A DNA stretch of 64,000 nucleotides from a virus. Taxonomy: Duplodnaviria; Heunggongvirae; Uroviricota; Caudoviricetes. A program made the position numbers and the translations under genes. This document shows positions 1 through 64,000 of this stretch, one piece after another. Below the pieces are notes generated by a model that ran no database searches, was not told the origin of the DNA, and was given only the letters and a program-made list of their open reading frames with translations. Each line of letters opens with the position of its first letter. Position 1 is the first letter of the stretch. The stretch is from the IMG/VR virus record IMGVR_UViG_3300025858_001097. The stretch is one strand, 5' to 3'.

Positions 1-459
1 ATTATTTAATTTATCCATAAATGTATAAAACTTTGAGCGATATTTACCTTTAAGATCAATGAAATTAGAGGTCTCTGGTTTACTACCCGAAAAGACTTGC
101 GTGACAACATAGATATATTCTAGACCTAGTTGAAAATCTGGATTATCGACATCAAATTTAAAATCATCATTAAAACAATGTCTCTGATATTCTACAAATC
201 TATCTTTTTCTTGAGCTGGAATATCTTTTATAAATTCATGAAAATCTTTATGTTGTTTTATACATGAAAACAAATTAGAATTTAATTTATTATAATCATT
301 ATACACAACACGTTCTAAATTCTTAAATTTATCTAAATCTAAATTAAAATAAACCCAAAAAGCTCCAGAAAAATTCTCAACATATGTATTTATATCAGTT
401 GGAATATATTCTTGAATCCAACCGCCAATAGTACTCTTACCTCCAATATAAGAAAACAT
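1..459 (-). CDS. DNA N6-adenine methyltransferase (Dam/D12 class), N-terminal part; gene runs off the window start
   Basis: Manual revcomp translation from ATG at 457-459 is open to position 1: MFSYIGGKSTIGGWIQEYIP...VENFSGAFWVYFNL...YNDYNKLNSNLF. This matches the D12 N-terminal GGK motif, the FxGxG motif I and the DxN region. Not in the ORF track because it is partial. Confidence 0.55.
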   Translation of the reverse strand, partial: MFSYIGGKSTIGGWIQEYIPTDINTYVENFSGAFWVYFNLDLDKFKNLERVVYNDYNKLNSNLFSCIKQHKDFHEFIKDIPAQEKDRFVEYQRHCFNDDFKFDVDNPDFQLGLEYIYVVTQVFSGSKPETSNFIDLKGKYRSKFYTFMDKLNN

Positions 460-468
460 AATTCGTTT

Positions 469-1587
469 TTATTTTTTTAAAAAAGAGAAGTCATATCCTT
501 TATGAAGCTCTTTTAATGTGTTATATAATAAATTTATAGTATCTTCAACATCTCTTGTATGAACCATTTCTACTTTTGTATGCATATATCTCAAAGGTAT
601 TGAAACCAAAGCTGTTATAATACCATGACTCGCATAATTATCAGCATCAGTTCCAGTTGATTTTCCAAGAGCTTTTCTTTGATACTTTATCTTATTATTT
701 ATAGCAACTTTTTCTAAAAGTTCAACAAATTTTGGATGAGTTGTAGTAGCAAAAGTCAAAATCGGACCTTTACCACACACAATATTGCCACTCTTCTTTT
801 TATTCATCATTGGTGTTGATGTATCGTGAGTAACATCAATCACAATAGATAAATCCGGTTTATAGTTTTGACATATCATCGATGCTCCACGCAATCCAAC
901 TTCTTCTTGTACAACATTGGCAAACAACATAGACATGCGTGTTTTTTCTATTATTTCATCAGAAGTATCAGTAGAATTAATTTTGGATTCATCCTCTTTG
1001 ATTTTTTTGAGAACTTCCAATAAAATATATCCACCTATTTTATTATCCAGCCCTTTACCTGTGTAATAATTACCAACGATCTGAAAATTAGATGGATATG
1101 TTACAAGACATCCAGTTTTTACTCCCATTTTTGCGAGCTCTTTTCTTGATCCTACGCCACAATCAATAAATATATTTTCTATTGTAGGTTGAGTTTCTTT
1201 TGAAGCGTCGCGTGTATGAATAGCAGGCCAGCCAAATATACCATCAACCATACCTTTACCTGTATGGATTTTTACTCTACTCGATGGAGCTATTTGATGA
1301 TCGGCATTACCATTTTTAATGACATAAATTAAACCATCTTCTGTTATAAGGTTCACTCTATAAGATACCTCATCCACATGTGATTCTAACAGAACACTTC
1401 CATTAAAACCGTTTTTCTTAGCTATGACATTGCCGTAATTTTCTACAACAATTTCATTTGCATATTTTTTAACTTCATCTATCCATAGTTGCTGAGCGGG
1501 CATTTCAGCCCCACTAGGCGAATAACTATTCACATACTTTTCTAAAAATAATTCGTTCATATTAATTGCATTTACAAGGTTTAACAT
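469..1587 (-). CDS. M42-family metalloaminopeptidase (FrvX/PepA/YsdC-like)
   Basis: 372 aa. Motifs SHVDEVS (HxDE), GLDNKIGG (DD(R/K)xG-like) and VQEEVGLRGA are typical of M42 glutamyl aminopeptidases. Confidence 0.8.
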   Translation of the reverse strand: MLNLVNAINMNELFLEKYVNSYSPSGAEMPAQQLWIDEVKKYANEIVVENYGNVIAKKNGFNGSVLLESHVDEVSYRVNLITEDGLIYVIKNGNADHQIAPSSRVKIHTGKGMVDGIFGWPAIHTRDASKETQPTIENIFIDCGVGSRKELAKMGVKTGCLVTYPSNFQIVGNYYTGKGLDNKIGGYILLEVLKKIKEDESKINSTDTSDEIIEKTRMSMLFANVVQEEVGLRGASMICQNYKPDLSIVIDVTHDTSTPMMNKKKSGNIVCGKGPILTFATTTHPKFVELLEKVAINNKIKYQRKALGKSTGTDADNYASHGIITALVSIPLRYMHTKVEMVHTRDVEDTINLLYNTLKELHKGYDFSFLKK

Positions 1588-1858
1588 TAACTATAAAAAA
1601 ATCTCCAACCTCATCGTTATAATTTTTTGTGACTTGATAAAACTTTTTTTTATCCAGTAGAAATAACATGTCGTGTTTATTAGGTCTTACACTGGAAGGA
1701 AAATCTTTTCTATGAAGAAAAATGTCTATGTTGTCTCCGAGAGTTGTTCCATCAGATGAATAGGCATTCACTTTAAACTTATCCGTTATATCATATTCAT
1801 ATCCATTATTGGATTTTTTAGTAGAGTAATAATCTACCAAGAATTTATTGTCGTTCAT
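1562..1858 (-). CDS. hypothetical protein (98 aa)
   Basis: ORF track; overlaps the upstream gene end by 26 nt; no recognisable motif. Confidence 0.4.
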   Translation of the reverse strand: MNDNKFLVDYYSTKKSNNGYEYDITDKFKVNAYSSDGTTLGDNIDIFLHRKDFPSSVRPNKHDMLFLLDKKKFYQVTKNYNDEVGDFFIVNVKPCKCN

Positions 1859-2102
1859 TTTTCTTTTCGTATTTTAATTTTATATTATTCAATATTATCT
1901 GCATTTTACTTATAACTTCAACATAATCTTGAAGTAAATAATCTAAATTAGCTTCTTTATTATTTTCTATAATGAAAGTAAATGAAGCTAAAATCGCTTT
2001 ATAATGAACATATTCTATCAGTTCCTTGATATTCTCTTTTTCAAATGGAACATTTTCAAGGAACTGATAAATATCTTCGCTAAGTTCAAAATTTTTTTTC
2101 AC
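1845..2102 (-). CDS. hypothetical protein (85 aa)
   Basis: ORF track; 4-nt overlaps with neighbours suggest coupled genes. Confidence 0.4.
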   Translation of the reverse strand: MKKNFELSEDIYQFLENVPFEKENIKELIEYVHYKAILASFTFIIENNKEANLDYLLQDYVEVISKMQIILNNIKLKYEKKNERQ

Positions 2103-2443
2103 TCTTCAAAATATTTCCCAATAAATTTTTTCAATTCATTCTTAGGAAAAGCGCCAGTGTGCATAATAGGTTTTCCTTCTATTGGAATAAATAATATGGA
2201 TGGAATACTTCTTATATTAAAAGTACTCGATAAATCATATTCTTCATCTACATCTACTTTATATAAAGTAAAATTCCCCTCTCTTTCTAACTCTTCTAAA
2301 ACTGGAGCCACCATCTTACAAGGTCCACACCACTCTGCATAAAAATCTATAATAACAGGCTTATTCCCCTTAAATTTAAAATCCTTATCTTTTTCAAAAT
2401 CATAAATAATCTCTTTAAAATCTTTAGTAGTAATTTTCTTCAT
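2099..2443 (-). CDS. trx: thioredoxin
   Basis: WCGPCK active site with a preceding DFYAEW motif; 114 aa. Confidence 0.8.
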   Translation of the reverse strand: MKKITTKDFKEIIYDFEKDKDFKFKGNKPVIIDFYAEWCGPCKMVAPVLEELEREGNFTLYKVDVDEEYDLSSTFNIRSIPSILFIPIEGKPIMHTGAFPKNELKKFIGKYFEE

Positions 2444-2489
2444 AATTCAAATCATTATTTTTTTTATTGTATTAAATTTTACAATAATT

Positions 2490-2648
2490 GTTTTAAACAT
2501 TTCCAGGTTTACAATTTTGATATTCATCAAATAAAACTCCAGTTTTTGTTATTGTAATTCTATTTTCAATAATAAATGGTTCTTCAGTTTTTTCAATATA
2601 AATATCGACAATTCCGTCTTTTTCTTCGACTTTAACTATCTTATCCAT
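2490..2648 (-). CDS. possible small ORF (about 52 aa) below the ORF-track size cut-off
   Basis: Manual translation: MDKIVKVEEKDGIVDIYIEKTEEPFIIENRITITKTGVLFDEYQNCKPGNV. Its ATG overlaps the stop of the upstream gene (ATGGATAA). Confidence 0.25.
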
Positions 2649-2877
2649 TGTTTTTCTTATTTTTTTCCTTCCCTATAGAGAACAAATTTTTCCATAAAGA
2701 TTTCTTTTTTGGTGGGGGATTTGGCGTCAACCCCTTTTCAGTAACCGTCCAACTTGATGGTTTGCCTCCCTTTTCATAACCCCAAGTGCAAAAACCGCCA
2801 CATTCACATCTGTTTTTGTAAGCTGGTTCCCAAGGCTCTCCACAAATAACGCATATTAATTTTTTATCGTTTTCCAT
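2641..2877 (-). CDS. Cys-rich zinc-ribbon-like small protein
   Basis: CVICGEPW...CECGGFC...; 78 aa. Confidence 0.4.
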   Translation of the reverse strand: MENDKKLICVICGEPWEPAYKNRCECGGFCTWGYEKGGKPSSWTVTEKGLTPNPPPKKKSLWKNLFSIGKEKNKKNNG

Positions 2878-2908
2878 TACTTTTTCTCCTAAATATTTTT
2901 ATTATTTT

Positions 2909-3355
2909 TTATGAGTACATACTTAAATAATCAAATCTAACGCCTATTTCATATCTTTCAAGTAGTTCGTTTGTTCGATAAATCATCCTAGAATTATGAA
3001 AAACTAATTTTTGTATAACACATCCTTCTTTGGAAAATTTTTCTATTGTGATTGTCGGTAATTTAATCTTACTTCTTTCACACGCTTCGAATATTTTCGA
3101 CATTCTGATGTATGCTTCTTTTTCCTTAAATTTTATATTTTTTTCATAAATTTCATTTCTTACCGGAGCATATCTTGTTGAATTCTTATAAGAATATTCA
3201 ACTCTATTTATTTCAAAATGAGTATCCATTTCTATTGGATAATGTTCATATCCTAATCTTAAATATAATCCTTCAACTAATTCTTCTTTTACATCGTCTT
3301 CGACGAACTCGTCATCTTCGAATTGTCCATCGCTATACCATTTGATCTTACTCAT
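2909..3355 (-). CDS. hypothetical protein (148 aa)
   Basis: ORF track only. Confidence 0.45.
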   Translation of the reverse strand: MSKIKWYSDGQFEDDEFVEDDVKEELVEGLYLRLGYEHYPIEMDTHFEINRVEYSYKNSTRYAPVRNEIYEKNIKFKEKEAYIRMSKIFEACERSKIKLPTITIEKFSKEGCVIQKLVFHNSRMIYRTNELLERYEIGVRFDYLSMYS

Positions 3356-3361
3356 AATATT

Positions 3362-3922
3362 TTATTTTAAATTTAATTCTTTTTCTCCAAAAACTTCAGC
3401 TTCATATGTAAATATGTCAGCATCTTTCCAATCATTCCACCCAAGACCCATTTTATCTTGTGAACAATGACCTAAAAATTCCATAAGCGACCAACCAGTT
3501 TCAGTAGCCACTTGTGGTAAAAATGTTCCACTTCTACCATGTTTAGTCATAAAAATTCCATGTTTTCCAATCTCTATATCATTAACATCTGTTATTCTTC
3601 TAAACGGAGTAAGTACTGATATTTCAATATCAATTTCATTCATCTCATCTATTCTAACTGGCGGAAATCTGTCGTCTTGAAACGCAGATTGTATGGCGGT
3701 ATCATGAACTGCTTTATATAATTCATAATCTGAGTTGAATCTTCCTGTACAACCTCTTAACATACCGTTTTTATGTAAAGTTACAAAGGATCCACAATGA
3801 GCTTGTAAAATTTTTGTTTCTGATAGTGGTGAGTATTTTACATGATTTAAAGTTGCATCTATTGTTTCTCTTGCAATTTTTAATAATTCTATTCTGTCTT
3901 TATCGGTAAATCTCATAAACAA
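3362..3922 (-). CDS. AMMECR1 domain protein
   Basis: CGSFVTL...LRGCTG matches the AMMECR1 signature (CGAFVTL / LRGCIG). Confidence 0.75.
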   Translation of the reverse strand: MFMRFTDKDRIELLKIARETIDATLNHVKYSPLSETKILQAHCGSFVTLHKNGMLRGCTGRFNSDYELYKAVHDTAIQSAFQDDRFPPVRIDEMNEIDIEISVLTPFRRITDVNDIEIGKHGIFMTKHGRSGTFLPQVATETGWSLMEFLGHCSQDKMGLGWNDWKDADIFTYEAEVFGEKELNLK

Positions 3923-3932
3923 AATCCCTTTT

Positions 3933-3942
3933 TATATATTAA
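3933..3942 (-). promoter_or_regulatory. promoter-like box upstream of the AMMECR1 gene
   Basis: tatatattaa, 11 nt from the ATG. Confidence 0.4.
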
Positions 3943-4082
3943 TTTTTTTTCTTCGAAACACCCGAAAACCAATTTATTTTTTATAAAATAATATTCCCGA
4001 AATGCCCTACAACACTATCATTTACAGCAAATGATACTTCAATGATCTTTAATTATATTTTTATATAAATTGAACCTTTTTA

Positions 4083-4095
4083 TTTAATATATAAT
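4083..4095 (+). promoter_or_regulatory. promoter-like box upstream of 4121..4429
   Basis: tttaatatataat. Confidence 0.4.
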
Positions 4096-4120
4096 ATTAA
4101 ATTAGAGTTGTTTAAATAAT

Positions 4121-4429
4121 ATGGATTTCATAATATTTCTTTTAGCCACTATAGGATTTACATTAATAATAAACGTTTCTTTTTTGTTTAAGGCAATAAG
4201 AGATTGGACTAAAAATAAAAATAAGTATTTATCTAAATTAGTTACCTGTAGTCAATGTGCTGGTTTTTGGGCATCTTTAATAGTTCAATTTATAATTTTG
4301 ATACATCAAAGAATGGCATTTGCTTTCTATTGGTGTGATTTATATTATATACTTTATGGATTTATAGGTAGTTTTGTTTGTTATTTAACATATCTTTTAA
4401 TCAAACCTTTAATAGATAAATTTGATTAA
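4121..4429 (+). CDS. small membrane protein (about 3 TM helices)
   Basis: Hydrophobic segments; promoter-like box at 4083-4095. Confidence 0.45.
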   Translation: MDFIIFLLATIGFTLIINVSFLFKAIRDWTKNKNKYLSKLVTCSQCAGFWASLIVQFIILIHQRMAFAFYWCDLYYILYGFIGSFVCYLTYLLIKPLIDKFD

Positions 4430-4680
4430 CTTAACATTTTATCAATTAATTTTGTTCGTTTTCTAGCAAGCTTCTCTTCTTTTGTTATAAAAAGTATATT
4501 TTTCAGAATTCCAAACCACCCACAATCCAGGCAAACATAAGCTTTTTCACTAAACTCCTTTCTTTCCATTATCCATAAAGAAGATTTTAAACATTTATTA
4601 CCATCTCTCTCAAAATTGTCAGATAAACAATTTGGACAATACAGATGAAATTTTTGTCCTTTGAAAGGACCTAAAGGCAT
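4426..4680 (-). CDS. zinc-ribbon protein (84 aa)
   Basis: CPNC...CLDCG Cys pairs. Confidence 0.45.
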   Translation of the reverse strand: MPLGPFKGQKFHLYCPNCLSDNFERDGNKCLKSSLWIMERKEFSEKAYVCLDCGWFGILKNILFITKEEKLARKRTKLIDKMLS

Positions 4681-4879
4681 ATTAAACCTCCCAATTTTCT
4701 TTTAGATTTGAAAATTAAATATTTATAAAAATCATGCAAAATCATGATATATACTATTACTTTATTATTTATTATATTTTTTCCGGCCGGCATCCATTCG
4801 AACAATGCGCAGTTGGTCTTAAAAAATATCTTATTGTTGCTAATTCTCTCATGATTTTTCTTTTATTTTATATATTAAT

Positions 4880-5539
4880 TTAGAGTTTCAAATTTTTAGT
4901 ATTATTCTTAAATCTTTCTTCGATAAAGGAATAATTAACATCCTTTTTTTCTATATCAGAATAAGAAGCTATTTGTGTAGCTATTATCGGATTAACCAAT
5001 AAACATATATTTTTTCTTTGAAAATAACTAGCCATGAAAACATCTAGTGTGTCTTGAAATTCAATTTTTTCTAATCCATCATATTTTCTAATAAAAAAAT
5101 CGTATGTTTTATGATTATAACAAAAAGCATGACAAGCAAATGCGTTTTTAAGTAGAAGTATATTTGGTTTTGATTTTGTTATGAATTGAAGTGGTTCGTG
5201 AGTATTCGCTCCTAAATAAAACAACCACCAATCTAAATTTCCTATTTGAGATATAGATTTTTCTAAAATTTCTACGGAATTATTTATAAAATGAACGTCA
5301 TCTTCAAAAACCAGAACATTTTTTAATCCTTTTTCTTTAGCCATTTTAATAATAGCTAAATTTGATTTTACTACACCTAGACGACCATCATTTTCTTTAA
5401 TAGCTGAAAAACGTTGAACTCTTGGCAACACACCCACATTATCAAATTCTTTTTGAACTCTATCCCATCTATCAGTTCTATGATCTAAATTTATGCAATA
5501 AATTTCTTCAAAGAAATCCCAAACTTTATTATATTCCAT
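4880..5539 (-). CDS. glycosyltransferase family 25 (LPS / collagen beta-galactosyltransferase family)
   Basis: N-terminus IYCINLDHRTDRWDRVQKEF...RFSAIK matches the Glyco_transf_25 signature. It is the last gene of the fibre locus. Confidence 0.7.
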   Translation of the reverse strand: MEYNKVWDFFEEIYCINLDHRTDRWDRVQKEFDNVGVLPRVQRFSAIKENDGRLGVVKSNLAIIKMAKEKGLKNVLVFEDDVHFINNSVEILEKSISQIGNLDWWLFYLGANTHEPLQFITKSKPNILLLKNAFACHAFCYNHKTYDFFIRKYDGLEKIEFQDTLDVFMASYFQRKNICLLVNPIIATQIASYSDIEKKDVNYSFIEERFKNNTKNLKL

Positions 5540-5601
5540 GGCACAATAATTTATTTTATAATAAAATTTATATTAAAAACAATATTAAAAGTTTATTAAT
5601 G

Positions 5602-8600
5602 TTATGGTGCCTCTAAATATGTATATAAAGGTATCCAACCTTCATAATAATTTCCAAGAGCATCATCATAAACAGATATTTTAGCCATACGTTCTAATTT
5701 GTATCCAGGACTTCCTATTGTTGGGAAGTTTATAGTAGTGTCTGTTAGACCAGTGAAATTTGTCAAGTTACCAGAATCAACTAAATTCTGATTAGTTATG
5801 AAATTTCCCCTCAAAGTAGTGAAAGCTTTATCAGTATTACCACTTGTTTGTAAATGTATAACTGAAAGATTATTTGAATTTGTTGATTCATAAGCGTTTA
5901 TATTACCTTTTTTATCTATATCTGTTGTTGAATGTCCTCCATAAAAATTGGACATGCCTTCGCTATTTATATCAACTCTAGTATTTCCGCTATTTCTAAT
6001 AGATAAAAGTGTTACTCCACTATCAGTTATATCATTTTTAGTATCTAAGAAATGTATAGTGTTTCCTGTATTGGCTGGATCTAATTGATAAAAAACAGAC
6101 GCTCCGCCACCAGTTATTTTATTATTGACAAATAAATCTCCTCCAGTTACTTCTCTAAAAGATATGTCATCTATTGTAACTATACCAGTACCAGACGTGT
6201 ATGTAGAAGCCATATTTATGGTAAAATCCCCAACGGCTGTAGCTGGTGTTTTTATATAAAAAGTATATGTTTTACTTACGTCTTGGGTGAAAATTAATTC
6301 ATAGGCATATCCTAAAAATGAAGAATTTATAAATCCAGTGATAATCGTTCCAGCACTATGCACAAAACTATAATTCAATCTATACCATCTATTAGGTAAT
6401 ATTGATCTAGCAAAATTAGCTGATGTTTGTGTTATAGAACCTACTCCTGTGGAGTGTGTATATGTGCCTTTATCTCCTGTGAGTGCCATATCTCCAGTGG
6501 CTGACCAACTTGTGCCACTAGTTAAAGCTGAATTTGTAAATGAATCTAATTCCAGTGTATCGAATCTTAATACTTCTTCATTTCCTCTTATCTCTGTTTT
6601 TCTTATATCATAATTACCAACAACAACAGAATTGCTTTCCATTACTTTTGTATCATAACCTATTGCAGTAGAATTAGTTAACGCGGATGTAGAATCTTTT
6701 GAAGCTCCTCGACCCAATAGGGTTAAATAACTATCAGTTGTTAAATTAGTTCTACCAGTTACTGAATAAGAAGGCTGATATACTCCAGCGTTTTGCCCTA
6801 ATACAGTATTATAACCGCCAGTCGATCCGCCAGCAGCAGAATGACCCACTATTGTATTATCATTACCAGTAGTTATGTCAGATCCGGCGTTAGATCCTAT
6901 CGCAACATTAGCCCCACCAGTAGTAGCTAATCGTAACGACGTATATCCGATGGCTACATTATTATATGACGATAAATTATACGCAGCATTATAACCAATG
7001 AGAGTATTATTTGCAGCAGTAGATATAAGTGATCCTGCGTAAACTCCTATAATTACATTAGAAGTGCCGGTTGTTAAATTAAATCCTGATCCTAAACCAA
7101 TGCCAATATTTTCTGATCCAGTTGTTAATTTATTTAAAGCTGAATGACCAACAGCAGTATTAGAATAACCATAAGTTAAAAGTCTTAGAGCTAAAGGACC
7201 TAACGCAACGTTATAATCACCGGTGGTTGATGTGTATAAAGATTCTGTGCCTACAGCGAGATTAAATACTCCAGTCGTGATATTCTTTAAAGAATTTGTT
7301 CCAATAGCTGTGTTAGAATAACCATAAGTTAAATTTTCTAAAGCTGAAGCCCCAAATGCTGTATTGGAAGTACTCCCGGTGGCAGAAAATCTCAAACTAT
7401 TGGTTCCTACTCCCAAATTATTAGGAGTGAAAGCACTTCTAGCTTCCAGACCAATTCCTGTGACAGTTGTGTGTATCAAAGGAGCCCTTATAGCGGCTGT
7501 GGATGGATCAAGTTCTTTTATTGATATATCACTAATAGTTCCACTCGCCCCAGAAGGAACTTCTATTTGAACTGTTACTGACCCTGTAGTATTGGCTGTT
7601 AAATCGGCTGATGTGATTATTATATTTTGTTTTGGATTACTTTTGACGGTTCCAACATATGCGTAAACTTCACTTTTAAAAGTATAAGTAGACGCTCCTC
7701 CAACGGTCCAACTAATTAAATATCTTCTACCTGAAGTAGCGGTTATAGTAGTACTGATAGCACTCAACGCGCCTGCACTGTGTGTATATATACCACCTCC
7801 ACTATTTACCCAATTAGTGCCGAGTGTCCACCCGGTTGGATTTATATTTAATTCGGTTGATAAATTAGGAATATCTGATGATGTATATAGATTAACGCCC
7901 GCTGTATTTAAAACACCATCTAAAGCTATTGGATTTGTGTAACTCGGTTTTAAAGTTGTGGTATTTCCTGTTATATAAAAATAGGCATATAAAGGATCGC
8001 TCCCTTTCTTGTTAGCATAAGGTACAACAGATAAAGTACTGGCCGATATTGTTAAATCGAAAGTTCTATCCATTACGTCAGTAGAGCCTGTCATTATATT
8101 AATCCAACTGGAGTAACCATTAGCGTCGCTCTTTAAAATTTTATCCTCTCCTTCCGATCCGTTAGCATATCTTAAAGTCGAAGACATCAATGTTAATACA
8201 TTTGTATCTGGATCAAAAGTAAATCCACTATCTGTATTATAGCCATATGTAGCCCCTGTATCTCTAAATATAACTTCGAGATTATCTCCTATTAGTGGAA
8301 GAAAACCACTAGTTCCACTACTACCAGATGTACCATAACTTAAACCTGATGTTCCGCTGCTACCAATACCAGAAGTTCCACTAGTTCCAGAAGATCCAGG
8401 CGACCCCGAACCGCTAGTTCCACTTGATCCTGATCCGCTAGTCCCACTCGAGCCTAAAAAATTACCATCTTTTCCACTAGTTCCGCTAGTTCCATAAAAA
8501 TTACCATCAACGCCTGAGCTACCACTTGTTCCAGATTGTCCCTGACCTCCAGCCGGTAGAAAAGATATAATATATTGTTTTCCTTCTACTAAATTTCCAT

Positions 8601-9372
8601 TGGTGTTATATGCTGACAAATTGGATATATTATGCCAATTTCCATTAGCTATAGATGTTATTCCTGTGTATATGCCAAAAAATTCAGGATTCCCCCATTC
8701 CTCTATTTTTAATATACCACCATTCCAACTATTTAACCAGTATCCTAAATCTTGACCGTTACCGTCAACATCGTTTATTGTAAAACCTGTTATCGTTCCT
8801 AAATCTGTTATACTGGCGCTACAACATCCACTATCAGGATATGTTTCACCTGTAAAAGTCCATAATCTTGTTGCTCCACCATATCCACCATCCAATCCAG
8901 ATGTACCAGATGAACCAAAACCAGATGTACCACTTGATCCTGTTAAACCACTAGTGCCTGAAGATCCTGTTTCACCGCTACTTCCACTTGTCCCTGAAGT
9001 GCCGCTCGTACCACTAGTTCCTCTGCCGCTTGTTCCACTTGTGCCGCCAGTGCCACTTGTGCCTCCAGTTCCACTAGTTCCACCTGTTCCGTCTCTACCA
9101 CTACTTCCGTTTGTTCCGTCTCTGCCACTCGTACCGCTGGTTCCATCTGCTCCGCTTGATCCAAAGAAAACTCCATCAACACCCGATGTACCATCTTTAC
9201 CAGATGTGCCGGAAGATCCAGATGCTGAAGTTCCTCCAGTGGTTATATAATGCCACGTGCAATCTTCAAATTTTTCCCATAAACCTACTAAATCTCTACC
9301 GAGGTATATATGACCGGTATCTGGACAACCAATGTCATTAGGATTTATAAGCTGGATTTTTTTGAAACTCAT
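5602..9372 (-). CDS. collagen-like fibre protein 1
   Basis: 1256 aa. It has the conserved N-terminal MSFKKIQLI(N/D)P..IG.P..GHIYLG domain shared with the genes at 15766 and 30764, and two Gly-X-Y (G-T-S / G-S-S) blocks. The C-terminal half carries YadA-head / Hep_Hag-like 14-residue repeats (NTAIG..AL..TTG). Confidence 0.8.
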   Translation of the reverse strand: MSFKKIQLINPNDIGCPDTGHIYLGRDLVGLWEKFEDCTWHYITTGGTSASGSSGTSGKDGTSGVDGVFFGSSGADGTSGTSGRDGTNGSSGRDGTGGTSGTGGTSGTGGTSGTSGRGTSGTSGTSGTSGSSGETGSSGTSGLTGSSGTSGFGSSGTSGLDGGYGGATRLWTFTGETYPDSGCCSASITDLGTITGFTINDVDGNGQDLGYWLNSWNGGILKIEEWGNPEFFGIYTGITSIANGNWHNISNLSAYNTNGNLVEGKQYIISFLPAGGQGQSGTSGSSGVDGNFYGTSGTSGKDGNFLGSSGTSGSGSSGTSGSGSPGSSGTSGTSGIGSSGTSGLSYGTSGSSGTSGFLPLIGDNLEVIFRDTGATYGYNTDSGFTFDPDTNVLTLMSSTLRYANGSEGEDKILKSDANGYSSWINIMTGSTDVMDRTFDLTISASTLSVVPYANKKGSDPLYAYFYITGNTTTLKPSYTNPIALDGVLNTAGVNLYTSSDIPNLSTELNINPTGWTLGTNWVNSGGGIYTHSAGALSAISTTITATSGRRYLISWTVGGASTYTFKSEVYAYVGTVKSNPKQNIIITSADLTANTTGSVTVQIEVPSGASGTISDISIKELDPSTAAIRAPLIHTTVTGIGLEARSAFTPNNLGVGTNSLRFSATGSTSNTAFGASALENLTYGYSNTAIGTNSLKNITTGVFNLAVGTESLYTSTTGDYNVALGPLALRLLTYGYSNTAVGHSALNKLTTGSENIGIGLGSGFNLTTGTSNVIIGVYAGSLISTAANNTLIGYNAAYNLSSYNNVAIGYTSLRLATTGGANVAIGSNAGSDITTGNDNTIVGHSAAGGSTGGYNTVLGQNAGVYQPSYSVTGRTNLTTDSYLTLLGRGASKDSTSALTNSTAIGYDTKVMESNSVVVGNYDIRKTEIRGNEEVLRFDTLELDSFTNSALTSGTSWSATGDMALTGDKGTYTHSTGVGSITQTSANFARSILPNRWYRLNYSFVHSAGTIITGFINSSFLGYAYELIFTQDVSKTYTFYIKTPATAVGDFTINMASTYTSGTGIVTIDDISFREVTGGDLFVNNKITGGGASVFYQLDPANTGNTIHFLDTKNDITDSGVTLLSIRNSGNTRVDINSEGMSNFYGGHSTTDIDKKGNINAYESTNSNNLSVIHLQTSGNTDKAFTTLRGNFITNQNLVDSGNLTNFTGLTDTTINFPTIGSPGYKLERMAKISVYDDALGNYYEGWIPLYTYLEAP
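8322..9237 (-). repeat. Gly-X-Y collagen-like 9-bp coding repeats (two blocks) of fibre protein 1
   Basis: GGN-ACN-AGN periodicity; coordinates approximate. Confidence 0.7.
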
Positions 9373-9390
9373 TTGAAGAATTTTTATTTC

Positions 9391-9400
9391 TATATATTAA
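9391..9400 (-). promoter_or_regulatory. promoter-like box (plus-strand TATATATTAA = gene-strand TTAATATATA) 19 nt upstream of the fibre 1 ATG; a second copy lies at 9465-9480
   Basis: Recurrent motif. Confidence 0.45.
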
Positions 9401-9635
9401 ATTATAAAGACTTATTTATACATCTCCCGAGTACTTAATGTATTTATATGTGTGTAGCATATATTCTATATATTAAATTAAATTACTGATACAATTTCAG
9501 TCGGAATTATATCAGATACAATATCAGAACCAAAAATAATTGCCATTGAATAAGATATTGTGGTTGAATCTAATTGTAATTCATAATATTGTACACCTTC
9601 AAAAATTATATCATCTATCATTTTGAATATTTATT

Positions 9636-11759
9636 TTATTGTGTTAATAGTGCTCTAACAATTATTCCAGCAGGAAGTGTCGTTGCAGTATATCTAATAT
9701 AATTTCCAACATTATCTGCCGATGAACTCCAAGTATTCCAGTTAGTTCCATCTGTAGAATATTGCCAAGTACCACTACCAGATGCTACAACAGTATCATC
9801 TAAAATTAATCCATTAGTTGCCGCATTATACATTCTTATTCTTAAATTTGGTATATTTGATCCCCAAGCTGTTGATTGACGATAAGCAAATATTCTATTT
9901 GTAACACTAGATTTATTTACACTTGGCGTATAATGAGAATCTGTATTAGAATCTTCATAAACAACTGACATTGAGTATATTCTAGATGGAATGCACCAAG
10001 TTCCTAGAACCTTAAATTTTATTTTAAATTGTATTGAATCTGTTCCCCCAACACTTGTCAAATCGCCATCATTACCCAACAATGTCCATGTTCCACCACT
10101 TGATTCAAATCCTGTTGTTCTATAATAAACATCAAAATCTTCTGTAGGACAACCAAAAGTTAAGTCTCCTAATTGTCTGGTCGAGTTTACATATAATCTA
10201 TAAAATTTGACACAACCAGTCGTATTTAATATGGGTGTAGTTACAAACGAACCGAAATCATCGGCCCATCCTCTATGAGGTTTCACGGGTATCGCATATA
10301 TTTGATTCAATGCTGCGGAAGTACCATTACGACTAATATATAAATATCCAGATTCTGTATAAAGAGATACCATAGTTCCGTTTGTCGTTGGGTGTATTGG
10401 AGCACTGTTGTCAGCTGTAGATTGATCTGTTTGAAGATCATTTGCGAGGAATACGCGTTCGAACGGATCTGATGTTGTTTGATATGTTGTACAATATGAA
10501 CGACCAGCAGCCGCTCCAGATAAGAAAAGCTTATCAGTCAAATCCCCCCACTCAACTCCTGTAAAAGTTGATACAGTATATGTTGCGGTGCCTCCAGGTG
10601 GAACTTCAACCATAGAATCTGTAATAAAATTAGTTGAACCATTTGTTATTGTGCTTAAATCACTTCTATAAACCCTGGATGTTGTCACAAAATATAAAGA
10701 TTTTACACCTGATGCTACACCATGCTTTAATGTTGCTATTCTGCCATTGTTTGTAACAATAATAGTTCCAGTTAAAGCTGATGCGATCGTTCCTGTTTTA
10801 AATTGAAAAGCTGTTGTATCTTTACCTGTCGTGGGTGATAGTGACGCTCTAATATTATAAACATAATATTGATAACCGTTTGCAGAAACCGTACCGTTCA
10901 TTGCATAACAAAGATGTGTAGTATATCCACTTTTAGTATCTAATGCGCATCCCCAAGCTGTTGTCATTGTTACTGAAGCAGCATCTGCTAGCCAATACAA
11001 TGCTCGAAGATTGTCCGTATTTGCGGTGAGCGTGAATGTTAAACCTCCAGATTGAAATGTGTCTCTATTTAATCCTTTCACAAGGAATAATCCACTGTTT
11101 GTTGATGTTGCACTTGTGATTGTCATGACTACTCTTAATTCTTCCATAACATACGGGGTTCCACTTGGATAAACACCCGCACCAGTTGATAATGTTAAAC
11201 CGGTATCACTATTAATTGGTGTAGTTGTTGGATTTGACATTTCATACCAAGTTGTTATTTGTGCTGGATCAGTGCTTCCAAAACCTATACGAGCCCCAGC
11301 TGCCATTCGATCTGTAACCCATTGTGTTCCAGTTCCTTTCACAGTTGTTCCATCAACTTCAACAGTACCAGTTGTATAAGCAACATAATCCATACGAAAA
11401 CCTTTTACTGTTAAGTTACCACCAGGTCCAGTCAATGTTATAAACCCTTTATAATTAAATAAATTTTGAAATTTGTCATATTCATACATGACAACAACTC
11501 TTGTTGCTGCTGCTAATGCGATGCCTGCTAAAAATACCCAATCTATTGTATCACTCCAATGTATAACAAAGGGATATCCAACTGCGTTAGCTGTTGGAGC
11601 TTCCATTGGTCTTGCAATAGCAAGAGGAACAGTGCTCACATACCAATCGGCGGGCGTTGTGCCCGTGTTTTGTATAATTTGTGGTCCTATATAAGTCGTT
11701 GTTCCTGTATAGGTTGTTGATGTTGTACCATTAAAAATATGTTCTATTACGTTTTTCAT
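9636..11759 (-). CDS. Thr/Ser-rich beta-rich protein, putative fibre or receptor-binding component
   Basis: 707 aa. Its start codon overlaps the stop of fibre protein 2 (TAATG), suggesting translational coupling. No collagen repeat. Confidence 0.6.
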   Translation of the reverse strand: MKNVIEHIFNGTTSTTYTGTTTYIGPQIIQNTGTTPADWYVSTVPLAIARPMEAPTANAVGYPFVIHWSDTIDWVFLAGIALAAATRVVVMYEYDKFQNLFNYKGFITLTGPGGNLTVKGFRMDYVAYTTGTVEVDGTTVKGTGTQWVTDRMAAGARIGFGSTDPAQITTWYEMSNPTTTPINSDTGLTLSTGAGVYPSGTPYVMEELRVVMTITSATSTNSGLFLVKGLNRDTFQSGGLTFTLTANTDNLRALYWLADAASVTMTTAWGCALDTKSGYTTHLCYAMNGTVSANGYQYYVYNIRASLSPTTGKDTTAFQFKTGTIASALTGTIIVTNNGRIATLKHGVASGVKSLYFVTTSRVYRSDLSTITNGSTNFITDSMVEVPPGGTATYTVSTFTGVEWGDLTDKLFLSGAAAGRSYCTTYQTTSDPFERVFLANDLQTDQSTADNSAPIHPTTNGTMVSLYTESGYLYISRNGTSAALNQIYAIPVKPHRGWADDFGSFVTTPILNTTGCVKFYRLYVNSTRQLGDLTFGCPTEDFDVYYRTTGFESSGGTWTLLGNDGDLTSVGGTDSIQFKIKFKVLGTWCIPSRIYSMSVVYEDSNTDSHYTPSVNKSSVTNRIFAYRQSTAWGSNIPNLRIRMYNAATNGLILDDTVVASGSGTWQYSTDGTNWNTWSSSADNVGNYIRYTATTLPAGIIVRALLTQ

Positions 11760-14700
11760 TATATTTTTTTAATTTTTAGAAAATAATATAATTTTGTTAT
11801 ATCAGTCGCAGAATTGACATAAAATTCTATCAAATCTCCGGATGTAATGTTTGTTGACCAACTCGCGAGAGAATAATCACTATTTTTTATTTGATTCGTT
11901 AATGTTGGATAATTTCCTGCCGTTATTCCTGTAAATATCGGATAATCAGAGTAATTACTTTTTCTAATATCAACTGCGCAACTCCCAGAAATACTTGCAA
12001 ACATTGTCCAACTATACATGACACAATCATAATTCATTTGTTTAAACCCCTTTGAACCAGTTGTTATAACATTTGATCCATTATCGATTATGAAACCTAT
12101 TGTATCATATTCTGTTGAACTAACGCCTGAACTACCAGAGTTTCCACTGGAACCACTGGTGCCAGAACTACCCGGAGATCCAGTTCCTGATGTTCCACTG
12201 GTGCCAGAACTACCCGGAGATCCAGTTCCTGATGTTCCACTGGTTCCGCCAGTTCCACTAGTTCCACCACTACCTGTTAAACCACTAGTTCCTGATGTTC
12301 CACTAGTCCCGCCTACACCACTCGTGCCACTAGTACCACTGATACCTGAAGTACCTGAAGTTCCACTACTACCTTGCGCTCCACTAGTGCCGCTAGTTCC
12401 TCCTGTACCACTGGTACCACTGATACCTGAAGTACCTGAAGTTCCACTACTACCTTGCGCTCCACTAGCGCCGCTAGTTCCTCCTGTACCACTGGTCCCT
12501 GAAGTGCCTGACGTTCCCGATGTGCCTGAAGTGCCGCTTGTTCCTGATGAACCATCTCTTCCACTACTTCCACTGGTTCCTGATGTCGGTGAATTGGTTT
12601 GATAATATGTATTACCAGAACTATCTACAACTAGATATCTAGATAAACCTGAAGTTGATGTTATTCCAGATATAACTAAAGTATTTGTTACCAATTTACC
12701 ATTACCATCAACAGACATAACATTACCATCTATGCCGTTTTGAATTTCAAGTACTGTATCCGAATCTGAGTTTGAACCTCTCTTGATAGTAAGAGCCCCC
12801 AATGTTGAATTCGTCAATATTTCTGGAACACCTGTTGAATTATTATAAGCTATTTGAAGATTGACTGTTGATAATCCAATACCGCCCATACCAATCACAT
12901 CACCAAATTTTGAAACCAATAAAAATTTAGCAGTGGATGGATCTGTTAAATTTGTACAATTACTCTGAACTGTTAAAATACCTATTAATATAGCATCTGT
13001 TTGAAAATTAGAAAATGTAACAAATGATTCAGTTAACGCATTGGATAAAGCCGTTGCAAAATCAGAATATACTGTTTGACCATATTGAATTCTAAATTTT
13101 CCATTTTGAGTCAAAAATATTCTCTGATTAGTTGATTGTTTTGCTGGCGATCCTACCAAAGTAACAACACCACCGTCATCCCAATAATTGGGTATCACTT
13201 GTGTCCTATCTGTATCCGAACCGCCTAATTGTGTTCTATATTGGAAAGTTGTAGGACTTTGTGATGATATACTAATACTACTTGGATTCAATACACTATT
13301 CGAAAAACCAATACCCAAACCCCACAATTTACCACCAGTAGTATTAAATGTCAAACCAGTATTTGGTGATGGATATATTCCCTGATTAATCAAATTAATA
13401 GGTGTCCATACATCTCTAAGTTGAGATAATGGTGAAACATCTAAATCAGGTTGATCCAACGAATAAAGCAAATATGATTTAGTTGGATGGGCTAATTTGC
13501 CCAAAAATATAGATTGTCTTCTATTTGTAGGTGATAATTCTGTTGAACTTTGAGCTATAGTTCCATCAGATTGTAAATAAACCCAAGTTTCCGTTGATGT
13601 TGATATATTTGTTGCTGTTATTCCAGTCTGACCTAAAAAATGAACATATAGAGCTGTTGGATTTATTGGATCAGTTGTATTATCAATAATCCAACCTTTA
13701 ACTTCACTTACATTAAATGTAATACCAGTTGTAGTGGGTGGATTAGAATTCAATGTTAATCCTGAAAAATAAAATAATCCAGTTGAATTAACATTACCCA
13801 ATAATATGTTTCTTTCAATATCGGTTAAACTAATTTCAGTATCTTCGTTCTTAACGTTAATATATATTTTTCCCGTTGTTGGTGAATTATCAATGACTTT
13901 ACCTATATAATTACTTCTTGATGAATATTGTAAACTTGATGATCCAACTATGAATCCGCCTGCTACTGTATCAGATAAATATAAATTATCACCATTTGTA
14001 TATCCCGATAAATTAAGATCATATATTTTTCCGTTTGTAATAACAAACCCTACACCACTTAAAGATATATCTTCTGATACCATTCCTAAAACAACATCAT
14101 CTAGATTACTTGCAATAGCCTTATCAACACAAGGTATTCCATTAATAGTCGAACCTCCAGTTAATTTAACGACAGTGGATTTCGTTAATACGTAAGAATT
14201 TGGATTATAGACTTTGATTACTAATTGTCCACCAAGAAGAATTGTTGATTGTAATGTATCAGATTGAGGATAATAAACTATACCTCCTTTATTATTATCA
14301 TAAACCATCCTGCCAGTAAGACCAGTAGACGGTAAAGTAATTCCTGTCCAAAAATCAAAATATCCAACATCAGATACATTGCCATCATGTAAAGATAATG
14401 TAGTTTCTGTGAATGTCAAACCCGATTGGGATATAGCACCATCTGGCGTTCCATCCGAAGTCAGCACTCTTGTTAAAGTTGGATATTGTACTGTTGTGAA
14501 ACCGTGACCTGAACTACCCGATGTGCCTGAAGAACCTGAAGTACCTGTCGTTCCGCTTGTTCCAGAAGTTCCTGATGTGCCTGAAGTGCCACTAGTTCCA
14601 GAAGAACCTGATGTTCCGCTGGTTCCACTAGAACCTGACGTTCCACTTGTTCCTGAAGTGCCACTAGTTCCAGAAGTGCCTGATGAACCATCTTGTCCAG

Positions 14701-15766
14701 AAGTTCCGCTAGTCCCGATAGTTCCTGAAGTACCTGAAGAACTTGAAGTTCCACTAGTTCCAGAAGTACCACCAGTTCCACTAGTTCCACTACTACCTTG
14801 TTTTCCAGAAGTACCACTTGTTCCACTAGTTCCATCGGTACCACTTGTTCCACTACTACCAAGAAAACTTCCATCTTTTCCACTAGTTCCACTACTACCA
14901 AGAAAACTTCCATCTTTCCCAGATGAACCACTAGTGCCGTCAGCACCAACTCCTCCTGTTCCGAAAGGAACATATGATATTAAATAACTTTCATTATTTG
15001 TTAGACTACCATTCGAGCTAATATCTGTAACTCCACTAATTTGATAAACATATAAATATGGAGTCGTGTTTATAGTAATACCACTTATTATATTATATAA
15101 TCCAAATATTGAGGGGTTATTGTGCAATTCTATTTTTAACATGCCGCTTGTCCAAGTATCCAGCCAATTGCTTTGATCAACATTATCTGCATCAACTTGA
15201 CTTATTCTAAAATATTCTGTAGCACTAAAGTGATCATTTCCGCTGTAGAAATATTTTGAAATTGGTATTGGTTGTGTCGAATCATATACCCATCTTCTAG
15301 ATGCTCCACCATATCCTGAGAATCCACTAGTTCCGCTACTACCAAAAAAATCTCCATCTACTCCCGAAGATCCACTTGTTCCAGTAAAACCACTAGACCC
15401 ACTAGACCCACTAGTACCTTTTCCGCTAGTTCCACTGGTTCCAGTTGTACCACTGGATCCTGTTTTTCCGCTAGTTCCACTAGTTCCTTCTTTTCCACTT
15501 GTTCCGCTCGATCCATCCTTTCCGCTACTTCCCGAGAAACCACTGGTTCCACTTGATCCGAAAAAACTTCCATTCAATCCATCCTTACCAGAAGATCCAC
15601 TTGTTCCAGCCGTTCCACTTAAAGTAATACCAGATGCTATATAAGTTATAGTTCCATCGGATTCTTTTTGCCATAAACCATAGTCATCGTGACCTAGATA
15701 AATAAAACCAACCTCGGGATTACCAATAACTGTTGGATCAATTAATTGTAATTTCTTAAAACTCAC
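11759..15766 (-). CDS. collagen-like fibre protein 2
   Basis: 1335 aa. The N-terminal domain MSFKKLQLIDPTVIGNPEVGFIYLG is conserved and there are three Gly-X-Y blocks. The track start appears to be GTG, whereas its paralogues use ATG. Large beta-rich central domain. Confidence 0.8.
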   Translation of the reverse strand: MSFKKLQLIDPTVIGNPEVGFIYLGHDDYGLWQKESDGTITYIASGITLSGTAGTSGSSGKDGLNGSFFGSSGTSGFSGSSGKDGSSGTSGKEGTSGTSGKTGSSGTTGTSGTSGKGTSGSSGSSGFTGTSGSSGVDGDFFGSSGTSGFSGYGGASRRWVYDSTQPIPISKYFYSGNDHFSATEYFRISQVDADNVDQSNWLDTWTSGMLKIELHNNPSIFGLYNIISGITINTTPYLYVYQISGVTDISSNGSLTNNESYLISYVPFGTGGVGADGTSGSSGKDGSFLGSSGTSGKDGSFLGSSGTSGTDGTSGTSGTSGKQGSSGTSGTGGTSGTSGTSSSSGTSGTIGTSGTSGQDGSSGTSGTSGTSGTSGTSGSSGTSGTSGSSGTSGTSGTSGTSGTSGTTGTSGSSGTSGSSGHGFTTVQYPTLTRVLTSDGTPDGAISQSGLTFTETTLSLHDGNVSDVGYFDFWTGITLPSTGLTGRMVYDNNKGGIVYYPQSDTLQSTILLGGQLVIKVYNPNSYVLTKSTVVKLTGGSTINGIPCVDKAIASNLDDVVLGMVSEDISLSGVGFVITNGKIYDLNLSGYTNGDNLYLSDTVAGGFIVGSSSLQYSSRSNYIGKVIDNSPTTGKIYINVKNEDTEISLTDIERNILLGNVNSTGLFYFSGLTLNSNPPTTTGITFNVSEVKGWIIDNTTDPINPTALYVHFLGQTGITATNISTSTETWVYLQSDGTIAQSSTELSPTNRRQSIFLGKLAHPTKSYLLYSLDQPDLDVSPLSQLRDVWTPINLINQGIYPSPNTGLTFNTTGGKLWGLGIGFSNSVLNPSSISISSQSPTTFQYRTQLGGSDTDRTQVIPNYWDDGGVVTLVGSPAKQSTNQRIFLTQNGKFRIQYGQTVYSDFATALSNALTESFVTFSNFQTDAILIGILTVQSNCTNLTDPSTAKFLLVSKFGDVIGMGGIGLSTVNLQIAYNNSTGVPEILTNSTLGALTIKRGSNSDSDTVLEIQNGIDGNVMSVDGNGKLVTNTLVISGITSTSGLSRYLVVDSSGNTYYQTNSPTSGTSGSSGRDGSSGTSGTSGTSGTSGTSGTSGTGGTSGASGAQGSSGTSGTSGISGTSGTGGTSGTSGAQGSSGTSGTSGISGTSGTSGVGGTSGTSGTSGLTGSGGTSGTGGTSGTSGTGSPGSSGTSGTSGTGSPGSSGTSGSSGNSGSSGVSSTEYDTIGFIIDNGSNVITTGSKGFKQMNYDCVMYSWTMFASISGSCAVDIRKSNYSDYPIFTGITAGNYPTLTNQIKNSDYSLASWSTNITSGDLIEFYVNSATDITKLYYFLKIKKI
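12046..12616 (-). repeat. Gly-X-Y coding repeat block (C-terminal) of fibre protein 2
   Basis: 9-bp periodicity; approximate bounds; further blocks at about 14566-14956 and 15331-15622. Confidence 0.65.
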
Positions 15767-15785
15767 CTCGCGGAGATATTTTTAT

Positions 15786-15800
15786 TCTATATATTAAAAA
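15786..15800 (-). promoter_or_regulatory. promoter-like box upstream of the fibre 2 start
   Basis: tctatatattaaaaa. Confidence 0.45.
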
Positions 15801-15820
15801 TTAAAGGAAGAAAAATAAAA

Positions 15821-16561
15821 TTACATTGTCGATGATATTATGTTACAAACAACATCCTCGTAAACTTCATAAAATATATAAACTAGCCCGTCTCCACCAG
15901 CTCCAGGAACAGAAGCGTTTCCTGTTGTACCGTAAGCGCCACCTCCACCTCCGCCAGCTTGACGTCCATTGCCACCGAATAAAATTCCAGATGCTCCATT
16001 ACCACCATTGCCCCCATATTGATTTCCACCATTTCCACCAGCACCACCTACTACTCCGCCATTTCCACCTTTACTACCATTTTGTTCTGTTCCGGCTCCG
16101 CCTCCGCCGCCACCTCCACGAAGACTGACTCCACCAGCGCCACCATCGCCTCCATTGTAAGTAGCGTTATTTTCACCCCCTGTGCCTCCTACAGATCCAA
16201 CACCACCAGCTCCACCAGCAACAGCTCTATTAACTCCTGTACCACCTCCACCAACAACTAAATTTGATGAATAATCTCCAACTTGACTTAATGATACATA
16301 ACTATCACCTCCATTAATAACACTATTATTACCACCAGTACCAACAACTATTTTCATAGTTGTTGGAAGATTTGATGTGTAAGAGAACATGGCACTTCCG
16401 CCGCCTCCACCTCCTCCGCCTCCAGTGCTTGCTGCTCCTAAGGATCCTCTACCACCTCCCCCGATAACGTAAATGGTTAATCCCGTAGTTCCTTGAGGGA
16501 CCTGTCGATAATAAGTTCCAGGTGTATCATACGTTAAAGTATCAGCTGGGATTGAATTCAT
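15821..16561 (-). CDS. glycine-rich protein
   Basis: Long GGxGG runs. The track ORF start at 16648 overlaps the upstream gene; an internal Met at 16559-16561 (M30) sits just after the upstream stop, so the gene likely starts there. Confidence 0.55.
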   Translation of the reverse strand: MNSIPADTLTYDTPGTYYRQVPQGTTGLTIYVIGGGGRGSLGAASTGGGGGGGGGSAMFSYTSNLPTTMKIVVGTGGNNSVINGGDSYVSLSQVGDYSSNLVVGGGGTGVNRAVAGGAGGVGSVGGTGGENNATYNGGDGGAGGVSLRGGGGGGGAGTEQNGSKGGNGGVVGGAGGNGGNQYGGNGGNGASGILFGGNGRQAGGGGGGAYGTTGNASVPGAGGDGLVYIFYEVYEDVVCNIISSTM

Positions 16562-16575
16562 ATTAATTATTTTTT

Positions 16576-17415
16576 TTATGTTCCTGTCAAAGTAACGACT
16601 AATTGATTGACAGTCCCTGACGCAGAAGCTATATACAAGGCTAACCAATCCCCAGCAGAAACGCTAGATCCAGTTTTTCCGCTTGCTCCACCCGTTGTTG
16701 CTACTATATCCGATCCAAACAAACTCGATGTAGATCCAATAGCTCCATAATATATATTAAAAGTGGCACTCGTATTATTTTGAACATAAGCGTTAGCTAC
16801 AGTCGGAGCATAAGACGCATTTAATCTGGGGCCTAATATAACTCCAGGTCCCGGCGAAGACACTACCCAAGTAAAACTTCTTTCGGGGTATGTGCCAGAT
16901 GTGCCTGATGAACCAGGACTACCAACGCCAGATGTTCCTGATGAACCAGGACTACCAACGCCAGATGTGCCACTTGTTCCGCTTGTTCCAGTAGTTATAT
17001 TAGTTACTTCTTTCACAACATTTCCATCCAATACCAATTTTGTACCGTTATCAGCTACAGTATCAACATTTGTCATAGTGAGAGTCGAACCAGTCATCCA
17101 TATATTAGGAATATAAGATGTATTTGTCGCTGAATCCCAATAAAAATCTGGATCTGTAGCAAATGAATTATCTATAGTCTGCCATGTTCCAACTCCATTA
17201 GCATCTGAAGTTAAAACATATCCATTGGATTGTGATCCGTCCACTATTCTAATAGTGCCGCCAGAAACAACAATTTTTTGGTCTATCGACCAAGCAGCAG
17301 ATGTTACACCAACACCAATTCTTTTATTGGTTTTGTCAATCATAACAACATCCTCTAACATTAAAGATGTGTTACCAGTTTGAGTATATTCTGTATAAAA
17401 TTTGGTTTGTGACAT
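16576..17415 (-). CDS. small collagen-motif protein (279 aa)
   Basis: Central GTSGTSGTSGVGSPGSSGTSGVGSPGSSGTSG flanked by beta-rich domains; contains a 33-nt tandem duplication. Confidence 0.6.
   Translation of the reverse strand: MSQTKFYTEYTQTGNTSLMLEDVVMIDKTNKRIGVGVTSAAWSIDQKIVVSGGTIRIVDGSQSNGYVLTSDANGVGTWQTIDNSFATDPDFYWDSATNTSYIPNIWMTGSTLTMTNVDTVADNGTKLVLDGNVVKEVTNITTGTSGTSGTSGVGSPGSSGTSGVGSPGSSGTSGTYPERSFTWVVSSPGPGVILGPRLNASYAPTVANAYVQNNTSATFNIYYGAIGSTSSLFGSDIVATTGGASGKTGSSVSAGDWLALYIASASGTVNQLVVTLTGT
16895..16971. repeat. 33-nt tandem direct repeat (2 full units plus a partial third)
   Basis: ccagatgtNcctgatgaaccaggactaccaacg appears twice and is then restarted; it encodes VGSPGSSGTSG twice. 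Confidence 0.7.
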
Positions 17416-17453
17416 TTAAAAATTTCTATTTTTACTATATATAATTTTTTTTG

Positions 17454-18638
17454 TTATGGAAAACATACAGCAACCGGTGTGCTTTTATTTGTAACTGAAT
17501 TTATTCCTAATTCTCCAAAAGTATTTTCCCCCCAAGACCAAGCTTTATTATTTTTATCTAAAGCCAAAGTATTATAACCACCGCTTATGAAATTGAAAGT
17601 ATGATTTCCACAGACAGCGACCGGAGTTGATACACTTCCAGACGACGTGTTCGCGCCTAACTGTCCGTCGTTATTCCATCCCCAACACCACGCTTTTCCG
17701 TGATTATCTATCGCCATAGAATGATAATTACCAGCTTCTATATCGCAAAATGTATGACCTCCACAAACAGCCACCGGCGTACTTCTATTAGTTGATGTAT
17801 TATCTCCCAAAGTACCAACATTGAAATTTGACCCCCATGCCCAAGCTTTTCCATGATTGTCTATCGCTAATACGTGATGTTGTCCACAAGATATTTGACA
17901 AAATGTATGCGCTCCGCAAACAGCCACTGGTGTACTTCTATCTGTGGAAATATTATTACCTAAACATCCATACCCATTGTATCCCCATCCCCAAGCTTTG
18001 CCATGATTGTCTACGGATGACGAATGACGTTGTCCGCAATCTATTAGACAGAATGTATGAGTCCCGTAGACTGCAATTGGTGTGCTTTTACATACCACAG
18101 TGTTATCTCCCAATTGTCCATAATTATTATCCCCCCATGACCACAATTTACCATTATATCCTAATCCTAAAGTGTTATGACCTTCACTAGTATATCTTCC
18201 TCCTACTTTTATATAACAAAAAGTATGATCCCCGCAAACAGCCACTGGTATAGATTTTCCATTGGTAGTATTATCTCCCAATTGTCCATAACTATTATTC
18301 CCCCAAGTCCAAGCTTTCCCGTCGGTATCTATGGCTGCGCTGTGTATCCCAGTGTCTATGGCAATAAAATTGCGATTACCAAAAACGGCTCGTGGAATAC
18401 ATTTATCACCGTGTTCATTAATGCCTAATTGTCCATAACTATTATCTCCCCAAGTCCAAGCTTTGTTATAAACATCTAAAGCTATGCTATTAAAAGTTCT
18501 ACCAACAATACTTACAAAATAATCAGTTGATCCAGAATCTGTTAAATAAATTAAACAAGGAGACGATATTTCATACGCTATTTTACTATTTCGTAAAACT
18601 ATTCTATAAATGGCCATAAAAAACAGATTTTTTATCAT
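17454..18638 (-). CDS. RCC1-repeat beta-propeller protein
   Basis: At least six WxWGxNxYGQLG repeats. Confidence 0.7.
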   Translation of the reverse strand: MIKNLFFMAIYRIVLRNSKIAYEISSPCLIYLTDSGSTDYFVSIVGRTFNSIALDVYNKAWTWGDNSYGQLGINEHGDKCIPRAVFGNRNFIAIDTGIHSAAIDTDGKAWTWGNNSYGQLGDNTTNGKSIPVAVCGDHTFCYIKVGGRYTSEGHNTLGLGYNGKLWSWGDNNYGQLGDNTVVCKSTPIAVYGTHTFCLIDCGQRHSSSVDNHGKAWGWGYNGYGCLGNNISTDRSTPVAVCGAHTFCQISCGQHHVLAIDNHGKAWAWGSNFNVGTLGDNTSTNRSTPVAVCGGHTFCDIEAGNYHSMAIDNHGKAWCWGWNNDGQLGANTSSGSVSTPVAVCGNHTFNFISGGYNTLALDKNNKAWSWGENTFGELGINSVTNKSTPVAVCFP

Positions 18639-18662
18639 TTTTATATATAAAAAATCTGTTTT
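18620..18662 (-). terminator. A-tract/T-tract flanked hairpin between the epimerase and RCC1 genes; the loop carries TATATAT and the RCC1 start codon
   Basis: aaaaaacagatttttt / aaaaaatctgtttt form a perfect stem of about 14 bp with a 15-nt loop atcatttttatatat. It fills the whole intergenic spacer. Confidence 0.45.
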
Positions 18663-18683
18663 CTTAAAAACGAAATAATAGGA

Positions 18684-19568
18684 TTATATTAGTTTTTTAT
18701 AATATTCTGCTGTTTTTCGCAAACCTTCCTCCAAAATTGTTACGGGCGTCCAAGATAAAATGTCTGATGATTTTTTAAAATCAATATTAACAGATTCAAA
18801 ATTTTTACCGTTTTCTTTGAATATTATTTTTGAATTTGTTTTTATAACTTTCAATGTGGTATTAGCTAATTCTTTTATTGATGTAAGTGTTTGATTTCCA
18901 ATATTTAATACAGTTTCAGTAGTTTCTGTATTCATAAATTTTATAAAAACATCCAAAAAGTCGTCTATGTAACAAAAAGAATCTATTTGATTACCATCTC
19001 CAAAAATTATTAAATCCTCATTTTTTAAAGATTTCATTATAAATTGCGGTATAACTCGCGAATCTCCAACTGCCATATTCGGACCATATATACTTTTTAG
19101 TCTTGATATTTTTACTTTTGTTGAAAATTTCTTTCTATATTCACTACAAAGAGTTTCAGCTACTCTCTTTCCTTCTGTATAACAAGAATTTATGCCAGTG
19201 TGATCATATTCGAAAACTCTTACTGTTGAAGAATGCATTATTGGAATATCCAATTTTGTAGCTAATTCTAACGCATTTCTTGTTCCATAAATATTGGTTT
19301 CTAATGTTTTTAGAGGATCTTTGCGATAATGATCTGGGGCGGCAGGGCTTGCCAAATTATATATTTGATTAATATCCGATATGTTTATTTCCTTACGTAT
19401 ATCATGATTTATTAAATGAAAATTTTCATTTTTTGTGAAATTGATGACATTATTTTTGGAACTGGTTGAAAAATCATCCAAGCAATAAACCGTGTTGCCT
19501 TGATATAACAAACTCTTACAAAGATTAGAACCTATAAAACCGCTACCTCCTAAAACTAAAATTTTCAT
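18684..19568 (-). CDS. UDP-glucuronate decarboxylase (UDP-xylose synthase, UXS/ArnA-type extended SDR)
   Basis: GGSGFIGSNL Rossmann motif. IYNLASPAAPDHYRKDPLKTLETNIYGTRNALELA and YTEGKRVAETLCSEY closely match UXS1 signature segments. Confidence 0.75.
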   Translation of the reverse strand: MKILVLGGSGFIGSNLCKSLLYQGNTVYCLDDFSTSSKNNVINFTKNENFHLINHDIRKEINISDINQIYNLASPAAPDHYRKDPLKTLETNIYGTRNALELATKLDIPIMHSSTVRVFEYDHTGINSCYTEGKRVAETLCSEYRKKFSTKVKISRLKSIYGPNMAVGDSRVIPQFIMKSLKNEDLIIFGDGNQIDSFCYIDDFLDVFIKFMNTETTETVLNIGNQTLTSIKELANTTLKVIKTNSKIIFKENGKNFESVNIDFKKSSDILSWTPVTILEEGLRKTAEYYKKLI

Positions 19569-19571
19569 AAT

Positions 19572-20507
19572 TTAACAACTCATATATTTTGACAATTTTT
19601 TATCTTTGAATTTTCCATCCGGATCTTTATATAAATAAGGTGTCCAAAATCCAAATTCATTAACAATTAAAAACATACCATATCTTTTGGCTATATTATT
19701 TCTGTAACGAAAATCTTTATATGAAGCAAGACTTTCTGGATTGCCCATATAAGGCTTTCCTTCATTTAAGACGTATCTATTCATCATTATTTTTCTAGAT
19801 TTACCCTTCAATTTTTCTAAGTGATAAGAAGATATATCATCTATTTTTTCTATGCTTAATCTGCGACGGAGCGGACAAGCCATTCCGCATTTTGGGCAGA
19901 ATTGTTCCATCTGCTCACGATAATCTTTGCGTGTGCGTTTCCACCAACCATGTTCAACTTCCCAACCATCGGGTCCATCATACAACATAGCGAAAGCTGC
20001 GGCCATTTCGCAGAAATAAGCCCCCTTTGGATTAATAGAAGCACTCCAAGATTCCTGCGCCCAACAATGATCTATATAATACCACATATCATCTTTATCC
20101 TTAATCACTTCATCTATAGCCACAAGAGCTGGATGATGATATATGTCATCTCGAGTGTGATCGTTTATAAAAATATGACCGAATGTTCTTACAATAACTT
20201 CACGATAATGTTCGTATCCTTTTGGAAGAGTTGTCCAAAGACCTAATTGTTCCTTTGGAAATTTTGATGCTGCATAATCACAAAATTTTTCAAACTCTGG
20301 ATGAAGGATTGGTTCGCCTCCTTGAAAACCAACCATTTTTTTAAAACCTTCAAAAGAATCTATTGCTTCTTTGAATTTTTCAAATGAAAGATAGAAAACT
20401 TTTCCATGACCGACAAATCTTGTACAATTACTACATAAATTACGACAACAATTTGTAATTTCGATTTGAATTGTATCTTGATCCCTCAAATTTATCATAA
20501 TCCCCAA
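19572..20507 (-). CDS. radical SAM enzyme with a C-terminal Cys cluster
   Basis: CRNLCSNC (CxxxCxxC) and a GGEPILHPE motif; C-terminal CPKCGMACP cluster. Confidence 0.6.
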   Translation of the reverse strand: MGIMINLRDQDTIQIEITNCCRNLCSNCTRFVGHGKVFYLSFEKFKEAIDSFEGFKKMVGFQGGEPILHPEFEKFCDYAASKFPKEQLGLWTTLPKGYEHYREVIVRTFGHIFINDHTRDDIYHHPALVAIDEVIKDKDDMWYYIDHCWAQESWSASINPKGAYFCEMAAAFAMLYDGPDGWEVEHGWWKRTRKDYREQMEQFCPKCGMACPLRRRLSIEKIDDISSYHLEKLKGKSRKIMMNRYVLNEGKPYMGNPESLASYKDFRYRNNIAKRYGMFLIVNEFGFWTPYLYKDPDGKFKDKKLSKYMSC

Positions 20508-21181
20508 GATTTTTTTCTATCTATGAGTCTTACTACTTTTTCTTCGACTGGCATGGCATAATTATGATATAAGAAGCTGAGATAATCCATGTCATATTTA
20601 GCGAAGAAATCTTTAAACATCACGAATTTTAATCCAAATTTTGCGATGTTTCTTGACAACACATAATCGTCAATAAGACTTCTTGGAGTTACTCCATTGT
20701 CCGATTCTGATTTTGTTGGGAATATATTATTAGCTGCTTCATCGGGAGTTAGATCATCTAAAGGTCTCCATAGATCTATGCACCAATCGCTGGCTATTGT
20801 AAACCAATTGCAACTTCCGATATTCCTACCATCTCTTAGAAAATATTCATCGTAACGCCAACGAAGTGATGCCATATCCATCGCTGAGTGAGCAACCGTG
20901 TCTTTTGACATTTGTGTAGTTATATCAAATATATCTGGATGTATTAAAGCATCACAATCTACATAAATATTCCAATCATTTTTCATTTCTTTTCCGAGTT
21001 CGTATATTTGCATTTTTTCATATGTTATATACCACTCTGGAAATTTACGCTCTTTTATGACATAAAAATCAGCTCCTATTTTATGAGCGTATTTTTTTAT
21101 ATATGGATATGTAATATCTGTTATATCCTTTGAATATTCATCGTTAATATTCAAAGTGAAAATTGTTTTCTTTAATCTCAC
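20495..21181 (-). CDS. putative GT-A fold nucleotide-sugar transferase
   Basis: IYVDCDALIHPD DxD-like motif in a context resembling nucleotide-diphospho-sugar transferases; weak. Confidence 0.4.
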   Translation of the reverse strand: MRLKKTIFTLNINDEYSKDITDITYPYIKKYAHKIGADFYVIKERKFPEWYITYEKMQIYELGKEMKNDWNIYVDCDALIHPDIFDITTQMSKDTVAHSAMDMASLRWRYDEYFLRDGRNIGSCNWFTIASDWCIDLWRPLDDLTPDEAANNIFPTKSESDNGVTPRSLIDDYVLSRNIAKFGLKFVMFKDFFAKYDMDYLSFLYHNYAMPVEEKVVRLIDRKKSWGL

Positions 21182-21280
21182 TGTAAAAGATTTTTTGATT
21201 TATATAAGAAAAAAAATTGAAAAGTTTTATTTTATATTTTGATTTTTAATATAATATGATTAATTATATTAATATCGATT

Positions 21281-21652
21281 TTATGCATAAGCATCGTCGT
21301 CAACAGTTATTAGTGTATTATCTACAGTAACATAAGTAGTATCTACTAGTACATGAAAACGAGCTTCACACGCACCGCCAAGTAAATTAATAAATTTATC
21401 TGTTGCTCCGAGTAAAGTATCACCCAGAGTAGTTCCACTCAAGCTTATTATTATTGTATCTCCATACAATGTTACACCGGTGTCCCCAGCCAAATCAGAT
21501 ATGAATTTTTGACCTATTAATGTTGTTGATTTATCAGCATCTCCTATTAAGTCATCAATTTCTTTTTGACCGGAAAGAGAGCTTGTATATTTGGTACCAC
21601 CCTCAATAACAATTTTATCTGCAGTAACATCATATAAATTACAAGTAGCCAT
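21281..21652 (-). CDS. hypothetical beta-rich protein (123 aa)
   Basis: ORF track; repetitive LxGDT motifs. Confidence 0.45.
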   Translation of the reverse strand: MATCNLYDVTADKIVIEGGTKYTSSLSGQKEIDDLIGDADKSTTLIGQKFISDLAGDTGVTLYGDTIIISLSGTTLGDTLLGATDKFINLLGGACEARFHVLVDTTYVTVDNTLITVDDDAYA

Positions 21653-21669
21653 ATACTTTATATTTTATT

Positions 21670-22008
21670 TTATGATGTTAATAAAACAGGCAAAATTGTA
21701 ACCGTGCCGATAGCTGGTGTTGTTGGTTGACCAACAGTGTCAACAAGTCTTAACTCATGATAATAACTACCAGCTGTAATTCCAGTTGTATCAGCAGGTT
21801 CTAATGTCACTGTAACATTCTTACCAGACAATGTTATACCAAAGCCACCAGACGTTTTTAAAATAGCCTGTGATCCAGTAGCTTCTTCTGTAGTGGACAT
21901 AGCCCATTCGGCTGTTCCGCCAGTAACAGTAGATACATCCTCGATATAAAACACAATTTGTCTGTAGTTACCTTTCCATGTTGTAAAATCTTGATTTGTT
22001 TTTCCCAT
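21670..22008 (-). CDS. hypothetical protein (112 aa)
   Basis: ORF track; promoter-like box at 22031-22040. Confidence 0.45.
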   Translation of the reverse strand: MGKTNQDFTTWKGNYRQIVFYIEDVSTVTGGTAEWAMSTTEEATGSQAILKTSGGFGITLSGKNVTVTLEPADTTGITAGSYYHELRLVDTVGQPTTPAIGTVTILPVLLTS

Positions 22009-22067
22009 TTTATTTTTTATTTTTTATTTTTATATATTAAAAAATATATTTTTTTAATTCTATTCTA

Positions 22068-25000
22068 TTATATTTCAGTGTTGTTAGCAGAAACATAGGA
22101 GTATTCAATGACATCAACAGTATATTTCAATTGAAGTTTATAACTTGGCGATGGATCCCATCCAGTAGCACTCCTTAAATTATTTTTTAATAATAGATAC
22201 GGTTTACTGCTATATATTAGAGCTTCCGCATCTATATCATTAGGACCTATTTGTCCTTGTGTATCTATCGATGCGTGACGACCCGGAGATGGTGTTTCTG
22301 AATTATACTTAACCCAATACCCCGAATGTTGAACTGTTTTAGTATCTGTTACATAATTAGTATAGCTACCAGTTTGATCTACAAAGACGTTGAAACGATA
22401 TTCTCTCATCGCTGCCAATGAATAATCGATTGCTGTCATTTGTGAAGTAGTGCCAGTATCCATTAAGTGATCCATATAGTAGTAACAATTAACCTTAACA
22501 GAGAATCCACTAGTTCCATTTCCACCTGTAACTCCGTGTGTTGTGGATAAGTCTATTTTACTTTGTGAAGCCCAAGCTGTGGCCCAACTAAACGGAGGTA
22601 TATCATTTACATAATAATACGTTACTCCAATTCCAGAGGTTCCACTACTGCCTGTTATTCCTGATGTTCCACTAGTTCCTGAAGTGCCACTAACGCCACT
22701 AGTTCCACTGGTGCCATCATTTCCAGATGTTCCGCTTGTTCCTCTAGCTCCAGATGTTCCGCTAGTTCCACTACTGCCTTGTTTTCCAGATGTTCCACTA
22801 GTTCCACTAGTGCCACCTGTTCCACTGGTTCCTGATGTACCTCCAGTTCCACTAGTTCCACTACTACCTGTTATTCCAGCGGTTCCGCTAGTTCCTGATG
22901 TACCGCCAGTGCCGCTAGTTCCACTACTGCCTTGTTTTCCAGATGTTCCACTAGTTCCACTTGTACCGCCTGTGCCTGAAGTACCACCAGTGCCATCATG
23001 TCCAGATGTTCCGCTTGTTCCACTACTACCATCATTTCCAGATGTTCCACTTGTACCGCCAGTACCATTTGTTCCTGATGTACCTCCAGTTCCACTAGTT
23101 CCACTACTACCTTGTCTTCCAGAAGTACCACTGGTTCCACTTGTACCGCCTGTACCATTTGTTCCTGATGTACCTCCAGTTCCACTGGTTCCGCTACTAC
23201 CATCATTTCCAGATGTGCCTGAAGTACCACCTGTTCCGCTAGTTCCAGAAGTACCACTACTACCATCATTACCAGATGTTCCACTGGTTCCGCTACTACC
23301 ATCATTTCCAGATGTTCCGCTAGTTCCACTACTACCATCATGTCCGGATGTTCCACTAGTTCCACTAGTTCCACCTGTGCCATTTGTTCCTGATGTACCA
23401 CCAGTTCCACTAGTTCCACTACTGCCTTGTTTTCCAGAAGTACCACTTGTGCCACTAGTTCCACCCGTACCATTTGTTCCTGATGTACCACCAGTTCCAC
23501 TGGTTCCACTACTTCCATCATGTCCTGATGTGCCTGAAGTTCCTCCAGTACCACTAGTTCCACTACTGCCATCATGTCCAGATGTTCCTGAAGTTCCACC
23601 CGTGCCTGAAGTACCGCTTGTACCACCAGTGCCATCATGTCCAGAAGTACCACTAGTTCCACTACTGCCATCGTGACCAGACGTACCTGAAGTACCACTT
23701 GTTCCACTAGTTCCTGATGTACCACTTGTTCCTGATGTACCACTACTGCCATCGTGACCAGACGTACCTGAAGTACCACTTGTTCCGCTTGTACCACTAC
23801 TTCCATCATGTCCTGATGTACCTGAAGTTCCTCCAGTACCTGAAGTTCCACTACTTCCATCATGACCAGATGTGCCTGCTGTTCCTGAAGTACCACCAGT
23901 ACCATTGGTTCCTGAAGTTCCGCCCGTTCCTGATGTACCACTACTACCATCATTTCCAGATGTTCCACTAGTTCCACCAGTTCCGTTTGTTCCTGAAGTT
24001 CCACCAGTTCCACTAGTTCCACTACTCCCTGAAGTACCGTTTGTTCCAGAAGTGCCTGAAGTGCCTCCAGTTCCACTTGTACCACTACTACCTTGTTTTC
24101 CAGAAGTACCACTTGTACCACTACTACCAGAAGCACCTGAAGTGCCTGAAGTTCCTCCAGTTCCACTAGTTCCACCTGTTCCATTTGTTCCTGATGTCCC
24201 ACCAGTTCCACTAGTCCCACTACTTCCTGTTAAACCTGAAGTTCCGCCAGTTCCTGAAGTTCCTCCTGTTCCCGAGGTACCACTACTACCTTGTTTTCCA
24301 GAAGTTCCGCTAGTTCCTGAAGTTCCTCCTGTTCCGCTGGTACCTGAAGTTCCACCAGTGCCACTAGTTCCACTACTACCATCGTGTCCAGATGTTCCAC
24401 TTGTTCCACTAGTTCCACTACTTCCTGAAGTTCCTCCAGTTCCACTAGTTCCACTGCTTCCAGAAGTTCCACTAGTCCCAGAAGTACCACTAGTACCTCC
24501 AGTACCACTAGTTCCACTACTACCTTGTTTTCCAGAAGTTCCGCTGGTTCCTGAAGTACCGCTTGTGCCGCCTGTTCCGCTAGTACCTGAAGTACCACCT
24601 GTACCACTAGTTCCACTACTGCCATCGTGTCCCGAAGTACCACTAGTACCTCCAGTTCCGCTAGTTCCACTACTACCATCATGTCCAGATGTTCCACTAG
24701 TTCCACTGCTACCTGAAGTTCCTGAAGTACCATTTGTTCCACTTGTACCTGAAGTTCCACTTGTACCACTACTACCTTGTTTTCCAGAAGTACCATTTGT
24801 ACCACTTGTACCACTACTACCTGAAGTTCCACCAGTTCCAGAAGTACCGCCAGTTCCATTTGTTCCTGAAGTGCCTCCAGTTCCGCTAGTTCCACTAGTT
24901 CCACTAGTTCCATCATGACCCGATGTTCCCGAAGTTCCACCTGTACCAGATGTTCCTGATGTCCCGCCTGTTCCGCTTGTTCCACTACTTCCATCATGAC

Positions 25001-28000
25001 CCGATGTTCCTGAAGTGCCACCCGTGCCTGAAGTACCACCTGTACCAGATGTTCCTGATGTCCCGCCTGTTCCGCTTGTTCCACTACTTCCATCATGACC
25101 CGATGTTCCTGAAGTGCCACCCGTGCCTGAAGTACCACCTGTGCCACCAGTTCCACTAGTTCCACTACTTCCAGAAGTTCCACTAGTTCCACTACTTCCA
25201 GAAGTTCCGCTTGTTCCACTACTACCATCGTGGCCAGAAGTTCCACTAGTTCCAGCAGTTCCACTTGTGCCAGAAGTGCCACCTGTTCCGCTTGTACCAC
25301 TACTTCCATCATGTCCAGATGTACCTGATGTTCCACTTGTTCCGGAAGTACCACCTGTTCCACTTGTACCACTACTTCCATCATGTCCAGATGTACCTGA
25401 TGTTCCACTTGTTCCTGCTGTACCTGATGTTCCACTTGTACCGCCTGTACCTGAAGTTCCACTACTACCTGATGTTCCACTCGTGCCACTAGTTCCCGAA
25501 GTACCACTACTACCTTGTTTTCCAGAAGTACCACTTGTACCACTAGTTCCACTACTTCCTGAAGTTCCACCAGTTCCAGAAGTACCACCTGTTCCATTTG
25601 TACCTGATGTACCACTTGTCCCGCTAGTTCCGCTAGTCCCACTACTACCATCATGTCCAGATGTTCCAGAAGTTCCAGAAGTACCACCTGTTCCGTTAGT
25701 TCCTGAAGTACCACCTGCTCCACTAGTTCCACTACTTCCATCATGACCTGAAGTTCCAGAAGTACCACTTGTCCCGCTAGTTCCGCTAGTCCCACTACTA
25801 CCATCATGTCCAGATGTTCCTGAAGTTCCAGAAGTACCACCTGTTCCACTAGTTCCACTACTTCCATCACGACCTGAAGTTCCTGAAGTGCCGCCTGTTC
25901 CGTTAGTTCCTGAAGTACCACCTGTTCCACTAGTTCCACTAGTTCCGCTTGTTCCACTACTACCACTAGTACCGCCAGTTCCGCCTGTACCAGAAGTACC
26001 ACTTGTTCCCGATGTGCCACTGCTACCATCATGACCGGAAGTTCCACTAGTTCCACTTGTTCCACTAGTTCCACTACTACCATCATGTCCAGAAGTACCA
26101 CTAGTTCCTGAAGTACCACCTGTTCCACTAGTTCCTGAAGTGCCGCCTGTTCCACTTGTACCACTGCTACCATCAACGCCCGAAGTTCCAGAAGTTCCTC
26201 CTGTACCTGATGTTCCATTTGTCCCACTTGTGCCTCCAGTGCCTGAAGTACCACTACTACCAGATGTGCCTGAAGTTCCTCCAGTACCACTAGTTCCACT
26301 ACTACCTTGTTTTCCAGAAGTACCACTAGTTCCACTACTTCCAGAAGTTCCTGAAGTGCCAGAAGTTCCCCCAGTGCCACTTGTTCCTCCAATACCACTA
26401 GTTCCACTACTTCCAGAAGTTCCTGAAGTGCCAGAAGTTCCCCCAGTGCCACTTGTTCCTCCAATACCACTAGTTCCACTACTTCCATCATAACCACTTG
26501 TTCCCGAAGTTCCTCCCGTACCTGATGTTCCTGAAGTACCACCTGTACCACTAGTTCCACTACTTCCATCATGACCACTTGTTCCAGAAGTGCCACTGCT
26601 ACCACTTGTACCGCTTGTTCCGCCAGTACCAGAAGTGCCACCTGTTCCACTAGTTCCACTAGTACCGCTACTACCATCGTGTCCTGATGTACCACTTGTT
26701 CCTGAAGTTCCTCCAGTACCACTAGTTCCGCTAGTTCCTGAAGTTCCACTACTTCCATCGTGACCAGAAGTACCACTAGTTCCACTAGTTCCGTTTGTTC
26801 CTGAAGTTCCACCAGTTCCACTACTTCCTGTCGCACCTGATGTTCCAGAGGTTCCGCCGGCACCGCTAGTTCCTGATGTACCGCCAGTTCCACTAGTTCC
26901 ACTACTTCCTCCTGTACCTGATGTGCCACTAGTTCCAGAAGTTCCACTCGTACCACCAGTTCCACTAGTTCCACTACTACCTTGTTTACCGGAAGTACCA
27001 CTTGTACCACTACTTCCAGAAGTTCCCGAAGTGCCTGAAGTTCCTCCAGTACCACTTGTTCCTCCAGTACCACTAGTTCCACTACTTCCTGTTGCGCCAG
27101 AAGTTCCAGATGTTCCGCCTGTTCCAGATGTACCACTAGTTCCACCTGTTCCAGATGTACCGCTACTCCCATCGTGACCTGAAGTACCTGATGTACCTGA
27201 AGTACCACTTGTTCCTCCTGTTCCTGAAGTTCCTCCAGTTCCGCTAGTCCCACTACTTCCTGAAGTTCCGCTAGTCCCACTTGTTCCTGAAGTTCCACCT
27301 GTGCCATTTGTTCCACTAGTACCACTTGATCCTGATACTCCACTTGTTCCACTAGTTCCTCCAGTTCCACTAGTTCCACCTGTTCCACTAGTTCCAGAAG
27401 AACCAGACGTACCACTTGTTCCGCTAGTTCCCGAAGTACCACTACTACCTTTTGCGCCCGAAGTTCCACTAGTTCCAGATATACCACTAGTTCCACCTGT
27501 ACCTGATGTACCGCTCGTGCCGCCAGTTCCGCTAGTCCCGCTACTTCCACTTGTACCACTACTACCAGATGTTCCATTAGTTCCTGAAGTACCACCAGTG
27601 CCATTCGTGCCACTCGTACCTCCAGTTCCTGAAGTACCACTACTACCTGATGTTCCACTAGTTCCACTACTTCCAGAAGTTCCACTAGTTCCACTAGTTC
27701 CAGAAGTGCCACTGCTACCTGATGTACCGCTAGATCCAGAAGTACCACTAGTTCCTGATGTACCTGAAGTTCCACTTGTTCCTGAAGTACCGCCTGTTCC
27801 ACTAGTACCGCTACTTCCTTGGGCTCCACTAGTTCCACTGGTTCCACTTGTACCCCCAGTACCGCTTGTTCCTGATGTCCCGCCTGTTCCACTAGTTCCA
27901 CTACTACCTTGAGCCCCACTAGTTCCTGAAGTACCACTGCTACCTTGTGCTCCGCTGGTTCCACTTGTACCACCAGTTCCGCTAGTTCCACTACTACCTT

Positions 28001-30764
28001 GAGCCCCGCTTGTTCCTGAAGTACCACCAGTACCACTCGTACCACTTGTACCACTTGTTCCCCCAGTACCACTAGTTCCACTACTACCTGATGTTCCACT
28101 AGTTCCACTACTTCCAGAAGTGCCTGAAGTTCCACCAGTTCCGCTTGTTCCAGATGAACCAGAAGTACCACTACTGCCCTGAGCTCCTGAAGTTCCAGAT
28201 GTACCACCAGTCCCAGATGTTCCACTAGTTCCGCCAGTTCCGCTAGTTCCACTACTTCCTGAAGTACCTGATGTTCCACTACTACCAGATGTTCCCCCCG
28301 TACCTGAAGTTCCGCTAGATCCAGATGTTCCTCCTGACCCGCTTGTACCAGATGTTCCACTTGTACCGCCAGTTCCGCTAGTTCCACTACTACCTTGAGC
28401 TCCACTAGTTCCACTCGTGCCACTAGTTCCTGAAGTTCCACTACTACCTTGAGCTCCACTAGTTCCACTTGTTCCGCTAGATCCGCTAGTTCCACTAGTA
28501 CCGCTTGTGCCCGATGTACCTGAAGTTCCACTAGAACCACTTGTACCGCTGGTTCCACTGATACCAGTCAATCCACTAGTTCCACTTGTTCCTGAGGTGC
28601 CCCCAGTTCCGCTCGTACCGCTAGATCCAGAAGTACCACTACTACCAGAAGTACCTGAAGAACCTGATGTTCCGCTAGTTCCACTACTACCTGATGTTCC
28701 ACTTGTTCCAGACGTACCACTAGTCCCGCTAGTACCTGAAGTTCCACTAGTTCCACTGGATCCTGAAGTTCCCCCAGTGCCACTAGTTCCACTACTACCT
28801 TGAGCTCCACTAGTTCCAGAAGTCCCACTACTACCTGATGTTCCACTTGTTCCAGAAGTACCACTACTACCCGATGTTCCAGATGTACCACCAGTCCCAG
28901 ATGTTCCACTACTTCCACTAGTCCCTGAAGTTCCTGATGTTCCAGACGAACCACTCGTTCCTGATGTTCCTCCTGTACCTGATGTTCCTCCGGTTCCACT
29001 ACTTCCTTGTGCTCCACTAGTTCCACTGGTTCCTGAAGTTCCGCTACTACCTGTTAAACCACTGGTTCCACTAGAACCACTAGTACCACTACTACCACTA
29101 GTTCCTGATGTTCCGCTTGTACCACTGCTGCCAGATGTTCCACTAGTACCACTACTTCCTGAAGTTCCACTAGTACCACTAGTTCCTGATGTTCCGCTTG
29201 TACCACTGCTGCCAGATGTTCCACTAGTACCACTACTTCCTGAAGTTCCACTAGTTCCGCTACTACCACTAGTTCCAGATGTACCACTACTACCTTGTGC
29301 TCCACTAGTTCCACTACTACCAGTTTCTCCTGATGTTCCGCTGGTTCCGCTTGTACCTGAAGTTCCACTGGAACCAAAACCACTAGTACCAGATGTTCCT
29401 AAACCAGCATCAGTATAAGTAAAAACAATAGGTTCGTCTAATATAAAATTGTTATTTGAATCTATCGGTGTAACATCTAATGTCCACCAAGATCCATTAT
29501 CTGTTTTAGCATCTAAATAAAAAGTTGCAAATTTAGTAGAATCGTATTCATCGAATATTCTGATTCTAGACATTCCATTGGCATTAAGACTACTTAACCA
29601 AGAACTTATATCAACACCATCTTTACTTGTCTGACTTATGTATATTTGAGTTACTGAACCGTATACAGTATTATCAAATTTTAAATATCCAGATAGAGGA
29701 TTTGATGCTGTTGTTCCTGTTAAGAAATAATATGGTTGGCTATCACCTCCAAATATTCCAGATAAACCAGAAGATCCAGGAGAACCCATACCTGATGTTC
29801 CACTAGTTCCACTTACACCACTACTTCCATAAAACCATCCATCAACACCAGATGATCCTGAAGTCCCACTACTTCCAGTTCCACCTTGAATATAAGATAT
29901 TAAATACGATTTCCCGTTTGTAGCTGAACCTCCTCCTGATGCGTAAACTGAAAATCCAGTTATTTCATAAAAATTGCCACCTAATCCAAGATTAACACTA
30001 TTAATGGGAACATTATATATGCCTACAACTGAAAGATTTTCTCTCTCTTCTATTTTTAATACGCCTTGAATATTCCACGAACTTAACCAATTATTTACAA
30101 GATCTCCATTCGCGTCCCATTTATTTATTCTTATATTTGTTACAGCCCCTAAATTTGAATTATTTATGTAGAATTTTCCATTCCCAGGAGTTGATGTACT
30201 ATTATCATAAACCCATTTACGCGTAGCTCCACCATAACCACCATCTATACCGCTACTTCCACTAGTTCCACTACTACCTCCGAGTCCTGATGTACCACTT
30301 GATCCACTAGAGCCTGATGTACCTGAAGATCCTGCTTCGCCGCTACTTCCACTTGTTCCGGATGTACCACTTGTGCCACTTGTTCCTCTACCGCTTGTTC
30401 CGCTTGTGCCACCTGTTCCACTCGTACCTCCAGTTCCACTGGTTCCGCCAGTTCCGTCTCTGCCGCTGCTACCACTTGATCCATCTCTACCACTACTACC
30501 ACTTGTTCCATCAGCTCCGCTTGATCCAAAGAAAACACCATCAACACCCGATGTACCGTCTTTTCCAGATGTGCCACTAGTTCCACCTCCACCACTTCCT
30601 GAAGATGTCGCACCAGTACATGGCAAATAATAAATATTTCCCCACTCGTCCTTTTGCCAAAGGCCGCAAAAACCATCTATAAAATCTTGACCTAAGTATA
30701 TATGCCCCGGATCTGGATTACCAATTAGTTTCGGGTCTACTCTTTGGATTTTTTTGAAACTCAT
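22068..30764 (-). CDS. giant collagen-like fibre protein 3 (2898 aa)
   Basis: Conserved N-terminal domain MSFKKIQRVDPKLIGNPDPGHIYLG. About 2250 residues of uninterrupted Gly-X-Y (mostly GTS/GSS, punctuated by GHD/GKQ/GND/GRD triplets). C-terminal globular domain of about 185 aa. Confidence 0.85.
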   Translation of the reverse strand: MSFKKIQRVDPKLIGNPDPGHIYLGQDFIDGFCGLWQKDEWGNIYYLPCTGATSSGSGGGGTSGTSGKDGTSGVDGVFFGSSGADGTSGSSGRDGSSGSSGRDGTGGTSGTGGTSGTGGTSGTSGRGTSGTSGTSGTSGSSGEAGSSGTSGSSGSSGTSGLGGSSGTSGSSGIDGGYGGATRKWVYDNSTSTPGNGKFYINNSNLGAVTNIRINKWDANGDLVNNWLSSWNIQGVLKIEERENLSVVGIYNVPINSVNLGLGGNFYEITGFSVYASGGGSATNGKSYLISYIQGGTGSSGTSGSSGVDGWFYGSSGVSGTSGTSGMGSPGSSGLSGIFGGDSQPYYFLTGTTASNPLSGYLKFDNTVYGSVTQIYISQTSKDGVDISSWLSSLNANGMSRIRIFDEYDSTKFATFYLDAKTDNGSWWTLDVTPIDSNNNFILDEPIVFTYTDAGLGTSGTSGFGSSGTSGTSGTSGTSGETGSSGTSGAQGSSGTSGTSGSSGTSGTSGSSGTSGTSGSSGTSGTSGTSGTSGTSGSSGTSGTSGSSGTSGTSGTSGSSGTSGSSGTSGLTGSSGTSGTSGTSGAQGSSGTGGTSGTGGTSGTSGSSGTSGTSGTSGSSGTSGTGGTSGTSGSSGTSGTSGTSGSSGTSGTSGAQGSSGTSGTGGTSGSSGTSGTSGTSGTSGTSGTSGTSGSSGTSGTSGSSGTSGSSGTSGSSGTSGTGGTSGTSGTSGLTGISGTSGTSGSSGTSGTSGTSGTSGTSGSSGTSGTSGAQGSSGTSGTSGTSGTSGAQGSSGTSGTGGTSGTSGTSGSGGTSGSSGTSGTGGTSGSSGTSGTSGSSGTSGTGGTSGTSGTGGTSGTSGAQGSSGTSGSSGTSGTGGTSGTSGSSGTSGTSGSSGTSGTGGTSGTSGTSGTGGTSGTSGAQGSSGTSGTGGTSGTSGAQGSSGTSGTSGAQGSSGTSGTGGTSGTSGTGGTSGTSGTSGAQGSSGTSGTGGTSGTSGTSGTSGTSGTSGSSGTSGSSGTSGTSGTSGTSGSSGTSGTSGSSGTSGTGGTSGTNGTGGTSGTNGTSGSSGTSGSSGTSGTGGTSGTSGTGGTSGISGTSGTSGAKGSSGTSGTSGTSGTSGSSGTSGTGGTSGTGGTSGTSGVSGSSGTSGTNGTGGTSGTSGTSGTSGSSGTSGTGGTSGTGGTSGTSGTSGTSGHDGSSGTSGTGGTSGTSGTGGTSGTSGATGSSGTSGTGGTSGTGGTSGTSGTSGSSGTSGTSGKQGSSGTSGTGGTSGTSGTSGTSGTGGSSGTSGTGGTSGTSGAGGTSGTSGATGSSGTGGTSGTNGTSGTSGTSGHDGSSGTSGTSGTSGTGGTSGTSGTSGHDGSSGTSGTSGTGGTSGTGGTSGTSGSSGTSGTSGHDGSSGTSGTGGTSGTSGTGGTSGTSGYDGSSGTSGIGGTSGTGGTSGTSGTSGSSGTSGIGGTSGTGGTSGTSGTSGSSGTSGTSGKQGSSGTSGTGGTSGTSGSSGTSGTGGTSGTNGTSGTGGTSGTSGVDGSSGTSGTGGTSGTSGTGGTSGTSGTSGHDGSSGTSGTSGTSGTSGHDGSSGTSGTSGTSGTGGTGGTSGSSGTSGTSGTSGTGGTSGTNGTGGTSGTSGRDGSSGTSGTGGTSGTSGTSGHDGSSGTSGTSGTSGTSGTSGHDGSSGTSGAGGTSGTNGTGGTSGTSGTSGHDGSSGTSGTSGTSGTSGTNGTGGTSGTGGTSGSSGTSGTSGTSGKQGSSGTSGTSGTSGTSGSSGTSGTGGTSGTSGTAGTSGTSGTSGHDGSSGTSGTGGTSGTSGTSGTSGHDGSSGTSGTGGTSGTSGTAGTSGTSGHDGSSGTSGTSGSSGTSGTSGSSGTSGTGGTGGTSGTGGTSGTSGHDGSSGTSGTGGTSGTSGTGGTSGTGGTSGTSGHDGSSGTSGTGGTSGTSGTGGTSGTSGHDGTSGTSGTSGTGGTSGTNGTGGTSGTGGTSGSSGTSGTNGTSGKQGSSGTSGTSGTSGTNGTSGTSGSSGTSGTSGHDGSSGTSGTGGTSGTSGHDGSSGTSGTGGTSGTSGTGGTSGTSGTSGTSGKQGSSGTSGTGGTSGTSGTSGTSGSSGTSGTGGTSGSSGTSGTSGTSGHDGSSGTSGTGGTSGTSGTGGTSGTSGTSGKQGSSGTSGTGGTSGTGGTSGLTGSSGTSGTGGTSGTNGTGGTSGTGGTSGTSGASGSSGTSGTSGKQGSSGTSGTGGTSGTSGTNGTSGSSGTSGTGGTSGTNGTGGTSGTSGNDGSSGTSGTGGTSGTNGTGGTSGTAGTSGHDGSSGTSGTGGTSGTSGHDGSSGTSGTSGTSGTSGHDGSSGTSGTSGTSGTSGTSGTSGTSGHDGSSGTSGTSGHDGTGGTSGTSGTGGTSGTSGHDGSSGTSGTGGTSGTSGHDGSSGTSGTGGTSGTNGTGGTSGTSGTSGKQGSSGTSGTGGTSGTNGTGGTSGTSGTSGHDGSSGTSGTSGNDGSSGTSGTSGNDGSSGTSGTSGTGGTSGTSGNDGSSGTSGTGGTSGTNGTGGTSGTSGTSGRQGSSGTSGTGGTSGTNGTGGTSGTSGNDGSSGTSGTSGHDGTGGTSGTGGTSGTSGTSGKQGSSGTSGTGGTSGTSGTAGITGSSGTSGTGGTSGTSGTGGTSGTSGTSGKQGSSGTSGTSGARGTSGTSGNDGTSGTSGVSGTSGTSGTSGITGSSGTSGIGVTYYYVNDIPPFSWATAWASQSKIDLSTTHGVTGGNGTSGFSVKVNCYYYMDHLMDTGTTSQMTAIDYSLAAMREYRFNVFVDQTGSYTNYVTDTKTVQHSGYWVKYNSETPSPGRHASIDTQGQIGPNDIDAEALIYSSKPYLLLKNNLRSATGWDPSPSYKLQLKYTVDVIEYSYVSANNTEI
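22626..29400 (-). repeat. about 6.8 kb of continuous 9-bp (Gly-X-Y) coding repeat
   Basis: GGN ACN AGN periodicity throughout; approximate bounds. Confidence 0.8.
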
Positions 30765-30771
30765 TTAAAAA

Positions 30772-30813
30772 GAAAAACGGTTTTTTATACCTATATATAA
30801 AAAACCGTTTTTC
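30772..30813 (-). terminator. perfect 15-bp inverted repeat (A5-CGG-T6) with a TATATA-containing loop, between the pncA-like gene and the fibre 3 start
   Basis: gaaaaacggtttttt [atacctatatat] aaaaaaccgtttttc; T-runs on both strands; ends 9 nt before the fibre 3 ATG. Confidence 0.5.
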
Positions 30814-30841
30814 TTTTTGGTGTGGAGTTGTTATGAAGTTA

Positions 30842-31432
30842 TTATCTTTGCATATCAAAGAAAATTTTATATTTAAATATTTCATCGTCAGATAGAAAAA
30901 TATCCAGATCCATTGAATTTATAATCATAACGCCGTCTTTAGCCATATCTTCGACGATGGGAGTCATTTGATCGAAAAAACGTGTTGCATCTACAATCAA
31001 AAAAGTTTTGAAAAATACAGAGCAATCTTTGGCCGTTTCTTTTACATTGAAATCTCCTGGAAGTCCAACTACATAAACTTCTTTTACATCGTTTTTATCT
31101 AAAAAATCATAAAGATTTAAACCATCTTCATTAACTCCAACAAAACCGCTCAAATCTATGGTTTTCTCACCTTTTGTGAAAATAGTAGTTTCTTTTAAAT
31201 CTAAATCTGGATGAAAATCTGCGCCTTCAGTATTTTGAATACAATGAGGAGGAATTTCATCAGTGAAAGATTTATGATTGACTGGATGCCAATCTCTTGA
31301 TGCTACAGTTAAATCAAATTTATCTTTGATTTCGTTAATTATAGGAATAATTCTATCTCCGAAAGGAACAGGATATGTTCCACCGGGCATAAAATCCTTT
31401 TGAACATCAACAATAAATAAAGCTCTTTTCAT
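30842..31432 (-). CDS. isochorismatase-family protein, PncA (nicotinamidase)-like, with the catalytic Cys position apparently substituted
   Basis: IVDVQKDF (Asp), SRDWHP...PPHC metal-binding residues and TKGE (Lys) are present. The segment aligning to the PncA GIATDHCV reads GLPGDFNV. Confidence 0.55.
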   Translation of the reverse strand: MKRALFIVDVQKDFMPGGTYPVPFGDRIIPIINEIKDKFDLTVASRDWHPVNHKSFTDEIPPHCIQNTEGADFHPDLDLKETTIFTKGEKTIDLSGFVGVNEDGLNLYDFLDKNDVKEVYVVGLPGDFNVKETAKDCSVFFKTFLIVDATRFFDQMTPIVEDMAKDGVMIINSMDLDIFLSDDEIFKYKIFFDMQR

Positions 31433-31433
31433 A

Positions 31434-31799
31434 TTATTCTAATCTAATAACACCACTATCAACTTCAAATGTTTTCTTTTCTACCAGAGTGTCTGGCAAA
31501 ACAAAAGTTTTTCCATCCTGTAAAACCATAACAGTTCCTTTCTTTGGAAAATGAACAGGATTTTTGCATGTTTCGCTATGGAATAAAAAGGAATTAAATG
31601 CTGGTTTTAATGAAAGACGTCCATTGGTTTTCAAATAACCCATGTATTCGTGCCCTTCAATTTCATAAACATATAAGGTGATCCCATTCACGACAACATG
31701 TCTTTTAGCATTCATTTCTTTATCAATATCAACTTTCTGTTTACAACCAGTAAACAGAAAAAGACACATTATTACTAATAATCCTAAAAATTTTTTCAT
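31434..31799 (-). CDS. lipoprotein (121 aa)
   Basis: Signal peptide with lipobox LFTGC. Confidence 0.5.
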   Translation of the reverse strand: MKKFLGLLVIMCLFLFTGCKQKVDIDKEMNAKRHVVVNGITLYVYEIEGHEYMGYLKTNGRLSLKPAFNSFLFHSETCKNPVHFPKKGTVMVLQDGKTFVLPDTLVEKKTFEVDSGVIRLE

Positions 31800-31819
31800 T
31801 TTACAAATATATTAATTTT

Positions 31820-32800
31820 TTAATAGTTAAAAAAATTCTTTTTAACTATATCTATAGCTTTTTGTGTTCTTTCTTCCCAATCAGTTCCACTCACAACCTC
31901 CATTTTTAAATTTTTAGATTTAAAAAAGTTGTATTGGAAATCACCAAGATCATCTCTTTTTTCTTTTGAAAGGCGAGTTCCATCTTGTATATAAGGGGCA
32001 TCTTTATCTAAGAAAATGTATAAATCGAATTTGTTTGCTTCTTCAATCCAATTATCGAATACGGGTTCAAGATCGAAGAAAAATTTAGAATAAGATTTTG
32101 TTGTATTTAAATTTGTGTCGCTAAATAATATCCTATTAGCGTGTTTTATTTCTTCGATTATGCCACTAGCATGAGCTTTTCCAACATTCATGATATCTTT
32201 TATAGTTGTATTGTCTGAATGTTCGATTATATCTCTACCCCACTCTTTTACATAAGATGTTTGAAAAACTTTTGACAATTTTTCTGTAAGAACTGTTTTT
32301 CCAGTACTTTCTGTTCCACACAGACATATTTTCTTAACAAAATAAGGTCTTGCTACAAGTGATATATAATCCCAATACTTGAAAGGATTTTCTCTTATCT
32401 GAGTGCCACTTATTGGAACAGTTTCACGTTTTTCGTCAAATATTACATATCCACAATTCATATACTCAGCAACATACTCTGCGTAAGGTTCTGAAGCAAA
32501 CACAACATCTACATTATCTAAAGTTTTACTTATGTGATCAGCCCATAGTTTAGATACTTCCCTATCAGAAACAGAAGTATATGGAAGTTTTACATCGGTA
32601 TATCTTATAATAACTTTATAATCATCCCTATATTTATCCGTAAGCCAGTGAAGTCTCACGTAACCTGGTATGGTTTCTTTTTCGTCATTCATACATAAAA
32701 GAACATATAAGAGATCACATTTCTCTTTAGCAAAATTTATAAGTGCTTCGTGACCTAAAGAAATTGGTTCTGCTTTTAAAATTATCAGTCCTCTTATCAT
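31820..32800 (-). CDS. nadR: NadR-like bifunctional NMN adenylyltransferase / ribosylnicotinamide kinase (no HTH domain)
   Basis: N-terminal cytidylyltransferase-like PISLGHEAL (H/TxGH); central P-loop GTESTGKT of the RNK domain; 326 aa. Confidence 0.7.
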   Translation of the reverse strand: MIRGLIILKAEPISLGHEALINFAKEKCDLLYVLLCMNDEKETIPGYVRLHWLTDKYRDDYKVIIRYTDVKLPYTSVSDREVSKLWADHISKTLDNVDVVFASEPYAEYVAEYMNCGYVIFDEKRETVPISGTQIRENPFKYWDYISLVARPYFVKKICLCGTESTGKTVLTEKLSKVFQTSYVKEWGRDIIEHSDNTTIKDIMNVGKAHASGIIEEIKHANRILFSDTNLNTTKSYSKFFFDLEPVFDNWIEEANKFDLYIFLDKDAPYIQDGTRLSKEKRDDLGDFQYNFFKSKNLKMEVVSGTDWEERTQKAIDIVKKNFFNY

Positions 32801-33636
32801 TCAAATATTTTTTTTATATTTTTGAAGTTGTTATTTATAATCAGATTATAATCATAATATTTCTTGGATTCATTCATTTTAATTTCATTAATATTTCTTT
32901 TCTTATTCCACAAATAACTTGATTTTATTTCAAAGACTATGTTTGTATTTTTTATTCTATAGTCTATATAATAATTATGTTCTTTTCCGCTATCATCAAA
33001 ATAACTTATACGAGGTCCTCTTTCAATCAAATCAAATTTACCGATGGATTCAACAAATTTTAAAAATTTTAATTCATAACTGCTTTGATAATCTATGCCA
33101 TTATATTGTTTTATTCTTATTCTTCCCCATCCACTATTAGGTTTTCTTCTCCCTTCTTTAAAAGCTTTAATGGCTGCATCACTCATTCTTTTTTTAATAT
33201 CATCAGATAGTTTAGTCCCCTTTCTTTTTTCTGCCATTTTTATCCATCCTTGTTTTTCTTTTATTTTTTGTTTAGAAGATTCCCAAGTAAAAGGGTTTCC
33301 GTTCTCATTCAACCATTTTTTAAGCCCTATTTTAGCATTATTGTTTGGTTTTCCAAAATTTCCGTTTCTATCTCCTTTATTTTGACATTTGGTACAAAAA
33401 TGTTCATTTTTATCTGGTTTTAGATCTCTTATTCTTCTTTCGAATATTACACCACAATCATCACATTTTACTTTTATAAATTTTATTCTATAATCTCTTT
33501 TTGATTTTAGTAATGACCAATGAACTAAAAAAGGTTCGTTTATATTTGGTCTATAACCGAGTGTTTTTTTCCATCTGTCGGGTTGAGTGTAATGTGTTAA
33601 GACAACTTCAACGTTTTCATATTCTTTTATATACAT
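32797..33636 (-). CDS. putative homing endonuclease (zinc finger, NUMOD3-like motif and PD-(D/E)XK-like C-terminus)
   Basis: CDDCG...CTKC; KGTKLSDDIKKRMSDAAIKAFKEG resembles NUMOD3; C-terminal D...E.K pattern (IDYRI...IVFEIKS). Confidence 0.4.
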   Translation of the reverse strand: MYIKEYENVEVVLTHYTQPDRWKKTLGYRPNINEPFLVHWSLLKSKRDYRIKFIKVKCDDCGVIFERRIRDLKPDKNEHFCTKCQNKGDRNGNFGKPNNNAKIGLKKWLNENGNPFTWESSKQKIKEKQGWIKMAEKRKGTKLSDDIKKRMSDAAIKAFKEGRRKPNSGWGRIRIKQYNGIDYQSSYELKFLKFVESIGKFDLIERGPRISYFDDSGKEHNYYIDYRIKNTNIVFEIKSSYLWNKKRNINEIKMNESKKYYDYNLIINNNFKNIKKIFE

Positions 33637-33702
33637 AAGAACTTTTTATTCTTATATATTAAAAACTAAAAATCACTTTTAACCTTTTCATTGTGGTCAT
33701 TT

Positions 33703-34128
33703 TCATTCACTCCAATCTTCTTCACCATACGGATCCAAATCATTAATTATTCTTTTATTGAGTTTATATTCTCTTTTATGTTCTCTCTTTTTTTCTTTCC
33801 ATTCACTATAACTTCCACAATGATGATGTCTTATCATATTACATATATCTGGGAAACTTCTAACTACTTTAGTTGGCAAACTATATATATTTATATCTGA
33901 TGATGCACAATTATCTAATAGATGTAATATATAATCAATAACATAATCTTCATTTTGATCTTTATAATGTTTTAAAAATTTTATAATGTCATCGACATTC
34001 TTCCAGCTTAACTCGATTTTTTTTAAATCTAATATAGCTTGTGCGGCTTCTTCGCGTGTTAAATCTGTTCGATAACCATATTTATCGAAATCTTTAAAAT
34101 CTTCAAATTTAGATAAATTACTTATCAT
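33703..34128 (-). CDS. hypothetical protein with a C-terminal DPYGEEDW motif
   Basis: 141 aa. The motif is shared with 60039..60482 and with the disrupted ORF at 63661..63881. Confidence 0.5.
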   Translation of the reverse strand: MISNLSKFEDFKDFDKYGYRTDLTREEAAQAILDLKKIELSWKNVDDIIKFLKHYKDQNEDYVIDYILHLLDNCASSDINIYSLPTKVVRSFPDICNMIRHHHCGSYSEWKEKKREHKREYKLNKRIINDLDPYGEEDWSE

Positions 34129-34131
34129 ATG

Positions 34132-34452
34132 TCATTTAACTTTTTTAGTTTCATAAATATAACACTCATACCATCTTGAAGATACTCCATATTCACATAA
34201 TACATTTTCAAGAGATTGTTTGGGGAATTTAGTAAAAGATCCTTTTATTTCCAAGAACCAAGAATCTGGCACATATTTTTCTTTTATCCATTCTCTTGGA
34301 TCTTTTTCCCATCCATTTAATATATTATACCAACCTTCACTTTTATATTTATTTGTGAGTTCTCCAACGAGAATTTCTTCGCCATTATTATGTTTAAGAA
34401 TTATAATATCTTCAATTTCAATTTCGTCAAAACTTACTTTTTTCAATTTCAT
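34132..34452 (-). CDS. hypothetical protein (106 aa)
   Basis: ORF track. Confidence 0.5.
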   Translation of the reverse strand: MKLKKVSFDEIEIEDIIILKHNNGEEILVGELTNKYKSEGWYNILNGWEKDPREWIKEKYVPDSWFLEIKGSFTKFPKQSLENVLCEYGVSSRWYECYIYETKKVK

Positions 34453-35018
34453 TGTTGTTTTTTATATATTTTTGTCCAATTAATTAACCCGTAGACGGCT
34501 ACAAAAGTTATCACAATATATTCTAAAGATACTAAATATATTCCTTTTGAATAGAATAACCACACGCTTAACATATCCAATAATATCCATAGAAACCATC
34601 CATATAAATATTTTTTAGATAGAAATACCACAGCAAATATACTCATTGTTGTGACAATAGCATCTAGTAAAGCAAATTGTGGTTGAAAGAATCCCAATAC
34701 ATAACCTCCTAATAAACAAAGAATTAGTATAACAATTCCAGTTATTATTACATTTTTTAATGAAGATATTTTTATCTTTTTACCTATATCTCTTCCCCAA
34801 TATGTCCAACCGTATATTGAAACAATCGTAAAAAAGACTTGAAGCGCAACTTGTCCAAACAATTGATTTTTTAAAAAAAGTATAAAGAAAAATATCTGTC
34901 CGATTATACCAACAGGCCAATTCCAAATTTTGTTTCTAGCAGCCAAAACTACTGCAGCAAAAGAAAACAATGTTCCAAATAATTCTAAATAAGAAAGTGT
35001 ATATCCTAGTAATACCAT
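34449..35018 (-). CDS. pnuC: nicotinamide riboside / NMN transporter PnuC
   Basis: Multi-TM protein with a PnuC-like N-terminal region (FGTLFSFAAVVLAARNKIWNWPVGIIG...IYGWTYW). Confidence 0.75.
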   Translation of the reverse strand: MVLLGYTLSYLELFGTLFSFAAVVLAARNKIWNWPVGIIGQIFFFILFLKNQLFGQVALQVFFTIVSIYGWTYWGRDIGKKIKISSLKNVIITGIVILILCLLGGYVLGFFQPQFALLDAIVTTMSIFAVVFLSKKYLYGWFLWILLDMLSVWLFYSKGIYLVSLEYIVITFVAVYGLINWTKIYKKQQ

Positions 35019-35473
35019 TATTTATTTATCTTAATATACTTACCAATAATAGCTGATTTATCCAACACATGTCCATCAATTTCTTTCAAAAGTTCGGCTT
35101 TAGTATATCCTTCTTTGTTCAAAAAACAATCTAAAGCAAATATCTTAAAGAAATATCTATGAACACCATTTGGAGGGCATGGACCTTTATAATCAAATTG
35201 TTTATAGTCATTTTTTCCAAATAAAATTGGTGGTTGTGAATCTCCTTTTGTAAAGTGTTCATTAAACATAGTTGTAGTTGGTGGAATATTATATACAATC
35301 CAATGTACCCAATCTCCAACTGGAGCGTCGGGATCATCAACTAATAAAGCTAGACTAACAGTCGCTTTTGGAAAACCACTCCATTCTAGCTGAGGTGATA
35401 CATTTACTCCCTCGCAAGTAAATTTGGAAGGAATAAATTCACCATGTCTAAACGCGTTACTTCTTATTTCCAT
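35018..35473 (-). CDS. YbhB/YbcL-family phosphatidylethanolamine-binding (PEBP) protein
   Basis: LVDDPDAPVGDWVHW signature. Confidence 0.8.
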   Translation of the reverse strand: MEIRSNAFRHGEFIPSKFTCEGVNVSPQLEWSGFPKATVSLALLVDDPDAPVGDWVHWIVYNIPPTTTMFNEHFTKGDSQPPILFGKNDYKQFDYKGPCPPNGVHRYFFKIFALDCFLNKEGYTKAELLKEIDGHVLDKSAIIGKYIKINK

Positions 35474-37541
35474 CTTTTTCTTTTAACATTATTTTTAATT
35501 GAGCAAAACAATTAAATGGTACTCCTACAAAATAAAGTGGTTGATCTCCACTCCAATTTAATTGACCGCTCGCGAAATATTTTTGATTTGTTATATTATT
35601 AAAATAGATATTAAAATCTATCCAGTTCCAACTAACACCCAATTTTCCATTTAAAGTGTAATAAGAATCAATAGTTTCGGCTAAATCCGTCCCCAACCAT
35701 TTTGTATATCCGATGATACTTCCATCTTGATATCTACAAGATAAACCTACTACAAACCATTTATATTTATAATGACCTTCTATGTTACCTATCCATTTTG
35801 GAGATAATATTGGTTTATTTATTTGATTATTAGATTGTTTTATACCACAATCATTATACGAACCATTTACACCAATTCCTAAACCAAAATCCCATTTGTA
35901 TTTGAAATCTGCTTCAATTCCTCTTCTATAACTCTGTTTTACGTTATCGTGTAATGGAACTCCACTCATACCTATTTTACCATTTAAAACAATTTCATTA
36001 CTAAAATTCATATGGAAAAAATTGAAATTTATATAAAAATTTTTTTCTACTACACGAATACCAAGTTCATTATCTCGCGATTGTTCGGAATTAAGATTGT
36101 TATAAACAGCGTTACCAAGAGTATCACATGGTAAGTAGTTATACCCATTTAATACATCATTTCTTGATGGTTCACGATTATTTACACCATAACTATAATA
36201 AAACACAGTTCTATTTAAATTGTAATCTATTCCTAAATCATAATTTATAAAATTCCAATGTAAATCTGGCATAACAACATTATAATGAGGAGTAAAGTTC
36301 TCATCATAAGAAACATCGCCTTTATATTTAAAATCTGTATATCTATATTGAACATCGCCAAAAAGATTCAGATCTTTCCAAACATTATATTTAACTTTCA
36401 AATAACTACTTATTTCATTTCTATATCCAGTGTTTGTGTATTGATATCCATAAATATCATTATTCCCTATATGTTCTCTATCATATGTAAAACCGTGAGT
36501 TCCTAAATCGAAATAAAATCCTTTTATATTTTTTGAAAAATTTAAATATCCACCATACCAATTAGATTTAAAAGTATATTTGTCTATACCATAATTAATA
36601 TTATTCTGTAAGAAATTCTGTAAATCAAAAGTATAATAGCCGTGAAGATAATTATAATAAAGAGCATAATTCAATTTCGTTTCTTTATTGAAATTTATTA
36701 TGTGGTGAAATTGAACGTGTGTCTGAGCAAAATTATCTTGTTCTTTGTCTGTCGCACCGTTTGTTTTCCTATCTTCTCGAACTTTTTCCAACGGAACGCC
36801 CAACCACGCTAACTGATTATTTTGGGCTCCTATAAAAGATACTATTTTGAATGTATGTTTTTTTACATTAAAATATGAATTTAAAAATAAACTCTGTCCT
36901 TTATTACTGGAATGATATTTATATCCTTTTGTTTCTATATCTGATAATTGAAAGTAATAACCGCCACGTTTAAAATTTTGATCGACCTCTGCTCCAATAT
37001 TAAAACTATTGAAAGATCCGTATCCAAATTTAGCCGTCGCTTTATCATAAGTAGGGAAATGGGAATCAAAATTTAAACCACCTCCAAAACAAGATGATCC
37101 ATTTTTTGTTAAACTATTACCTCTTTGTATTTGAATCAAATCTAATGAATTAAAGAAATCTGGATAGTTTGAAAAATACAATCCTTGATCTTCGGGCTCA
37201 TTCATTGGCACTCCGTTTAGAGTGAAATTAATACGAGTTTGATCAATTCCTCTCATACGAATATAAGAATATCCATAGGGGCTACCAGCATCAGAATAAG
37301 ATGTGATAGAGGGTGTTGTAATAAGAATATCAGAAGGCTCTTGCCCGTGATATTTAAAATTTATTTCGTTCTTATTTAAATTTGTAAAAGTAATAGGAGT
37401 AAGATGATTCGCCTTGTATGGCGCTGTAATATTAACCTCTTTTAATTCTATCGTGTCCTTACCAATATGATAAATAGTGTCTTGACTATAACCCCCGATA
37501 GCGAAGATAAATAGAATAATAATAAATAATGTTCTTTTCAT
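35457..37541 (-). CDS. TonB-dependent outer-membrane receptor
   Basis: Signal peptide ending GGYSQD; plug-domain motifs (IQIQRGN..., RGIDQTRINFTLNGVPMN); long beta-barrel region; 694 aa. Confidence 0.7.
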   Translation of the reverse strand: MKRTLFIIILFIFAIGGYSQDTIYHIGKDTIELKEVNITAPYKANHLTPITFTNLNKNEINFKYHGQEPSDILITTPSITSYSDAGSPYGYSYIRMRGIDQTRINFTLNGVPMNEPEDQGLYFSNYPDFFNSLDLIQIQRGNSLTKNGSSCFGGGLNFDSHFPTYDKATAKFGYGSFNSFNIGAEVDQNFKRGGYYFQLSDIETKGYKYHSSNKGQSLFLNSYFNVKKHTFKIVSFIGAQNNQLAWLGVPLEKVREDRKTNGATDKEQDNFAQTHVQFHHIINFNKETKLNYALYYNYLHGYYTFDLQNFLQNNINYGIDKYTFKSNWYGGYLNFSKNIKGFYFDLGTHGFTYDREHIGNNDIYGYQYTNTGYRNEISSYLKVKYNVWKDLNLFGDVQYRYTDFKYKGDVSYDENFTPHYNVVMPDLHWNFINYDLGIDYNLNRTVFYYSYGVNNREPSRNDVLNGYNYLPCDTLGNAVYNNLNSEQSRDNELGIRVVEKNFYINFNFFHMNFSNEIVLNGKIGMSGVPLHDNVKQSYRRGIEADFKYKWDFGLGIGVNGSYNDCGIKQSNNQINKPILSPKWIGNIEGHYKYKWFVVGLSCRYQDGSIIGYTKWLGTDLAETIDSYYTLNGKLGVSWNWIDFNIYFNNITNQKYFASGQLNWSGDQPLYFVGVPFNCFAQLKIMLKEKDGNKK

Positions 37542-38056
37542 TTGTGATATTTTTCGTTAAATTTAAAACTCCATTCTGGATTTGGCCTGTATTTAGTGTT
37601 TAGAAAATATTTATATACATATTTCCAATCCTTTTTTGGATTAAATCCAGCCTTGTCTTCCCAAAGAGAATTGAAATATGGTTTTTTGTCATAAAATCCA
37701 AAACTTCCTTTAGCGTCAGAAATTTCTGGATTATCATTCACGTACTTAAAATATATACCATCTTCTTCGAATTGTTTCATATACTTTTCAATCTCGTTTT
37801 TATAAGAAGATGTGAATATAAACAATATCATATCACGGCGGTTCTTTGTAAGATATTGTAAAGTTTCTTTGGCATAAGGATAGTAATTTATTCTAAATTC
37901 ACCTTCACCTTTTTCAGATTTACGATAATCTGGCTCGGATATAACTCCATGAATATCAAAGCAATGATAGGTTTCATACCACTGCCTTTCTTTGGCGTGT
38001 TTAAACATTTTATCCATCCAAACAAGTAAAGATGGTTTATAGCAAGGATTTAGCAT
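37538..38056 (-). CDS. hypothetical protein, weakly HAD / 5'(3')-nucleotidase-like
   Basis: CFDIHGVI resembles HAD motif I (DxDGV) but with His at the second Asp position. Confidence 0.35.
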   Translation of the reverse strand: MLNPCYKPSLLVWMDKMFKHAKERQWYETYHCFDIHGVISEPDYRKSEKGEGEFRINYYPYAKETLQYLTKNRRDMILFIFTSSYKNEIEKYMKQFEEDGIYFKYVNDNPEISDAKGSFGFYDKKPYFNSLWEDKAGFNPKKDWKYVYKYFLNTKYRPNPEWSFKFNEKYHK

Positions 38057-38193
38057 ATAAATATTTTTTTATATAACTTTTTTATTTTTAAGCCATATAA
38101 TTCGAACAAAATTAAATATTTTTTTATTAATAAAAAAATTTTGTAACCGATAAGAAAAATTAGCGTCTAATCTAGAAAATAAAAACATAAAAT

Positions 38194-38487
38194 ATGAACA
38201 GATTGTATAGAGCATCTAAAGATCGCATTTTCGGTGGAGTTTGCGGAGGAATTGGGAAGTATTTCGATATTGATCCAGTTATTATAAGACTTATTTGGCT
38301 ATTGTTTGCCCTTTGTGCTGGCTTTGCTATTTTCATTTATATTATAGCATGGATAATAATTCCAAATGAACCTTTGGAAATAAAACCAGAAAAACCTATT
38401 AAAGAAAAGGAAGTTAAAGAAGACCCAATAGAAGAGCAGACCTTTGAAAAGCCAAGAGCTAGAAAAAAGGGAAATAATACAAAATAA
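38194..38487 (+). CDS. PspC-domain membrane protein
   Basis: LYRASKDRIFGGVCGGIGKYFDIDPVIIRL followed by a TM helix is the classic PspC domain. Confidence 0.7.
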   Translation: MNRLYRASKDRIFGGVCGGIGKYFDIDPVIIRLIWLLFALCAGFAIFIYIIAWIIIPNEPLEIKPEKPIKEKEVKEDPIEEQTFEKPRARKKGNNTK

Positions 38488-38496
38488 TTCTTCTGT

Positions 38497-39951
38497 TTAA
38501 GCTGCAGGCGTAGCTGGTGCTGGAGGTTGATCTTCTTTAAATCCGTAAGTCACCTCAGTCTTCGTTTTACCAGGAGTTTTACCTGGCACTTTCTTAGAAT
38601 CTATAGCATATAAAAGATCTATGTCATAGTAATCCTCACCAACTTTACCTATAGTTTTATTTAACTCAAATCTGTGTGTGACATCAGGAGGTGTTCGTTT
38701 ATTCTTATCGTGATAAACATCAACAGCATATTTTTTCCAAATCCATGTATTTAAAGGTTTTGAGAAAACCGAATCTTCTTTAGCATACCATTTCTTTGTA
38801 TATTCACACCAAACGATGTGTGGGGATCGTGGGAAAGCATATTCATTATTGTAAGAAAGTCTTATCACGTCTTCTGTGGCACAATAAGCATTATCATACC
38901 TACACCAAGTAGCTCTACTTTCGGGAATATCTTCATCGTTATAACCATCGTGAACAATTGGATCATAATCATCGTCGTCTCTCCATTGTTCATAATGCCC
39001 TTCGGTGTCAGTTAAAGTATAATATTCTCCCTCAAGATCATCGACACTCGATAGTTTCTTTTGTTCATGATAAAAATATCTTAAAGTATCCACATAAGGA
39101 AATAAATCAAAGTTCGTATTTTCTAAAATAACTTCCATCTCAATATCCTGAGATCCTTTACCAGGAACAATTATATAAGTTCCACCATATTTTTGTTCGT
39201 CTTTACAATACCATCCTTCACGTTTAGCATAATTGGTGAATAATATTTCATCTTCGTCTTTATTAGTATAAACTCTATCCATAAAAATAGCTCCTTCCGG
39301 TTTTGATAATTTCCAAACTAACGCTCTTCCTCTAATCTTATTACCATCGCTATTTTTAAGTATGAACAATTTACATTGTTTTGGATTGTTTCTATAGATG
39401 TTTAAAAATCTTCCACAATCCTCGTGTGACATACAAGAAGCTCCCATAGTACCGCGTAGACTATCATAATTTCTTGCATCATACCAATAAACAATGTTGT
39501 CTCCATCAACCAATTCAAAATTACCAGATTCTTCAGTTTCTTTTACTATGGTTTTAAACTTCTTCACGAACTTTTGGACAGAATCCTCACTAAATTTTGG
39601 AAGATTTTGAATGATGAATCTTCCAATTTTTTGAGTAGTTCTCATTTTAGAAGTCCAAAATTCTTCCTTGGGCTTACCTTCTTTTTTGAGTCTTTCTATT
39701 CTAGAAGATTGTAAAAAAGAAACACTCTCACCGTCATCTTCTACATCAACGTAAGAGAAATCAAAGAGACGATCGACTTCTTCGAGTTCTAAAATACGTT
39801 TTGATATATTACTTTGTTTTATGTTCTGAATAGAAATTAAAACATCTTTAAATCTATCAGATAATATCATTTTTTGATCGGGCTGCTTTACTTTTTTCTC
39901 TCCTTTTTCGGCAGCTTCTTTCAAATAATCAAAATATTTATTAATACTCAT
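38497..39951 (-). CDS. paralogous family member A (uncharacterised; SCM(R/S), NPK/NPDK, GRAL.W, FMDRVY and YPYVDTL motifs)
   Basis: Conserved blocks shared with 41792, 43036, 44038, 55024 and 56098. Confidence 0.6.
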   Translation of the reverse strand: MSINKYFDYLKEAAEKGEKKVKQPDQKMILSDRFKDVLISIQNIKQSNISKRILELEEVDRLFDFSYVDVEDDGESVSFLQSSRIERLKKEGKPKEEFWTSKMRTTQKIGRFIIQNLPKFSEDSVQKFVKKFKTIVKETEESGNFELVDGDNIVYWYDARNYDSLRGTMGASCMSHEDCGRFLNIYRNNPKQCKLFILKNSDGNKIRGRALVWKLSKPEGAIFMDRVYTNKDEDEILFTNYAKREGWYCKDEQKYGGTYIIVPGKGSQDIEMEVILENTNFDLFPYVDTLRYFYHEQKKLSSVDDLEGEYYTLTDTEGHYEQWRDDDDYDPIVHDGYNDEDIPESRATWCRYDNAYCATEDVIRLSYNNEYAFPRSPHIVWCEYTKKWYAKEDSVFSKPLNTWIWKKYAVDVYHDKNKRTPPDVTHRFELNKTIGKVGEDYYDIDLLYAIDSKKVPGKTPGKTKTEVTYGFKEDQPPAPATPAA

Positions 39952-39970
39952 TTTCTATACAAAATATTTT

Positions 39971-41467
39971 TTAGAATTTCATGTCACCGACATCAACTCT
40001 TATGTCTTTTTCTCCTTTATTCTTAAATGAAATTTTAATGATCAGTTTGTCTGGTCGAATTCCAATAATTTTTCCTTCACCAAAAATGGGGTGGAAAATT
40101 ACTAATCCTTCTTTCAAATCTTTTTCTGTGAGTTTCCTACTACCACCGGATTCAGATTTTTTCTTAAAATCGTACTTTGAGAATTTATCTGGTGGAAGAA
40201 TGAATTTGCTATTCATAGTGGTTGTTATAATCACTTTTGGATGAGGTCCTTCATTATCCACTTCTGTTATTGTTCCAAAAAGTTCACCTGTTTTACTATA
40301 AATTTCCATATCCTTTTTGGCTTCATCGAAAGTAACAGGACTCATTCCCTTACTATCAACAACTTCTTCTCTCTTAACTTTCGTAGGATCAAAATCTGGT
40401 GTTGTGTAGAATCCTACGTAATCAACCCAAATAGCGTCTTTCTTTAGACACCATTGTTTGTCGTGTTCGCACCATTGAGCATCGGCCACCTTAACGGTAT
40501 TTCCGAGATAGTCTTTGACCTCTGTTTGACCCGGTGCTAATTGTCCTGGTCCTGTTGTTGTAGATCTTGCGGATGTAGTTTGTCCGTAACCTCCGCCTTC
40601 CCACCAACGATCATCACGTTCCCAATCTGAATAATATTTACCACGACGTGAGTAAGAATATTGATGCTCAACTTTAGTTGGATCTCTTTTCACTGGAAGA
40701 GTTTCCCAATCTACTTTACAACAAGCTTCTGCTAACTTTTCCAAAAAAACTATATTTTGTTTTTCGCGAACTGAGTGTTGATCATCATAACCAACACTAA
40801 GATTTGTACACTCGGGGAATTTTTCAGCAACTTGATGTGAATCTGTTACAGCTCCTGTTGGATCTTGTTTATATTTAAATCCACCAGCTTCATTTAACCT
40901 TTTAGCTAATTCATCTGCAAATTCAGCCGAACAACATCTTTCACCCATTTGGAAAGTAATAACACTATCATAATCTCTACGGTCTAATGAAATTACTTTA
41001 TTTATTTTTTTATATAATTCGTCATCTTTATTGCTACCCAAATATGTATTTAGAGCTCTAGATCCAACGCAACCATGTTCTTCACCATGAAAGAAATAAT
41101 AAAGACCTTGAATACCTTTCCCTATCATATATATCATAATAGTAGCGCCAGCTTTATCGTCCGCACCAAGTAGGGTTTTTCCGTCTGTTTCGATGTAATC
41201 TCCTTTGATGACATGCTTAACTTCTTTTGGTTGTCCGCTGTCTGCTGTATCCATATGGCAAGCAAACATAACGGTAGGATCTCCAATTTTGAAATAATAA
41301 TTTCCATTGGCATCCTTTTTCCACCCGCTAGGCAAATAAGGTTCTATCAACTTTTCGTTGCCTCCTGGCATTGTGGTACTTGTTAATTTTAAAAATAGGT
41401 CTTTGATTGTGGACATTTTATTTATGCTTATTTTTTTATCTTCTTTATTTTCAACAAAATCTTTCAT
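39971..41467 (-). CDS. M20-like (peptidase T-like) zinc metallopeptidase / amidohydrolase, paralogue 1, with a C-terminal extension
   Basis: FACHMDTA (HxD), LGADDKAG and HGEEHG (EE) motifs of M20/M28 dizinc hydrolases; about 50% identity with 45585..46733 over the catalytic region. Confidence 0.55.
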   Translation of the reverse strand: MKDFVENKEDKKISINKMSTIKDLFLKLTSTTMPGGNEKLIEPYLPSGWKKDANGNYYFKIGDPTVMFACHMDTADSGQPKEVKHVIKGDYIETDGKTLLGADDKAGATIMIYMIGKGIQGLYYFFHGEEHGCVGSRALNTYLGSNKDDELYKKINKVISLDRRDYDSVITFQMGERCCSAEFADELAKRLNEAGGFKYKQDPTGAVTDSHQVAEKFPECTNLSVGYDDQHSVREKQNIVFLEKLAEACCKVDWETLPVKRDPTKVEHQYSYSRRGKYYSDWERDDRWWEGGGYGQTTSARSTTTGPGQLAPGQTEVKDYLGNTVKVADAQWCEHDKQWCLKKDAIWVDYVGFYTTPDFDPTKVKREEVVDSKGMSPVTFDEAKKDMEIYSKTGELFGTITEVDNEGPHPKVIITTTMNSKFILPPDKFSKYDFKKKSESGGSRKLTEKDLKEGLVIFHPIFGEGKIIGIRPDKLIIKISFKNKGEKDIRVDVGDMKF

Positions 41468-41531
41468 TTTAGTAGATAATTTTGTTGTTGGTTCTTTCTT
41501 TTTATATCGCGTTTCCTTTTCCTCTTCTTCT

Positions 41532-41762
41532 TCAATTTCTTTGGTACATTTGATTTCTATACGGCGTGAAATCTTTATCTGATAAAAAATTTTCTACTCT
41601 TTTGTTCGATTCACTTTTACCGCCTAATTTATATTCGTCATCTAAAACTCTGCTTAAAAATTTAGCAACTTCTTTTGCACTGGAATTTAACAATTGTTTT
41701 TTGAGTTCCCCCAATTCACTTTCAGATAGATCTCCTACTTTAGTTTTTGACAAATCGAACAT
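41532..41762 (-). CDS. hypothetical protein (76 aa)
   Basis: ORF track; promoter-like box at 41785-41796 overlapping the stop of the upstream gene. Confidence 0.45.
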   Translation of the reverse strand: MFDLSKTKVGDLSESELGELKKQLLNSSAKEVAKFLSRVLDDEYKLGGKSESNKRVENFLSDKDFTPYRNQMYQRN

Positions 41763-41791
41763 TTATATTCTATTATTTTTTATTCTATATA

Positions 41792-43009
41792 TTAAAAATT
41801 TTTTTTGAGTATGTACTCACCAGTTTCTTCGTCTTTCATCATATCGTCTTTCAAATATATTTTTGAACCCAATCTGACAAATTCGTGTTCGGGTGTTACA
41901 TAATCATCTCTATATTTTAATGGAACAGCATCATTTTTGTGTACATAGACATTATCATATTCCGACCAAATCAGAAAATCACGATAAACCATTCTACCCA
42001 AATAATCTATTCCGAAATTATAATTACTATCTACTAGTGGTTCTCCGTTAGCCATAACCAAAGCTAACCAACCAGTTTTATTAAATTTTTCAACGTCACT
42101 TGTAAGAATCGCTTCTTCTGGATTATAAAATTGTAAAGTATCTACATATGGATAATGTTCGTGATTAATTTTATTCAGATTTACTGTCATTATAATTTTT
42201 TCTTCTTTCCCTTTATTCACAACTGGAATAACACTTCCTCCATACATTTGTTTACTTTTATAAATATAATCATTTCTTATTGCATAATCTATAAAAAGTT
42301 TAATTTGCCAATCATAAGTGGTGTATATCCTATCCATAAAAATTCTTCCAGCCGGCTCATCCAGATACCATAAATTGGCTCTTCCGTATATCTTATCTTC
42401 ATTTGGATCTTTCAGTATTAACATTTTCATTTTATCGGGATTCTTCTCGTATAAAGAAAAGAATATTTTAGAATCATCATATCTCATACAAGATCTCTGT
42501 AGTTGACCCGTGGCTTCCCCACTATACATTCTCCCACTATAATATTTAATAATTTCTTTTCCTTCAATTACAGAAAAATTTTCTACCTCACCTTTTAAAG
42601 CTACTTTATAATTCTTTATAAATTCTTCTATTTGCTGTTGAGTGAATTTATTTCCAAAAATTCTAGTTATAAACCTAGACAATCTCTGTTTTTGACGATA
42701 ATGCACCCAGCAATAATTTATACCTTCTTGATCTTTTCCTATAGATTTATATTTATCTAATATTTGTTTTGCTTTATTTGATGCTGTATAAGAAACAAAA
42801 TCATCCTTTTCTTCTTCCACATCCACAAAAGAAATATCATATTTTTTATTATCATATTGAATATTCATTAGTTCATCTAGAATGGGATCTTCTGGCATAT
42901 CGGCCAAAACTTCCTTAAAAGTGTGAGAAAAAATCATGGGTAGATTATTCTCATCTTTCGATTCATTCAAAAATGATTTAAAACCGTATAATATCATTAA
43001 TAAAATCAA
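41792..43009 (-). CDS. paralogous family member B
   Basis: RSCMRY, NPDKMKMLIL, YGRANLWYLDEP, FMDRIY and YPYVDTL blocks. Confidence 0.6.
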   Translation of the reverse strand: MILLMILYGFKSFLNESKDENNLPMIFSHTFKEVLADMPEDPILDELMNIQYDNKKYDISFVDVEEEKDDFVSYTASNKAKQILDKYKSIGKDQEGINYCWVHYRQKQRLSRFITRIFGNKFTQQQIEEFIKNYKVALKGEVENFSVIEGKEIIKYYSGRMYSGEATGQLQRSCMRYDDSKIFFSLYEKNPDKMKMLILKDPNEDKIYGRANLWYLDEPAGRIFMDRIYTTYDWQIKLFIDYAIRNDYIYKSKQMYGGSVIPVVNKGKEEKIIMTVNLNKINHEHYPYVDTLQFYNPEEAILTSDVEKFNKTGWLALVMANGEPLVDSNYNFGIDYLGRMVYRDFLIWSEYDNVYVHKNDAVPLKYRDDYVTPEHEFVRLGSKIYLKDDMMKDEETGEYILKKNF

Positions 43010-43021
43010 TTATTTTCTGTT

Positions 43022-43037
43022 TCTATATATAAAATTT
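43022..43037 (-). promoter_or_regulatory. promoter-like box upstream of family member B, overlapping the stop of member C
   Basis: tctatatataaaattt. Confidence 0.4.
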
Positions 43038-43992
43038 AAAATTCAAAATCACTTCTTAATTCATAACTGCCTGTATGATCACAAAGATCGTAAAATTGTT
43101 TACATCCTATGCTTTTTAAGAATCTCGGATCGTTTGTCAAACTGCCACTTTTTGGATCATAGAAACCTAGATTGTCAACAAAAGGATAAAATTCATAATC
43201 TTTTGGGTTTATTTTTACAACCATAGTTTCTTTGATAATTTTATTATTAGATACAACTTGCAATACGTTATCCATACTCTCGAGTTTATACAGCCAATTA
43301 TTTTTTATTGCGAAATTTATAAACATATTTAGTATGAAGTCATCAGAGAAATATACTCTATCCATGAATGTTTTGTCGGGTCGATCCAAATTCCATAATA
43401 AAGCTCTACCAAGAATTTTCTGTTTATCATCATCCAATAAAATTAATAATTTGATTTTATCTGGATTTTCTGCGTAGATATTTAAAAAAGCTTGACAAAA
43501 TCTATATCTCATACAAGAATTTTTGAGATTTCCACCACCAACAGCATAATTTTCTTGACGATACCAATTCTTTATTTCATCTCCGATTACAGTTTTAAAA
43601 TTTCTGTTTAAATGTTTTGCTTTTATAATAGATTTATATTTATTTATAAAATTCTCTATTTCTTGCGGTTGAACTTTATCACCAACCAATCTAACAATCA
43701 ATCTTCCGATTCTTATTTCAATTCTTTGGGGATTGGACCAGCATTCTGATTCAATATCAGTCACTTTATCTTCTATCATTTTATTTACTTTATCGCCAGT
43801 GATAAAAGTGACAGTATCTTCTTTTTCTGTTCTATCTATGAATGTTTCTTTTGATAAAAATCTTTGAGTCGCCAATTTAAATAGTTCTCTTGATACATTA
43901 TCGTCTATTCTATTTAAAATTTTAGAAATTCTCTTAGACAAAACGAGTGGAAACAAGTCTGGATTTGAGATGTTGTACTTATCAAAGTTCAT
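43036..43992 (-). CDS. paralogous family member C
   Basis: NSCMRY, NPDKIKLLIL, GRALLWNL, FMDRVY and YPFVDNL blocks. Confidence 0.6.
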   Translation of the reverse strand: MNFDKYNISNPDLFPLVLSKRISKILNRIDDNVSRELFKLATQRFLSKETFIDRTEKEDTVTFITGDKVNKMIEDKVTDIESECWSNPQRIEIRIGRLIVRLVGDKVQPQEIENFINKYKSIIKAKHLNRNFKTVIGDEIKNWYRQENYAVGGGNLKNSCMRYRFCQAFLNIYAENPDKIKLLILLDDDKQKILGRALLWNLDRPDKTFMDRVYFSDDFILNMFINFAIKNNWLYKLESMDNVLQVVSNNKIIKETMVVKINPKDYEFYPFVDNLGFYDPKSGSLTNDPRFLKSIGCKQFYDLCDHTGSYELRSDFEF

Positions 43993-44037
43993 TTCAAATA
44001 ATCATTTTCGCGTATATATTTTATTTTGTATCTGGTT

Positions 44038-45456
44038 TTATATTGACTTTCTTTTTTTCTTTTTTTCTTTATTACTTCCCATCATTTCTCTTACGAAGCT
44101 ATTCTTTTTTATCAGTTCTTCTAACGCTTTTTTGTCATTGTTATTGATTTCAATTATTTTATTTTCATCATATTCATCTTTAAAATAGTATTCATCATCG
44201 ATTCCTTTTATTAGAAGATCCATTATATAAAATTTACCATCAACATATTCATATTCTTTATTTATATCGTTTCTTAAAAGATAATCAAAGGTTTTCCTAT
44301 CCTTGTCAAAATAAACTCTATACACATCGCCTTCCATCATAAAAGAACCAATCTTTTTAGAATAAACACTAGATTGTGAGGTTAGAAACCTTTTATGATG
44401 AGTAGAATATCTTAATTCTGATGGATAAGAATATTCGTCAAATTCTTTTATAAAGAAAGCGTTGTTTTTATGCGTATAACCATCACCATAATAACAGAAT
44501 ATAGAATCTTCTATGTTGATAAATTCTTTATTTAAAACATCGTAAACAAAATTTTCGTTTCCAGAATCCGCTCCGTTTGTTTCACGAAGCTTTACAATAT
44601 TAGAAATCTCTTCATATTCCTTATCTATATTTGTTAGATATTTTTCTTTCGCGTTATAATAAAATAAAGTATCCATATAAGGAAAGTATTTAAAATCTCC
44701 CTTAACATGAACTTTCATATCAATATTGATTTCAAAACCATCTTTTACGACTTTTACGGCATCAAATGTCTGGGCTGCTTTATACAACCATCCTTGTTTT
44801 TCAGCGTGTTTCTTGAAAAGAATAGCGTCAGAATCTTCCTTAACGTATATTCTATCTAAAAGCCAAGTATCACTTGGTTCGTCTAATTTCCAAAGAATGG
44901 CTCTTCCACCAATAAGATCTCTACTTTCCTGAAGAATTAACATTTTTATTTTATCTGGATTCTTTGTATATAAATCCATATATTGCTCACATTGATCGTA
45001 ACGCATGCAAGACTTATTCAGTGAACCATTGCCTCTTGAATATCTTTTACCGTTATAGTATTTTGCAATTTCACAGCCTTCAACAATCTTAAATTTAATA
45101 TTTTTTAAAGCATTCTTATATTCAGCTTTAAATGAATTTACCCATCTTTCAATTTCTGATGGTGTATAAAAAGGAGCAATTTTGTTTATTAATCTACCAA
45201 CTCGAATTTCGTTTCTAGAACCGCACGACCATACCATATCACCGTTTCCTCTCACTTGAGGAATTTCTTGGTATTTATTAGCTTGAATAAAAGATACTGT
45301 AGATTCATCATCCGTTATATCGAAAAAAGAATACTGGAAAGCGTAGTCTTGATTGTTCTCCATAGAAAGAATGAAAATAGATATATTGTCATTGATTCTC
45401 GTGAGAATATCTCTAAATCTTGATGATAAAATTACTGGTAAATATACATTTTCCAT
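44038..45456 (-). CDS. paralogous family member D
   Basis: KSCMRY, NPDKIKMLIL, GRAILWKL, LDRIY and FPYMDTL blocks. Confidence 0.6.
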   Translation of the reverse strand: MENVYLPVILSSRFRDILTRINDNISIFILSMENNQDYAFQYSFFDITDDESTVSFIQANKYQEIPQVRGNGDMVWSCGSRNEIRVGRLINKIAPFYTPSEIERWVNSFKAEYKNALKNIKFKIVEGCEIAKYYNGKRYSRGNGSLNKSCMRYDQCEQYMDLYTKNPDKIKMLILQESRDLIGGRAILWKLDEPSDTWLLDRIYVKEDSDAILFKKHAEKQGWLYKAAQTFDAVKVVKDGFEINIDMKVHVKGDFKYFPYMDTLFYYNAKEKYLTNIDKEYEEISNIVKLRETNGADSGNENFVYDVLNKEFINIEDSIFCYYGDGYTHKNNAFFIKEFDEYSYPSELRYSTHHKRFLTSQSSVYSKKIGSFMMEGDVYRVYFDKDRKTFDYLLRNDINKEYEYVDGKFYIMDLLIKGIDDEYYFKDEYDENKIIEINNNDKKALEELIKKNSFVREMMGSNKEKKKKRKSI

Positions 45457-45584
45457 AAATGAAAATTAATTTTTAATATATAATGCAAATTGCGGATTAT
45501 AAATTGTTTTACAAAATTAATAAATTTAATTTAGATATTAAAAAATTTTATTAATTTTGTAAAAATAAAAGAATAAAAATATTT

Positions 45585-46733
45585 ATGGACATTAGAGCGA
45601 AGTTTTTAGAATTGACATCAAAAACATATCCTATGGGGAAAGAAAAGGAAGTATATAAATTTTTACCAGACGATTTTATTAAGGACCCATTTGATAATTT
45701 ATATTGGATAATAGGACATCCAGACACTTTATTCTGTGCTCATCTTGATACTGTCGGCGAGTCATCTGAAGTTGTACATGTTTTTGATGGAAATGTGGTC
45801 AAAACAAATGGGAAAACCGTTCTTGGAGCAGATGATAAAGCGGGAGTTGTTATTATGCTAAATATGATAGAAAAAAACATCCCTGGTTTTTATTTATTCA
45901 CTGTGGGCGAAGAAAAGGGGTGTCAAGGTTCGGCTAAATTATCTCAAAAATTACAGACAAAAGGAGACGATAAATTCAAAGGTATCAAAAAAATAATAGC
46001 CTTCGATAGAAGTGGATATAGTAGTATTATTACACACCAAATGGAACAAAGATGTTGTAGTGATGAATTTGCAAATGCCTTAATTAGAGAATTTGGAAAA
46101 GTAGGTCTCCAATACACATTAGACACGGGTGGTGTATATTGTGATTCTGCTGAGTTTGCGGATCTAATTCCCGAATGCACTAATATTTCTGTTGGTTATT
46201 TCGATCAACACAACGTAGTGGAAAAACAAGACATGGCTTTTTTGGAAAGGTTATCAGATGCTTGTTGTAAAGTAGATTGGAAATCATTACCAGTAAAAAG
46301 AGATCCTAAAAAAGTAGAATATATTGATAGTTATTATACTAGTAGAAAGAAAAGAACTATTGTAGGTGAAGATGAATCCGAATTTGATGATTATGATTTT
46401 CATCCAATGGCAGTTGAAGATAATAAAGATGTGGAAGTTTTCTATTTCGAAGATAAAAGATATAATTATATATCTGATATATCTTATCTAAATGGTGAAA
46501 TTGTAGATATTACTTTAAGTCAAAAACGCATTGAGCATGAATTAGAGGCAATAACAAAATATATAGAAGATAGTGGAATAATATATGATTTCGCTGTTTG
46601 GGATGGACTCATTTTGGTCGTCGAACACGACAAACACGAAACAAAAATATCAAGAAACGATCTCATCAAATACGTACCAATTCTCGATATAGAATTTATC
46701 AAGAAAGAGGTAAGACCAATTAGAAAATTTTAA
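45585..46733 (+). CDS. M20-like (peptidase T-like) zinc metallopeptidase / amidohydrolase, paralogue 2
   Basis: CAHLDTV, LGADDKAG and VGEEKG motifs; no TATATA box upstream, unlike most genes. Confidence 0.55.
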   Translation: MDIRAKFLELTSKTYPMGKEKEVYKFLPDDFIKDPFDNLYWIIGHPDTLFCAHLDTVGESSEVVHVFDGNVVKTNGKTVLGADDKAGVVIMLNMIEKNIPGFYLFTVGEEKGCQGSAKLSQKLQTKGDDKFKGIKKIIAFDRSGYSSIITHQMEQRCCSDEFANALIREFGKVGLQYTLDTGGVYCDSAEFADLIPECTNISVGYFDQHNVVEKQDMAFLERLSDACCKVDWKSLPVKRDPKKVEYIDSYYTSRKKRTIVGEDESEFDDYDFHPMAVEDNKDVEVFYFEDKRYNYISDISYLNGEIVDITLSQKRIEHELEAITKYIEDSGIIYDFAVWDGLILVVEHDKHETKISRNDLIKYVPILDIEFIKKEVRPIRKF

Positions 46734-46777
46734 ACAAGACTGACCTTCTTTAATATATAAAGAAAAAAGGAAGTGTT

Positions 46778-47239
46778 ATGTTTGTGTATCAACTAGTAAA
46801 CGCTAAAAAAGCGTTAGATAATGTATCTCATTATCAAGGTTTAGAATTTGCTTATGCTGTATTTAAGAATAAACAATTAATTGATAATAAATTAATGGAA
46901 GTTGATTTCATTAAAAATGTATCACCTGAAGTTGTTGAATATGAAAATCAAAGAATAAAACTCTGTGAAGATTATTCTAAGAAGAATAATGAAGGCGTGC
47001 CTATAATAGAGAACGATCTTTATCTCATTGAAAATCAAGATGAATTTAAAGAAAAAATGAAAGATTTAGTGGAAAAATATAAACCTTTCGTTGAAGAAAG
47101 ACAAAAACAAATTGAAATTTTTAATGAAAAAATGAATAATCAAGCTAATATTGATTGGATAAAGATTAAAAAAGATCAAATTCCGCCAGATATTAAAACA
47201 GCGAACGAACTTCAAGAAATATCATTTATGATAGACTAA
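46778..47239 (+). CDS. hypothetical protein (153 aa)
   Basis: Promoter-like box at 46749-46761; an AAGGAAG Shine-Dalgarno-like sequence 6 nt before the ATG, which is rare in this window. Confidence 0.5.
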   Translation: MFVYQLVNAKKALDNVSHYQGLEFAYAVFKNKQLIDNKLMEVDFIKNVSPEVVEYENQRIKLCEDYSKKNNEGVPIIENDLYLIENQDEFKEKMKDLVEKYKPFVEERQKQIEIFNEKMNNQANIDWIKIKKDQIPPDIKTANELQEISFMID

Positions 47240-47252
47240 TTTTCATTAGTGA

Positions 47253-47921
47253 TTAATTCATATTTAATTCTTTTAACAGATTGTCTATGTTATACTGAGC
47301 TTCTTCTAAAAGTTTGACCTCCGGTATAATGATATTATTACCAACTTTTCTTACGCTATCAAATAAGATTTTTTCCTGATTGGTATAAATGGAAGCTGAC
47401 GCTGTATATAAAACAGCTGATATTTCAGGATTAGATTTTTCTACTTGACTGGCTAAAAAATTTAACTTCTCAATCAACTTGTCCTTCTTCATATTTATCT
47501 GCTTTTTAGTGTTGCAATTATAACAAAGAGTTTGATAATTATCAATATTATTTTCTCCGCCCTTACTTTTTGGTTTTACATGATCTTTTGTGAGCATTAC
47601 TTCATCTCCGTTCTCATTGTATCCATATAAATTAAAGTGCCATTTGTAATTTTCTTTTACTTCGTTGGCGTGTCTTTCCAAAGCGAAGAATTTTCCTTCT
47701 AGACCACATTCAACGCAGGATACACCACTTTTTTTAAATGTTTGATATCTGTGAGATGCCAAACTAACTAAATTACCCAAATATTCTTTTACTGTTTTGG
47801 GCACTCTTTCTTTTCCTTTTTGATTTCCTTTTTTAATCACAATAGGATCTGGAACAAAATCCAAAACTTCATTTATGGAAAAAGTTCCAATTCTTATATA
47901 CCGGTTGTTTTTATTTTTCAT
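47253..47921 (-). CDS. HNH endonuclease
   Basis: HVKPKSKGGENNIDNYQTLCYNCN matches the HNH motif. Confidence 0.65.
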   Translation of the reverse strand: MKNKNNRYIRIGTFSINEVLDFVPDPIVIKKGNQKGKERVPKTVKEYLGNLVSLASHRYQTFKKSGVSCVECGLEGKFFALERHANEVKENYKWHFNLYGYNENGDEVMLTKDHVKPKSKGGENNIDNYQTLCYNCNTKKQINMKKDKLIEKLNFLASQVEKSNPEISAVLYTASASIYTNQEKILFDSVRKVGNNIIIPEVKLLEEAQYNIDNLLKELNMN

Positions 47922-48550
47922 TAATAACTATAATTTTTTGTTGACTTGCGAACCTTGAGTTGTGAGTGGGTGTTATTTTTTTCAGTAAGTCCAGGCTCCA
48001 ATCCAGCTTCTTTTCTTTTTAAGACTAATCCTTCAATCATATCAATCTTAGTAAGACTATCCCAAATTTCTCCAAATCCTTTGTAAAAAGTTTTTGTCAT
48101 GTATATATTATCAGTTATTTTATAAGAATATTCATTTTCATCGACGAATTTAAACATATCTGTTAAAATATCCAATCTTTGCTGAAAAGTTTTTCCAATA
48201 AGATGATCATTATCTAATACAAGAATATCAAAGATAACAAGTTTGTGATTAAAAATTTTTCCAAACTCATCTTTCTTCGATTTATTCATATATTCACCAA
48301 CTATGAGATTTGAGCCGGTGTTTGGAATTAACTTTTTAATTTCTTCCCTAGAAATTTTAAAACCGCTAAGTTCGGCTTTGTGACGATTCATCACTCTCCA
48401 AAGATCATTTCCGATGTAAACTTCTGCGCACGAACCATTAAATTTAGGTTGTGCTAAAAAAGTTCCATCATCAAATTTATCCATTCCAGATCTTGGAAAG
48501 GTGTTCTCTGGGCGAGGAGGATAAACGTATTTTGAATCTTTATAAATCAT
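47921..48550 (-). CDS. minimal ATP-dependent polynucleotide ligase-like nucleotidyltransferase
   Basis: Motif I KFNGS (KxNG); III IVGEYM; IIIa VIFDIL; IV EGLVLKRK; V LKVRK. The track ORF (to 48664) has a 38-aa N-terminal extension that overlaps the TM ORF 48540..48725 and reads like an off-frame artefact. The likely start is M39 at about 48548-48550. Confidence 0.5.
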   Translation of the reverse strand: MIYKDSKYVYPPRPENTFPRSGMDKFDDGTFLAQPKFNGSCAEVYIGNDLWRVMNRHKAELSGFKISREEIKKLIPNTGSNLIVGEYMNKSKKDEFGKIFNHKLVIFDILVLDNDHLIGKTFQQRLDILTDMFKFVDENEYSYKITDNIYMTKTFYKGFGEIWDSLTKIDMIEGLVLKRKEAGLEPGLTEKNNTHSQLKVRKSTKNYSY

Positions 48551-48725
48551 TAGAATCTTTACTGTTATTTTTGTTCTTTTTTGAGGTTTGAGATGAAGGT
48601 ACAACAGTGGTAATGACAGCAGCAAATACAACCCAACCCCAACCTGGTTTTCCCCAATAAGCAAGCAATCCAGCTAAAACTACAAAACTTATTGATACAA
48701 TATTGTAAAATAAATATCTAAACAT
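48540..48725 (-). CDS. small two-TM membrane protein (61 aa)
   Basis: Two hydrophobic helices and a basic C-terminal tail. Confidence 0.4.
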   Translation of the reverse strand: MFRYLFYNIVSISFVVLAGLLAYWGKPGWGWVVFAAVITTVVPSSQTSKKNKNNSKDSNDL

Positions 48726-48739
48726 TTTTCTTATTTTTT

Positions 48740-48780
48740 TAAAAAAGTCCCTCAGTGTTTTCTGAGGGACTTTTGGTTAA
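48740..48780 (-). terminator. intrinsic terminator downstream of gene 48786..49400
   Basis: aaaagtccctcag-tgtttt-ctgagggactttt: a 13-bp GC-cored stem with A/T tracts on both sides (T-run on the minus-strand transcript); coordinates +/-1. Confidence 0.6.
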
Positions 48781-48785
48781 ATTTA

Positions 48786-49400
48786 TTACTTAACTTTAGC
48801 GCCCTTAGTCGCGAAGATGGGCTGAATATCCCTGATAAAGTCAGCGACTTTACCCTTACCCCAAGTGAAAGCCTTTTCAATTGCTCCCTTGCTTACAGAG
48901 TAAGCGACCCTTGCCTGAATGAGTTCACCTTTATCGTCGTCGGTGATATCGGGGCAATTTTCAATCATTGTGGAAAGAACTTCACCGTATTTGTCAACCA
49001 ATGCTGCATTGAGAACAAACTCAGTCTTTTCGGTAACAACATCATCACCATAAGTATCTTTGAGTTCGTTGAAGCGATTTTCATCACACTTGATATATCG
49101 ATCGGATGGCACGAACATGACGGAAGAGTTGGTATCAGAAGTGAGAATGAAAGAACCAGGATATCCACCAGTCTTGGTATAGACATCTTCGAAAGCCTTG
49201 ATGCCCATATCCTTCACTACGCCTTTAGCCATTTCAAGTTCAGCGGTGAGCTGATCAATCTGAGCTTCGAGCTGAGCCATTTTGGTAAGATTCTGATCGA
49301 ATTCTTTACCAGCAATGTTGATGCTAAGCTTGTCATTCTTTTTGTCAGCTTTTGCAGCCCCTTTTTCTTTTGCTTTGTTGAAAAGATTACCTTTTGTCAT
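48786..49400 (-). CDS. Lys/Ala-rich N-terminus plus coiled-coil, acidic small protein (204 aa) with GC-enriched, strongly biased codon usage
   Basis: GC visibly higher (about 40-45%) than its surroundings, with G/C-ending codons; strong terminator downstream; long 5' spacer lacking the usual TATATA box. Confidence 0.6.
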   Translation of the reverse strand: MTKGNLFNKAKEKGAAKADKKNDKLSINIAGKEFDQNLTKMAQLEAQIDQLTAELEMAKGVVKDMGIKAFEDVYTKTGGYPGSFILTSDTNSSVMFVPSDRYIKCDENRFNELKDTYGDDVVTEKTEFVLNAALVDKYGEVLSTMIENCPDITDDDKGELIQARVAYSVSKGAIEKAFTWGKGKVADFIRDIQPIFATKGAKVK

Positions 49401-49579
49401 TTTCTTTAAATATTAGGTTGTTTGACTTCGATTTTGATAATACGAAGATACGCCAATGTCCCGACATAAAAAAATCATACCGAAAATTTTTTTACCAATA
49501 AAATCAATATTTTCAGAATTATTTTTCAGTATAAAAGGAACTTGGAAGTATCTTTTATACTTATTTCTTAAATACCCCG

Positions 49580-50008
49580 TTATAAATTGGGTTCATCATA
49601 TATTATTTTAGCCTTGACATTTTGTTTCTTACCATTCTTGAAGTAAAATCTACTACAATTAGGATCTCCATCGCCATCACTAAAACCACTATCCCAGTCT
49701 ATGTCAAGTCTAAAAACAAGTTCTGGAAACTTTTTAGAGAATTTTTGTATGTCGTTTTCGATATCATATCCACTACAACCTTCATTAGCTTTTCCACTAT
49801 CTTTCAAAGCAACATAACAATCTTCACTTTCCTGTCTTAATTGTTTTATGATTTCTTCACTTTTAAATGGAACTTGTTCCACAACTAGTTTTGTACCACA
49901 ATCAGCACAGAAATTCCCAATTCTTTCTTCGTTACATGTTTTACAAAACATTACGGGTTTTGTCATCTCGCCAGCTATTTTCAAACTAAATGTATTATCG
50001 TACCCCAT
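49580..50008 (-). CDS. zinc-ribbon protein (142 aa)
   Basis: CKTC...CADCG. Confidence 0.5.
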   Translation of the reverse strand: MGYDNTFSLKIAGEMTKPVMFCKTCNEERIGNFCADCGTKLVVEQVPFKSEEIIKQLRQESEDCYVALKDSGKANEGCSGYDIENDIQKFSKKFPELVFRLDIDWDSGFSDGDGDPNCSRFYFKNGKKQNVKAKIIYDEPNL

Positions 50009-50146
50009 GGCTTTTTATTTTAGTTCATTATCTAATCTTTCTTTCAATTCACTTAATGCCTTTGTGGTAGTATGTCCTTAACATACTTAGCGTCACCTGT
50101 TCGATTAGTTAATATCGCTCTTAATCTGATTTCTTCTCTGTCCATA

Positions 50147-50497
50147 TTATTCTAATTTTCCTTTATTATACCATTTAACTATCGTTTTTTCTTCTTCAAC
50201 TTGTTTGTATCCCATTCTTCGCTTAAAATCCTCATGCCATATTTCACAATATTCATCAAGAGTTACTTCTTTTCCTCTATAATACCATTTAGTATTAATA
50301 AGATCATTATTATCAAGATCTTTATAATATTCTTCTAATTTTTTCAATCTACTCAAATCTTTTACAAAAACTTTACGCCATTGGGGATCGCTTACAATAA
50401 CCGCAGATCCTGGTCCTTTTGATGTTACAACTCCAGGAAAAGATATGGTTACTCCTTTATAAAATACTTTATCTCCTATTTCAAAATTACTTTTCAT
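50147..50497 (-). CDS. hypothetical protein (116 aa)
   Basis: ORF track. Confidence 0.5.
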   Translation of the reverse strand: MKSNFEIGDKVFYKGVTISFPGVVTSKGPGSAVIVSDPQWRKVFVKDLSRLKKLEEYYKDLDNNDLINTKWYYRGKEVTLDEYCEIWHEDFKRRMGYKQVEEEKTIVKWYNKGKLE

Positions 50498-51347
50498 TAA
50501 TTAATTGATGTTTGTAAGTTAATAACATATCTTCCTTTTCTTTTGGAAGAACTGGATAAGCTAAATCCAATGCTTTCATTCTTTCAATCAAAATCTTAGA
50601 AACCAAAAGACGAGACAGTTTCTTTTTGTCAGCTGGAATAACATACCAGGGACTCTTTTCAGTTGAAGTATTGTTGATCATATCTTCATATGCTTCCATA
50701 TAATCATTCCAATAACAACGCTCTTTTAAATCCGCTTCTGAAAATTTCCAATTTTTAGCTTCATCTTCAATTCTTTCAAGAAGACGATTCTTCTGCTCTT
50801 CTTTTGAAATATTTAAAAATATTTTAACTACTTCAATTCCATTACGATTTAAATGTTTTTCAAAGTTACGAATATCATCATAACGCTCTTCCCAAACTTT
50901 ATCTGTGATAAGATCTGATGGTATCTTCTGTTTAGTTAATAAATTGTGAACTTTTACCACTAAAACCTCTTCATAATAAGAGCGATTGAATATTGCAATA
51001 TTTCCTTTATTTGGAGCAAAAACTTGAGCCTTCCAAAGCCATGTGTGATCAAGTTGCTCGGGCCCGGGTTGTTTAAAACTCATAACTTGTGTAGCTTGCG
51101 GATTCAATCCGCTCATAACATGCTTTATGATTCCATCTTTACCGCACGTATCCATCCCCTGAATTATCATCAGCATACCATATTTATCTTGTGCATAAAG
51201 CATGTCCTGCATAAGAGCAAGTTCTTTAATATGATCTACAAGATTTTGCTCAATATCTTCTTTGCTAAGATCAGATTTAATGGAAGTATCAAAATTTTTA
51301 ATTTTGAATTTATCTCTACCGTCAACAGTGTAATCTTTGATTTTCAT
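50487..51347 (-). CDS. ppk2: polyphosphate kinase 2 (PPK2) family
   Basis: Walker A GMDTCGKDG, followed by FNRSYYE-type motifs. Confidence 0.8.
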   Translation of the reverse strand: MKIKDYTVDGRDKFKIKNFDTSIKSDLSKEDIEQNLVDHIKELALMQDMLYAQDKYGMLMIIQGMDTCGKDGIIKHVMSGLNPQATQVMSFKQPGPEQLDHTWLWKAQVFAPNKGNIAIFNRSYYEEVLVVKVHNLLTKQKIPSDLITDKVWEERYDDIRNFEKHLNRNGIEVVKIFLNISKEEQKNRLLERIEDEAKNWKFSEADLKERCYWNDYMEAYEDMINNTSTEKSPWYVIPADKKKLSRLLVSKILIERMKALDLAYPVLPKEKEDMLLTYKHQLINEK

Positions 51348-51349
51348 TA

Positions 51350-52291
51350 TTATTTGTTGTTAATGAATAACTTACTCAATGATTTATGATTTACTATGTT
51401 GCGAATAGCTCTTGATAAAAGAGTTGATGCAGAAACCACCGTAATCTTACTGCTATTCTCTTTTAACGGAACGGTATCTGTTACAACTAGCTCGGTTAAA
51501 GCTGATTTATTTACGTTATCATAAGCGTCTCCACTTAAAATAGGATGAGTAACAACCGCTCTTACGCTGTTTGCTCCTCTTTCCATCATCAATTTGGCTG
51601 ATCTACAGAGAGTTCCACCTGTATCTATAATATCATCAACAATCACAACATCCTTGCCTTTGACATCACCTATGAGAATCATTTCATCTATTTTATTTTC
51701 TTTTGGTCTGTGTTTGTAACAAAGAACCATTTCGCATCCAAGACTTTCTGATAAATATTTTGCCTTTTTTGTTCCACCAGTATCAGGAGCTGCTACTACA
51801 AGATTTTGAAGACCCAATTCTTTTAGATAAGGAACAAACATATAAGAAGCTAGGAGCATATCTACAGGAATGTTGAAGAATCCACCAATTTGATCGGCGT
51901 GAAGGTCAATAGTAACGATTCTAGTCGCGCCGGCGGTTTCTAAAAAGTTGGCAACTAATTTAGCTCCAATGCCGCATCTTGGTTTATCTTTTCTATCCTG
52001 TCTTCCATAACCGAAGTATGGAACAACAGCAATGATTCTTGCAGCGGACGCTTTCTTTGCAGCATCAATCATCTGGAACAACTCCCAATAATTATCAATA
52101 GGAGCATATCCCGACTGAATGATGAACACTGAACGTCCTCTAATATTTTCTTTGAAAACTGGTTGGAATTCGCCGTCAGAAAACTTTGTAAGTTCTACCT
52201 GACCCAATCCCATTTTAAGATTTTTGGCTACATTTTCAGCAAGCGCTTTACTAGCTGAGCCAGCGAAGATCTTTACTTCACTTTTATCCAT
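51350..52291 (-). CDS. prs: ribose-phosphate pyrophosphokinase (PRPP synthetase) homologue
   Basis: DLHADQIGGFF and VVIVDDIIDTGGTL PRPP-binding loop; 313 aa. Confidence 0.85.
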   Translation of the reverse strand: MDKSEVKIFAGSASKALAENVAKNLKMGLGQVELTKFSDGEFQPVFKENIRGRSVFIIQSGYAPIDNYWELFQMIDAAKKASAARIIAVVPYFGYGRQDRKDKPRCGIGAKLVANFLETAGATRIVTIDLHADQIGGFFNIPVDMLLASYMFVPYLKELGLQNLVVAAPDTGGTKKAKYLSESLGCEMVLCYKHRPKENKIDEMILIGDVKGKDVVIVDDIIDTGGTLCRSAKLMMERGANSVRAVVTHPILSGDAYDNVNKSALTELVVTDTVPLKENSSKITVVSASTLLSRAIRNIVNHKSLSKLFINNK

Positions 52292-52394
52292 AATGAGTTT
52301 TTTTGAGTTATATTAAAAAAACGTATTCTTGTTTTCTTTTACAAAATTAAAAAATATTTCATTAAATAAAAAATTTAATTAAGCTTATATTATT

Positions 52395-52410
52395 TTAATA
52401 TATAAATAGA
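52395..52410 (+). promoter_or_regulatory. promoter-like box upstream of 52426..53574
   Basis: ttaatatataaataga. Confidence 0.4.
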
Positions 52411-52425
52411 AACAACATTTCATCA

Positions 52426-53574
52426 ATGGGACAAGTTGAAACATTAATAAAAAACATAGATTCATTAACAGCTACTATTTACAAATTAAAAGAAAAGACT
52501 TTTCTAACTCCTTCTATTCCACAAATAGATATTACTAGTATGGTTATGACTCCGCGTCAAATAGCAAAAAGAGTTTTATTAGTTGGAAGTGGTGTTGTGA
52601 ACACATCGGGTCAAATTGTTGAAACACTAACGTCAACGGGAATATATACCGCGCAATCATTGGGGGCTGATACAACTTTAGCCCAAGAGGCTTTGAACTC
52701 ACCCGAGGCTCTTACAGCACTAACAGCGATTAAAATATCAGGTATGGTCACGACAGAAGAAGAAGCTCATTTGATAGTCTATGGAAAAATAATGAGAGAC
52801 GCCAACGGAAAAATAATAGACAATGAAAAATTATATCCCGAATGTGTTGATGATCGTTTAGGAATGCCTAAAATTCATCCAACATTGACCGAAGTTAAAA
52901 AATATGTAACTTTAGCCACAAAAGCCGTTAAAATGATAGGAATTAAAGAACAGGATTTATTAGATGATATAATGCAAGCTGCAATTTCAATACCGGCAAA
53001 CATAACAGCGATGGTTTCTGCGACAGCTATAATGCCACCGGGCTCAGGTCTTCCAGTCGCTTTCGCGGCTTTTCAATCTATGGTCGCTACAATAATGGGG
53101 TTAACGTCTAAAATAGCCGACATTACAGGAATATTACCAGACCTAGAATATGTTCCTTTAATACTACCGAAAGAAATGGTTGATGCCGTACTTATTCCAG
53201 TAAATGCTATTCTTACAGCATTGATTACTGTTATGGGTACAATAGAAGGTATAACGAGTCTTATTCCAAGCACGTCATCATTATCGTCAATGTCTGGTGG
53301 AGCCGTAATACCCCCAGCGGCTTATGTTGGCGGAACAGTCACTGGGACAGTTAAAAGAAGTTCGGATAATGTTTCTATACCTAACGCTACTGTAACTGTT
53401 GGAAATAAACCAGAAGTAAAGACAGACGCAGCTGGAAAATATACAGTTGAAAAAGTAGATACAGGAAAACAAAATATAACAGTATATCACGCCTCTTTCC
53501 AAGGATATACTAGTTCGGTGGATGTTCAAAACGATCAAACAATAACAGTAGATGTTCTGTTACTTCCTTTATGA
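52426..53574 (+). CDS. putative structural protein with a C-terminal carboxypeptidase-regulatory-like (CarboxypepD_reg) beta-sandwich
   Basis: C-terminal GTVTGTV...ATVTVGN...TDAAGKYTV...GYTSSV pattern; the promoter box at 52395-52410 is 16 nt before the ATG. Confidence 0.5.
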   Translation: MGQVETLIKNIDSLTATIYKLKEKTFLTPSIPQIDITSMVMTPRQIAKRVLLVGSGVVNTSGQIVETLTSTGIYTAQSLGADTTLAQEALNSPEALTALTAIKISGMVTTEEEAHLIVYGKIMRDANGKIIDNEKLYPECVDDRLGMPKIHPTLTEVKKYVTLATKAVKMIGIKEQDLLDDIMQAAISIPANITAMVSATAIMPPGSGLPVAFAAFQSMVATIMGLTSKIADITGILPDLEYVPLILPKEMVDAVLIPVNAILTALITVMGTIEGITSLIPSTSSLSSMSGGAVIPPAAYVGGTVTGTVKRSSDNVSIPNATVTVGNKPEVKTDAAGKYTVEKVDTGKQNITVYHASFQGYTSSVDVQNDQTITVDVLLLPL

Positions 53575-53628
53575 AAACAACCAGAAATAGGACCTCATCA
53601 AATTAATTTATATTAATAAAAAAATAAT

Positions 53629-54198
53629 ATGAAATATAATAACGAAGAGGACGAATTTCTAATAAAGAATTATGAAAATAAAGGACTTTCTTGGTGTTCT
53701 AAAGAATTAAATAGAACAAAATATTCAATCAAAAACAGAGCTAAAATTCTTAAATTGAAAGTCGATAGAAGAGTCGCCAATTCGAATTTTACAAAAGAAG
53801 ATATAGATTTTTTATGCAATAATTATTCTACTATGGGAACTGAAATCATTTCGGTAAAATTAAATAAATCTAAAAGACAAATTAGAAGGAAAATCAATGA
53901 ATTAAAACTAAGAGTAAACAAAGATTATATTAGTGAAATTCATAGAAAAGTAACGCAAAATTATTGGAATAATTTTGAAAAACCATTTAATAAATTTAAA
54001 GTCAACCCTGAAAATTTCATGAAACCATCAACACCAGAAGTATCCTATATACTAGGAATTTTATGGGCGGACGGTTTTATTAAAAACAGCGGGAAAGGAA
54101 AGGAGAATTCAGTCGGAATTGAAAATTTAACTGACGATGTACTCGATATTAAATGGATTTTTGATAAAACCGGAATTATCTTTTACTGGAAATTATGA
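53629..54198 (+). CDS. LAGLIDADG-type homing endonuclease remnant with two N-terminal HTH (NUMOD1-like) motifs
   Basis: ILGILWADGF (LAGLIDADG-like) about 40 aa from the C-terminus; only 189 aa, so probably truncated. Confidence 0.45.
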   Translation: MKYNNEEDEFLIKNYENKGLSWCSKELNRTKYSIKNRAKILKLKVDRRVANSNFTKEDIDFLCNNYSTMGTEIISVKLNKSKRQIRRKINELKLRVNKDYISEIHRKVTQNYWNNFEKPFNKFKVNPENFMKPSTPEVSYILGILWADGFIKNSGKGKENSVGIENLTDDVLDIKWIFDKTGIIFYWKL

Positions 54199-54224
54199 GC
54201 AAGATTGGAAATGAAATTTTATAA

Positions 54225-54974
54225 TTATATGTCCATTTTATGAAATTCCGTTTTCACACCTAAACAATCGCAAAAAGTCAATTTGGTTAAATCATGAAAA
54301 TCGTATGTTTTTATTTCAGGTACAGGGTTGTGACCTATTAGCTGATGATAACCAGGTAAAGGCTTTGTATAGATTTCTTGTTTACCAGCCCAAAGTGGTC
54401 CTCCAACTTTATCATGTCCTCCGCGTAAATGACCTACCATAAAAATAGGATCATAATTAAATTCAAACATCAAATTTAAAATATCAGCGATGTTCTTACA
54501 ATCATCTAAATATGGAGTAAAACGATTGTTAGTTTTTCTGTCTAAAACAGGTTGAACAAAATATTGCCACCAACCACGATGAATTCCAGCGTGAGTCCAG
54601 ATATTATATCCTTCTTGATAAGCTAACTGAAATAAATTACGATTTTCACGAAATAATTCATTTAAGTCGTGATACATCTCGGGGCGAAATCCGCTAATAT
54701 TTTCATTTCTTACATAAGCTATTTCATGATTTCCCCACAGCAAAACAACATTATCTGGATAATCTTTTTTTAATTGAATGATTTCCAATAAATTATCTAA
54801 AATTTGATCGTTTGTTCTCTCATAAGCATCAACATAATCACCCAAGAAAACAACTTTATCTATAGCCATTCCTAGACGGCAATACATGATTTCATCAGTA
54901 TCTTCATTGATACGATAAACCGCGTTTTTCCATCTATCGCGACCATGAACGTCACCTATTGTAACAATTCGCAT
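54225..54974 (-). CDS. calcineurin-like metallophosphoesterase (Ser/Thr phosphatase-like)
   Basis: GDVHG, GDYVD and GNHE motifs. Confidence 0.75.
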   Translation of the reverse strand: MRIVTIGDVHGRDRWKNAVYRINEDTDEIMYCRLGMAIDKVVFLGDYVDAYERTNDQILDNLLEIIQLKKDYPDNVVLLWGNHEIAYVRNENISGFRPEMYHDLNELFRENRNLFQLAYQEGYNIWTHAGIHRGWWQYFVQPVLDRKTNNRFTPYLDDCKNIADILNLMFEFNYDPIFMVGHLRGGHDKVGGPLWAGKQEIYTKPLPGYHQLIGHNPVPEIKTYDFHDLTKLTFCDCLGVKTEFHKMDI

Positions 54975-55023
54975 ATTATTAGAGATTTAAGCAAATTTAA
55001 GAAAAATATTGAAATCTAAAAAA

Positions 55024-56079
55024 TTATTCTTGTTTTATTTCCACTTCTTTAGATTCAGCTTTAGTTTTTTCTTCGTCTTCTCTTTCTGTAACATATTTTC
55101 TGGGGCATTCTGCATGATAGGTATTATTCCATTGATAATTTCTATAAGGCTGTGGTAATCTTGTATAGTTGTCTGTTAATAAATTATGCTCGAAATTAAC
55201 ATACATCGAATCAAACGGACAATAATTCAGGAATCTGGTTTCTAATGATATTAAGAGGGTAGAGTAGTTTGGAGCGGTTGATTTTTCAATAGCGTTATAT
55301 TTATTTCTTAAATATTCTCTTATCATAATATCATATTTTCCCCCCACTCCATAAGCATTACCCCACACTGTATGAACTTCGCCCTTTTTCCAATCTCCAA
55401 CGGTTTCTACTTGTGGACCTTGTTGGAACGATCTACGTGCTACTATAACATCATTATCCCAAACAACAGCGACTCCACAATTATCTGGATTTTTTGTATA
55501 AATGTGAAATTGTGCTAAAGTTGGTTCTGGATAATTTCCAAACGCATTCTCGGCTTGTTTGAAATTAGCACAACTATAACCAAAATTTTTTATAAGTTCG
55601 TTGTTGTAATTGTAACCTCTGAGAAGTTCTTCGCCTCTATATTCTACAACTCGAGCGGATTTGTTTTTTATTTCAATGTTCCATTTATTTATAAAAGACT
55701 CTAAATCAACTGGTTTAATATAACTGTTTAAATAAGCTTCATTATACACTTCACGTAAAACTTTTGTTGATTTCATTTTAACTCTGCGCGGTGATGTCCA
55801 TAAATTTCCTTCGCTGAAAAAACGCGGTTTAATAAAAGAGATATTTCCTTCAGCGTCAACATCAAAATAATCTGGAGGTTCTTTTGTTGAATATTTTCTT
55901 TCAATACCTTCTTTTAATCTCAAATAAAATTCAGCCACTTTATATTCGTTTTTCATTGGCATTAAAATTTTCAAAAGTTTATTGGATATTTGAAAGAATA
56001 TCTTTTCATCTGGATCTTTTGGAGGAAGATCAGATTGAATTTGCTCATTAAGAAAATCTAAATAGTGTTTTATTATCAT
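55024..56079 (-). CDS. paralogous family member E (divergent)
   Basis: FGYSCANF, KNPDNCGV, ARR..QQG, YCPFD blocks; aligns with 56098 and more distantly with members A-D. Confidence 0.55.
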   Translation of the reverse strand: MIIKHYLDFLNEQIQSDLPPKDPDEKIFFQISNKLLKILMPMKNEYKVAEFYLRLKEGIERKYSTKEPPDYFDVDAEGNISFIKPRFFSEGNLWTSPRRVKMKSTKVLREVYNEAYLNSYIKPVDLESFINKWNIEIKNKSARVVEYRGEELLRGYNYNNELIKNFGYSCANFKQAENAFGNYPEPTLAQFHIYTKNPDNCGVAVVWDNDVIVARRSFQQGPQVETVGDWKKGEVHTVWGNAYGVGGKYDIMIREYLRNKYNAIEKSTAPNYSTLLISLETRFLNYCPFDSMYVNFEHNLLTDNYTRLPQPYRNYQWNNTYHAECPRKYVTEREDEEKTKAESKEVEIKQE

Positions 56080-56097
56080 TTCATTATTATTGTTTTT

Positions 56098-57126
56098 TTA
56101 CCCCATACTTAATCCTCTTGTAAAATAATATGGATCTCTTTCAAAATTTAAATCTGGTTCTGGTTTTGGTTCGTTTAGATGTTTTTCTTCTTCTATTCTT
56201 TTTTTAACAAGTTTTGTAGGACAACTTGCTCCATAAGCTCTTGTCCATTTATGATTTCCTCCTCCACCATCGGATAATAAATTATCTTCAAAACACACTT
56301 CCATTCCATCGAAAGGAGGGTATGTAAGAAATCTGGTTTCAAATTTAATAATAAAAGATCCATCTTTTGTATGCATTCCATTGGCGTTGTATTCTTCCCT
56401 TAAATAATCTCTTATCATAACGTCATACACACCACCACATCCATAATGATTTCCATAAACAGTATAATATTGTCCTTTTTTATAATATCCTCTATTTTCA
56501 ACTTGAATTCCTTGTTGATAAGTTCTTCTTCCCATTATTTTTCCTTTATCGACAACTACCACAACTCCACAATTATCTGGATTTTTAACATAAACATCAT
56601 AAATATTGGTGTTTCTACCTTTATACCAATTAGCGCAAGAAAGACCGAAATTAGAAGATAACTCTCCTGTTACACCATAAGCTCTAAGAACATCTTCACC
56701 TCTTAGATCTTCTATGTGAGGTTTGTTATCTTCTTTTCTGTGTAATATCGACCACTTATTTACAAAAGCTTCGATATCAGTTTGCTTTATCTGACTATTT
56801 ATATAAGACTCGTTGTATATGTCGCGTAATATTTTTGAAGCTTTAGATTTTTGTCTTCTTTGTGAAGAAAATTCATTTCCTTTAAATTCTTCAAAATATC
56901 TAGATTTTAAAAAACTTATATTTCCTTCTGTGTCAACATCTAAAAAATCAACTGGATCTGTCACCAAATATTTCCTATCTACTCCTTCTTTCAAGCTAAT
57001 AAGAAGCATGGCTACTTTATATTCATCCATCATTTTTGTGAGATCTTTCACTAAATTTTGAGATAAATTAAAGACTCTTCTATCTTCAACTTGCTCATTT
57101 ATAAATCTATCAAATCTAGTTATCAT
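56098..57126 (-). CDS. paralogous family member F (divergent)
   Basis: FGLSCANW, KNPDNCGV, GRR..QQG, YPPFD. Confidence 0.55.
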   Translation of the reverse strand: MITRFDRFINEQVEDRRVFNLSQNLVKDLTKMMDEYKVAMLLISLKEGVDRKYLVTDPVDFLDVDTEGNISFLKSRYFEEFKGNEFSSQRRQKSKASKILRDIYNESYINSQIKQTDIEAFVNKWSILHRKEDNKPHIEDLRGEDVLRAYGVTGELSSNFGLSCANWYKGRNTNIYDVYVKNPDNCGVVVVVDKGKIMGRRTYQQGIQVENRGYYKKGQYYTVYGNHYGCGGVYDVMIRDYLREEYNANGMHTKDGSFIIKFETRFLTYPPFDGMEVCFEDNLLSDGGGGNHKWTRAYGASCPTKLVKKRIEEEKHLNEPKPEPDLNFERDPYYFTRGLSMG

Positions 57127-57135
57127 ATTTAATTC

Positions 57136-57375
57136 TTATCTTTTTGCTAGTCCATACAAATATCCATTAACAAAAGTACTGATTATTAATGGAGATTCAC
57201 TTCCCCTGGTCGTAAATACGACTTTTCCCTCAATAGACACACTTCCGTTGGGACCATTCACATTCACGTTAAAACTTGGAACTCTTCTTTGTATCAATCT
57301 ACACATCAGAGTTAAATTTTCAGTGTCTTGTTGAGACCATTCTTCATTTACTTTAAAATCTTCAAAATTTTTCAT
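57136..57375 (-). CDS. hypothetical protein (about 79 aa from the internal ATG)
   Basis: The track ORF starts at a GTG (57420) inside the promoter-like box at 57394-57411, so the real start is probably the ATG at 57373-57375 (M16). Confidence 0.45.
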   Translation of the reverse strand: MKNFEDFKVNEEWSQQDTENLTLMCRLIQRRVPSFNVNVNGPNGSVSIEGKVVFTTRGSESPLIISTFVNGYLYGLAKR

Positions 57376-57475
57376 TAGTTCTTTTATTTTCTTAGTATAT
57401 ATATTAAAAAAATTAAACACATTTTATAAAAGGTAATATAAATAAGAAAATTATGATTTTTATAAAATAATATAT

Positions 57476-57619
57476 ATGAATATGATAAACAAAGAAAAAA
57501 TAACTATTTCCTTAGATAAAGAAATTATAGAAAAATTGGAAAAAATATCTGATGAACAATGCGTTAATAAAAGCAAATTCATAAATAAAATATTAAAAGA
57601 ACATTTTAAAAAATTATGA
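57476..57619 (+). CDS. ribbon-helix-helix (CopG/Arc-like) small DNA-binding protein, 47 aa
   Basis: Manual translation: MNMINKEKITISLDKEIIEKLEKISDEQCVNKSKFINKILKEHFKKL. A beta-strand plus two helices. Its stop overlaps the ATG of 57616 (ATGA). Confidence 0.45.
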   Translation: MNMINKEKITISLDKEIIEKLEKISDEQCVNKSKFINKILKEHFKKL

Positions 57620-59268
57620 TATTGTCAGAAAAAATTGATATAACGATATCAGCCAATAATAAAAAACATTATTTACAATGGTTTGATGATATCAAAGTAG
57701 GTGATAAGAAACAAGTATCTATCGAAATGATTCCTACGGGAAGTCATAAAATAATTACTTGTAAATGTGATATTTGTGGCGATGAAAAAAATATTCCATA
57801 TCGAGATTACATTAAGAGTTTAAATAATGGTAATATTTTTACATGCAATAAATGTAAAGATTTTAAAGTCAAAAAAACTAATCTGGAAAAATATGGAGCA
57901 AAAAATTATTATAACAAAGAAAAAAGTAAAAGAACATGTTTAGAAAAATATGGTGTCGAAAACGTTTTTCAAAATGAGGGCATAAAGAAAAGAATAAAGG
58001 AAAATAATTTGGAAAAATATGGAGTTGAATATACTTCACAAACAGAACATAATAAAAAGAAGTCGAAAGAAACTTGTATAGAGAAATATGGCGTAGAGCA
58101 TCATTTAAAAAACAAAGATATTTTAGATAAGCAACATCAAACTAATTTGGAGAGATATGGAGTCGAACACACTTCTCAAAATAAAGAGGTGATGAAAAAA
58201 ATAATAGAAAATTCAAAAAAGACAAGAAAAGAAACATTTTTAAATAAATATAAAAATAATCCAAATATTTTAGAAATAGATTACGAGAATAAAATTTTTA
58301 AAATGACATGTAACAAAGGTCATGTCTTTGAAATAAATTTTGGTCTATTTCATAATAGAAAAGTCTTGAAAAACGAATTTTGTGTCGTTTGTAATCCAAT
58401 AGATTCATCAACGAGTGATCTAGAAAATCAATTATTAAAATTCATCGGAGAAAATTATAATGGAACAATTAAAAAAAATAAAAAAATTCTAGAAGATTTC
58501 GAAATAGATATTTATCTGCCAGATTTAAAACTTGGATTTGAATTTAACGGATTATACTGGCATAGCGAATTGTTCAAAGATAAAAAATATCATCTAAATA
58601 AAACCGAAGAATCTGAAAGAAACGGAATAAAATTGATTCACATTTATGAGGACGACTGGTTATATAAACAAGAAATAGTAAAATCTAGAATATTAAATCT
58701 TTTGGGCAAATCCGAAAAAATTCACGCTAGAAAATGTGAAATTAAAGAAATAGAAAACAATGATTTGATTAGAGAATTTCTCAATAAGAATCATTTACAA
58801 GGATTCGTTGGGTCAAAAGTAAAAATAGGACTATTTTATAACGATGAGTTAGTTTCTTTGATGACGTTTGGTGCTCTTAGAAAATCCTTGGGACAATCAA
58901 AAGTAAAAGATGTTTATGAAATGATAAGATTTTGTAATAAATTAAATACCAATGTAATAGGAGGGGCTGGTCGCATGTTTAAATATTTTATAGAAAAATA
59001 TAATCCCAAAGAAATTATAAGTTATGCAGATAGAAGTTGGTCATCCGGTGGTTTATATGAGAAACTAGAATTTAAATTGGTGCATAAAACGAGGCCAAAT
59101 TATTATTATTTTAAAAATAAAAACAAATATCATAGATTTAACTTTAGAAAAGATATTTTAATAAAAAACGGAGCTGATCCAAATAAAACAGAGTACGATA
59201 TAATTGTTGAGAAAGGATATTATAGAATATATGACTCTGGAAATCTAAAATTTATCTGGACATCTTAA
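57616..59268 (+). CDS. homing-endonuclease-like protein: Zn-finger N-terminus, KYG(V)E tandem repeats, DUF559/Vsr-like nuclease core (EFNGLYWH) and a C-terminal domain
   Basis: Five or more repeats of about 22 aa containing LEKYGVE; IDIYLPDLKLGFEFNGLYWHSE; paralogous at its N-terminus and repeats to 61385..62275. Confidence 0.55.
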   Translation: MILSEKIDITISANNKKHYLQWFDDIKVGDKKQVSIEMIPTGSHKIITCKCDICGDEKNIPYRDYIKSLNNGNIFTCNKCKDFKVKKTNLEKYGAKNYYNKEKSKRTCLEKYGVENVFQNEGIKKRIKENNLEKYGVEYTSQTEHNKKKSKETCIEKYGVEHHLKNKDILDKQHQTNLERYGVEHTSQNKEVMKKIIENSKKTRKETFLNKYKNNPNILEIDYENKIFKMTCNKGHVFEINFGLFHNRKVLKNEFCVVCNPIDSSTSDLENQLLKFIGENYNGTIKKNKKILEDFEIDIYLPDLKLGFEFNGLYWHSELFKDKKYHLNKTEESERNGIKLIHIYEDDWLYKQEIVKSRILNLLGKSEKIHARKCEIKEIENNDLIREFLNKNHLQGFVGSKVKIGLFYNDELVSLMTFGALRKSLGQSKVKDVYEMIRFCNKLNTNVIGGAGRMFKYFIEKYNPKEIISYADRSWSSGGLYEKLEFKLVHKTRPNYYYFKNKNKYHRFNFRKDILIKNGADPNKTEYDIIVEKGYYRIYDSGNLKFIWTS

Positions 59269-60013
59269 ACCAAGATACGGTGCTTTGTTCCTTTATATAA
59301 GTTTTTACTTCTTCTACCATTTCTTTTCCTTGTGTGATAATATCATTAGCGTTATAAGTAAAGTTACCTGGCATGTTGAAATTAAAACGACCAATCAATT
59401 CGCCCATTCTGCTTCTACACATTCCAATAACAAATCTTTTAAACATTTCAAAATCAAATAATTCTTCTTCTTGAATTCTTACCCAGCATTCCAACATTAA
59501 ATTGGATTGATCTTTAATTTCTGATAAAAAGTGCAATCTTTTGTTTATGTGATTGTAGTTATGAGCTATGGTGTTTTTTGTAAGTTTATTAATTTCATCA
59601 GCAAAATAACTAATAGTAGATCTATAAAGCGCCAAATCACCAGCTGTAGTTACAAAAGAAGTCAAGAATGGTTGATTGGTTACACCAAGATTGATGGATA
59701 GATTTGGCGCTTGAATACCTAATCTGAACAAAGATGTATCTTCCATTTTCACTATCTTTGTTATATTTTCAACTTCCTCGGGTAATTGAAAATATTGAAA
59801 CATCGCATATGTTTCTCTCGCCAGTTTGTCATATTTTAGAAAATAATAAAATTTTTGAACTGCGTATTGATAATTCTTATAAAACCACTCCAGAGCAATT
59901 TCTTTAATAACACGTCTAACTTCTTGATCGGGAAGAACTTTTGGAAGTGATCCAGAGAATGTTAAATCCTGTTGTACAATATCTATTAACTGCTCAAATG
60001 TTATTGAAGCCAT
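59252..60013 (-). CDS. hypothetical protein (253 aa)
   Basis: ORF track; promoter box 60031-60047. Confidence 0.5.
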   Translation of the reverse strand: MASITFEQLIDIVQQDLTFSGSLPKVLPDQEVRRVIKEIALEWFYKNYQYAVQKFYYFLKYDKLARETYAMFQYFQLPEEVENITKIVKMEDTSLFRLGIQAPNLSINLGVTNQPFLTSFVTTAGDLALYRSTISYFADEINKLTKNTIAHNYNHINKRLHFLSEIKDQSNLMLECWVRIQEEELFDFEMFKRFVIGMCRSRMGELIGRFNFNMPGNFTYNANDIITQGKEMVEEVKTYIKEQSTVSWFKMSR

Positions 60014-60030
60014 GTAATAATGTCTTTTTT

Positions 60031-60047
60031 TCTATATATTAATTTTT
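60031..60047 (-). promoter_or_regulatory. promoter-like box upstream of 59252..60013
   Basis: tctatatattaattttt. Confidence 0.4.
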
Positions 60048-60482
60048 ATTATCTAAATATTTTTTAATTACAAAATCAAATAAATCTTTGTGTTTATTAA
60101 AATAATCATGTATTGGAATTAATAGAATATCTAGAACAATACGATATATATTGTCATCGTCTATTTTTTTAATGTTACCTTTTTTTATATTATAAGAAGG
60201 TCTGAATTCGAAATCCGATATCATATCCCACTCTCCGATTGTTCCAAAATAAACATATTCATTATCTCGTATTTTTAAATAAATTTCAAAAGATGCTGAT
60301 GTTAGAACAATTCGCGTTTTAGAAGTTTTTTTTACATATAAAGAGTTATCTAATTCTTTAAAATCAATTTCATCCCAGTCTTCCTCGCCATAAGGATCTA
60401 ATGGATTATATGCGATAATTCGTTTTTTATTTCCAATAAATTTCAATTCTTCTGATATAACAAATTCTTCAAAAGTTACCAT
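60039..60482 (-). CDS. hypothetical protein with an N-terminal DPYGEEDW motif
   Basis: AYNPLDPYGEEDWDEIDF. Confidence 0.5.
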   Translation of the reverse strand: MVTFEEFVISEELKFIGNKKRIIAYNPLDPYGEEDWDEIDFKELDNSLYVKKTSKTRIVLTSASFEIYLKIRDNEYVYFGTIGEWDMISDFEFRPSYNIKKGNIKKIDDDNIYRIVLDILLIPIHDYFNKHKDLFDFVIKKYLDNKN

Positions 60483-60498
60483 TTCTTCTAATTTGCCT

Positions 60499-60747
60499 TT
60501 ATTCCACCATCTTATTTTGGGAGTAAAAAATTCTTTTTTTTAATTCAAAATGACCGAGAGTCATTCTCATGTCTTTTTGTACATCATTTTCAAATTTTAT
60601 CGTAGCAATATGTCCACCTGGACGAATTTTTACTATTTCCCCTATTCCAGGATCATCTTGATATCCTACAAGACCCGTGTATCTTACAATATCCCCAACT
60701 TGTAATAAATCGACATTATCTACTGTTATTCTAATCCATCTTTTCAT
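60499..60747 (-). CDS. hypothetical small beta-rich protein
   Basis: The track start at 60750 is a TTG; an ATG lies at 60745-60747; promoter-like box at 60751-60768. Confidence 0.5.
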   Translation of the reverse strand: MKRWIRITVDNVDLLQVGDIVRYTGLVGYQDDPGIGEIVKIRPGGHIATIKFENDVQKDMRMTLGHFELKKRIFYSQNKMVE

Positions 60748-60780
60748 CAACTTTATATATTAAATTTTGAAAAATTTTTT

Positions 60781-60794
60781 TTAATATATAAAAC
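60781..60794 (+). promoter_or_regulatory. promoter-like box upstream of 60807..61406 (its divergent partner box is at 60751-60768)
   Basis: ttaatatataaaac. Confidence 0.4.
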
Positions 60795-60806
60795 TAAAAC
60801 TCGTAA

Positions 60807-61406
60807 ATGAAAATGATAAGATTTTCTGACTACATAAAAGAAGCAGCAAACATAAAAAGCAACGACGGGATACTTGTTATAGTTGATGTTCAAAAACAAT
60901 TTGATAAGTTTACTCCACAGAATTTTGAAGGAAATATTTCAAAATATTGCAAAGAATTTCCAAAAGATGATAACTCGGGCAAAGGAGTCTATCAAATATG
61001 GGACGCTAACAAAGCTCAAAATTTTAGTTACAACTTCCCAAACACTTTACAAGTTATTAAAAAAAATTATGGAACTAAATTTGATAATAGAATAAGGAAA
61101 ATAGCAGAAAATTTATCCAAAAAATATCCAAATGCTAAAGAAGGACAACAATTCAAATTAAAAGATAGCAATTCATTTTTGGTTAGAGTTAACAACAATC
61201 ACAAATGGTTTTATGTCAACGAAGATTTATATAATCTTTATTTGAAATTAAAAGGAAAAACTATTATATTGGTTGGTGGAGCCTCGGAAGAATGTCTCTC
61301 AGATTTATATGTCTCCATGAAATCCTTCGGGATTAATCCAATCTACAACCACGATTATATTTATAGTGCTCAAACCAACGATAATCAGGTAGCTGCCCCC
61401 AAATAA
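60807..61406 (+). CDS. hypothetical protein (199 aa)
   Basis: Promoter-like box TTAATATATAAAAC at 60781-60794. Confidence 0.5.
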   Translation: MKMIRFSDYIKEAANIKSNDGILVIVDVQKQFDKFTPQNFEGNISKYCKEFPKDDNSGKGVYQIWDANKAQNFSYNFPNTLQVIKKNYGTKFDNRIRKIAENLSKKYPNAKEGQQFKLKDSNSFLVRVNNNHKWFYVNEDLYNLYLKLKGKTIILVGGASEECLSDLYVSMKSFGINPIYNHDYIYSAQTNDNQVAAPK

Positions 61407-62275
61407 TCTTCATAATTTCTATTATATTTCTTAGAATTAATACGTCTCTTTGTTAAACACAAATTTTTAATGTCTGCTATATCTTCAGCATTAATTTTAT
61501 TTTTAAATCCCTCAAAAATTGTTATTTTATGATCGATCGTTGGATAATTCCCATCGTGATATGGTAAACTAAAATTATCTCTTATATATTCACCGTCATA
61601 ATAATCTAATCCGTTCCAATTTTCTAATAATTTATTTTTGACTTTTTTTGTCAACGAATAAACTTTACTTTTATATAAATCGAACTCGTTTGTTAAAATA
61701 TTATATCCCATTTTTTTGTGATATTCAAGTCTTTTCTCCGCCATTTCTTTCGACATTTGCGGATGTGGAACACCATAATTTTTCATACTAGTTTCTTCAC
61801 TTTTTCCTTTAAAATCTTTATTTAACACATAATATTCAACACCATGTTTCTCCAACATCGTTTTCTTTCTCTTCTTTTTAATATTTTCACATTTAGAAGG
61901 ATTATCCACTCCATAGTTTTTGATATTAGTTTCTTTGACTCTTTTTTTAGATTCTTCTGTTTTAGAATAATATTCCACTCCAAATTTATTCAAAGAGGTC
62001 AATTTAGCTTTCATTCTACCACATTTTGATCCACAAACATAAATGTTGTGTTTATTGAAACTTTTTAGGTAGTGTCTATACATCAAATCTTTTTCTTTTC
62101 CACAGACATCACATTTAACTTTAACTATACTATGACTTCCTTTGTTTAAATGCTCTACCGGAACTATCAATTTTTCTCCCTTTTTTAGATTTGAATATCC
62201 AAGTGATATAAAATGTTTAAAATTGGCTGAATTTAAAGTCACCTCAGCTTCTTTACTTATTATCATTTTTATCAT
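61385..62275 (-). CDS. HNH homing endonuclease with a Zn-finger N-terminus and KYG(V)E repeats
   Basis: Repeats FGVEYY / NYGVDNP / KHGVEYY / NYGVPHP; C-terminal YHDGNYPTIDHKI...N HNH motif. Confidence 0.6.
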   Translation of the reverse strand: MIKMIISKEAEVTLNSANFKHFISLGYSNLKKGEKLIVPVEHLNKGSHSIVKVKCDVCGKEKDLMYRHYLKSFNKHNIYVCGSKCGRMKAKLTSLNKFGVEYYSKTEESKKRVKETNIKNYGVDNPSKCENIKKKRKKTMLEKHGVEYYVLNKDFKGKSEETSMKNYGVPHPQMSKEMAEKRLEYHKKMGYNILTNEFDLYKSKVYSLTKKVKNKLLENWNGLDYYDGEYIRDNFSLPYHDGNYPTIDHKITIFEGFKNKINAEDIADIKNLCLTKRRINSKKYNRNYEDYLGAAT

Positions 62276-62396
62276 TTTTATTTTTTAAAAATTCTTTTAT
62301 CAATATTTCTGTTAATTTATTAATTTGATATCCATTTTCTTTACAAAAGATTTTGAATTCTTCGTGGGTTTCATTTTCAATGTGTAGAGTTTTCAT
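62253..62396 (-). CDS. ribbon-helix-helix-like small protein, 47 aa, overlapping the start of the HNH gene
   Basis: Manual translation: MKTLHIENETHEEFKIFCKENGYQINKLTEILIKEFLKNKNDKNDNK; promoter-like box at 62412-62429. Confidence 0.4.
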   Translation of the reverse strand: MKTLHIENETHEEFKIFCKENGYQINKLTEILIKEFLKNKNDKNDNK

Positions 62397-62460
62397 ATGA
62401 CGATATTTTATTATTATATATTAAAATAAAAAGTCAAAAAATACCAATTTTGATAGCATA

Positions 62461-62492
62461 AAAAAGGGAACCAAAATTTGGTTCCCTTTTTA
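62461..62492 (-). terminator. intrinsic terminator downstream of the SPFH gene
   Basis: aaaaagggaacc-aaaattt-ggttcccttttt. Confidence 0.6.
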
Positions 62493-62510
62493 ATTGAGGA
62501 CTTCTAATTA

Positions 62511-63545
62511 TTACTGGATTGGCATCATCATTGTCATGTTTGTTCCCTGCCCCATCATATAATTTGGAAGCTGTCCATCCCATTTATTAATCCATTCGAG
62601 AGTAATAATCTTTGGATTTTTATTAATAGCATCTCCCTTGATCTGAAGAGCTTTAGCTTCACCTTCGGCTGTCTGAATGACAATTTCCTTATCAATCTTA
62701 GCCTGAATTAGGAGTTCCGACTTTTGTTTGGTCACTTCAATAAGAGTGAGAGCTTTCTGTTCCTGAACCTTTTTATTCTTGATTTCCTCTTCGTATTTTG
62801 GATCGTAATAAACTTCACGAATGTCTATCTGTTCAAGAATGATACGCCAAGATGCCAATTCTTGCTTCATTTTGGCAAGAACCTTATCCTGAATTTCCTT
62901 ACGTTTCATAGAATAAGTTTGAATAGGAGTATACTCAGAAACAGTCAAAGCGAGACAAGATTTCAGTTTAGCTCTAATAACATTCTCTTCCAACCAAAGA
63001 TAACGACTCGATTCATTTCCATCTTGGGGAGTTACGTTCTGATAAATCCAGGGAGCTTGATTAGCATCGATCTTCCATGATGCAGAAATGTCAAATCCCA
63101 TTTTAATACCTTCTGATGTTGGAGCCCAAATAGCATCGTCATTCTTATCCTGTCCATCTTTTGCCTGTTGAGCGCAGGTGTAAACCCACACAGTCTTATC
63201 CATAATGTGAACATCCCACCAAGGCATTACAACACGCCAACCCGTGTGAAGAGGTTCTTGTTTAACTCCAGTTGGAGTTGTTACAACACCAACACTCTGA
63301 CCATCAATTTTTACAATGAAAATCCAAAAAAGAATTAAAAGAATAAAAGATATTCCTGATATCCATGCAACGGGCACAGTAAAAGGCAAATTAAAAGCCG
63401 GTGGTGCCTGTCTTCCACGATTTCCACCAGCCTCTTGTACCCTCAAGAAATCCTCACGATTCATTTTTGAAACTTTATTGGCGATTCCTCCGCCAATACC
63501 ATAAATTAGCCCAAGAAGAGCTAAAATAACTAATAATGCCATCAT
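62511..63545 (-). CDS. SPFH / band-7 (stomatin/HflKC-like) membrane protein
   Basis: N-terminal TM helix; SPFH core; C-terminal coiled-coil EAKALQIKGDAI. Confidence 0.7.
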   Translation of the reverse strand: MMALLVILALLGLIYGIGGGIANKVSKMNREDFLRVQEAGGNRGRQAPPAFNLPFTVPVAWISGISFILLILFWIFIVKIDGQSVGVVTTPTGVKQEPLHTGWRVVMPWWDVHIMDKTVWVYTCAQQAKDGQDKNDDAIWAPTSEGIKMGFDISASWKIDANQAPWIYQNVTPQDGNESSRYLWLEENVIRAKLKSCLALTVSEYTPIQTYSMKRKEIQDKVLAKMKQELASWRIILEQIDIREVYYDPKYEEEIKNKKVQEQKALTLIEVTKQKSELLIQAKIDKEIVIQTAEGEAKALQIKGDAINKNPKIITLEWINKWDGQLPNYMMGQGTNMTMMMPIQ

Positions 63546-63660
63546 TTTTTATAAAATATTAGAAACGCCTACTCTATTCAACCATTTTCGGCATCCTGGT
63601 TAGAATACAAATGTAAAAAGAAATAAAATATCTGCAAAATAATTTTAAGAAAAAAATTTA

Positions 63661-63881
63661 TTATTCTTCTCCCCAATCCTCCTCACCATAAGGATCATCT
63701 GCGGAAATAACTATTTTTGGAGGTTTTTCTTTTTTTAAATGTTCCATAGAACACCAATATGATTTATATTCAGGATCTATCCCATCACCGCCATGCAAAC
63801 CACCTGACCACCTGTTATCAAATAAGATACTCTATCGCCTACTTTAAAGGCTTCATTGATGAAATCTGAATAACTTTTCAT
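63661..63881 (-). pseudogene. disrupted (frameshifted) small gene ending in a DPYGEEDW motif
   Basis: ATG at 63879-63881 gives MKSYSDFINEAFKVGDRVSYLITGGQVVCMAVMG then TAG. A different frame continues ...GIDPEYKSYWCSMEHLKKEKPPKIVISADDPYGEEDWGEE* to a stop at 63661. Confidence 0.35.
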
Positions 63882-64000
63882 TGTGAATAAATTTTGTCAT
63901 AAAATCTTGTTATAATATCAATCAATTTTTTAATTTTTCCTTCTTTTCTTAATTTCTTAAAAACAAGATTTTCTATTGAAAATTCTCCTTCCTCGGTAAG
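63878..64000 (-). CDS. 3' end of a gene extending beyond the window (C-terminal ...RFYDKIYSQ*)
   Basis: Open frame from the window end; its TGA overlaps the next ATG (ATGA). Confidence 0.3.
   Translation of the reverse strand, partial: LTEEGEFSIENLVFKKLRKEGKIKKLIDIITRFYDKIYSQ

Follow-up and report, generated by a model that had tools for sequence, protein, structure and literature searches.

A prs–ppk2 gene pair in a Mahaphage-type huge phage of Bacteroidota and a possible polyphosphate-driven route to PRPP

Introduction

Several phage systems for rebuilding NAD+ have been described, and one of them, NARP1, relies on a member of the Prs superfamily. In NARP1 phages (e.g., Bas63, SpbetaL1, and PVP-SE1), the ADP-ribose diphosphokinase Adps provides ADPR-PP, from which its partner Namat rebuilds NAD+. 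The loss of the C-terminal alpha11-alpha12 module has been called the "defining evolutionary signature" of Adps; its N-terminal segment is also lost or remodelled, and its PP loop, of the DDICDxxx[S/T]F type, binds the ATP donor (PMC13586617). A Namat gene is found nearby (within ~10 genes) for 97% of Adps genes. NARP2 combines NAMPT with NMNAT, and NARP3 (Bas30_87/86) combines a PnuC transporter with a bifunctional NadR-like enzyme for the salvage of nicotinamide riboside, which requires no PRPP.

Phage genes annotated as "ribose-phosphate pyrophosphokinase" are now often taken to encode NARP1 Adps. Prs and Adps can nevertheless be told apart by four features, namely, the clade, the C-terminal module, the PP-loop sequence, and the presence of a nearby Namat. 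A second enzyme family relevant here is PPK2, the classes of which differ in a signature residue located after Walker B (Glu in class III, Asn in class I, and Gly in class II; PMC8776046). Polyphosphate as an energy source for phages has hardly been considered so far, but in an engineered NAD+ salvage cascade that includes Prs, the regeneration of ATP from AMP by a polyphosphate kinase was required (PMC6482498).

Here we analyzed 64 kb of DNA (hereafter the window) from a Mahaphage-type huge phage infecting Bacteroidota, in which a Prs homolog is encoded next to a PPK2.

Results

The original prediction placed adjacent PPK2 and Prs homologs at 50487-52291, and it was borne out: two ORFs on the same strand occupy exactly these coordinates, and their family profiles match. 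The first gene of the pair, prs (51350..52291, minus strand, 313 aa), is predicted from profiles, structures, and motifs to encode a canonical class I ribose-phosphate diphosphokinase (PRPP synthetase). In Pfam, the protein scores 148.8 bits for Pribosyltran_N (PF13793), 89.9 bits for Pribosyl_synth (PF14572), and 64.4 bits for Pribosyltran (PF00156), and in NCBIfam 404 bits for PRK01259 (cut-off 297) and 348 bits for TIGR01251 (cut-off 113). The two-domain layout of Prs, with Pribosyltran_N followed by a PRT-type C-terminal domain, is complete and above the curated cut-offs. The best-scoring solved structures are bona fide Prs enzymes (3dah, 293 bits; E. coli 4s2u/7xmu, ~281 bits), and the Prs motifs are all kept: FSDGE37, RQDR97, DLHA129, PDTGG169, K193-H-R195-P-K of the flexible loop, in which the role of the Lys is known from B. 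subtilis K197, DDIIDTGGT219, and SLSKLF304. The protein is 58-64% identical to Bacteroidota Prs (mean 62.6%) and 48.5% identical to E. coli Prs. Its residues ~270-313, including SLSKLF304, align with the alpha11-alpha12 regulatory and filament module of the E. coli and Bacteroidota enzymes, and the phage Prs is probably still under allosteric regulation.

It had also been suggested that this homolog could be an Adps of the NARP1 type. The two families belong to the same superfamily, the window protein and the PVP-SE1 Adps share weak local similarity over residues 90-253 (35%, E 1e-6), and the window also contains an NAD-related island. However, the phylogeny of Prs and Adps separates the two families with 200/200 bootstrap support and places the window protein on the Prs side, where it groups with Bacteroidota Prs (196/200). 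It scores 521 bits on an HMM of cellular Prs versus 109 bits on an Adps HMM, on which E. coli Prs itself gets 132 bits, and its mean identity to Adps is 24.1%. The alpha11-alpha12 module, missing from all sampled Adps sequences, is kept, as is the N-terminal segment that Adps has lost or remodelled, and the PP loop is the canonical DDIIDTGGT instead of the Adps consensus DDI.DGG.TF. A Namat partner was not found either. No NAPRTase/NAMPT-family match occurs among the ORFs scanned (30.8-63.5 kb of the window) or within 10 genes of prs, and tblastn with the PVP-SE1 Namat gave no match in the 64-kb window or in LR756501, a complete, syntenic relative of 735 kb. Clear clustering with housekeeping Prs and the lack of a NAMPT homolog had been named beforehand as grounds for refuting this suggestion. 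As the protein falls in the Prs clade and keeps the C-terminal module and a canonical PP loop, and as no Namat was detected in the window or LR756501, the sequence evidence refutes an Adps of the NARP1 type, and we consider it extremely improbable.

Searches for parts of other NAD+ pathways gave similar results: neither the window nor LR756501 yielded a NAMPT (NadV) of the NARP2 kind or, by regular expression, a Nudix box typical of an ADPR pyrophosphatase. A conserved metallophosphoesterase encoded two genes upstream of prs (54225-54974) was considered as an ADP-ribose pyrophosphatase and left unassigned, as it shows just weak PP1-like and generic metallophosphoesterase similarity. The "phage phosphatase" extension of NARP1 concerns Macro-domain proteins and is not relevant to the window.

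The second gene, ppk2 (50487..51347, minus strand, 286 aa), encodes a single-domain protein that scores 219.3 bits for Pfam PPK2 (PF03976) and 359 bits for TIGR03709 (cut-off 247). Its best solved structures are all of class III (ChPPK2 6an9/6au0, 260 bits; MrPPK2 5lc9, 209 bits; DrPPK2 6aqe, 208 bits), whereas class I structures score just ~90 bits. It is 46% identical over 276 aa to ChPPK2 of C. hutchinsonii, an enzyme that phosphorylates AMP as well as ADP. The Walker A motif with its Lys (GMDTCGK70DG) and the lid Arg are intact, and the class III signature is present as Glu126, with IFNRSYYE126 aligning with IFNRSHYE137 of ChPPK2. The window enzyme is accordingly predicted to be a class III polyP:AMP/ADP phosphotransferase, a member of the class that turns AMP into ADP and then ATP with polyphosphate. 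The combination of a class III PPK2, which accepts AMP, with a canonical Prs supports polyphosphate-driven synthesis of PRPP, and the idea that PPK2 could re-phosphorylate the AMP released by Prs from polyphosphate is upheld as a prediction for both enzymes.

The gene layout points to joint expression. Just 2 nt separate the TAA stop of prs from the ATG of ppk2, and the 3′ end of ppk2 overlaps the next ORF on the same strand by 11 nt. Given these tight junctions and the absence of any terminator-like site between prs and ppk2, their co-transcription is very likely. The overlapping 116-aa ORF (50147..50497, minus strand) is probably on the same transcript; it has no assigned family, with no match in Pfam or PHROG and no LR756501 ORF at E <= 1e-8. 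Upstream of prs lies an AT-rich divergent intergenic region of 134 bp (52292..52425, minus strand), which contains a Bacteroidota-type -7 box, TAATTTTG, at 52349-52342. A scan with TANNTTTG gave 119 matches versus 92 +/- 8 expected, and we regard the -7 box as a candidate prs promoter. A single weak sigma-70-like match (52426-52397) was discarded as promoter evidence, such matches being fewer than in shuffled sequence. At the ends of the window, we observed a Band_7 protein that is not on record (right end), and extension at the left end yielded just a Dam-type methyltransferase.

The region had no megablast match among phage records, and homologs came from protein-level searches. For both proteins the nearest cellular homologs are from Bacteroidota (58-61% identity for Prs and 55-58% for PPK2), which indicates that both genes are host-derived. 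In Flavobacterium, ppk2 does not adjoin prs, and the pairing thus arose in the phage. Very few phages encode PPK2: it occurs in 16 of 50,697 phage records and lacks a PHROG family. Both genes are under strong purifying selection, with dN/dS values of 0.05 (Prs) and 0.08 (PPK2) between the window and its relative L052.

These comparisons bear on whether the two genes work together at all. It is possible, if rather unlikely, that they are independent auxiliary genes that happen to be neighbors in an accessory-gene hot spot, with no specific coupling between the two enzymes: Prs would provide PRPP for nucleotide synthesis, and PPK2 would provide purine NTPs and dNTPs from host polyphosphate for a very large genome. 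Each gene does occur without the other in relatives. Prs is found without PPK2 in one syntenic relative (L011), and a 597-kb contig (L010) encodes a PPK2 that is 61% identical and has no Prs gene closer than 10 kb, so a coupling of the two is not obligatory. Insertions between prs and ppk2 vary among relatives (e.g., a GIY-YIG homing endonuclease), and so does the region downstream of PPK2, which holds an ADP-ribosylglycohydrolase, an ion channel, an adenylosuccinate lyase, or an HNH gene; the adenylosuccinate lyase, an enzyme of the purine pathway, is within the same block as prs-ppk2 in L052. Class III PPK2s also accept GMP/GDP and dAMP/dADP in addition to AMP and ADP (PMC8776046), in line with a general role in nucleotide supply. 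On the other hand, the order of Prs then PPK2 and their adjacency are conserved in five huge-phage genomes that have diverged down to ~74% protein identity, and in the window the genes are separated by the 2 nt described above. The two reactions also connect directly through AMP, which Prs produces and class III PPK2 takes as a substrate. Moreover, three huge-phage lineages (LR756501/3, LR756502, and LR745206) have the rare PPK2 and a canonical Prs in one genome, a co-occurrence that is confounded by large genome size; the distance between the genes is ~400 kb in LR756502 and LR745206.

The suggested link of the pair to NAD+ reconstitution is one of genomic context. In its favor, the strand that carries prs-ppk2 also has a NARP3-like PnuC-NadR island at a distance of 13-20 kb, and relatives encode PncB, which consumes PRPP; against it, PncB and NadE are absent from the window. 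Both members of the NARP3 pair are present: a PnuC nicotinamide-riboside transporter (34449..35018, minus strand; PF04973, 152.9 bits, full profile) and a NadR-like protein predicted to be a bifunctional NMN adenylyltransferase and ribosylnicotinamide kinase (31820..32800, minus strand; CTP_transf_like plus AAA_28). The latter scores 180 bits over its full length for TIGR01526 and 162 bits for PRK08099, both under the cut-offs. Its Walker A (GTESTGKT) and ISGTQIR motifs are present, but the first nucleotidyltransferase motif deviates (LKAEPISLGH versus GKFDGMHLGH in LR756501). Three ORFs (32797-34452) separate the PnuC and NadR genes in the window, whereas the two are adjacent in LR756501. The neighboring PncA (nicotinamidase)-like protein (30842..31432, minus strand) scores 44 bits for the isochorismatase family, and its best solved structures are nicotinamidases (e.g., 1ilw, 110 bits). 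It carries Asn in place of the catalytic Cys, with GDFNV where the orthologs of LR756501 and L030 have GDYCV.

On the other side of PnuC, the window encodes a TonB-dependent outer-membrane receptor with a signal-peptide-like N-terminus (35457..37541, minus strand; Plug plus TonB_dep_Rec_b-barrel) that is 55% identical to its LR756501 ortholog. In LR756501, nadE is located between this receptor and an NIF/HAD-like gene, and pncB follows the NIF-like gene; the Pfam scores are 211 bits for NadE and 214.5 plus 96 bits for PncB. In the syntenic slot of the window (37538..38194), the NIF-like gene (37538-38056) is accompanied by nothing but an AT-rich gap of 138 bp, and tblastn with the LR756501 PncB found nothing real in the window even at E <= 10. 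PncB and NadE thus appear to have been lost from the window. In both LR756501 and Ga0268283_1000198, PncA-like (with its catalytic Cys kept), NadR, PnuC, NadE, and PncB genes form one island 16-25 kb from Prs-PPK2 (16 kb from PPK2 in LR756501). The frequency of PncB and NadE within the lineage has three genomes as its basis, because a metagenome scan anchored on an M28-like gene gave just one informative contig, which was already known. PncB is the sole recognized phage-encoded PRPP consumer, and the sole NAPRTase-family member, in the 735 kb of LR756501, and a search of the 64-kb window for phage-encoded PRPP consumers was negative; it consisted of one PROSITE motif and two tblastn queries, which divergent phosphoribosyltransferases could escape.

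The composition of the island raises the question of whether the pair is the PRPP and ATP supply arm of a phage Preiss-Handler-type pathway that rebuilds NAD+ through PncA, PncB, and then NadE/NadR against a NAD+-depleting defense. The single island of LR756501 and Ga0268283_1000198 and the standing of PncB as the only PRPP consumer recognized in the former are consistent with such a role. The engineered equivalent also requires Prs and polyphosphate-driven regeneration of ATP from AMP, at 3 ATP per NAD+. Yet in the window, where PncB, NadE, and the PncA Cys are all missing, Prs and PPK2 are still intact and under purifying selection. Other huge phages encode Prs with no PncB match (LR756502, LR745206, LR756504, and MaAM05), and LR756500 encodes PncB without Prs. 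In addition, prs-ppk2 does not share an operon with the NAD island, and the ADPR pyrophosphatase search described above was negative. Taken together, we find this role unlikely.

Discussion

We propose that prs-ppk2 is a host-derived auxiliary metabolic operon for polyphosphate-driven PRPP synthesis in this Mahaphage-type phage, a reading that we regard as probable, if well short of certain. Prs would convert ribose-5-phosphate and ATP into PRPP and AMP, and PPK2 would use host polyphosphate to return AMP to ADP and then to ATP. In sum, the two steps would amount to ribose-5-P + polyP(n) -> PRPP + polyP(n-2), the adenylate being catalytic. If the two steps are kinetically coupled in this way, PRPP could be supplied when ATP is scarce, and the AMP and ADP that inhibit Prs would be cleared. 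The PRPP would then serve phosphoribosyltransferases, such as, in LR756501, the PncB of the nearby NAD+ salvage island. As PncB and NadE appear to be lost from the window, its PRPP would have to feed host enzymes, for salvage and synthesis of NAD+ and/or nucleotides.

One could also imagine a more ambitious version of the NAD+ link, in which the Mahaphage-type pair serves as supply arm to a self-sufficient pathway that runs on polyphosphate and rebuilds NAD+ through PncA, PncB, NadE, and NadR, with NadE possibly acting as an NMN synthetase. A phage that brings its own PRPP source and ATP regeneration would neither depend on depleted host pools nor compete for them. In the lineage of the window, the deamidated branch would then have decayed, with the supply arm retained for other purposes. 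We consider this scenario improbable; if true, it would add a fourth to the known kinds of NAD+ reconstitution. The comparison of relatives does catch an NAD+ salvage island in the course of gaining or losing its Preiss-Handler branch.

Another possibility, which we deem very unlikely, is that the pair counters defenses that drain PRPP or adenine nucleotides, by re-making PRPP and ATP during infection. A drain on PRPP has been suggested for PRTase toxins that bind it, ShosT among them (PMC12961424), and PPK2 is a route to ATP that is itself independent of ATP. However, PRPP depletion by ShosT is a hypothesis of its authors (PMC12961424), and no linkage of the pair to known anti-defense genes was detected.

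Two consequences follow for phage annotation and physiology. By the four features that separate Prs from Adps, huge phages also carry genuine Prs. The pairing of Prs with a class III PPK2 further suggests that some phages tap host polyphosphate to pay for PRPP and, through it, for nucleotides or NAD+.

The locus can be compared with several described systems. With bacterial class I Prs (E. coli 4S2U/7XMU, B. pseudomallei 3DAH, and Bacteroidota), the window Prs has in common the two full-length domains, the catalytic, ribose-5-phosphate, and PP-loop motifs, and the alpha11-alpha12 region with its S-x-S-x-x-F tail. It differs in being borne by a huge phage, in being joined in an operon with PPK2, and in small lineage-specific changes (K-H-R for K-R-R in the flexible loop and VDM for VDN/VDH). 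Likewise, the window PPK2 shares a single PPK2 domain (~286 aa), Walker A, the lid Arg, and the signature Glu with the class III enzymes (ChPPK2 6AN9/6ANG, M. ruber 5LC9, and D. radiodurans 6AQE), but it is phage-encoded and adjoins prs, whereas the Flavobacterium ppk2 is away from prs.

Among phage systems, NARP1 resembles the window in that a Prs-superfamily protein is encoded by a phage whose genome also invests in NAD+ metabolism. The window protein, however, lies outside the Adps clade with its terminal segments and PP loop kept, and its neighbor is PPK2 instead of a NAMPT-like gene. The window resembles NARP3 in carrying PnuC and a NadR-like gene, and its relatives add PncB and NadE, as do the jumbo-phage NAD+ clusters (PMC13464706; PMC11662467). 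In contrast to these systems, PnuC and NadR are split in the window, the hosts are Bacteroidota, not Enterobacteriaceae, and the island also includes the TonB-dependent receptor and a PEBP-family gene, with prs-ppk2 located outside it. Finally, the pair has its logic in common with the engineered NAD+/NMN cascades (PMC6482498), in which Prs and other steps make AMP and regeneration from polyphosphate sustains the pathway. Those cascades are man-made and combine adenylate kinase with PPK, whereas the phage pair is a natural operon in which a single class III PPK2 could cover both steps.

Results

Both genes of the predicted pair lie at exactly the coordinates first assigned to them, and their enzyme identities are close to certain. 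The prs gene (51350-52291, minus strand) encodes a 313-aa protein with the Prs N-terminal (148.8 bits), Prs-associated (89.9 bits), and PRT (64.4 bits) domains, which scores above the NCBIfam cut-offs for ribose-phosphate diphosphokinase (PRK01259, 404 bits for a cut-off of 297; TIGR01251, 348 for 113). The ppk2 gene (50487-51347, minus strand) encodes a 286-aa PPK2 (PF03976, 219 bits; TIGR03709, 359 bits, cut-off 247). The two genes are very likely co-transcribed, as only 2 nt separate the prs stop codon from the ppk2 start codon, no terminator-like site was found between them, the 3′ end of ppk2 runs 11 nt into the following ORF on that strand, and a Bacteroidota-type -7 box (TAATTTTG, 52349-52342) lies in the AT-rich, 134-bp divergent intergenic region upstream of prs. 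Two genes upstream of prs, a calcineurin-like metallophosphoesterase (54225-54974, minus strand) is kept in every relative examined; weighed as an ADP-ribose or nucleotide pyrophosphatase, it showed only weak PP1-type similarity and was given no assignment. In all relatives it is adjoined by two tandem paralogous genes (55024-56079 and 56098-57126, minus strand), whose products of 351 and 342 aa match nothing in Pfam, NCBIfam, or PHROG.

The original prediction allowed two functions for the Prs homolog, PRPP supply or the ADP-ribose pyrophosphokinase (Adps) of the NARP1 NAD-repair pathway. Adps proteins form a clade of their own, with the gene for the NAMPT-like Namat at most 10 genes away for 97% of them (bioRxiv 2024.02.11.579819), and have lost the C-terminal alpha11-alpha12 module; their PP loop is remodelled and their allosteric sites are degenerate (PMC13586617). 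The window Prs was compared with the Adps-Namat operon of phage PVP-SE1, 120 homologs of PVP-SE1 Adps, E. coli Prs, and cellular Bacteroidota Prs. It scored 520.6 bits on a cellular-Prs profile built without its own close clade and 109.1 bits on the Adps profile, on which even E. coli Prs scored higher (132.5 bits). In a bootstrapped neighbor-joining tree, Adps and Prs were split in 200 of 200 replicates and the window protein grouped with Bacteroidota Prs in 196 of 200; it shares on average 62.6% of its residues with Bacteroidota Prs, 48.5% with E. coli Prs, and 24.1% with Adps. All Prs-type states are present (FSDGE, DLHADQIGGFF, PDTGG, K193-H-R195, and DDIIDTGGT), as is a C-terminal extension of ~45 residues ending in SLSKLF, whereas the sampled Adps sequences carry F.GGE, D.HSDV, PDAGA.KK, and DDI.DGG.TF instead and are shorter by ~15 N-terminal and ~45 C-terminal residues. 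No NAMPT/Namat homolog was found among the ORFs or in six-frame searches of the 64-kb window, nor in the complete genome of LR756501, a 735-kb relative. As the protein clusters with Prs and no Namat was found in either sequence, the NARP1 reading is refuted by the criterion that came with the original prediction.

The best solved-structure matches of the PPK2 are class III enzymes (260 bits for C. hutchinsonii, ~208 bits for M. ruber and D. radiodurans), against ~90 bits for class I. The protein shares 46% identity with ChPPK2 across 276 residues and has Glu126 at the signature position after Walker B, where Asn denotes class I, Gly class II, and Glu class III (PMC8776046). Class III enzymes use polyphosphate to phosphorylate AMP and ADP alike (PMC8776046), which is what the PRPP-supply reading needs, since Prs releases AMP. 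The proposed recycling of Prs-made AMP thus agrees with the class assignment; the coupling itself we infer from sequence.

The window is colinear with 382-457 kb of LR756501, deposited as an "uncultured phage" and placed in the Mahaphage clade, which is predicted to infect Bacteroidetes (PMC7162821). Its Prs and PPK2 orthologs are each 73.8% identical to those of the window, and metagenome contigs as long as 93-97 kb encode an identical Prs. The nearest cellular homologs of both proteins are from Bacteroidota (Prs, 58-61%; PPK2, 55-58% identity). As ppk2 is not beside prs in Flavobacterium nackdongense, the pairing was assembled in the phage lineage. The order prs then ppk2 recurs in five diverged genomes, with a 2-nt gap in the window, two small ORFs between the genes in relative L052, one ORF in relative L053, a 475-nt gap in LR756501, and a GIY-YIG homing endonuclease (L009 9085-9756) plus small ORFs in Ga0268283_1000198 (L009). 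Purifying selection acts strongly on the two genes: between the window and L052, dN/dS is 0.05 (Prs) and 0.08 (PPK2), with dS near saturation.

The coupling can be dispensed with: one syntenic contig (161 kb) carries Prs but lacks PPK2, and another contig, of 597 kb, encodes a 61%-identical PPK2 that has no Prs within 10 kb of it. Phages seldom carry PPK2, with any match in 16 of 50,697 records and no PHROG family, and three huge-phage lineages (LR756501/3, LR756502, and LR745206) combine it with a canonical Prs, a co-occurrence that is suggestive but confounded by large genome size. LR756501 also encodes a second, distant PPK2 paralog (152753-153370, plus strand; 29.7% identical to the window PPK2), far from prs.

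Downstream of ppk2, the relatives have a variable accessory-gene hot spot, holding an ADP-ribosylglycohydrolase in LR756501 (444740-445528; L002 24560-25351) and in L053 (12454-13242), an ion channel in L053, and, in the same block, adenylosuccinate lyase (PurB) in L052 (14015-15358); none of these three is in the window. Homing endonucleases also move through the prs-ppk2 block, GIY-YIG in Ga0268283_1000198 and HNH in the window (47253-47921), the latter adjoining a DNA ligase gene and its HNH part lacking a counterpart in LR756501.

An NAD+ salvage island (30842-38056) lies 13-20 kb from prs-ppk2 on the same minus strand. It encodes a PncA-like protein (30842-31432), a NadR-like protein (31820-32800), PnuC (34449-35018), a TonB-dependent outer-membrane receptor (35457-37541), a PEBP-family protein, and a NIF/HAD-like phosphatase. 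A search of the whole LR756501 genome recovered the same island together with NadE (PF02540, 211 bits) and PncB (PF04095, 214.5 bits, N-terminal domain 96 bits; 38.6% identical to E. coli PncB), both of which Ga0268283_1000198 also has. They are missing from the syntenic slots of the window (37538-38194, versus 428536-431474 in LR756501), where the TonB receptor gene directly abuts the NIF-like gene, followed by a 138-bp AT-rich gap. The window PncA-like protein has a 19-residue deletion and Asn at the catalytic-Cys position (GDFNV, versus GDYCV in LR756501 and relative L030); orthologs in PncB-carrying genomes keep the Cys. This fits the absence of pncB and nadE, and the enzyme may be in decay or have taken on another role. 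The deamidated branch thus seems to have degenerated in the window, with prs-ppk2 still intact. The NadR-like protein has LKAEPISLGH as its first nucleotidyltransferase motif, versus GKFDGMHLGH in LR756501 (canonical G-x-F-x-x-x-H-x-G-H); its second motif (ISGTQIR) and kinase Walker A (GTESTGKT) are intact.

Elsewhere in the window, a collagen-like gene (22068-30764, minus strand; 2898 aa; 33% Gly, 26% Ser, 22% Thr), with ~750 G-X-Y triplets in an unbroken run, accounts for a ~50% GC island in a ~30% GC genome and for many spurious overlapping ORFs. Two more large ORFs (5602-9372 and 11759-15766) have shorter G-X-Y runs, and all three products are probably fiber or decoration proteins. Three peptidase-like genes (469-1587, 39971-41467, and 45585-46733) comprise one M42 and two M28-like members, the latter with weak Pfam scores. 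Thioredoxin (2099-2443) and an AMMECR1-family protein (3362-3922), both on the minus strand near the left end, are kept in LR756501.

Discussion

Prs would produce PRPP and AMP, and PPK2 would return AMP and ADP to ATP at the expense of host polyphosphate, which would uncouple PRPP synthesis from the ATP pool and relieve it of product inhibition. The PRPP so made could then feed host phosphoribosyltransferases, or PncB in relatives. Taken as a whole, this coupled module is moderately probable, with the conserved gene order and class III PPK2 in keeping with it. The main rival, that prs and ppk2 are two independent auxiliary genes sharing an accessory-gene hot spot, would suit the contigs that carry one without the other and sits less easily with the tight junction in the window; we regard it as rather unlikely.

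The potential link to NAD+ is plausible for the lineage: PncB, carried with the LR756501 island, is the sole PRPP consumer recognized in that 735-kb genome, in which Prs is the only ORF with a type I PRT signature. The link is not exclusive, because the window lacks PncB and NadE, Prs without PncB and PncB without Prs both occur in other huge phages, and PurB is present in the L052 block; for this phage it stays putative. A role dedicated to NAD+ is improbable.

Prs and PPK2 are each ordinary members of their families, and their pair is a phage auxiliary metabolic module, a kind already known. Canonical Prs is annotated in large phages such as Microcystis phage MaAM05, and jumbo-phage NAD+ clusters have been described with no mention of PRPP or polyphosphate (PMC11662467). 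Our literature searches turned up neither a phage operon of Prs and PPK2 nor any account of phages using PPK2, and the main text of the huge-phage paper (PMC7162821) mentions neither. Through PnuC and its NadR-like protein, the island resembles the recently described NARP3, with PncA-like, PEBP, TonB receptor, and NIF/HAD-like genes added. NARP3 consists of PnuC and NadR, uses nicotinamide riboside, does not need PRPP, and is reported mainly from phages of Enterobacteriaceae; the abstract and distribution section of its report mention no outer-membrane component (PMC13464706). The phage TonB-dependent receptor with the adjoining PnuC suggests that the phage provides its Bacteroidota host with a full route for nicotinamide riboside across both membranes. 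Finally, PncA, Prs, PncB, and NadE with polyphosphate-driven ATP regeneration closely mirror an engineered NAD+ salvage cascade, in which ATP regeneration from AMP was necessary (PMC6482498).

Follow-up and report, generated by a model that had tools for sequence, protein, structure and literature searches.

Homing endonuclease genes must make enough nuclease to spread without damaging the genome that carries them, and this problem is known to be solved through self-repression of the nuclease, as in I-TevI, through RNA structures, or through coupling to host open reading frames (ORFs). I-TevI uses its own DNA-binding domain to repress the promoter from which it is expressed, and the free-standing endonuclease genes of T4 overlap upstream ORFs, which has been read as a coupling that limits nuclease output (PMC2988022). 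T4-like free-standing homing endonucleases (seg, mob, Hef of phage U5 and the EDxHD-type I-Bth0305I) sit between genes, beside conserved neighbours, and occur sporadically among relatives. In restriction-modification (R-M) systems, the genes of C proteins are co-transcribed with those of restriction endonucleases (PMC2175313); C-protein operons (C.PvuII, C.AhdI and C.Esp1396I) are mobile units in which a small DNA-binding gene lies just upstream of the nuclease gene, and this co-transcribed arrangement times and limits the expression of the nuclease (PMC2175313, PMC2377437). Another precedent comes from IS605 elements, where Arc, a ribbon-helix-helix (RHH) protein of roughly 50 amino acids encoded inside a selfish element with a maintenance nuclease, binds and represses the promoters of the element; Arc homologues have also been noted beside homing endonuclease genes (bioRxiv 10.64898/2026.09.24.754181).

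In this work, we analyse two pairs of adjacent genes, RHH1-HEF1 and RHH2-HNH2, in a stretch of 64,000 nucleotides of phage DNA (the window; IMG/VR record IMGVR_UViG_3300025858_001097). In each pair a small ORF precedes a nuclease gene with KYG repeats, and we propose with moderate confidence that each pair forms a free-standing homing endonuclease cassette in which a dedicated RHH protein, translationally coupled to the nuclease, serves as controller or autorepressor. A dedicated gene for a probable repressor inside this kind of mobile gene is probably a previously undescribed arrangement, the control itself being a prediction. The relevant features, numbered from the first letter of the window, are:

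57446-57461, + strand: GAAAATTATGATTTTT element, directly upstream of the promoter box of cassette 1
57468-57476, + strand: TAATATATA promoter-like box of cassette 1, 5-11 nt upstream of the RHH1 start
57476-57619, + strand: RHH1 ORF, 47 aa as called
57616-59268, + strand: HEF1, Hef-type homing endonuclease, 550 aa
59252-59268: 17-nt tail-to-tail overlap of HEF1 with the gp13-like neck gene (59252-60013, - strand), right edge of cassette 1
61385-62275, - strand: HNH2, short DUF7487 endonuclease, 296 aa
61415-62455, - strand: inserted block of cassette 2, about 1.04 kb, absent from the relative L088, with TATG at both junctions
62253-62396, - strand: RHH2 ORF, 47 aa
62415-62423, - strand: TAATATATA promoter-like box of cassette 2
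62433-62455, - strand: TATCAAAATTGGTATTTTTTGAC, three TGAY/RTCA half-sites about one helical turn apart

Like the T4-type free-standing genes, these nuclease genes lie between genes beside conserved neighbours and are sporadic among relatives, and they too combine a late-type promoter with a nuclease start that overlaps an upstream ORF (PMC2988022). Whereas the overlapped ORF of the T4-like genes is a host gene, here it is a cassette-borne RHH gene that moves with the nuclease gene, and a zinc ribbon and KYG (DUF7487) repeats take the place of NUMOD and HTH modules for DNA binding. The presumed need to limit endonuclease expression from a late promoter, by means of an operator at the element's own promoter, is common to I-TevI (PMC2988022), but the repressor proposed here is a separate RHH protein and not the nuclease's own DNA-binding domain. 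The layout of C-protein operons recurs as well, and the overlapping or abutting frames behind a single upstream promoter box suggest that RHH and nuclease genes are co-transcribed. C proteins, however, are HTH proteins that come with C-boxes and a protective methyltransferase, whereas the small proteins here have an RHH fold (a MerR-type HTH in one relative); no methyltransferase gene was found beside either cassette, and no C-box-like operator was established in the cassettes. The likeness to IS605 Arc lies in a small RHH gene carried by a selfish nuclease element, and the differences lie in the phage setting, a protein-guided nuclease, a fixed gene order with overlap and the lack of a guide RNA. 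TnpA and TnpB are absent from all gene-context tables, which list phage structural genes and DUF7487 nucleases as the neighbours. If our reading is true, a cassette with its own repressor-type protein would be one more solution to nuclease dosage, and the logic of R-M C proteins and transposon Arc would have arisen independently in a third class of selfish nucleases.

The original prediction that the two 47-residue ORFs are RHH-like is borne out by profile matches, AF2 monomer models and Foldseek similarity to CopG, Arc and ParG. RHH1 matches Pfam RHH_3 above its gathering score (1.7e-5; 25.1 bits, cut-off 21.6), and both proteins match PHROG 3180 'Arc-like repressor' (1.1e-5 for RHH1 and 4.6e-7 for RHH2). 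RHH2 stays below the Pfam cut-offs, with weak matches to Omega_Repress (2e-3) and ParG, and belongs to the same profile family as RHH1. In the monomer models an extended N-terminus is followed by two helices, at residues 13-25 and 30-44 in RHH1 (pLDDT 86.6) and at residues 8-21 and 25-42 in RHH2 (pLDDT 85.9), so that an RHH fold is predicted for both. The best PDB matches of the RHH1 model in Foldseek are CopG (prob 0.97) and Arc; for RHH2, ParG comes first (prob 0.99, TM 0.72), followed by ORF56, Arc and CopG. Practically all proteins in these lists are RHH proteins, at E-values of just 0.05-0.07 because the RHH domain is very small. Two features of the RHH superfamily, a profile match and a beta-strand/helix/helix topology within about 45 residues, were thus found in both ORFs; the third, operator binding by a dimer through its paired beta-strands, is a prediction here, with candidate repeats upstream of the promoter boxes.

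The small ORFs are also conserved in relatives. Homologues of RHH1 are 72-86% identical, with a dN/dS of 0.06-0.18, and RHH2 has 14 close homologues and a dN/dS of 0.24. Judged by profiles, models and substitution ratios, both ORFs are RHH proteins kept by purifying selection. No significant match to the RHH clade was found in 50,697 GenBank phage records, which include published huge phages of 0.46-0.74 Mb.

The coordinates of both pairs confirm that the small ORF precedes and overlaps the KYG-repeat nuclease gene. RHH1 probably starts at 57482, giving 45 aa, because its homologues begin at MINKEK, and its reading frame shares 4 nt (ATGA) with that of HEF1. The overlap of RHH2 with HNH2 is 23 nt long, shrinking to 14 nt if HNH2 starts at its second ATG (62266), the probable start because this ATG aligns with homologues. 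The frame of HEF1 is shifted by -1 from that of RHH1 and the frame of HNH2 by +1 from that of RHH2, and among relatives the two genes abut in L106 and are separated by a 2-nt gap in L111. A programmed frameshift joining RHH to nuclease is ruled out by these differing frames and non-overlapping relatives.

The zinc finger and KYG repeats that the original prediction placed at the N-terminus of both nucleases are indeed common to them. HEF1 and HNH2 are 37% identical across roughly 210 N-terminal residues (E 1e-34 to 1e-38), a region that consists of a CxxC...CxxC zinc ribbon and K.K.T.LEKYGVE units with a period of 19-23 aa (five copies in HEF1 and four in HNH2), and both carry Pfam DUF7487 (2.2e-23 and 8.2e-16, respectively). 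In HEF1, the zinc ribbon (C51/C54/C77/C80) and the five KYG repeats (aa 84-206) are followed by a second Cys cluster (C232/C256/C259), a Vsr-like/EDxHD nuclease domain (about aa 286-361) and a C-terminal Mom/GNAT-like domain (about aa 370-545). The protein matches PHROG 3339 'homing endonuclease' at 1e-127 across residues 61-548 and is 35-39% identical to annotated Hef/homing endonucleases of Campylobacter, Klebsiella and Pseudomonas jumbo phages.

A Vsr-like catalytic core in HEF1 is moderately supported by sequence. Residues E296, D298, H316, E345 and D346 are invariant, and the Pfam model MTES_1575 REase matches 14 of 25 HEF1 homologues, every match lying below the cut-off (best 7.6e-5); Pfam Vsr matches one of the 25 (0.097) and Pfam Mom three. 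A profile-to-PDB search gave a weak match to 3r3p (I-Bth0305I; E 0.21) across the right region, beyond which PDB sequence searches with both nucleases returned nothing usable. The Hef family was placed in the EDxHD lineage by Taylor et al. (PMC3239194). In HNH2, the zinc ribbon (C55/C58/C81/C85) and four KYG repeats (aa 89-183) precede an HNH-like domain at aa 229-291, in which D248-H249-K250, N259, N271 and N280, candidate residues of a beta-beta-alpha-metal motif (D/H-H ... N ... N/H), are invariant in six homologues. The C-terminal core has no Pfam, NCBIfam or PDB match; the domain is 36% identical to a T6 ORF, and PHROG 9645 'HNH endonuclease' matches two of six HNH2-family members weakly (E 0.011), leaving the HNH core a weakly supported assignment.

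The pairs had been suspected of being mobile, and comparison with related genomes agrees: L088, whose gp13 is 92% identical, lacks both cassettes and has empty sites in their place, and other relatives carry different nucleases or none there. In BLASTN and in an alignment of L088 with the window, the cassette-2 indel corresponds exactly to promoter, RHH2 and HNH2. Its left junction lies directly after the SPFH gene's conserved terminator (62460-62490) and its right junction at the 3' end of p199, into the complement of which the final eight or so codons of HNH2 run. Since the block missing from L088 comprises promoter, RHH and nuclease, the RHH gene belongs to the mobile unit. That RHH is an original resident gene targeted by the nuclease is ruled out, as L088 lacks both together.

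At cassette 1, homology with the empty site of L088 stops exactly at the stop codon of the gp13-like neck gene, the product of which matches Phage_T4_gp13. The site at the 3' end of gp13 is empty in L088, L093 and L095-L098, and in L089, L090, L092, L094 and L101 it holds Hef genes 41-60% identical to HEF1, those of L090 and L101 being without RHH. The orphan gene p94 (57136-57420) was left out of cassette 1, as none of the other cassettes has a homologue of it, and the 5' edge is therefore less precise than that of cassette 2.

The linkage between RHH and nuclease extends across loci. For all nine RHH homologues with readable contigs (P0001, P0004, P0015, P0021, P0030, P0057, P0065, P0072 and P0098), the next gene downstream on the same strand encodes a DUF7487 nuclease, with an overlap of 23, 14 or 4 nt or a gap of 0-2 nt at the junction, and all strong RHH matches in the 116 fetched loci occupy this nuclease-adjoining position. 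RHH cassettes were found at at least four insertion sites, with gp13, p199, a T4-type portal gene and others among the flanking genes. The RHH subtypes are 54-74% identical to one another, whereas their partner nucleases are only 29-41% identical over the first 200 residues, and one RHH subtype partners both Hef-type and HNH-type nucleases. As the putative target of RHH, a conserved one common to the cassettes, and not the variable homing site, fits best. Roughly 95% of the sampled Hef-like genes come without RHH (present in 4 of 79 Hef-anchored loci), among them the Hef genes of L090 and L101 at the gp13 site, and RHH is therefore dispensable for homing. In L058, the RHH slot is filled by a 52-aa MerR-family HTH protein (7.8e-12) whose gene has an ATGA overlap with the nuclease gene, and this non-homologous occupant points to a DNA-binding regulatory role.

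Each pair was also said to have its own TATATA box, and both boxes were located, though the same motif occurs phage-wide. The window contains 25 copies of TAATATATA compared to 3.2 expected, mostly directly upstream of ORF starts, and TAATATATA is the generic promoter-like motif of the phage, not one specific to the cassettes. Homology between cassettes at different sites starts about 25-30 nt upstream of the TATATA box. The GAAAATTATGATTTTT element of cassette 1, which has a single exact match in the window and is conserved in L080, L001, L092 and L111, is a candidate for either an operator or a promoter-associated box. For RHH2-type cassettes, TATCAAAATTGGTATTTTTTGAC is a candidate operator, and its arrangement of half-sites is kept upstream of the box in L102, L103 and L106. 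WTGAY/RTCAW elements are enriched upstream of cassette boxes when set against 15 control boxes (Mann-Whitney p = 0.004). We did not accept the TGAY elements as the operator, given that a GGAAAAATATGAC-type element is common to cassettes whose RHH beta-strands differ and that some Hef genes without RHH likewise have TGAY boxes ahead of them; the elements may instead belong to the promoters. No operator that tracks RHH subtype was found among the elements upstream of cassette promoters. Conserved elements specific to a subtype do occur (ATCAAAAWTGAYTATTTWTGAC in RHH2-type cassettes and TATATAACAATAAATAACAATA in the 'FTI' subtype), and their conservation could be explained by common descent of the cassettes.

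A cassette is thus made up of one generic TAATATATA box, an RHH gene of 45-50 aa and a DUF7487 nuclease gene that begins within the RHH gene or immediately at its end. In the mechanism that we propose, the zinc ribbon and KYG-repeat array would provide the DNA recognition of the nuclease, and cutting would fall to the Vsr-like/EDxHD domain in HEF1 and to the HNH-like domain in HNH2. During co-infection, the nuclease would cut a cassette-less allele beside the 3' end of the gp13-like neck gene or p199, and recombinational repair would copy the whole cassette into the cut allele; family membership and presence/absence patterns point to such homing activity. As RHH builds up, its dimer would bind the promoter region of its own cassette and shut it down, and translational coupling through the overlaps of 4, 14 or 23 nt would hold nuclease output below that of RHH. 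Together, RHH and coupling would produce a short, limited pulse of nuclease, with little antisense transcription into the converging neighbour. The binding at the promoter, the repression, the translational coupling and the homing activity are inferences.

Such modules are compact (roughly 1-2 kb) and come in several RHH/nuclease combinations, and they could supply matched nuclease/regulator pairs for engineering. They would also give a concrete function to some of the many unannotated proteins of at most 50 aa in huge-phage genomes. A more far-reaching version, which we consider doubtful, casts RHH not as a plain autorepressor but as a portable control protein that would allow a cassette to establish itself antisense to essential late genes, through either a self-limiting nuclease/antisense pulse or occupancy of the donor junction. 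If true, donor-junction occupancy by RHH would make the donor immune to its own nuclease, and RHH and MerR-HTH (L058) controllers would be general, overlooked accessories of homing endonucleases, comparable to the C proteins of R-M systems.

Other roles for RHH have to be weighed against the autorepressor. It might bind at or near the homing site, shielding the donor copy or guiding the nuclease, as the strict linkage (nine of nine), the direct adjacency of cassettes to their presumed target genes and the ability of RHH proteins to bind short repeats anywhere would allow. We regard this as improbable, as RHHs of one subtype are found at differing sites (gp13, p199 and others) with diverged DNA-binding arrays, which makes site-specific binding unlikely, and the gp13 site is also held by Hef genes that have no RHH at all. 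Of similarly low probability is that RHH rides on the cassette as cargo and regulates other phage or host genes, such as the divergent neighbour or those of a competitor phage. The RHH1 promoter does lie back-to-back with that of p94 (boxes at 57398-57406 on the - strand and 57468-57476 on the + strand), and the upstream gene is divergent in most cassettes; yet these upstream neighbours vary and p94 has no homologue elsewhere, whereas the junction between RHH and nuclease is invariant.

The autorepressor reading also has to be set against a toxin-antitoxin-like pair, which the original prediction had put forward and in which RHH would neutralise the nuclease by protein binding, in addition to repressing the operon, and make the cassette addictive. 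The pairs resemble type II systems (MazE-mt, ParD, RelB and CopA/CopG-like) in gene order, overlap and an N-terminal RHH domain: the small RHH gene comes first and overlaps the nuclease gene, RHH1 matches the antitoxin models of MazE, BrnA and RelB at scores below threshold, and RHH antitoxins are among the Foldseek matches. Here, however, the RHH proteins are bare DNA-binding domains of just 45-50 aa with no C-terminal toxin-binding region. The NCBIfam MazE match scores 29.9 bits against a cut-off of 65 and is limited to model positions 1-36 of 69, which means that the C-terminal part for toxin binding is missing, and the few residues of the RHH tail are dictated by the overlapping start codons of the nucleases in another frame. 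One RHH subtype serves nucleases that are 29-41% identical and of two catalytic types, and the partners belong to a homing endonuclease family whose members mostly stand alone. The partner nucleases have no match among Pfam toxin families or in PADLOC, and the setting is the structural region of a lytic-type huge phage and not a plasmid or chromosome. The missing toxin-binding tail, the lack of a PADLOC match and the many nucleases without RHH together make this pairing highly improbable. A defence system was ruled out for want of a PADLOC match.

Finally, that the small ORF is no more than an upstream cistron for translational coupling, its protein being without function, would suit the universal overlap or abutment with the nuclease start and the use of host ORFs in this way by T4 endonuclease genes (PMC2988022), but is hardly credible given the confident RHH fold, a dN/dS of 0.06-0.24 across the small ORFs (with dS saturated) and the better conservation of RHHs than of nucleases, which argue for selection on the RHH protein itself.

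The two pairs of a small ORF and a DUF7487 nuclease gene in the window are best read as free-standing homing endonuclease cassettes, each with a dedicated ribbon-helix-helix (RHH) controller that would be coupled in translation to the nuclease gene. They lie in the AT-rich (GC roughly 28% outside the collagen-like gene), mostly minus-strand structural-gene block of an uncultivated huge phage, and the closest GenBank matches to the window are the metagenomic phages LR756500-LR756504 (0.46-0.74 Mb). A Metallophos gene is also among the surrounding genes; the other genes concerned are:

57136-57420, minus strand: orphan gene p94; a TAATATATA box of its own (57398-57406) lies back-to-back with the promoter of RHH1
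57476-57619, plus strand: RHH1, overlapping the HEF1 start by ATGA
57616-59268, plus strand: nuclease HEF1 (DUF7487; PHROG 3339)
59252-60013, minus strand: T4 gp13-like neck gene
61385-62275, minus strand: nuclease HNH2 (DUF7487)
62253-62396, minus strand: RHH2, overlapping HNH2 by 23 nt, or by 14 nt counting from the second HNH2 ATG
62511-63545, minus strand: SPFH/Band-7 gene

The original prediction described each nuclease gene as preceded and overlapped by a 47-residue ORF with an RHH-like pattern, and both parts hold. In pair 2, alignment places the second ATG of HNH2 in register with homologues. RHH1 passes the Pfam RHH_3 cut-off, RHH1 and RHH2 alike match the PHROG 'Arc-like repressor', and the proposed structure prediction returned an RHH fold for both: the AlphaFold models (pLDDT 86.6 for RHH1 and 85.9 for RHH2) start with an extended segment that leads into two helices, and their structural neighbours in the PDB are RHH proteins almost without exception (CopG, Arc, ParG, ORF56 and MazE-type antitoxin DNA-binding domains). 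The small ORFs are also conserved in relatives, with 7 (RHH1) and 14 (RHH2) close homologues from database searches, 99 proteins of 43-70 aa from a joint profile search and pairwise dN/dS of 0.06-0.24, at dS near saturation. Both outcomes named beforehand as refuting the prediction are thereby contradicted. Both are true genes encoding RHH proteins, each a bare RHH DNA-binding domain, from a clade without a significant match among GenBank phage records.

HEF1 and HNH2 both match Pfam DUF7487, align at 37% identity over the N-terminal ~210 residues (E 1e-34 to 1e-38) and, as predicted, have in common an N-terminal module with a CxxC...CxxC zinc ribbon and K.K.T.LEKYGVE units that recur every 19-23 aa, five in HEF1 and four in HNH2. 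The catalytic core predicted for HEF1 is moderately supported and that for HNH2 weakly. HEF1 matches PHROG 3339 'homing endonuclease' (1e-127) and is 35-39% identical to jumbo-phage proteins annotated Hef or homing endonuclease; Hef-type enzymes were explicitly assigned to the Vsr-like EDxHD family by Taylor et al. (PMC3239194). Its central domain, with invariant E296/D298/H316/E345/D346, has a weak profile match to 3r3p (I-Bth0305I catalytic domain), and the Vsr/DUF559-like REase model MTES_1575 recurs there in 14 of 25 homologues, always below threshold. For HNH2, an HNH core is plausible from the invariant C-terminal DHK...N...N...N pattern, with a weak HNH profile match (E 0.011). The C-terminal ~180 residues of HEF1 are Mom/GNAT-like; across the 25 homologues this domain (58724-59250, HEF1 aa ~370-545) matches Pfam Mom in three (7.8e-7) and GNAT families weakly. 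Separately, a 201-aa ORF of phage T6 (L117 1171-1776), flanked by the genes for tail sheath and tail tube, shares 36% identity with the C-terminal domain of HNH2 and contains a treble-clef zinc finger. It is annotated 'head morphogenesis' or 'hypothetical', about 70 T-even genomes have it, and it probably encodes a free-standing endonuclease that has gone unrecognised.

That the pairs are mobile units is supported by the proposed comparison with related genomes. In the relative L088, which has the gene order SPFH - p199 - gp13 - p351-like and a gp13 92% identical to that of the window, both cassettes are missing. At site 2, alignment breaks off at the SPFH gene's conserved terminator and resumes at the p199 3' end, and the block present in the window only (~61415-62455) is exactly promoter box, RHH2 and HNH2, with TATG at both junctions. 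At site 1, homology stops at the gp13 stop codon, and the other edge is blurred by p94, which is absent from L088 and every other cassette locus compared. Where one RHH subtype occupies different sites, the common sequence starts ~25-30 nt upstream of the box and the flanks are unrelated. Some copies (L108-L110 and one P0030 contig) retain an intact RHH beside a nuclease split into two ORFs; these appear to be decaying cassettes, which fits the life cycle of homing endonucleases.

We counted linkage starting from RHH homologues, and hence without bias about neighbours: a DUF7487 gene lies directly downstream on the same strand in 9 of 9 with readable contigs, in flanks that vary (gp13 3' end, p199 3' end, a T4-type portal gene on one side with a large gene on the other, and a fourth context). 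Among 116 fetched loci, strong RHH matches occur nowhere but at the start of a nuclease gene, the two genes overlapping by 23, 14 or 4 nt or lying 0-2 nt apart; a frameshift fusion of the two proteins is excluded, as frames are inconsistent among cassettes. Of the 79 IMG/VR loci anchored on a Hef gene, just 4 have an RHH, and the gp13 site in L090 and L101 holds Hef genes without one. In L058, a 52-aa MerR-family HTH (2846-3004; 7.8e-12) fills the RHH slot, with an ATGA overlap with the Hef start, and is a non-homologous counterpart. Within the 'FTI' subtype, RHHs share 54-74% identity, whereas their nucleases, of two catalytic types, are 29-41% identical over the first 200 residues; RHHs are thus more constrained than the nucleases and exchanged between them. 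As a further observation, the gene downstream is convergent for 8 of 9 Hef genes with an RHH compared to 38 of 78 without RHH (loci L001-L116; one-sided Fisher p = 0.023, for cases that are not phylogenetically independent).

Each pair has a TAATATATA box, as predicted, but the box is not particular to the cassettes: there are 25 copies in the window (3.2 expected; for example at 3933, 9391, 15788, 22031, 41786, 52396, 60033, 60754 and 60782), usually 10-30 nt ahead of an ORF start, structural genes included, and preceded by a T-run. It is a general promoter-like motif of the phage and probably represents its late-type promoter consensus. Among conserved elements upstream of cassette boxes, we identified no cassette operator. 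TGAY-type elements are enriched there; they do not follow RHH subtype and also occur at some Hef genes without RHH. Subtype-specific conserved elements exist near cassette promoters, and common descent of the cassettes could also account for them.

We propose that the RHH would be a dedicated controller, its translation coupled to the nuclease gene, acting on the cassette's own promoter, probably as an autorepressor. This reading draws, indirectly, on the RHH consisting of a DNA-binding domain alone, on the non-homologous MerR-HTH that can occupy the same position and on precedents among selfish elements: nuclease expression is controlled by I-TevI autorepression and by coupling of T4 nuclease genes to upstream ORFs (PMC2988022), and Arc likewise controls a selfish-element nuclease gene in IS605 elements, in a study whose authors also saw Arc genes beside homing endonuclease genes (bioRxiv 10.64898/2026.09.24.754181). 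C proteins are similarly DNA-binding controllers of nuclease genes in R-M systems (PMC2175313). Because the RHH is more conserved than the nuclease site-recognition module and serves cassettes at different sites, a target common to the cassettes is suggested.

The toxin-antitoxin pair offered earlier as an alternative is unlikely: the RHH has no toxin-binding tail, its tail residues being dictated by overlapping nuclease codons, its partners are promiscuous, and PADLOC gave no defence-system match. Site immunity or targeting is a less probable function, being hard to square with a single subtype serving different sites; control of other genes by a hitch-hiking RHH is likewise less probable, given that the neighbours vary. 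A pure leader ORF is contradicted by selection on the RHH protein.

Free-standing endonucleases of the Hef-like and HNH types are known, as are RHH repressors and translational coupling; the fixed two-gene mobile cassette is undescribed in the searchable literature, except for a passing remark in the 2026 preprint, and offers a clear experimental path.

Elsewhere in the window, gp13 and p199 are separated by a pair of small genes (147 and 83 aa; 60039-60750, minus strand) that L088 lacks, its spacing there being only ~290 nt; this marks a further indel hot spot. Genes p351 and p342 (55024-57126, minus strand) are tandem paralogues, 45% identical, also in two copies in L088; a Pfam scan of p342 gave no match. 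The collagen-like protein (2898 aa; 22068-30764, minus strand; Pfam Collagen 2.7e-187) is 33% Gly, 26% Ser and 22% Thr, in G-T/S-S triplets, and its gene forms a GC island (0.44-0.50 versus 0.28 for the genome) with many spurious ORFs in its other frames.
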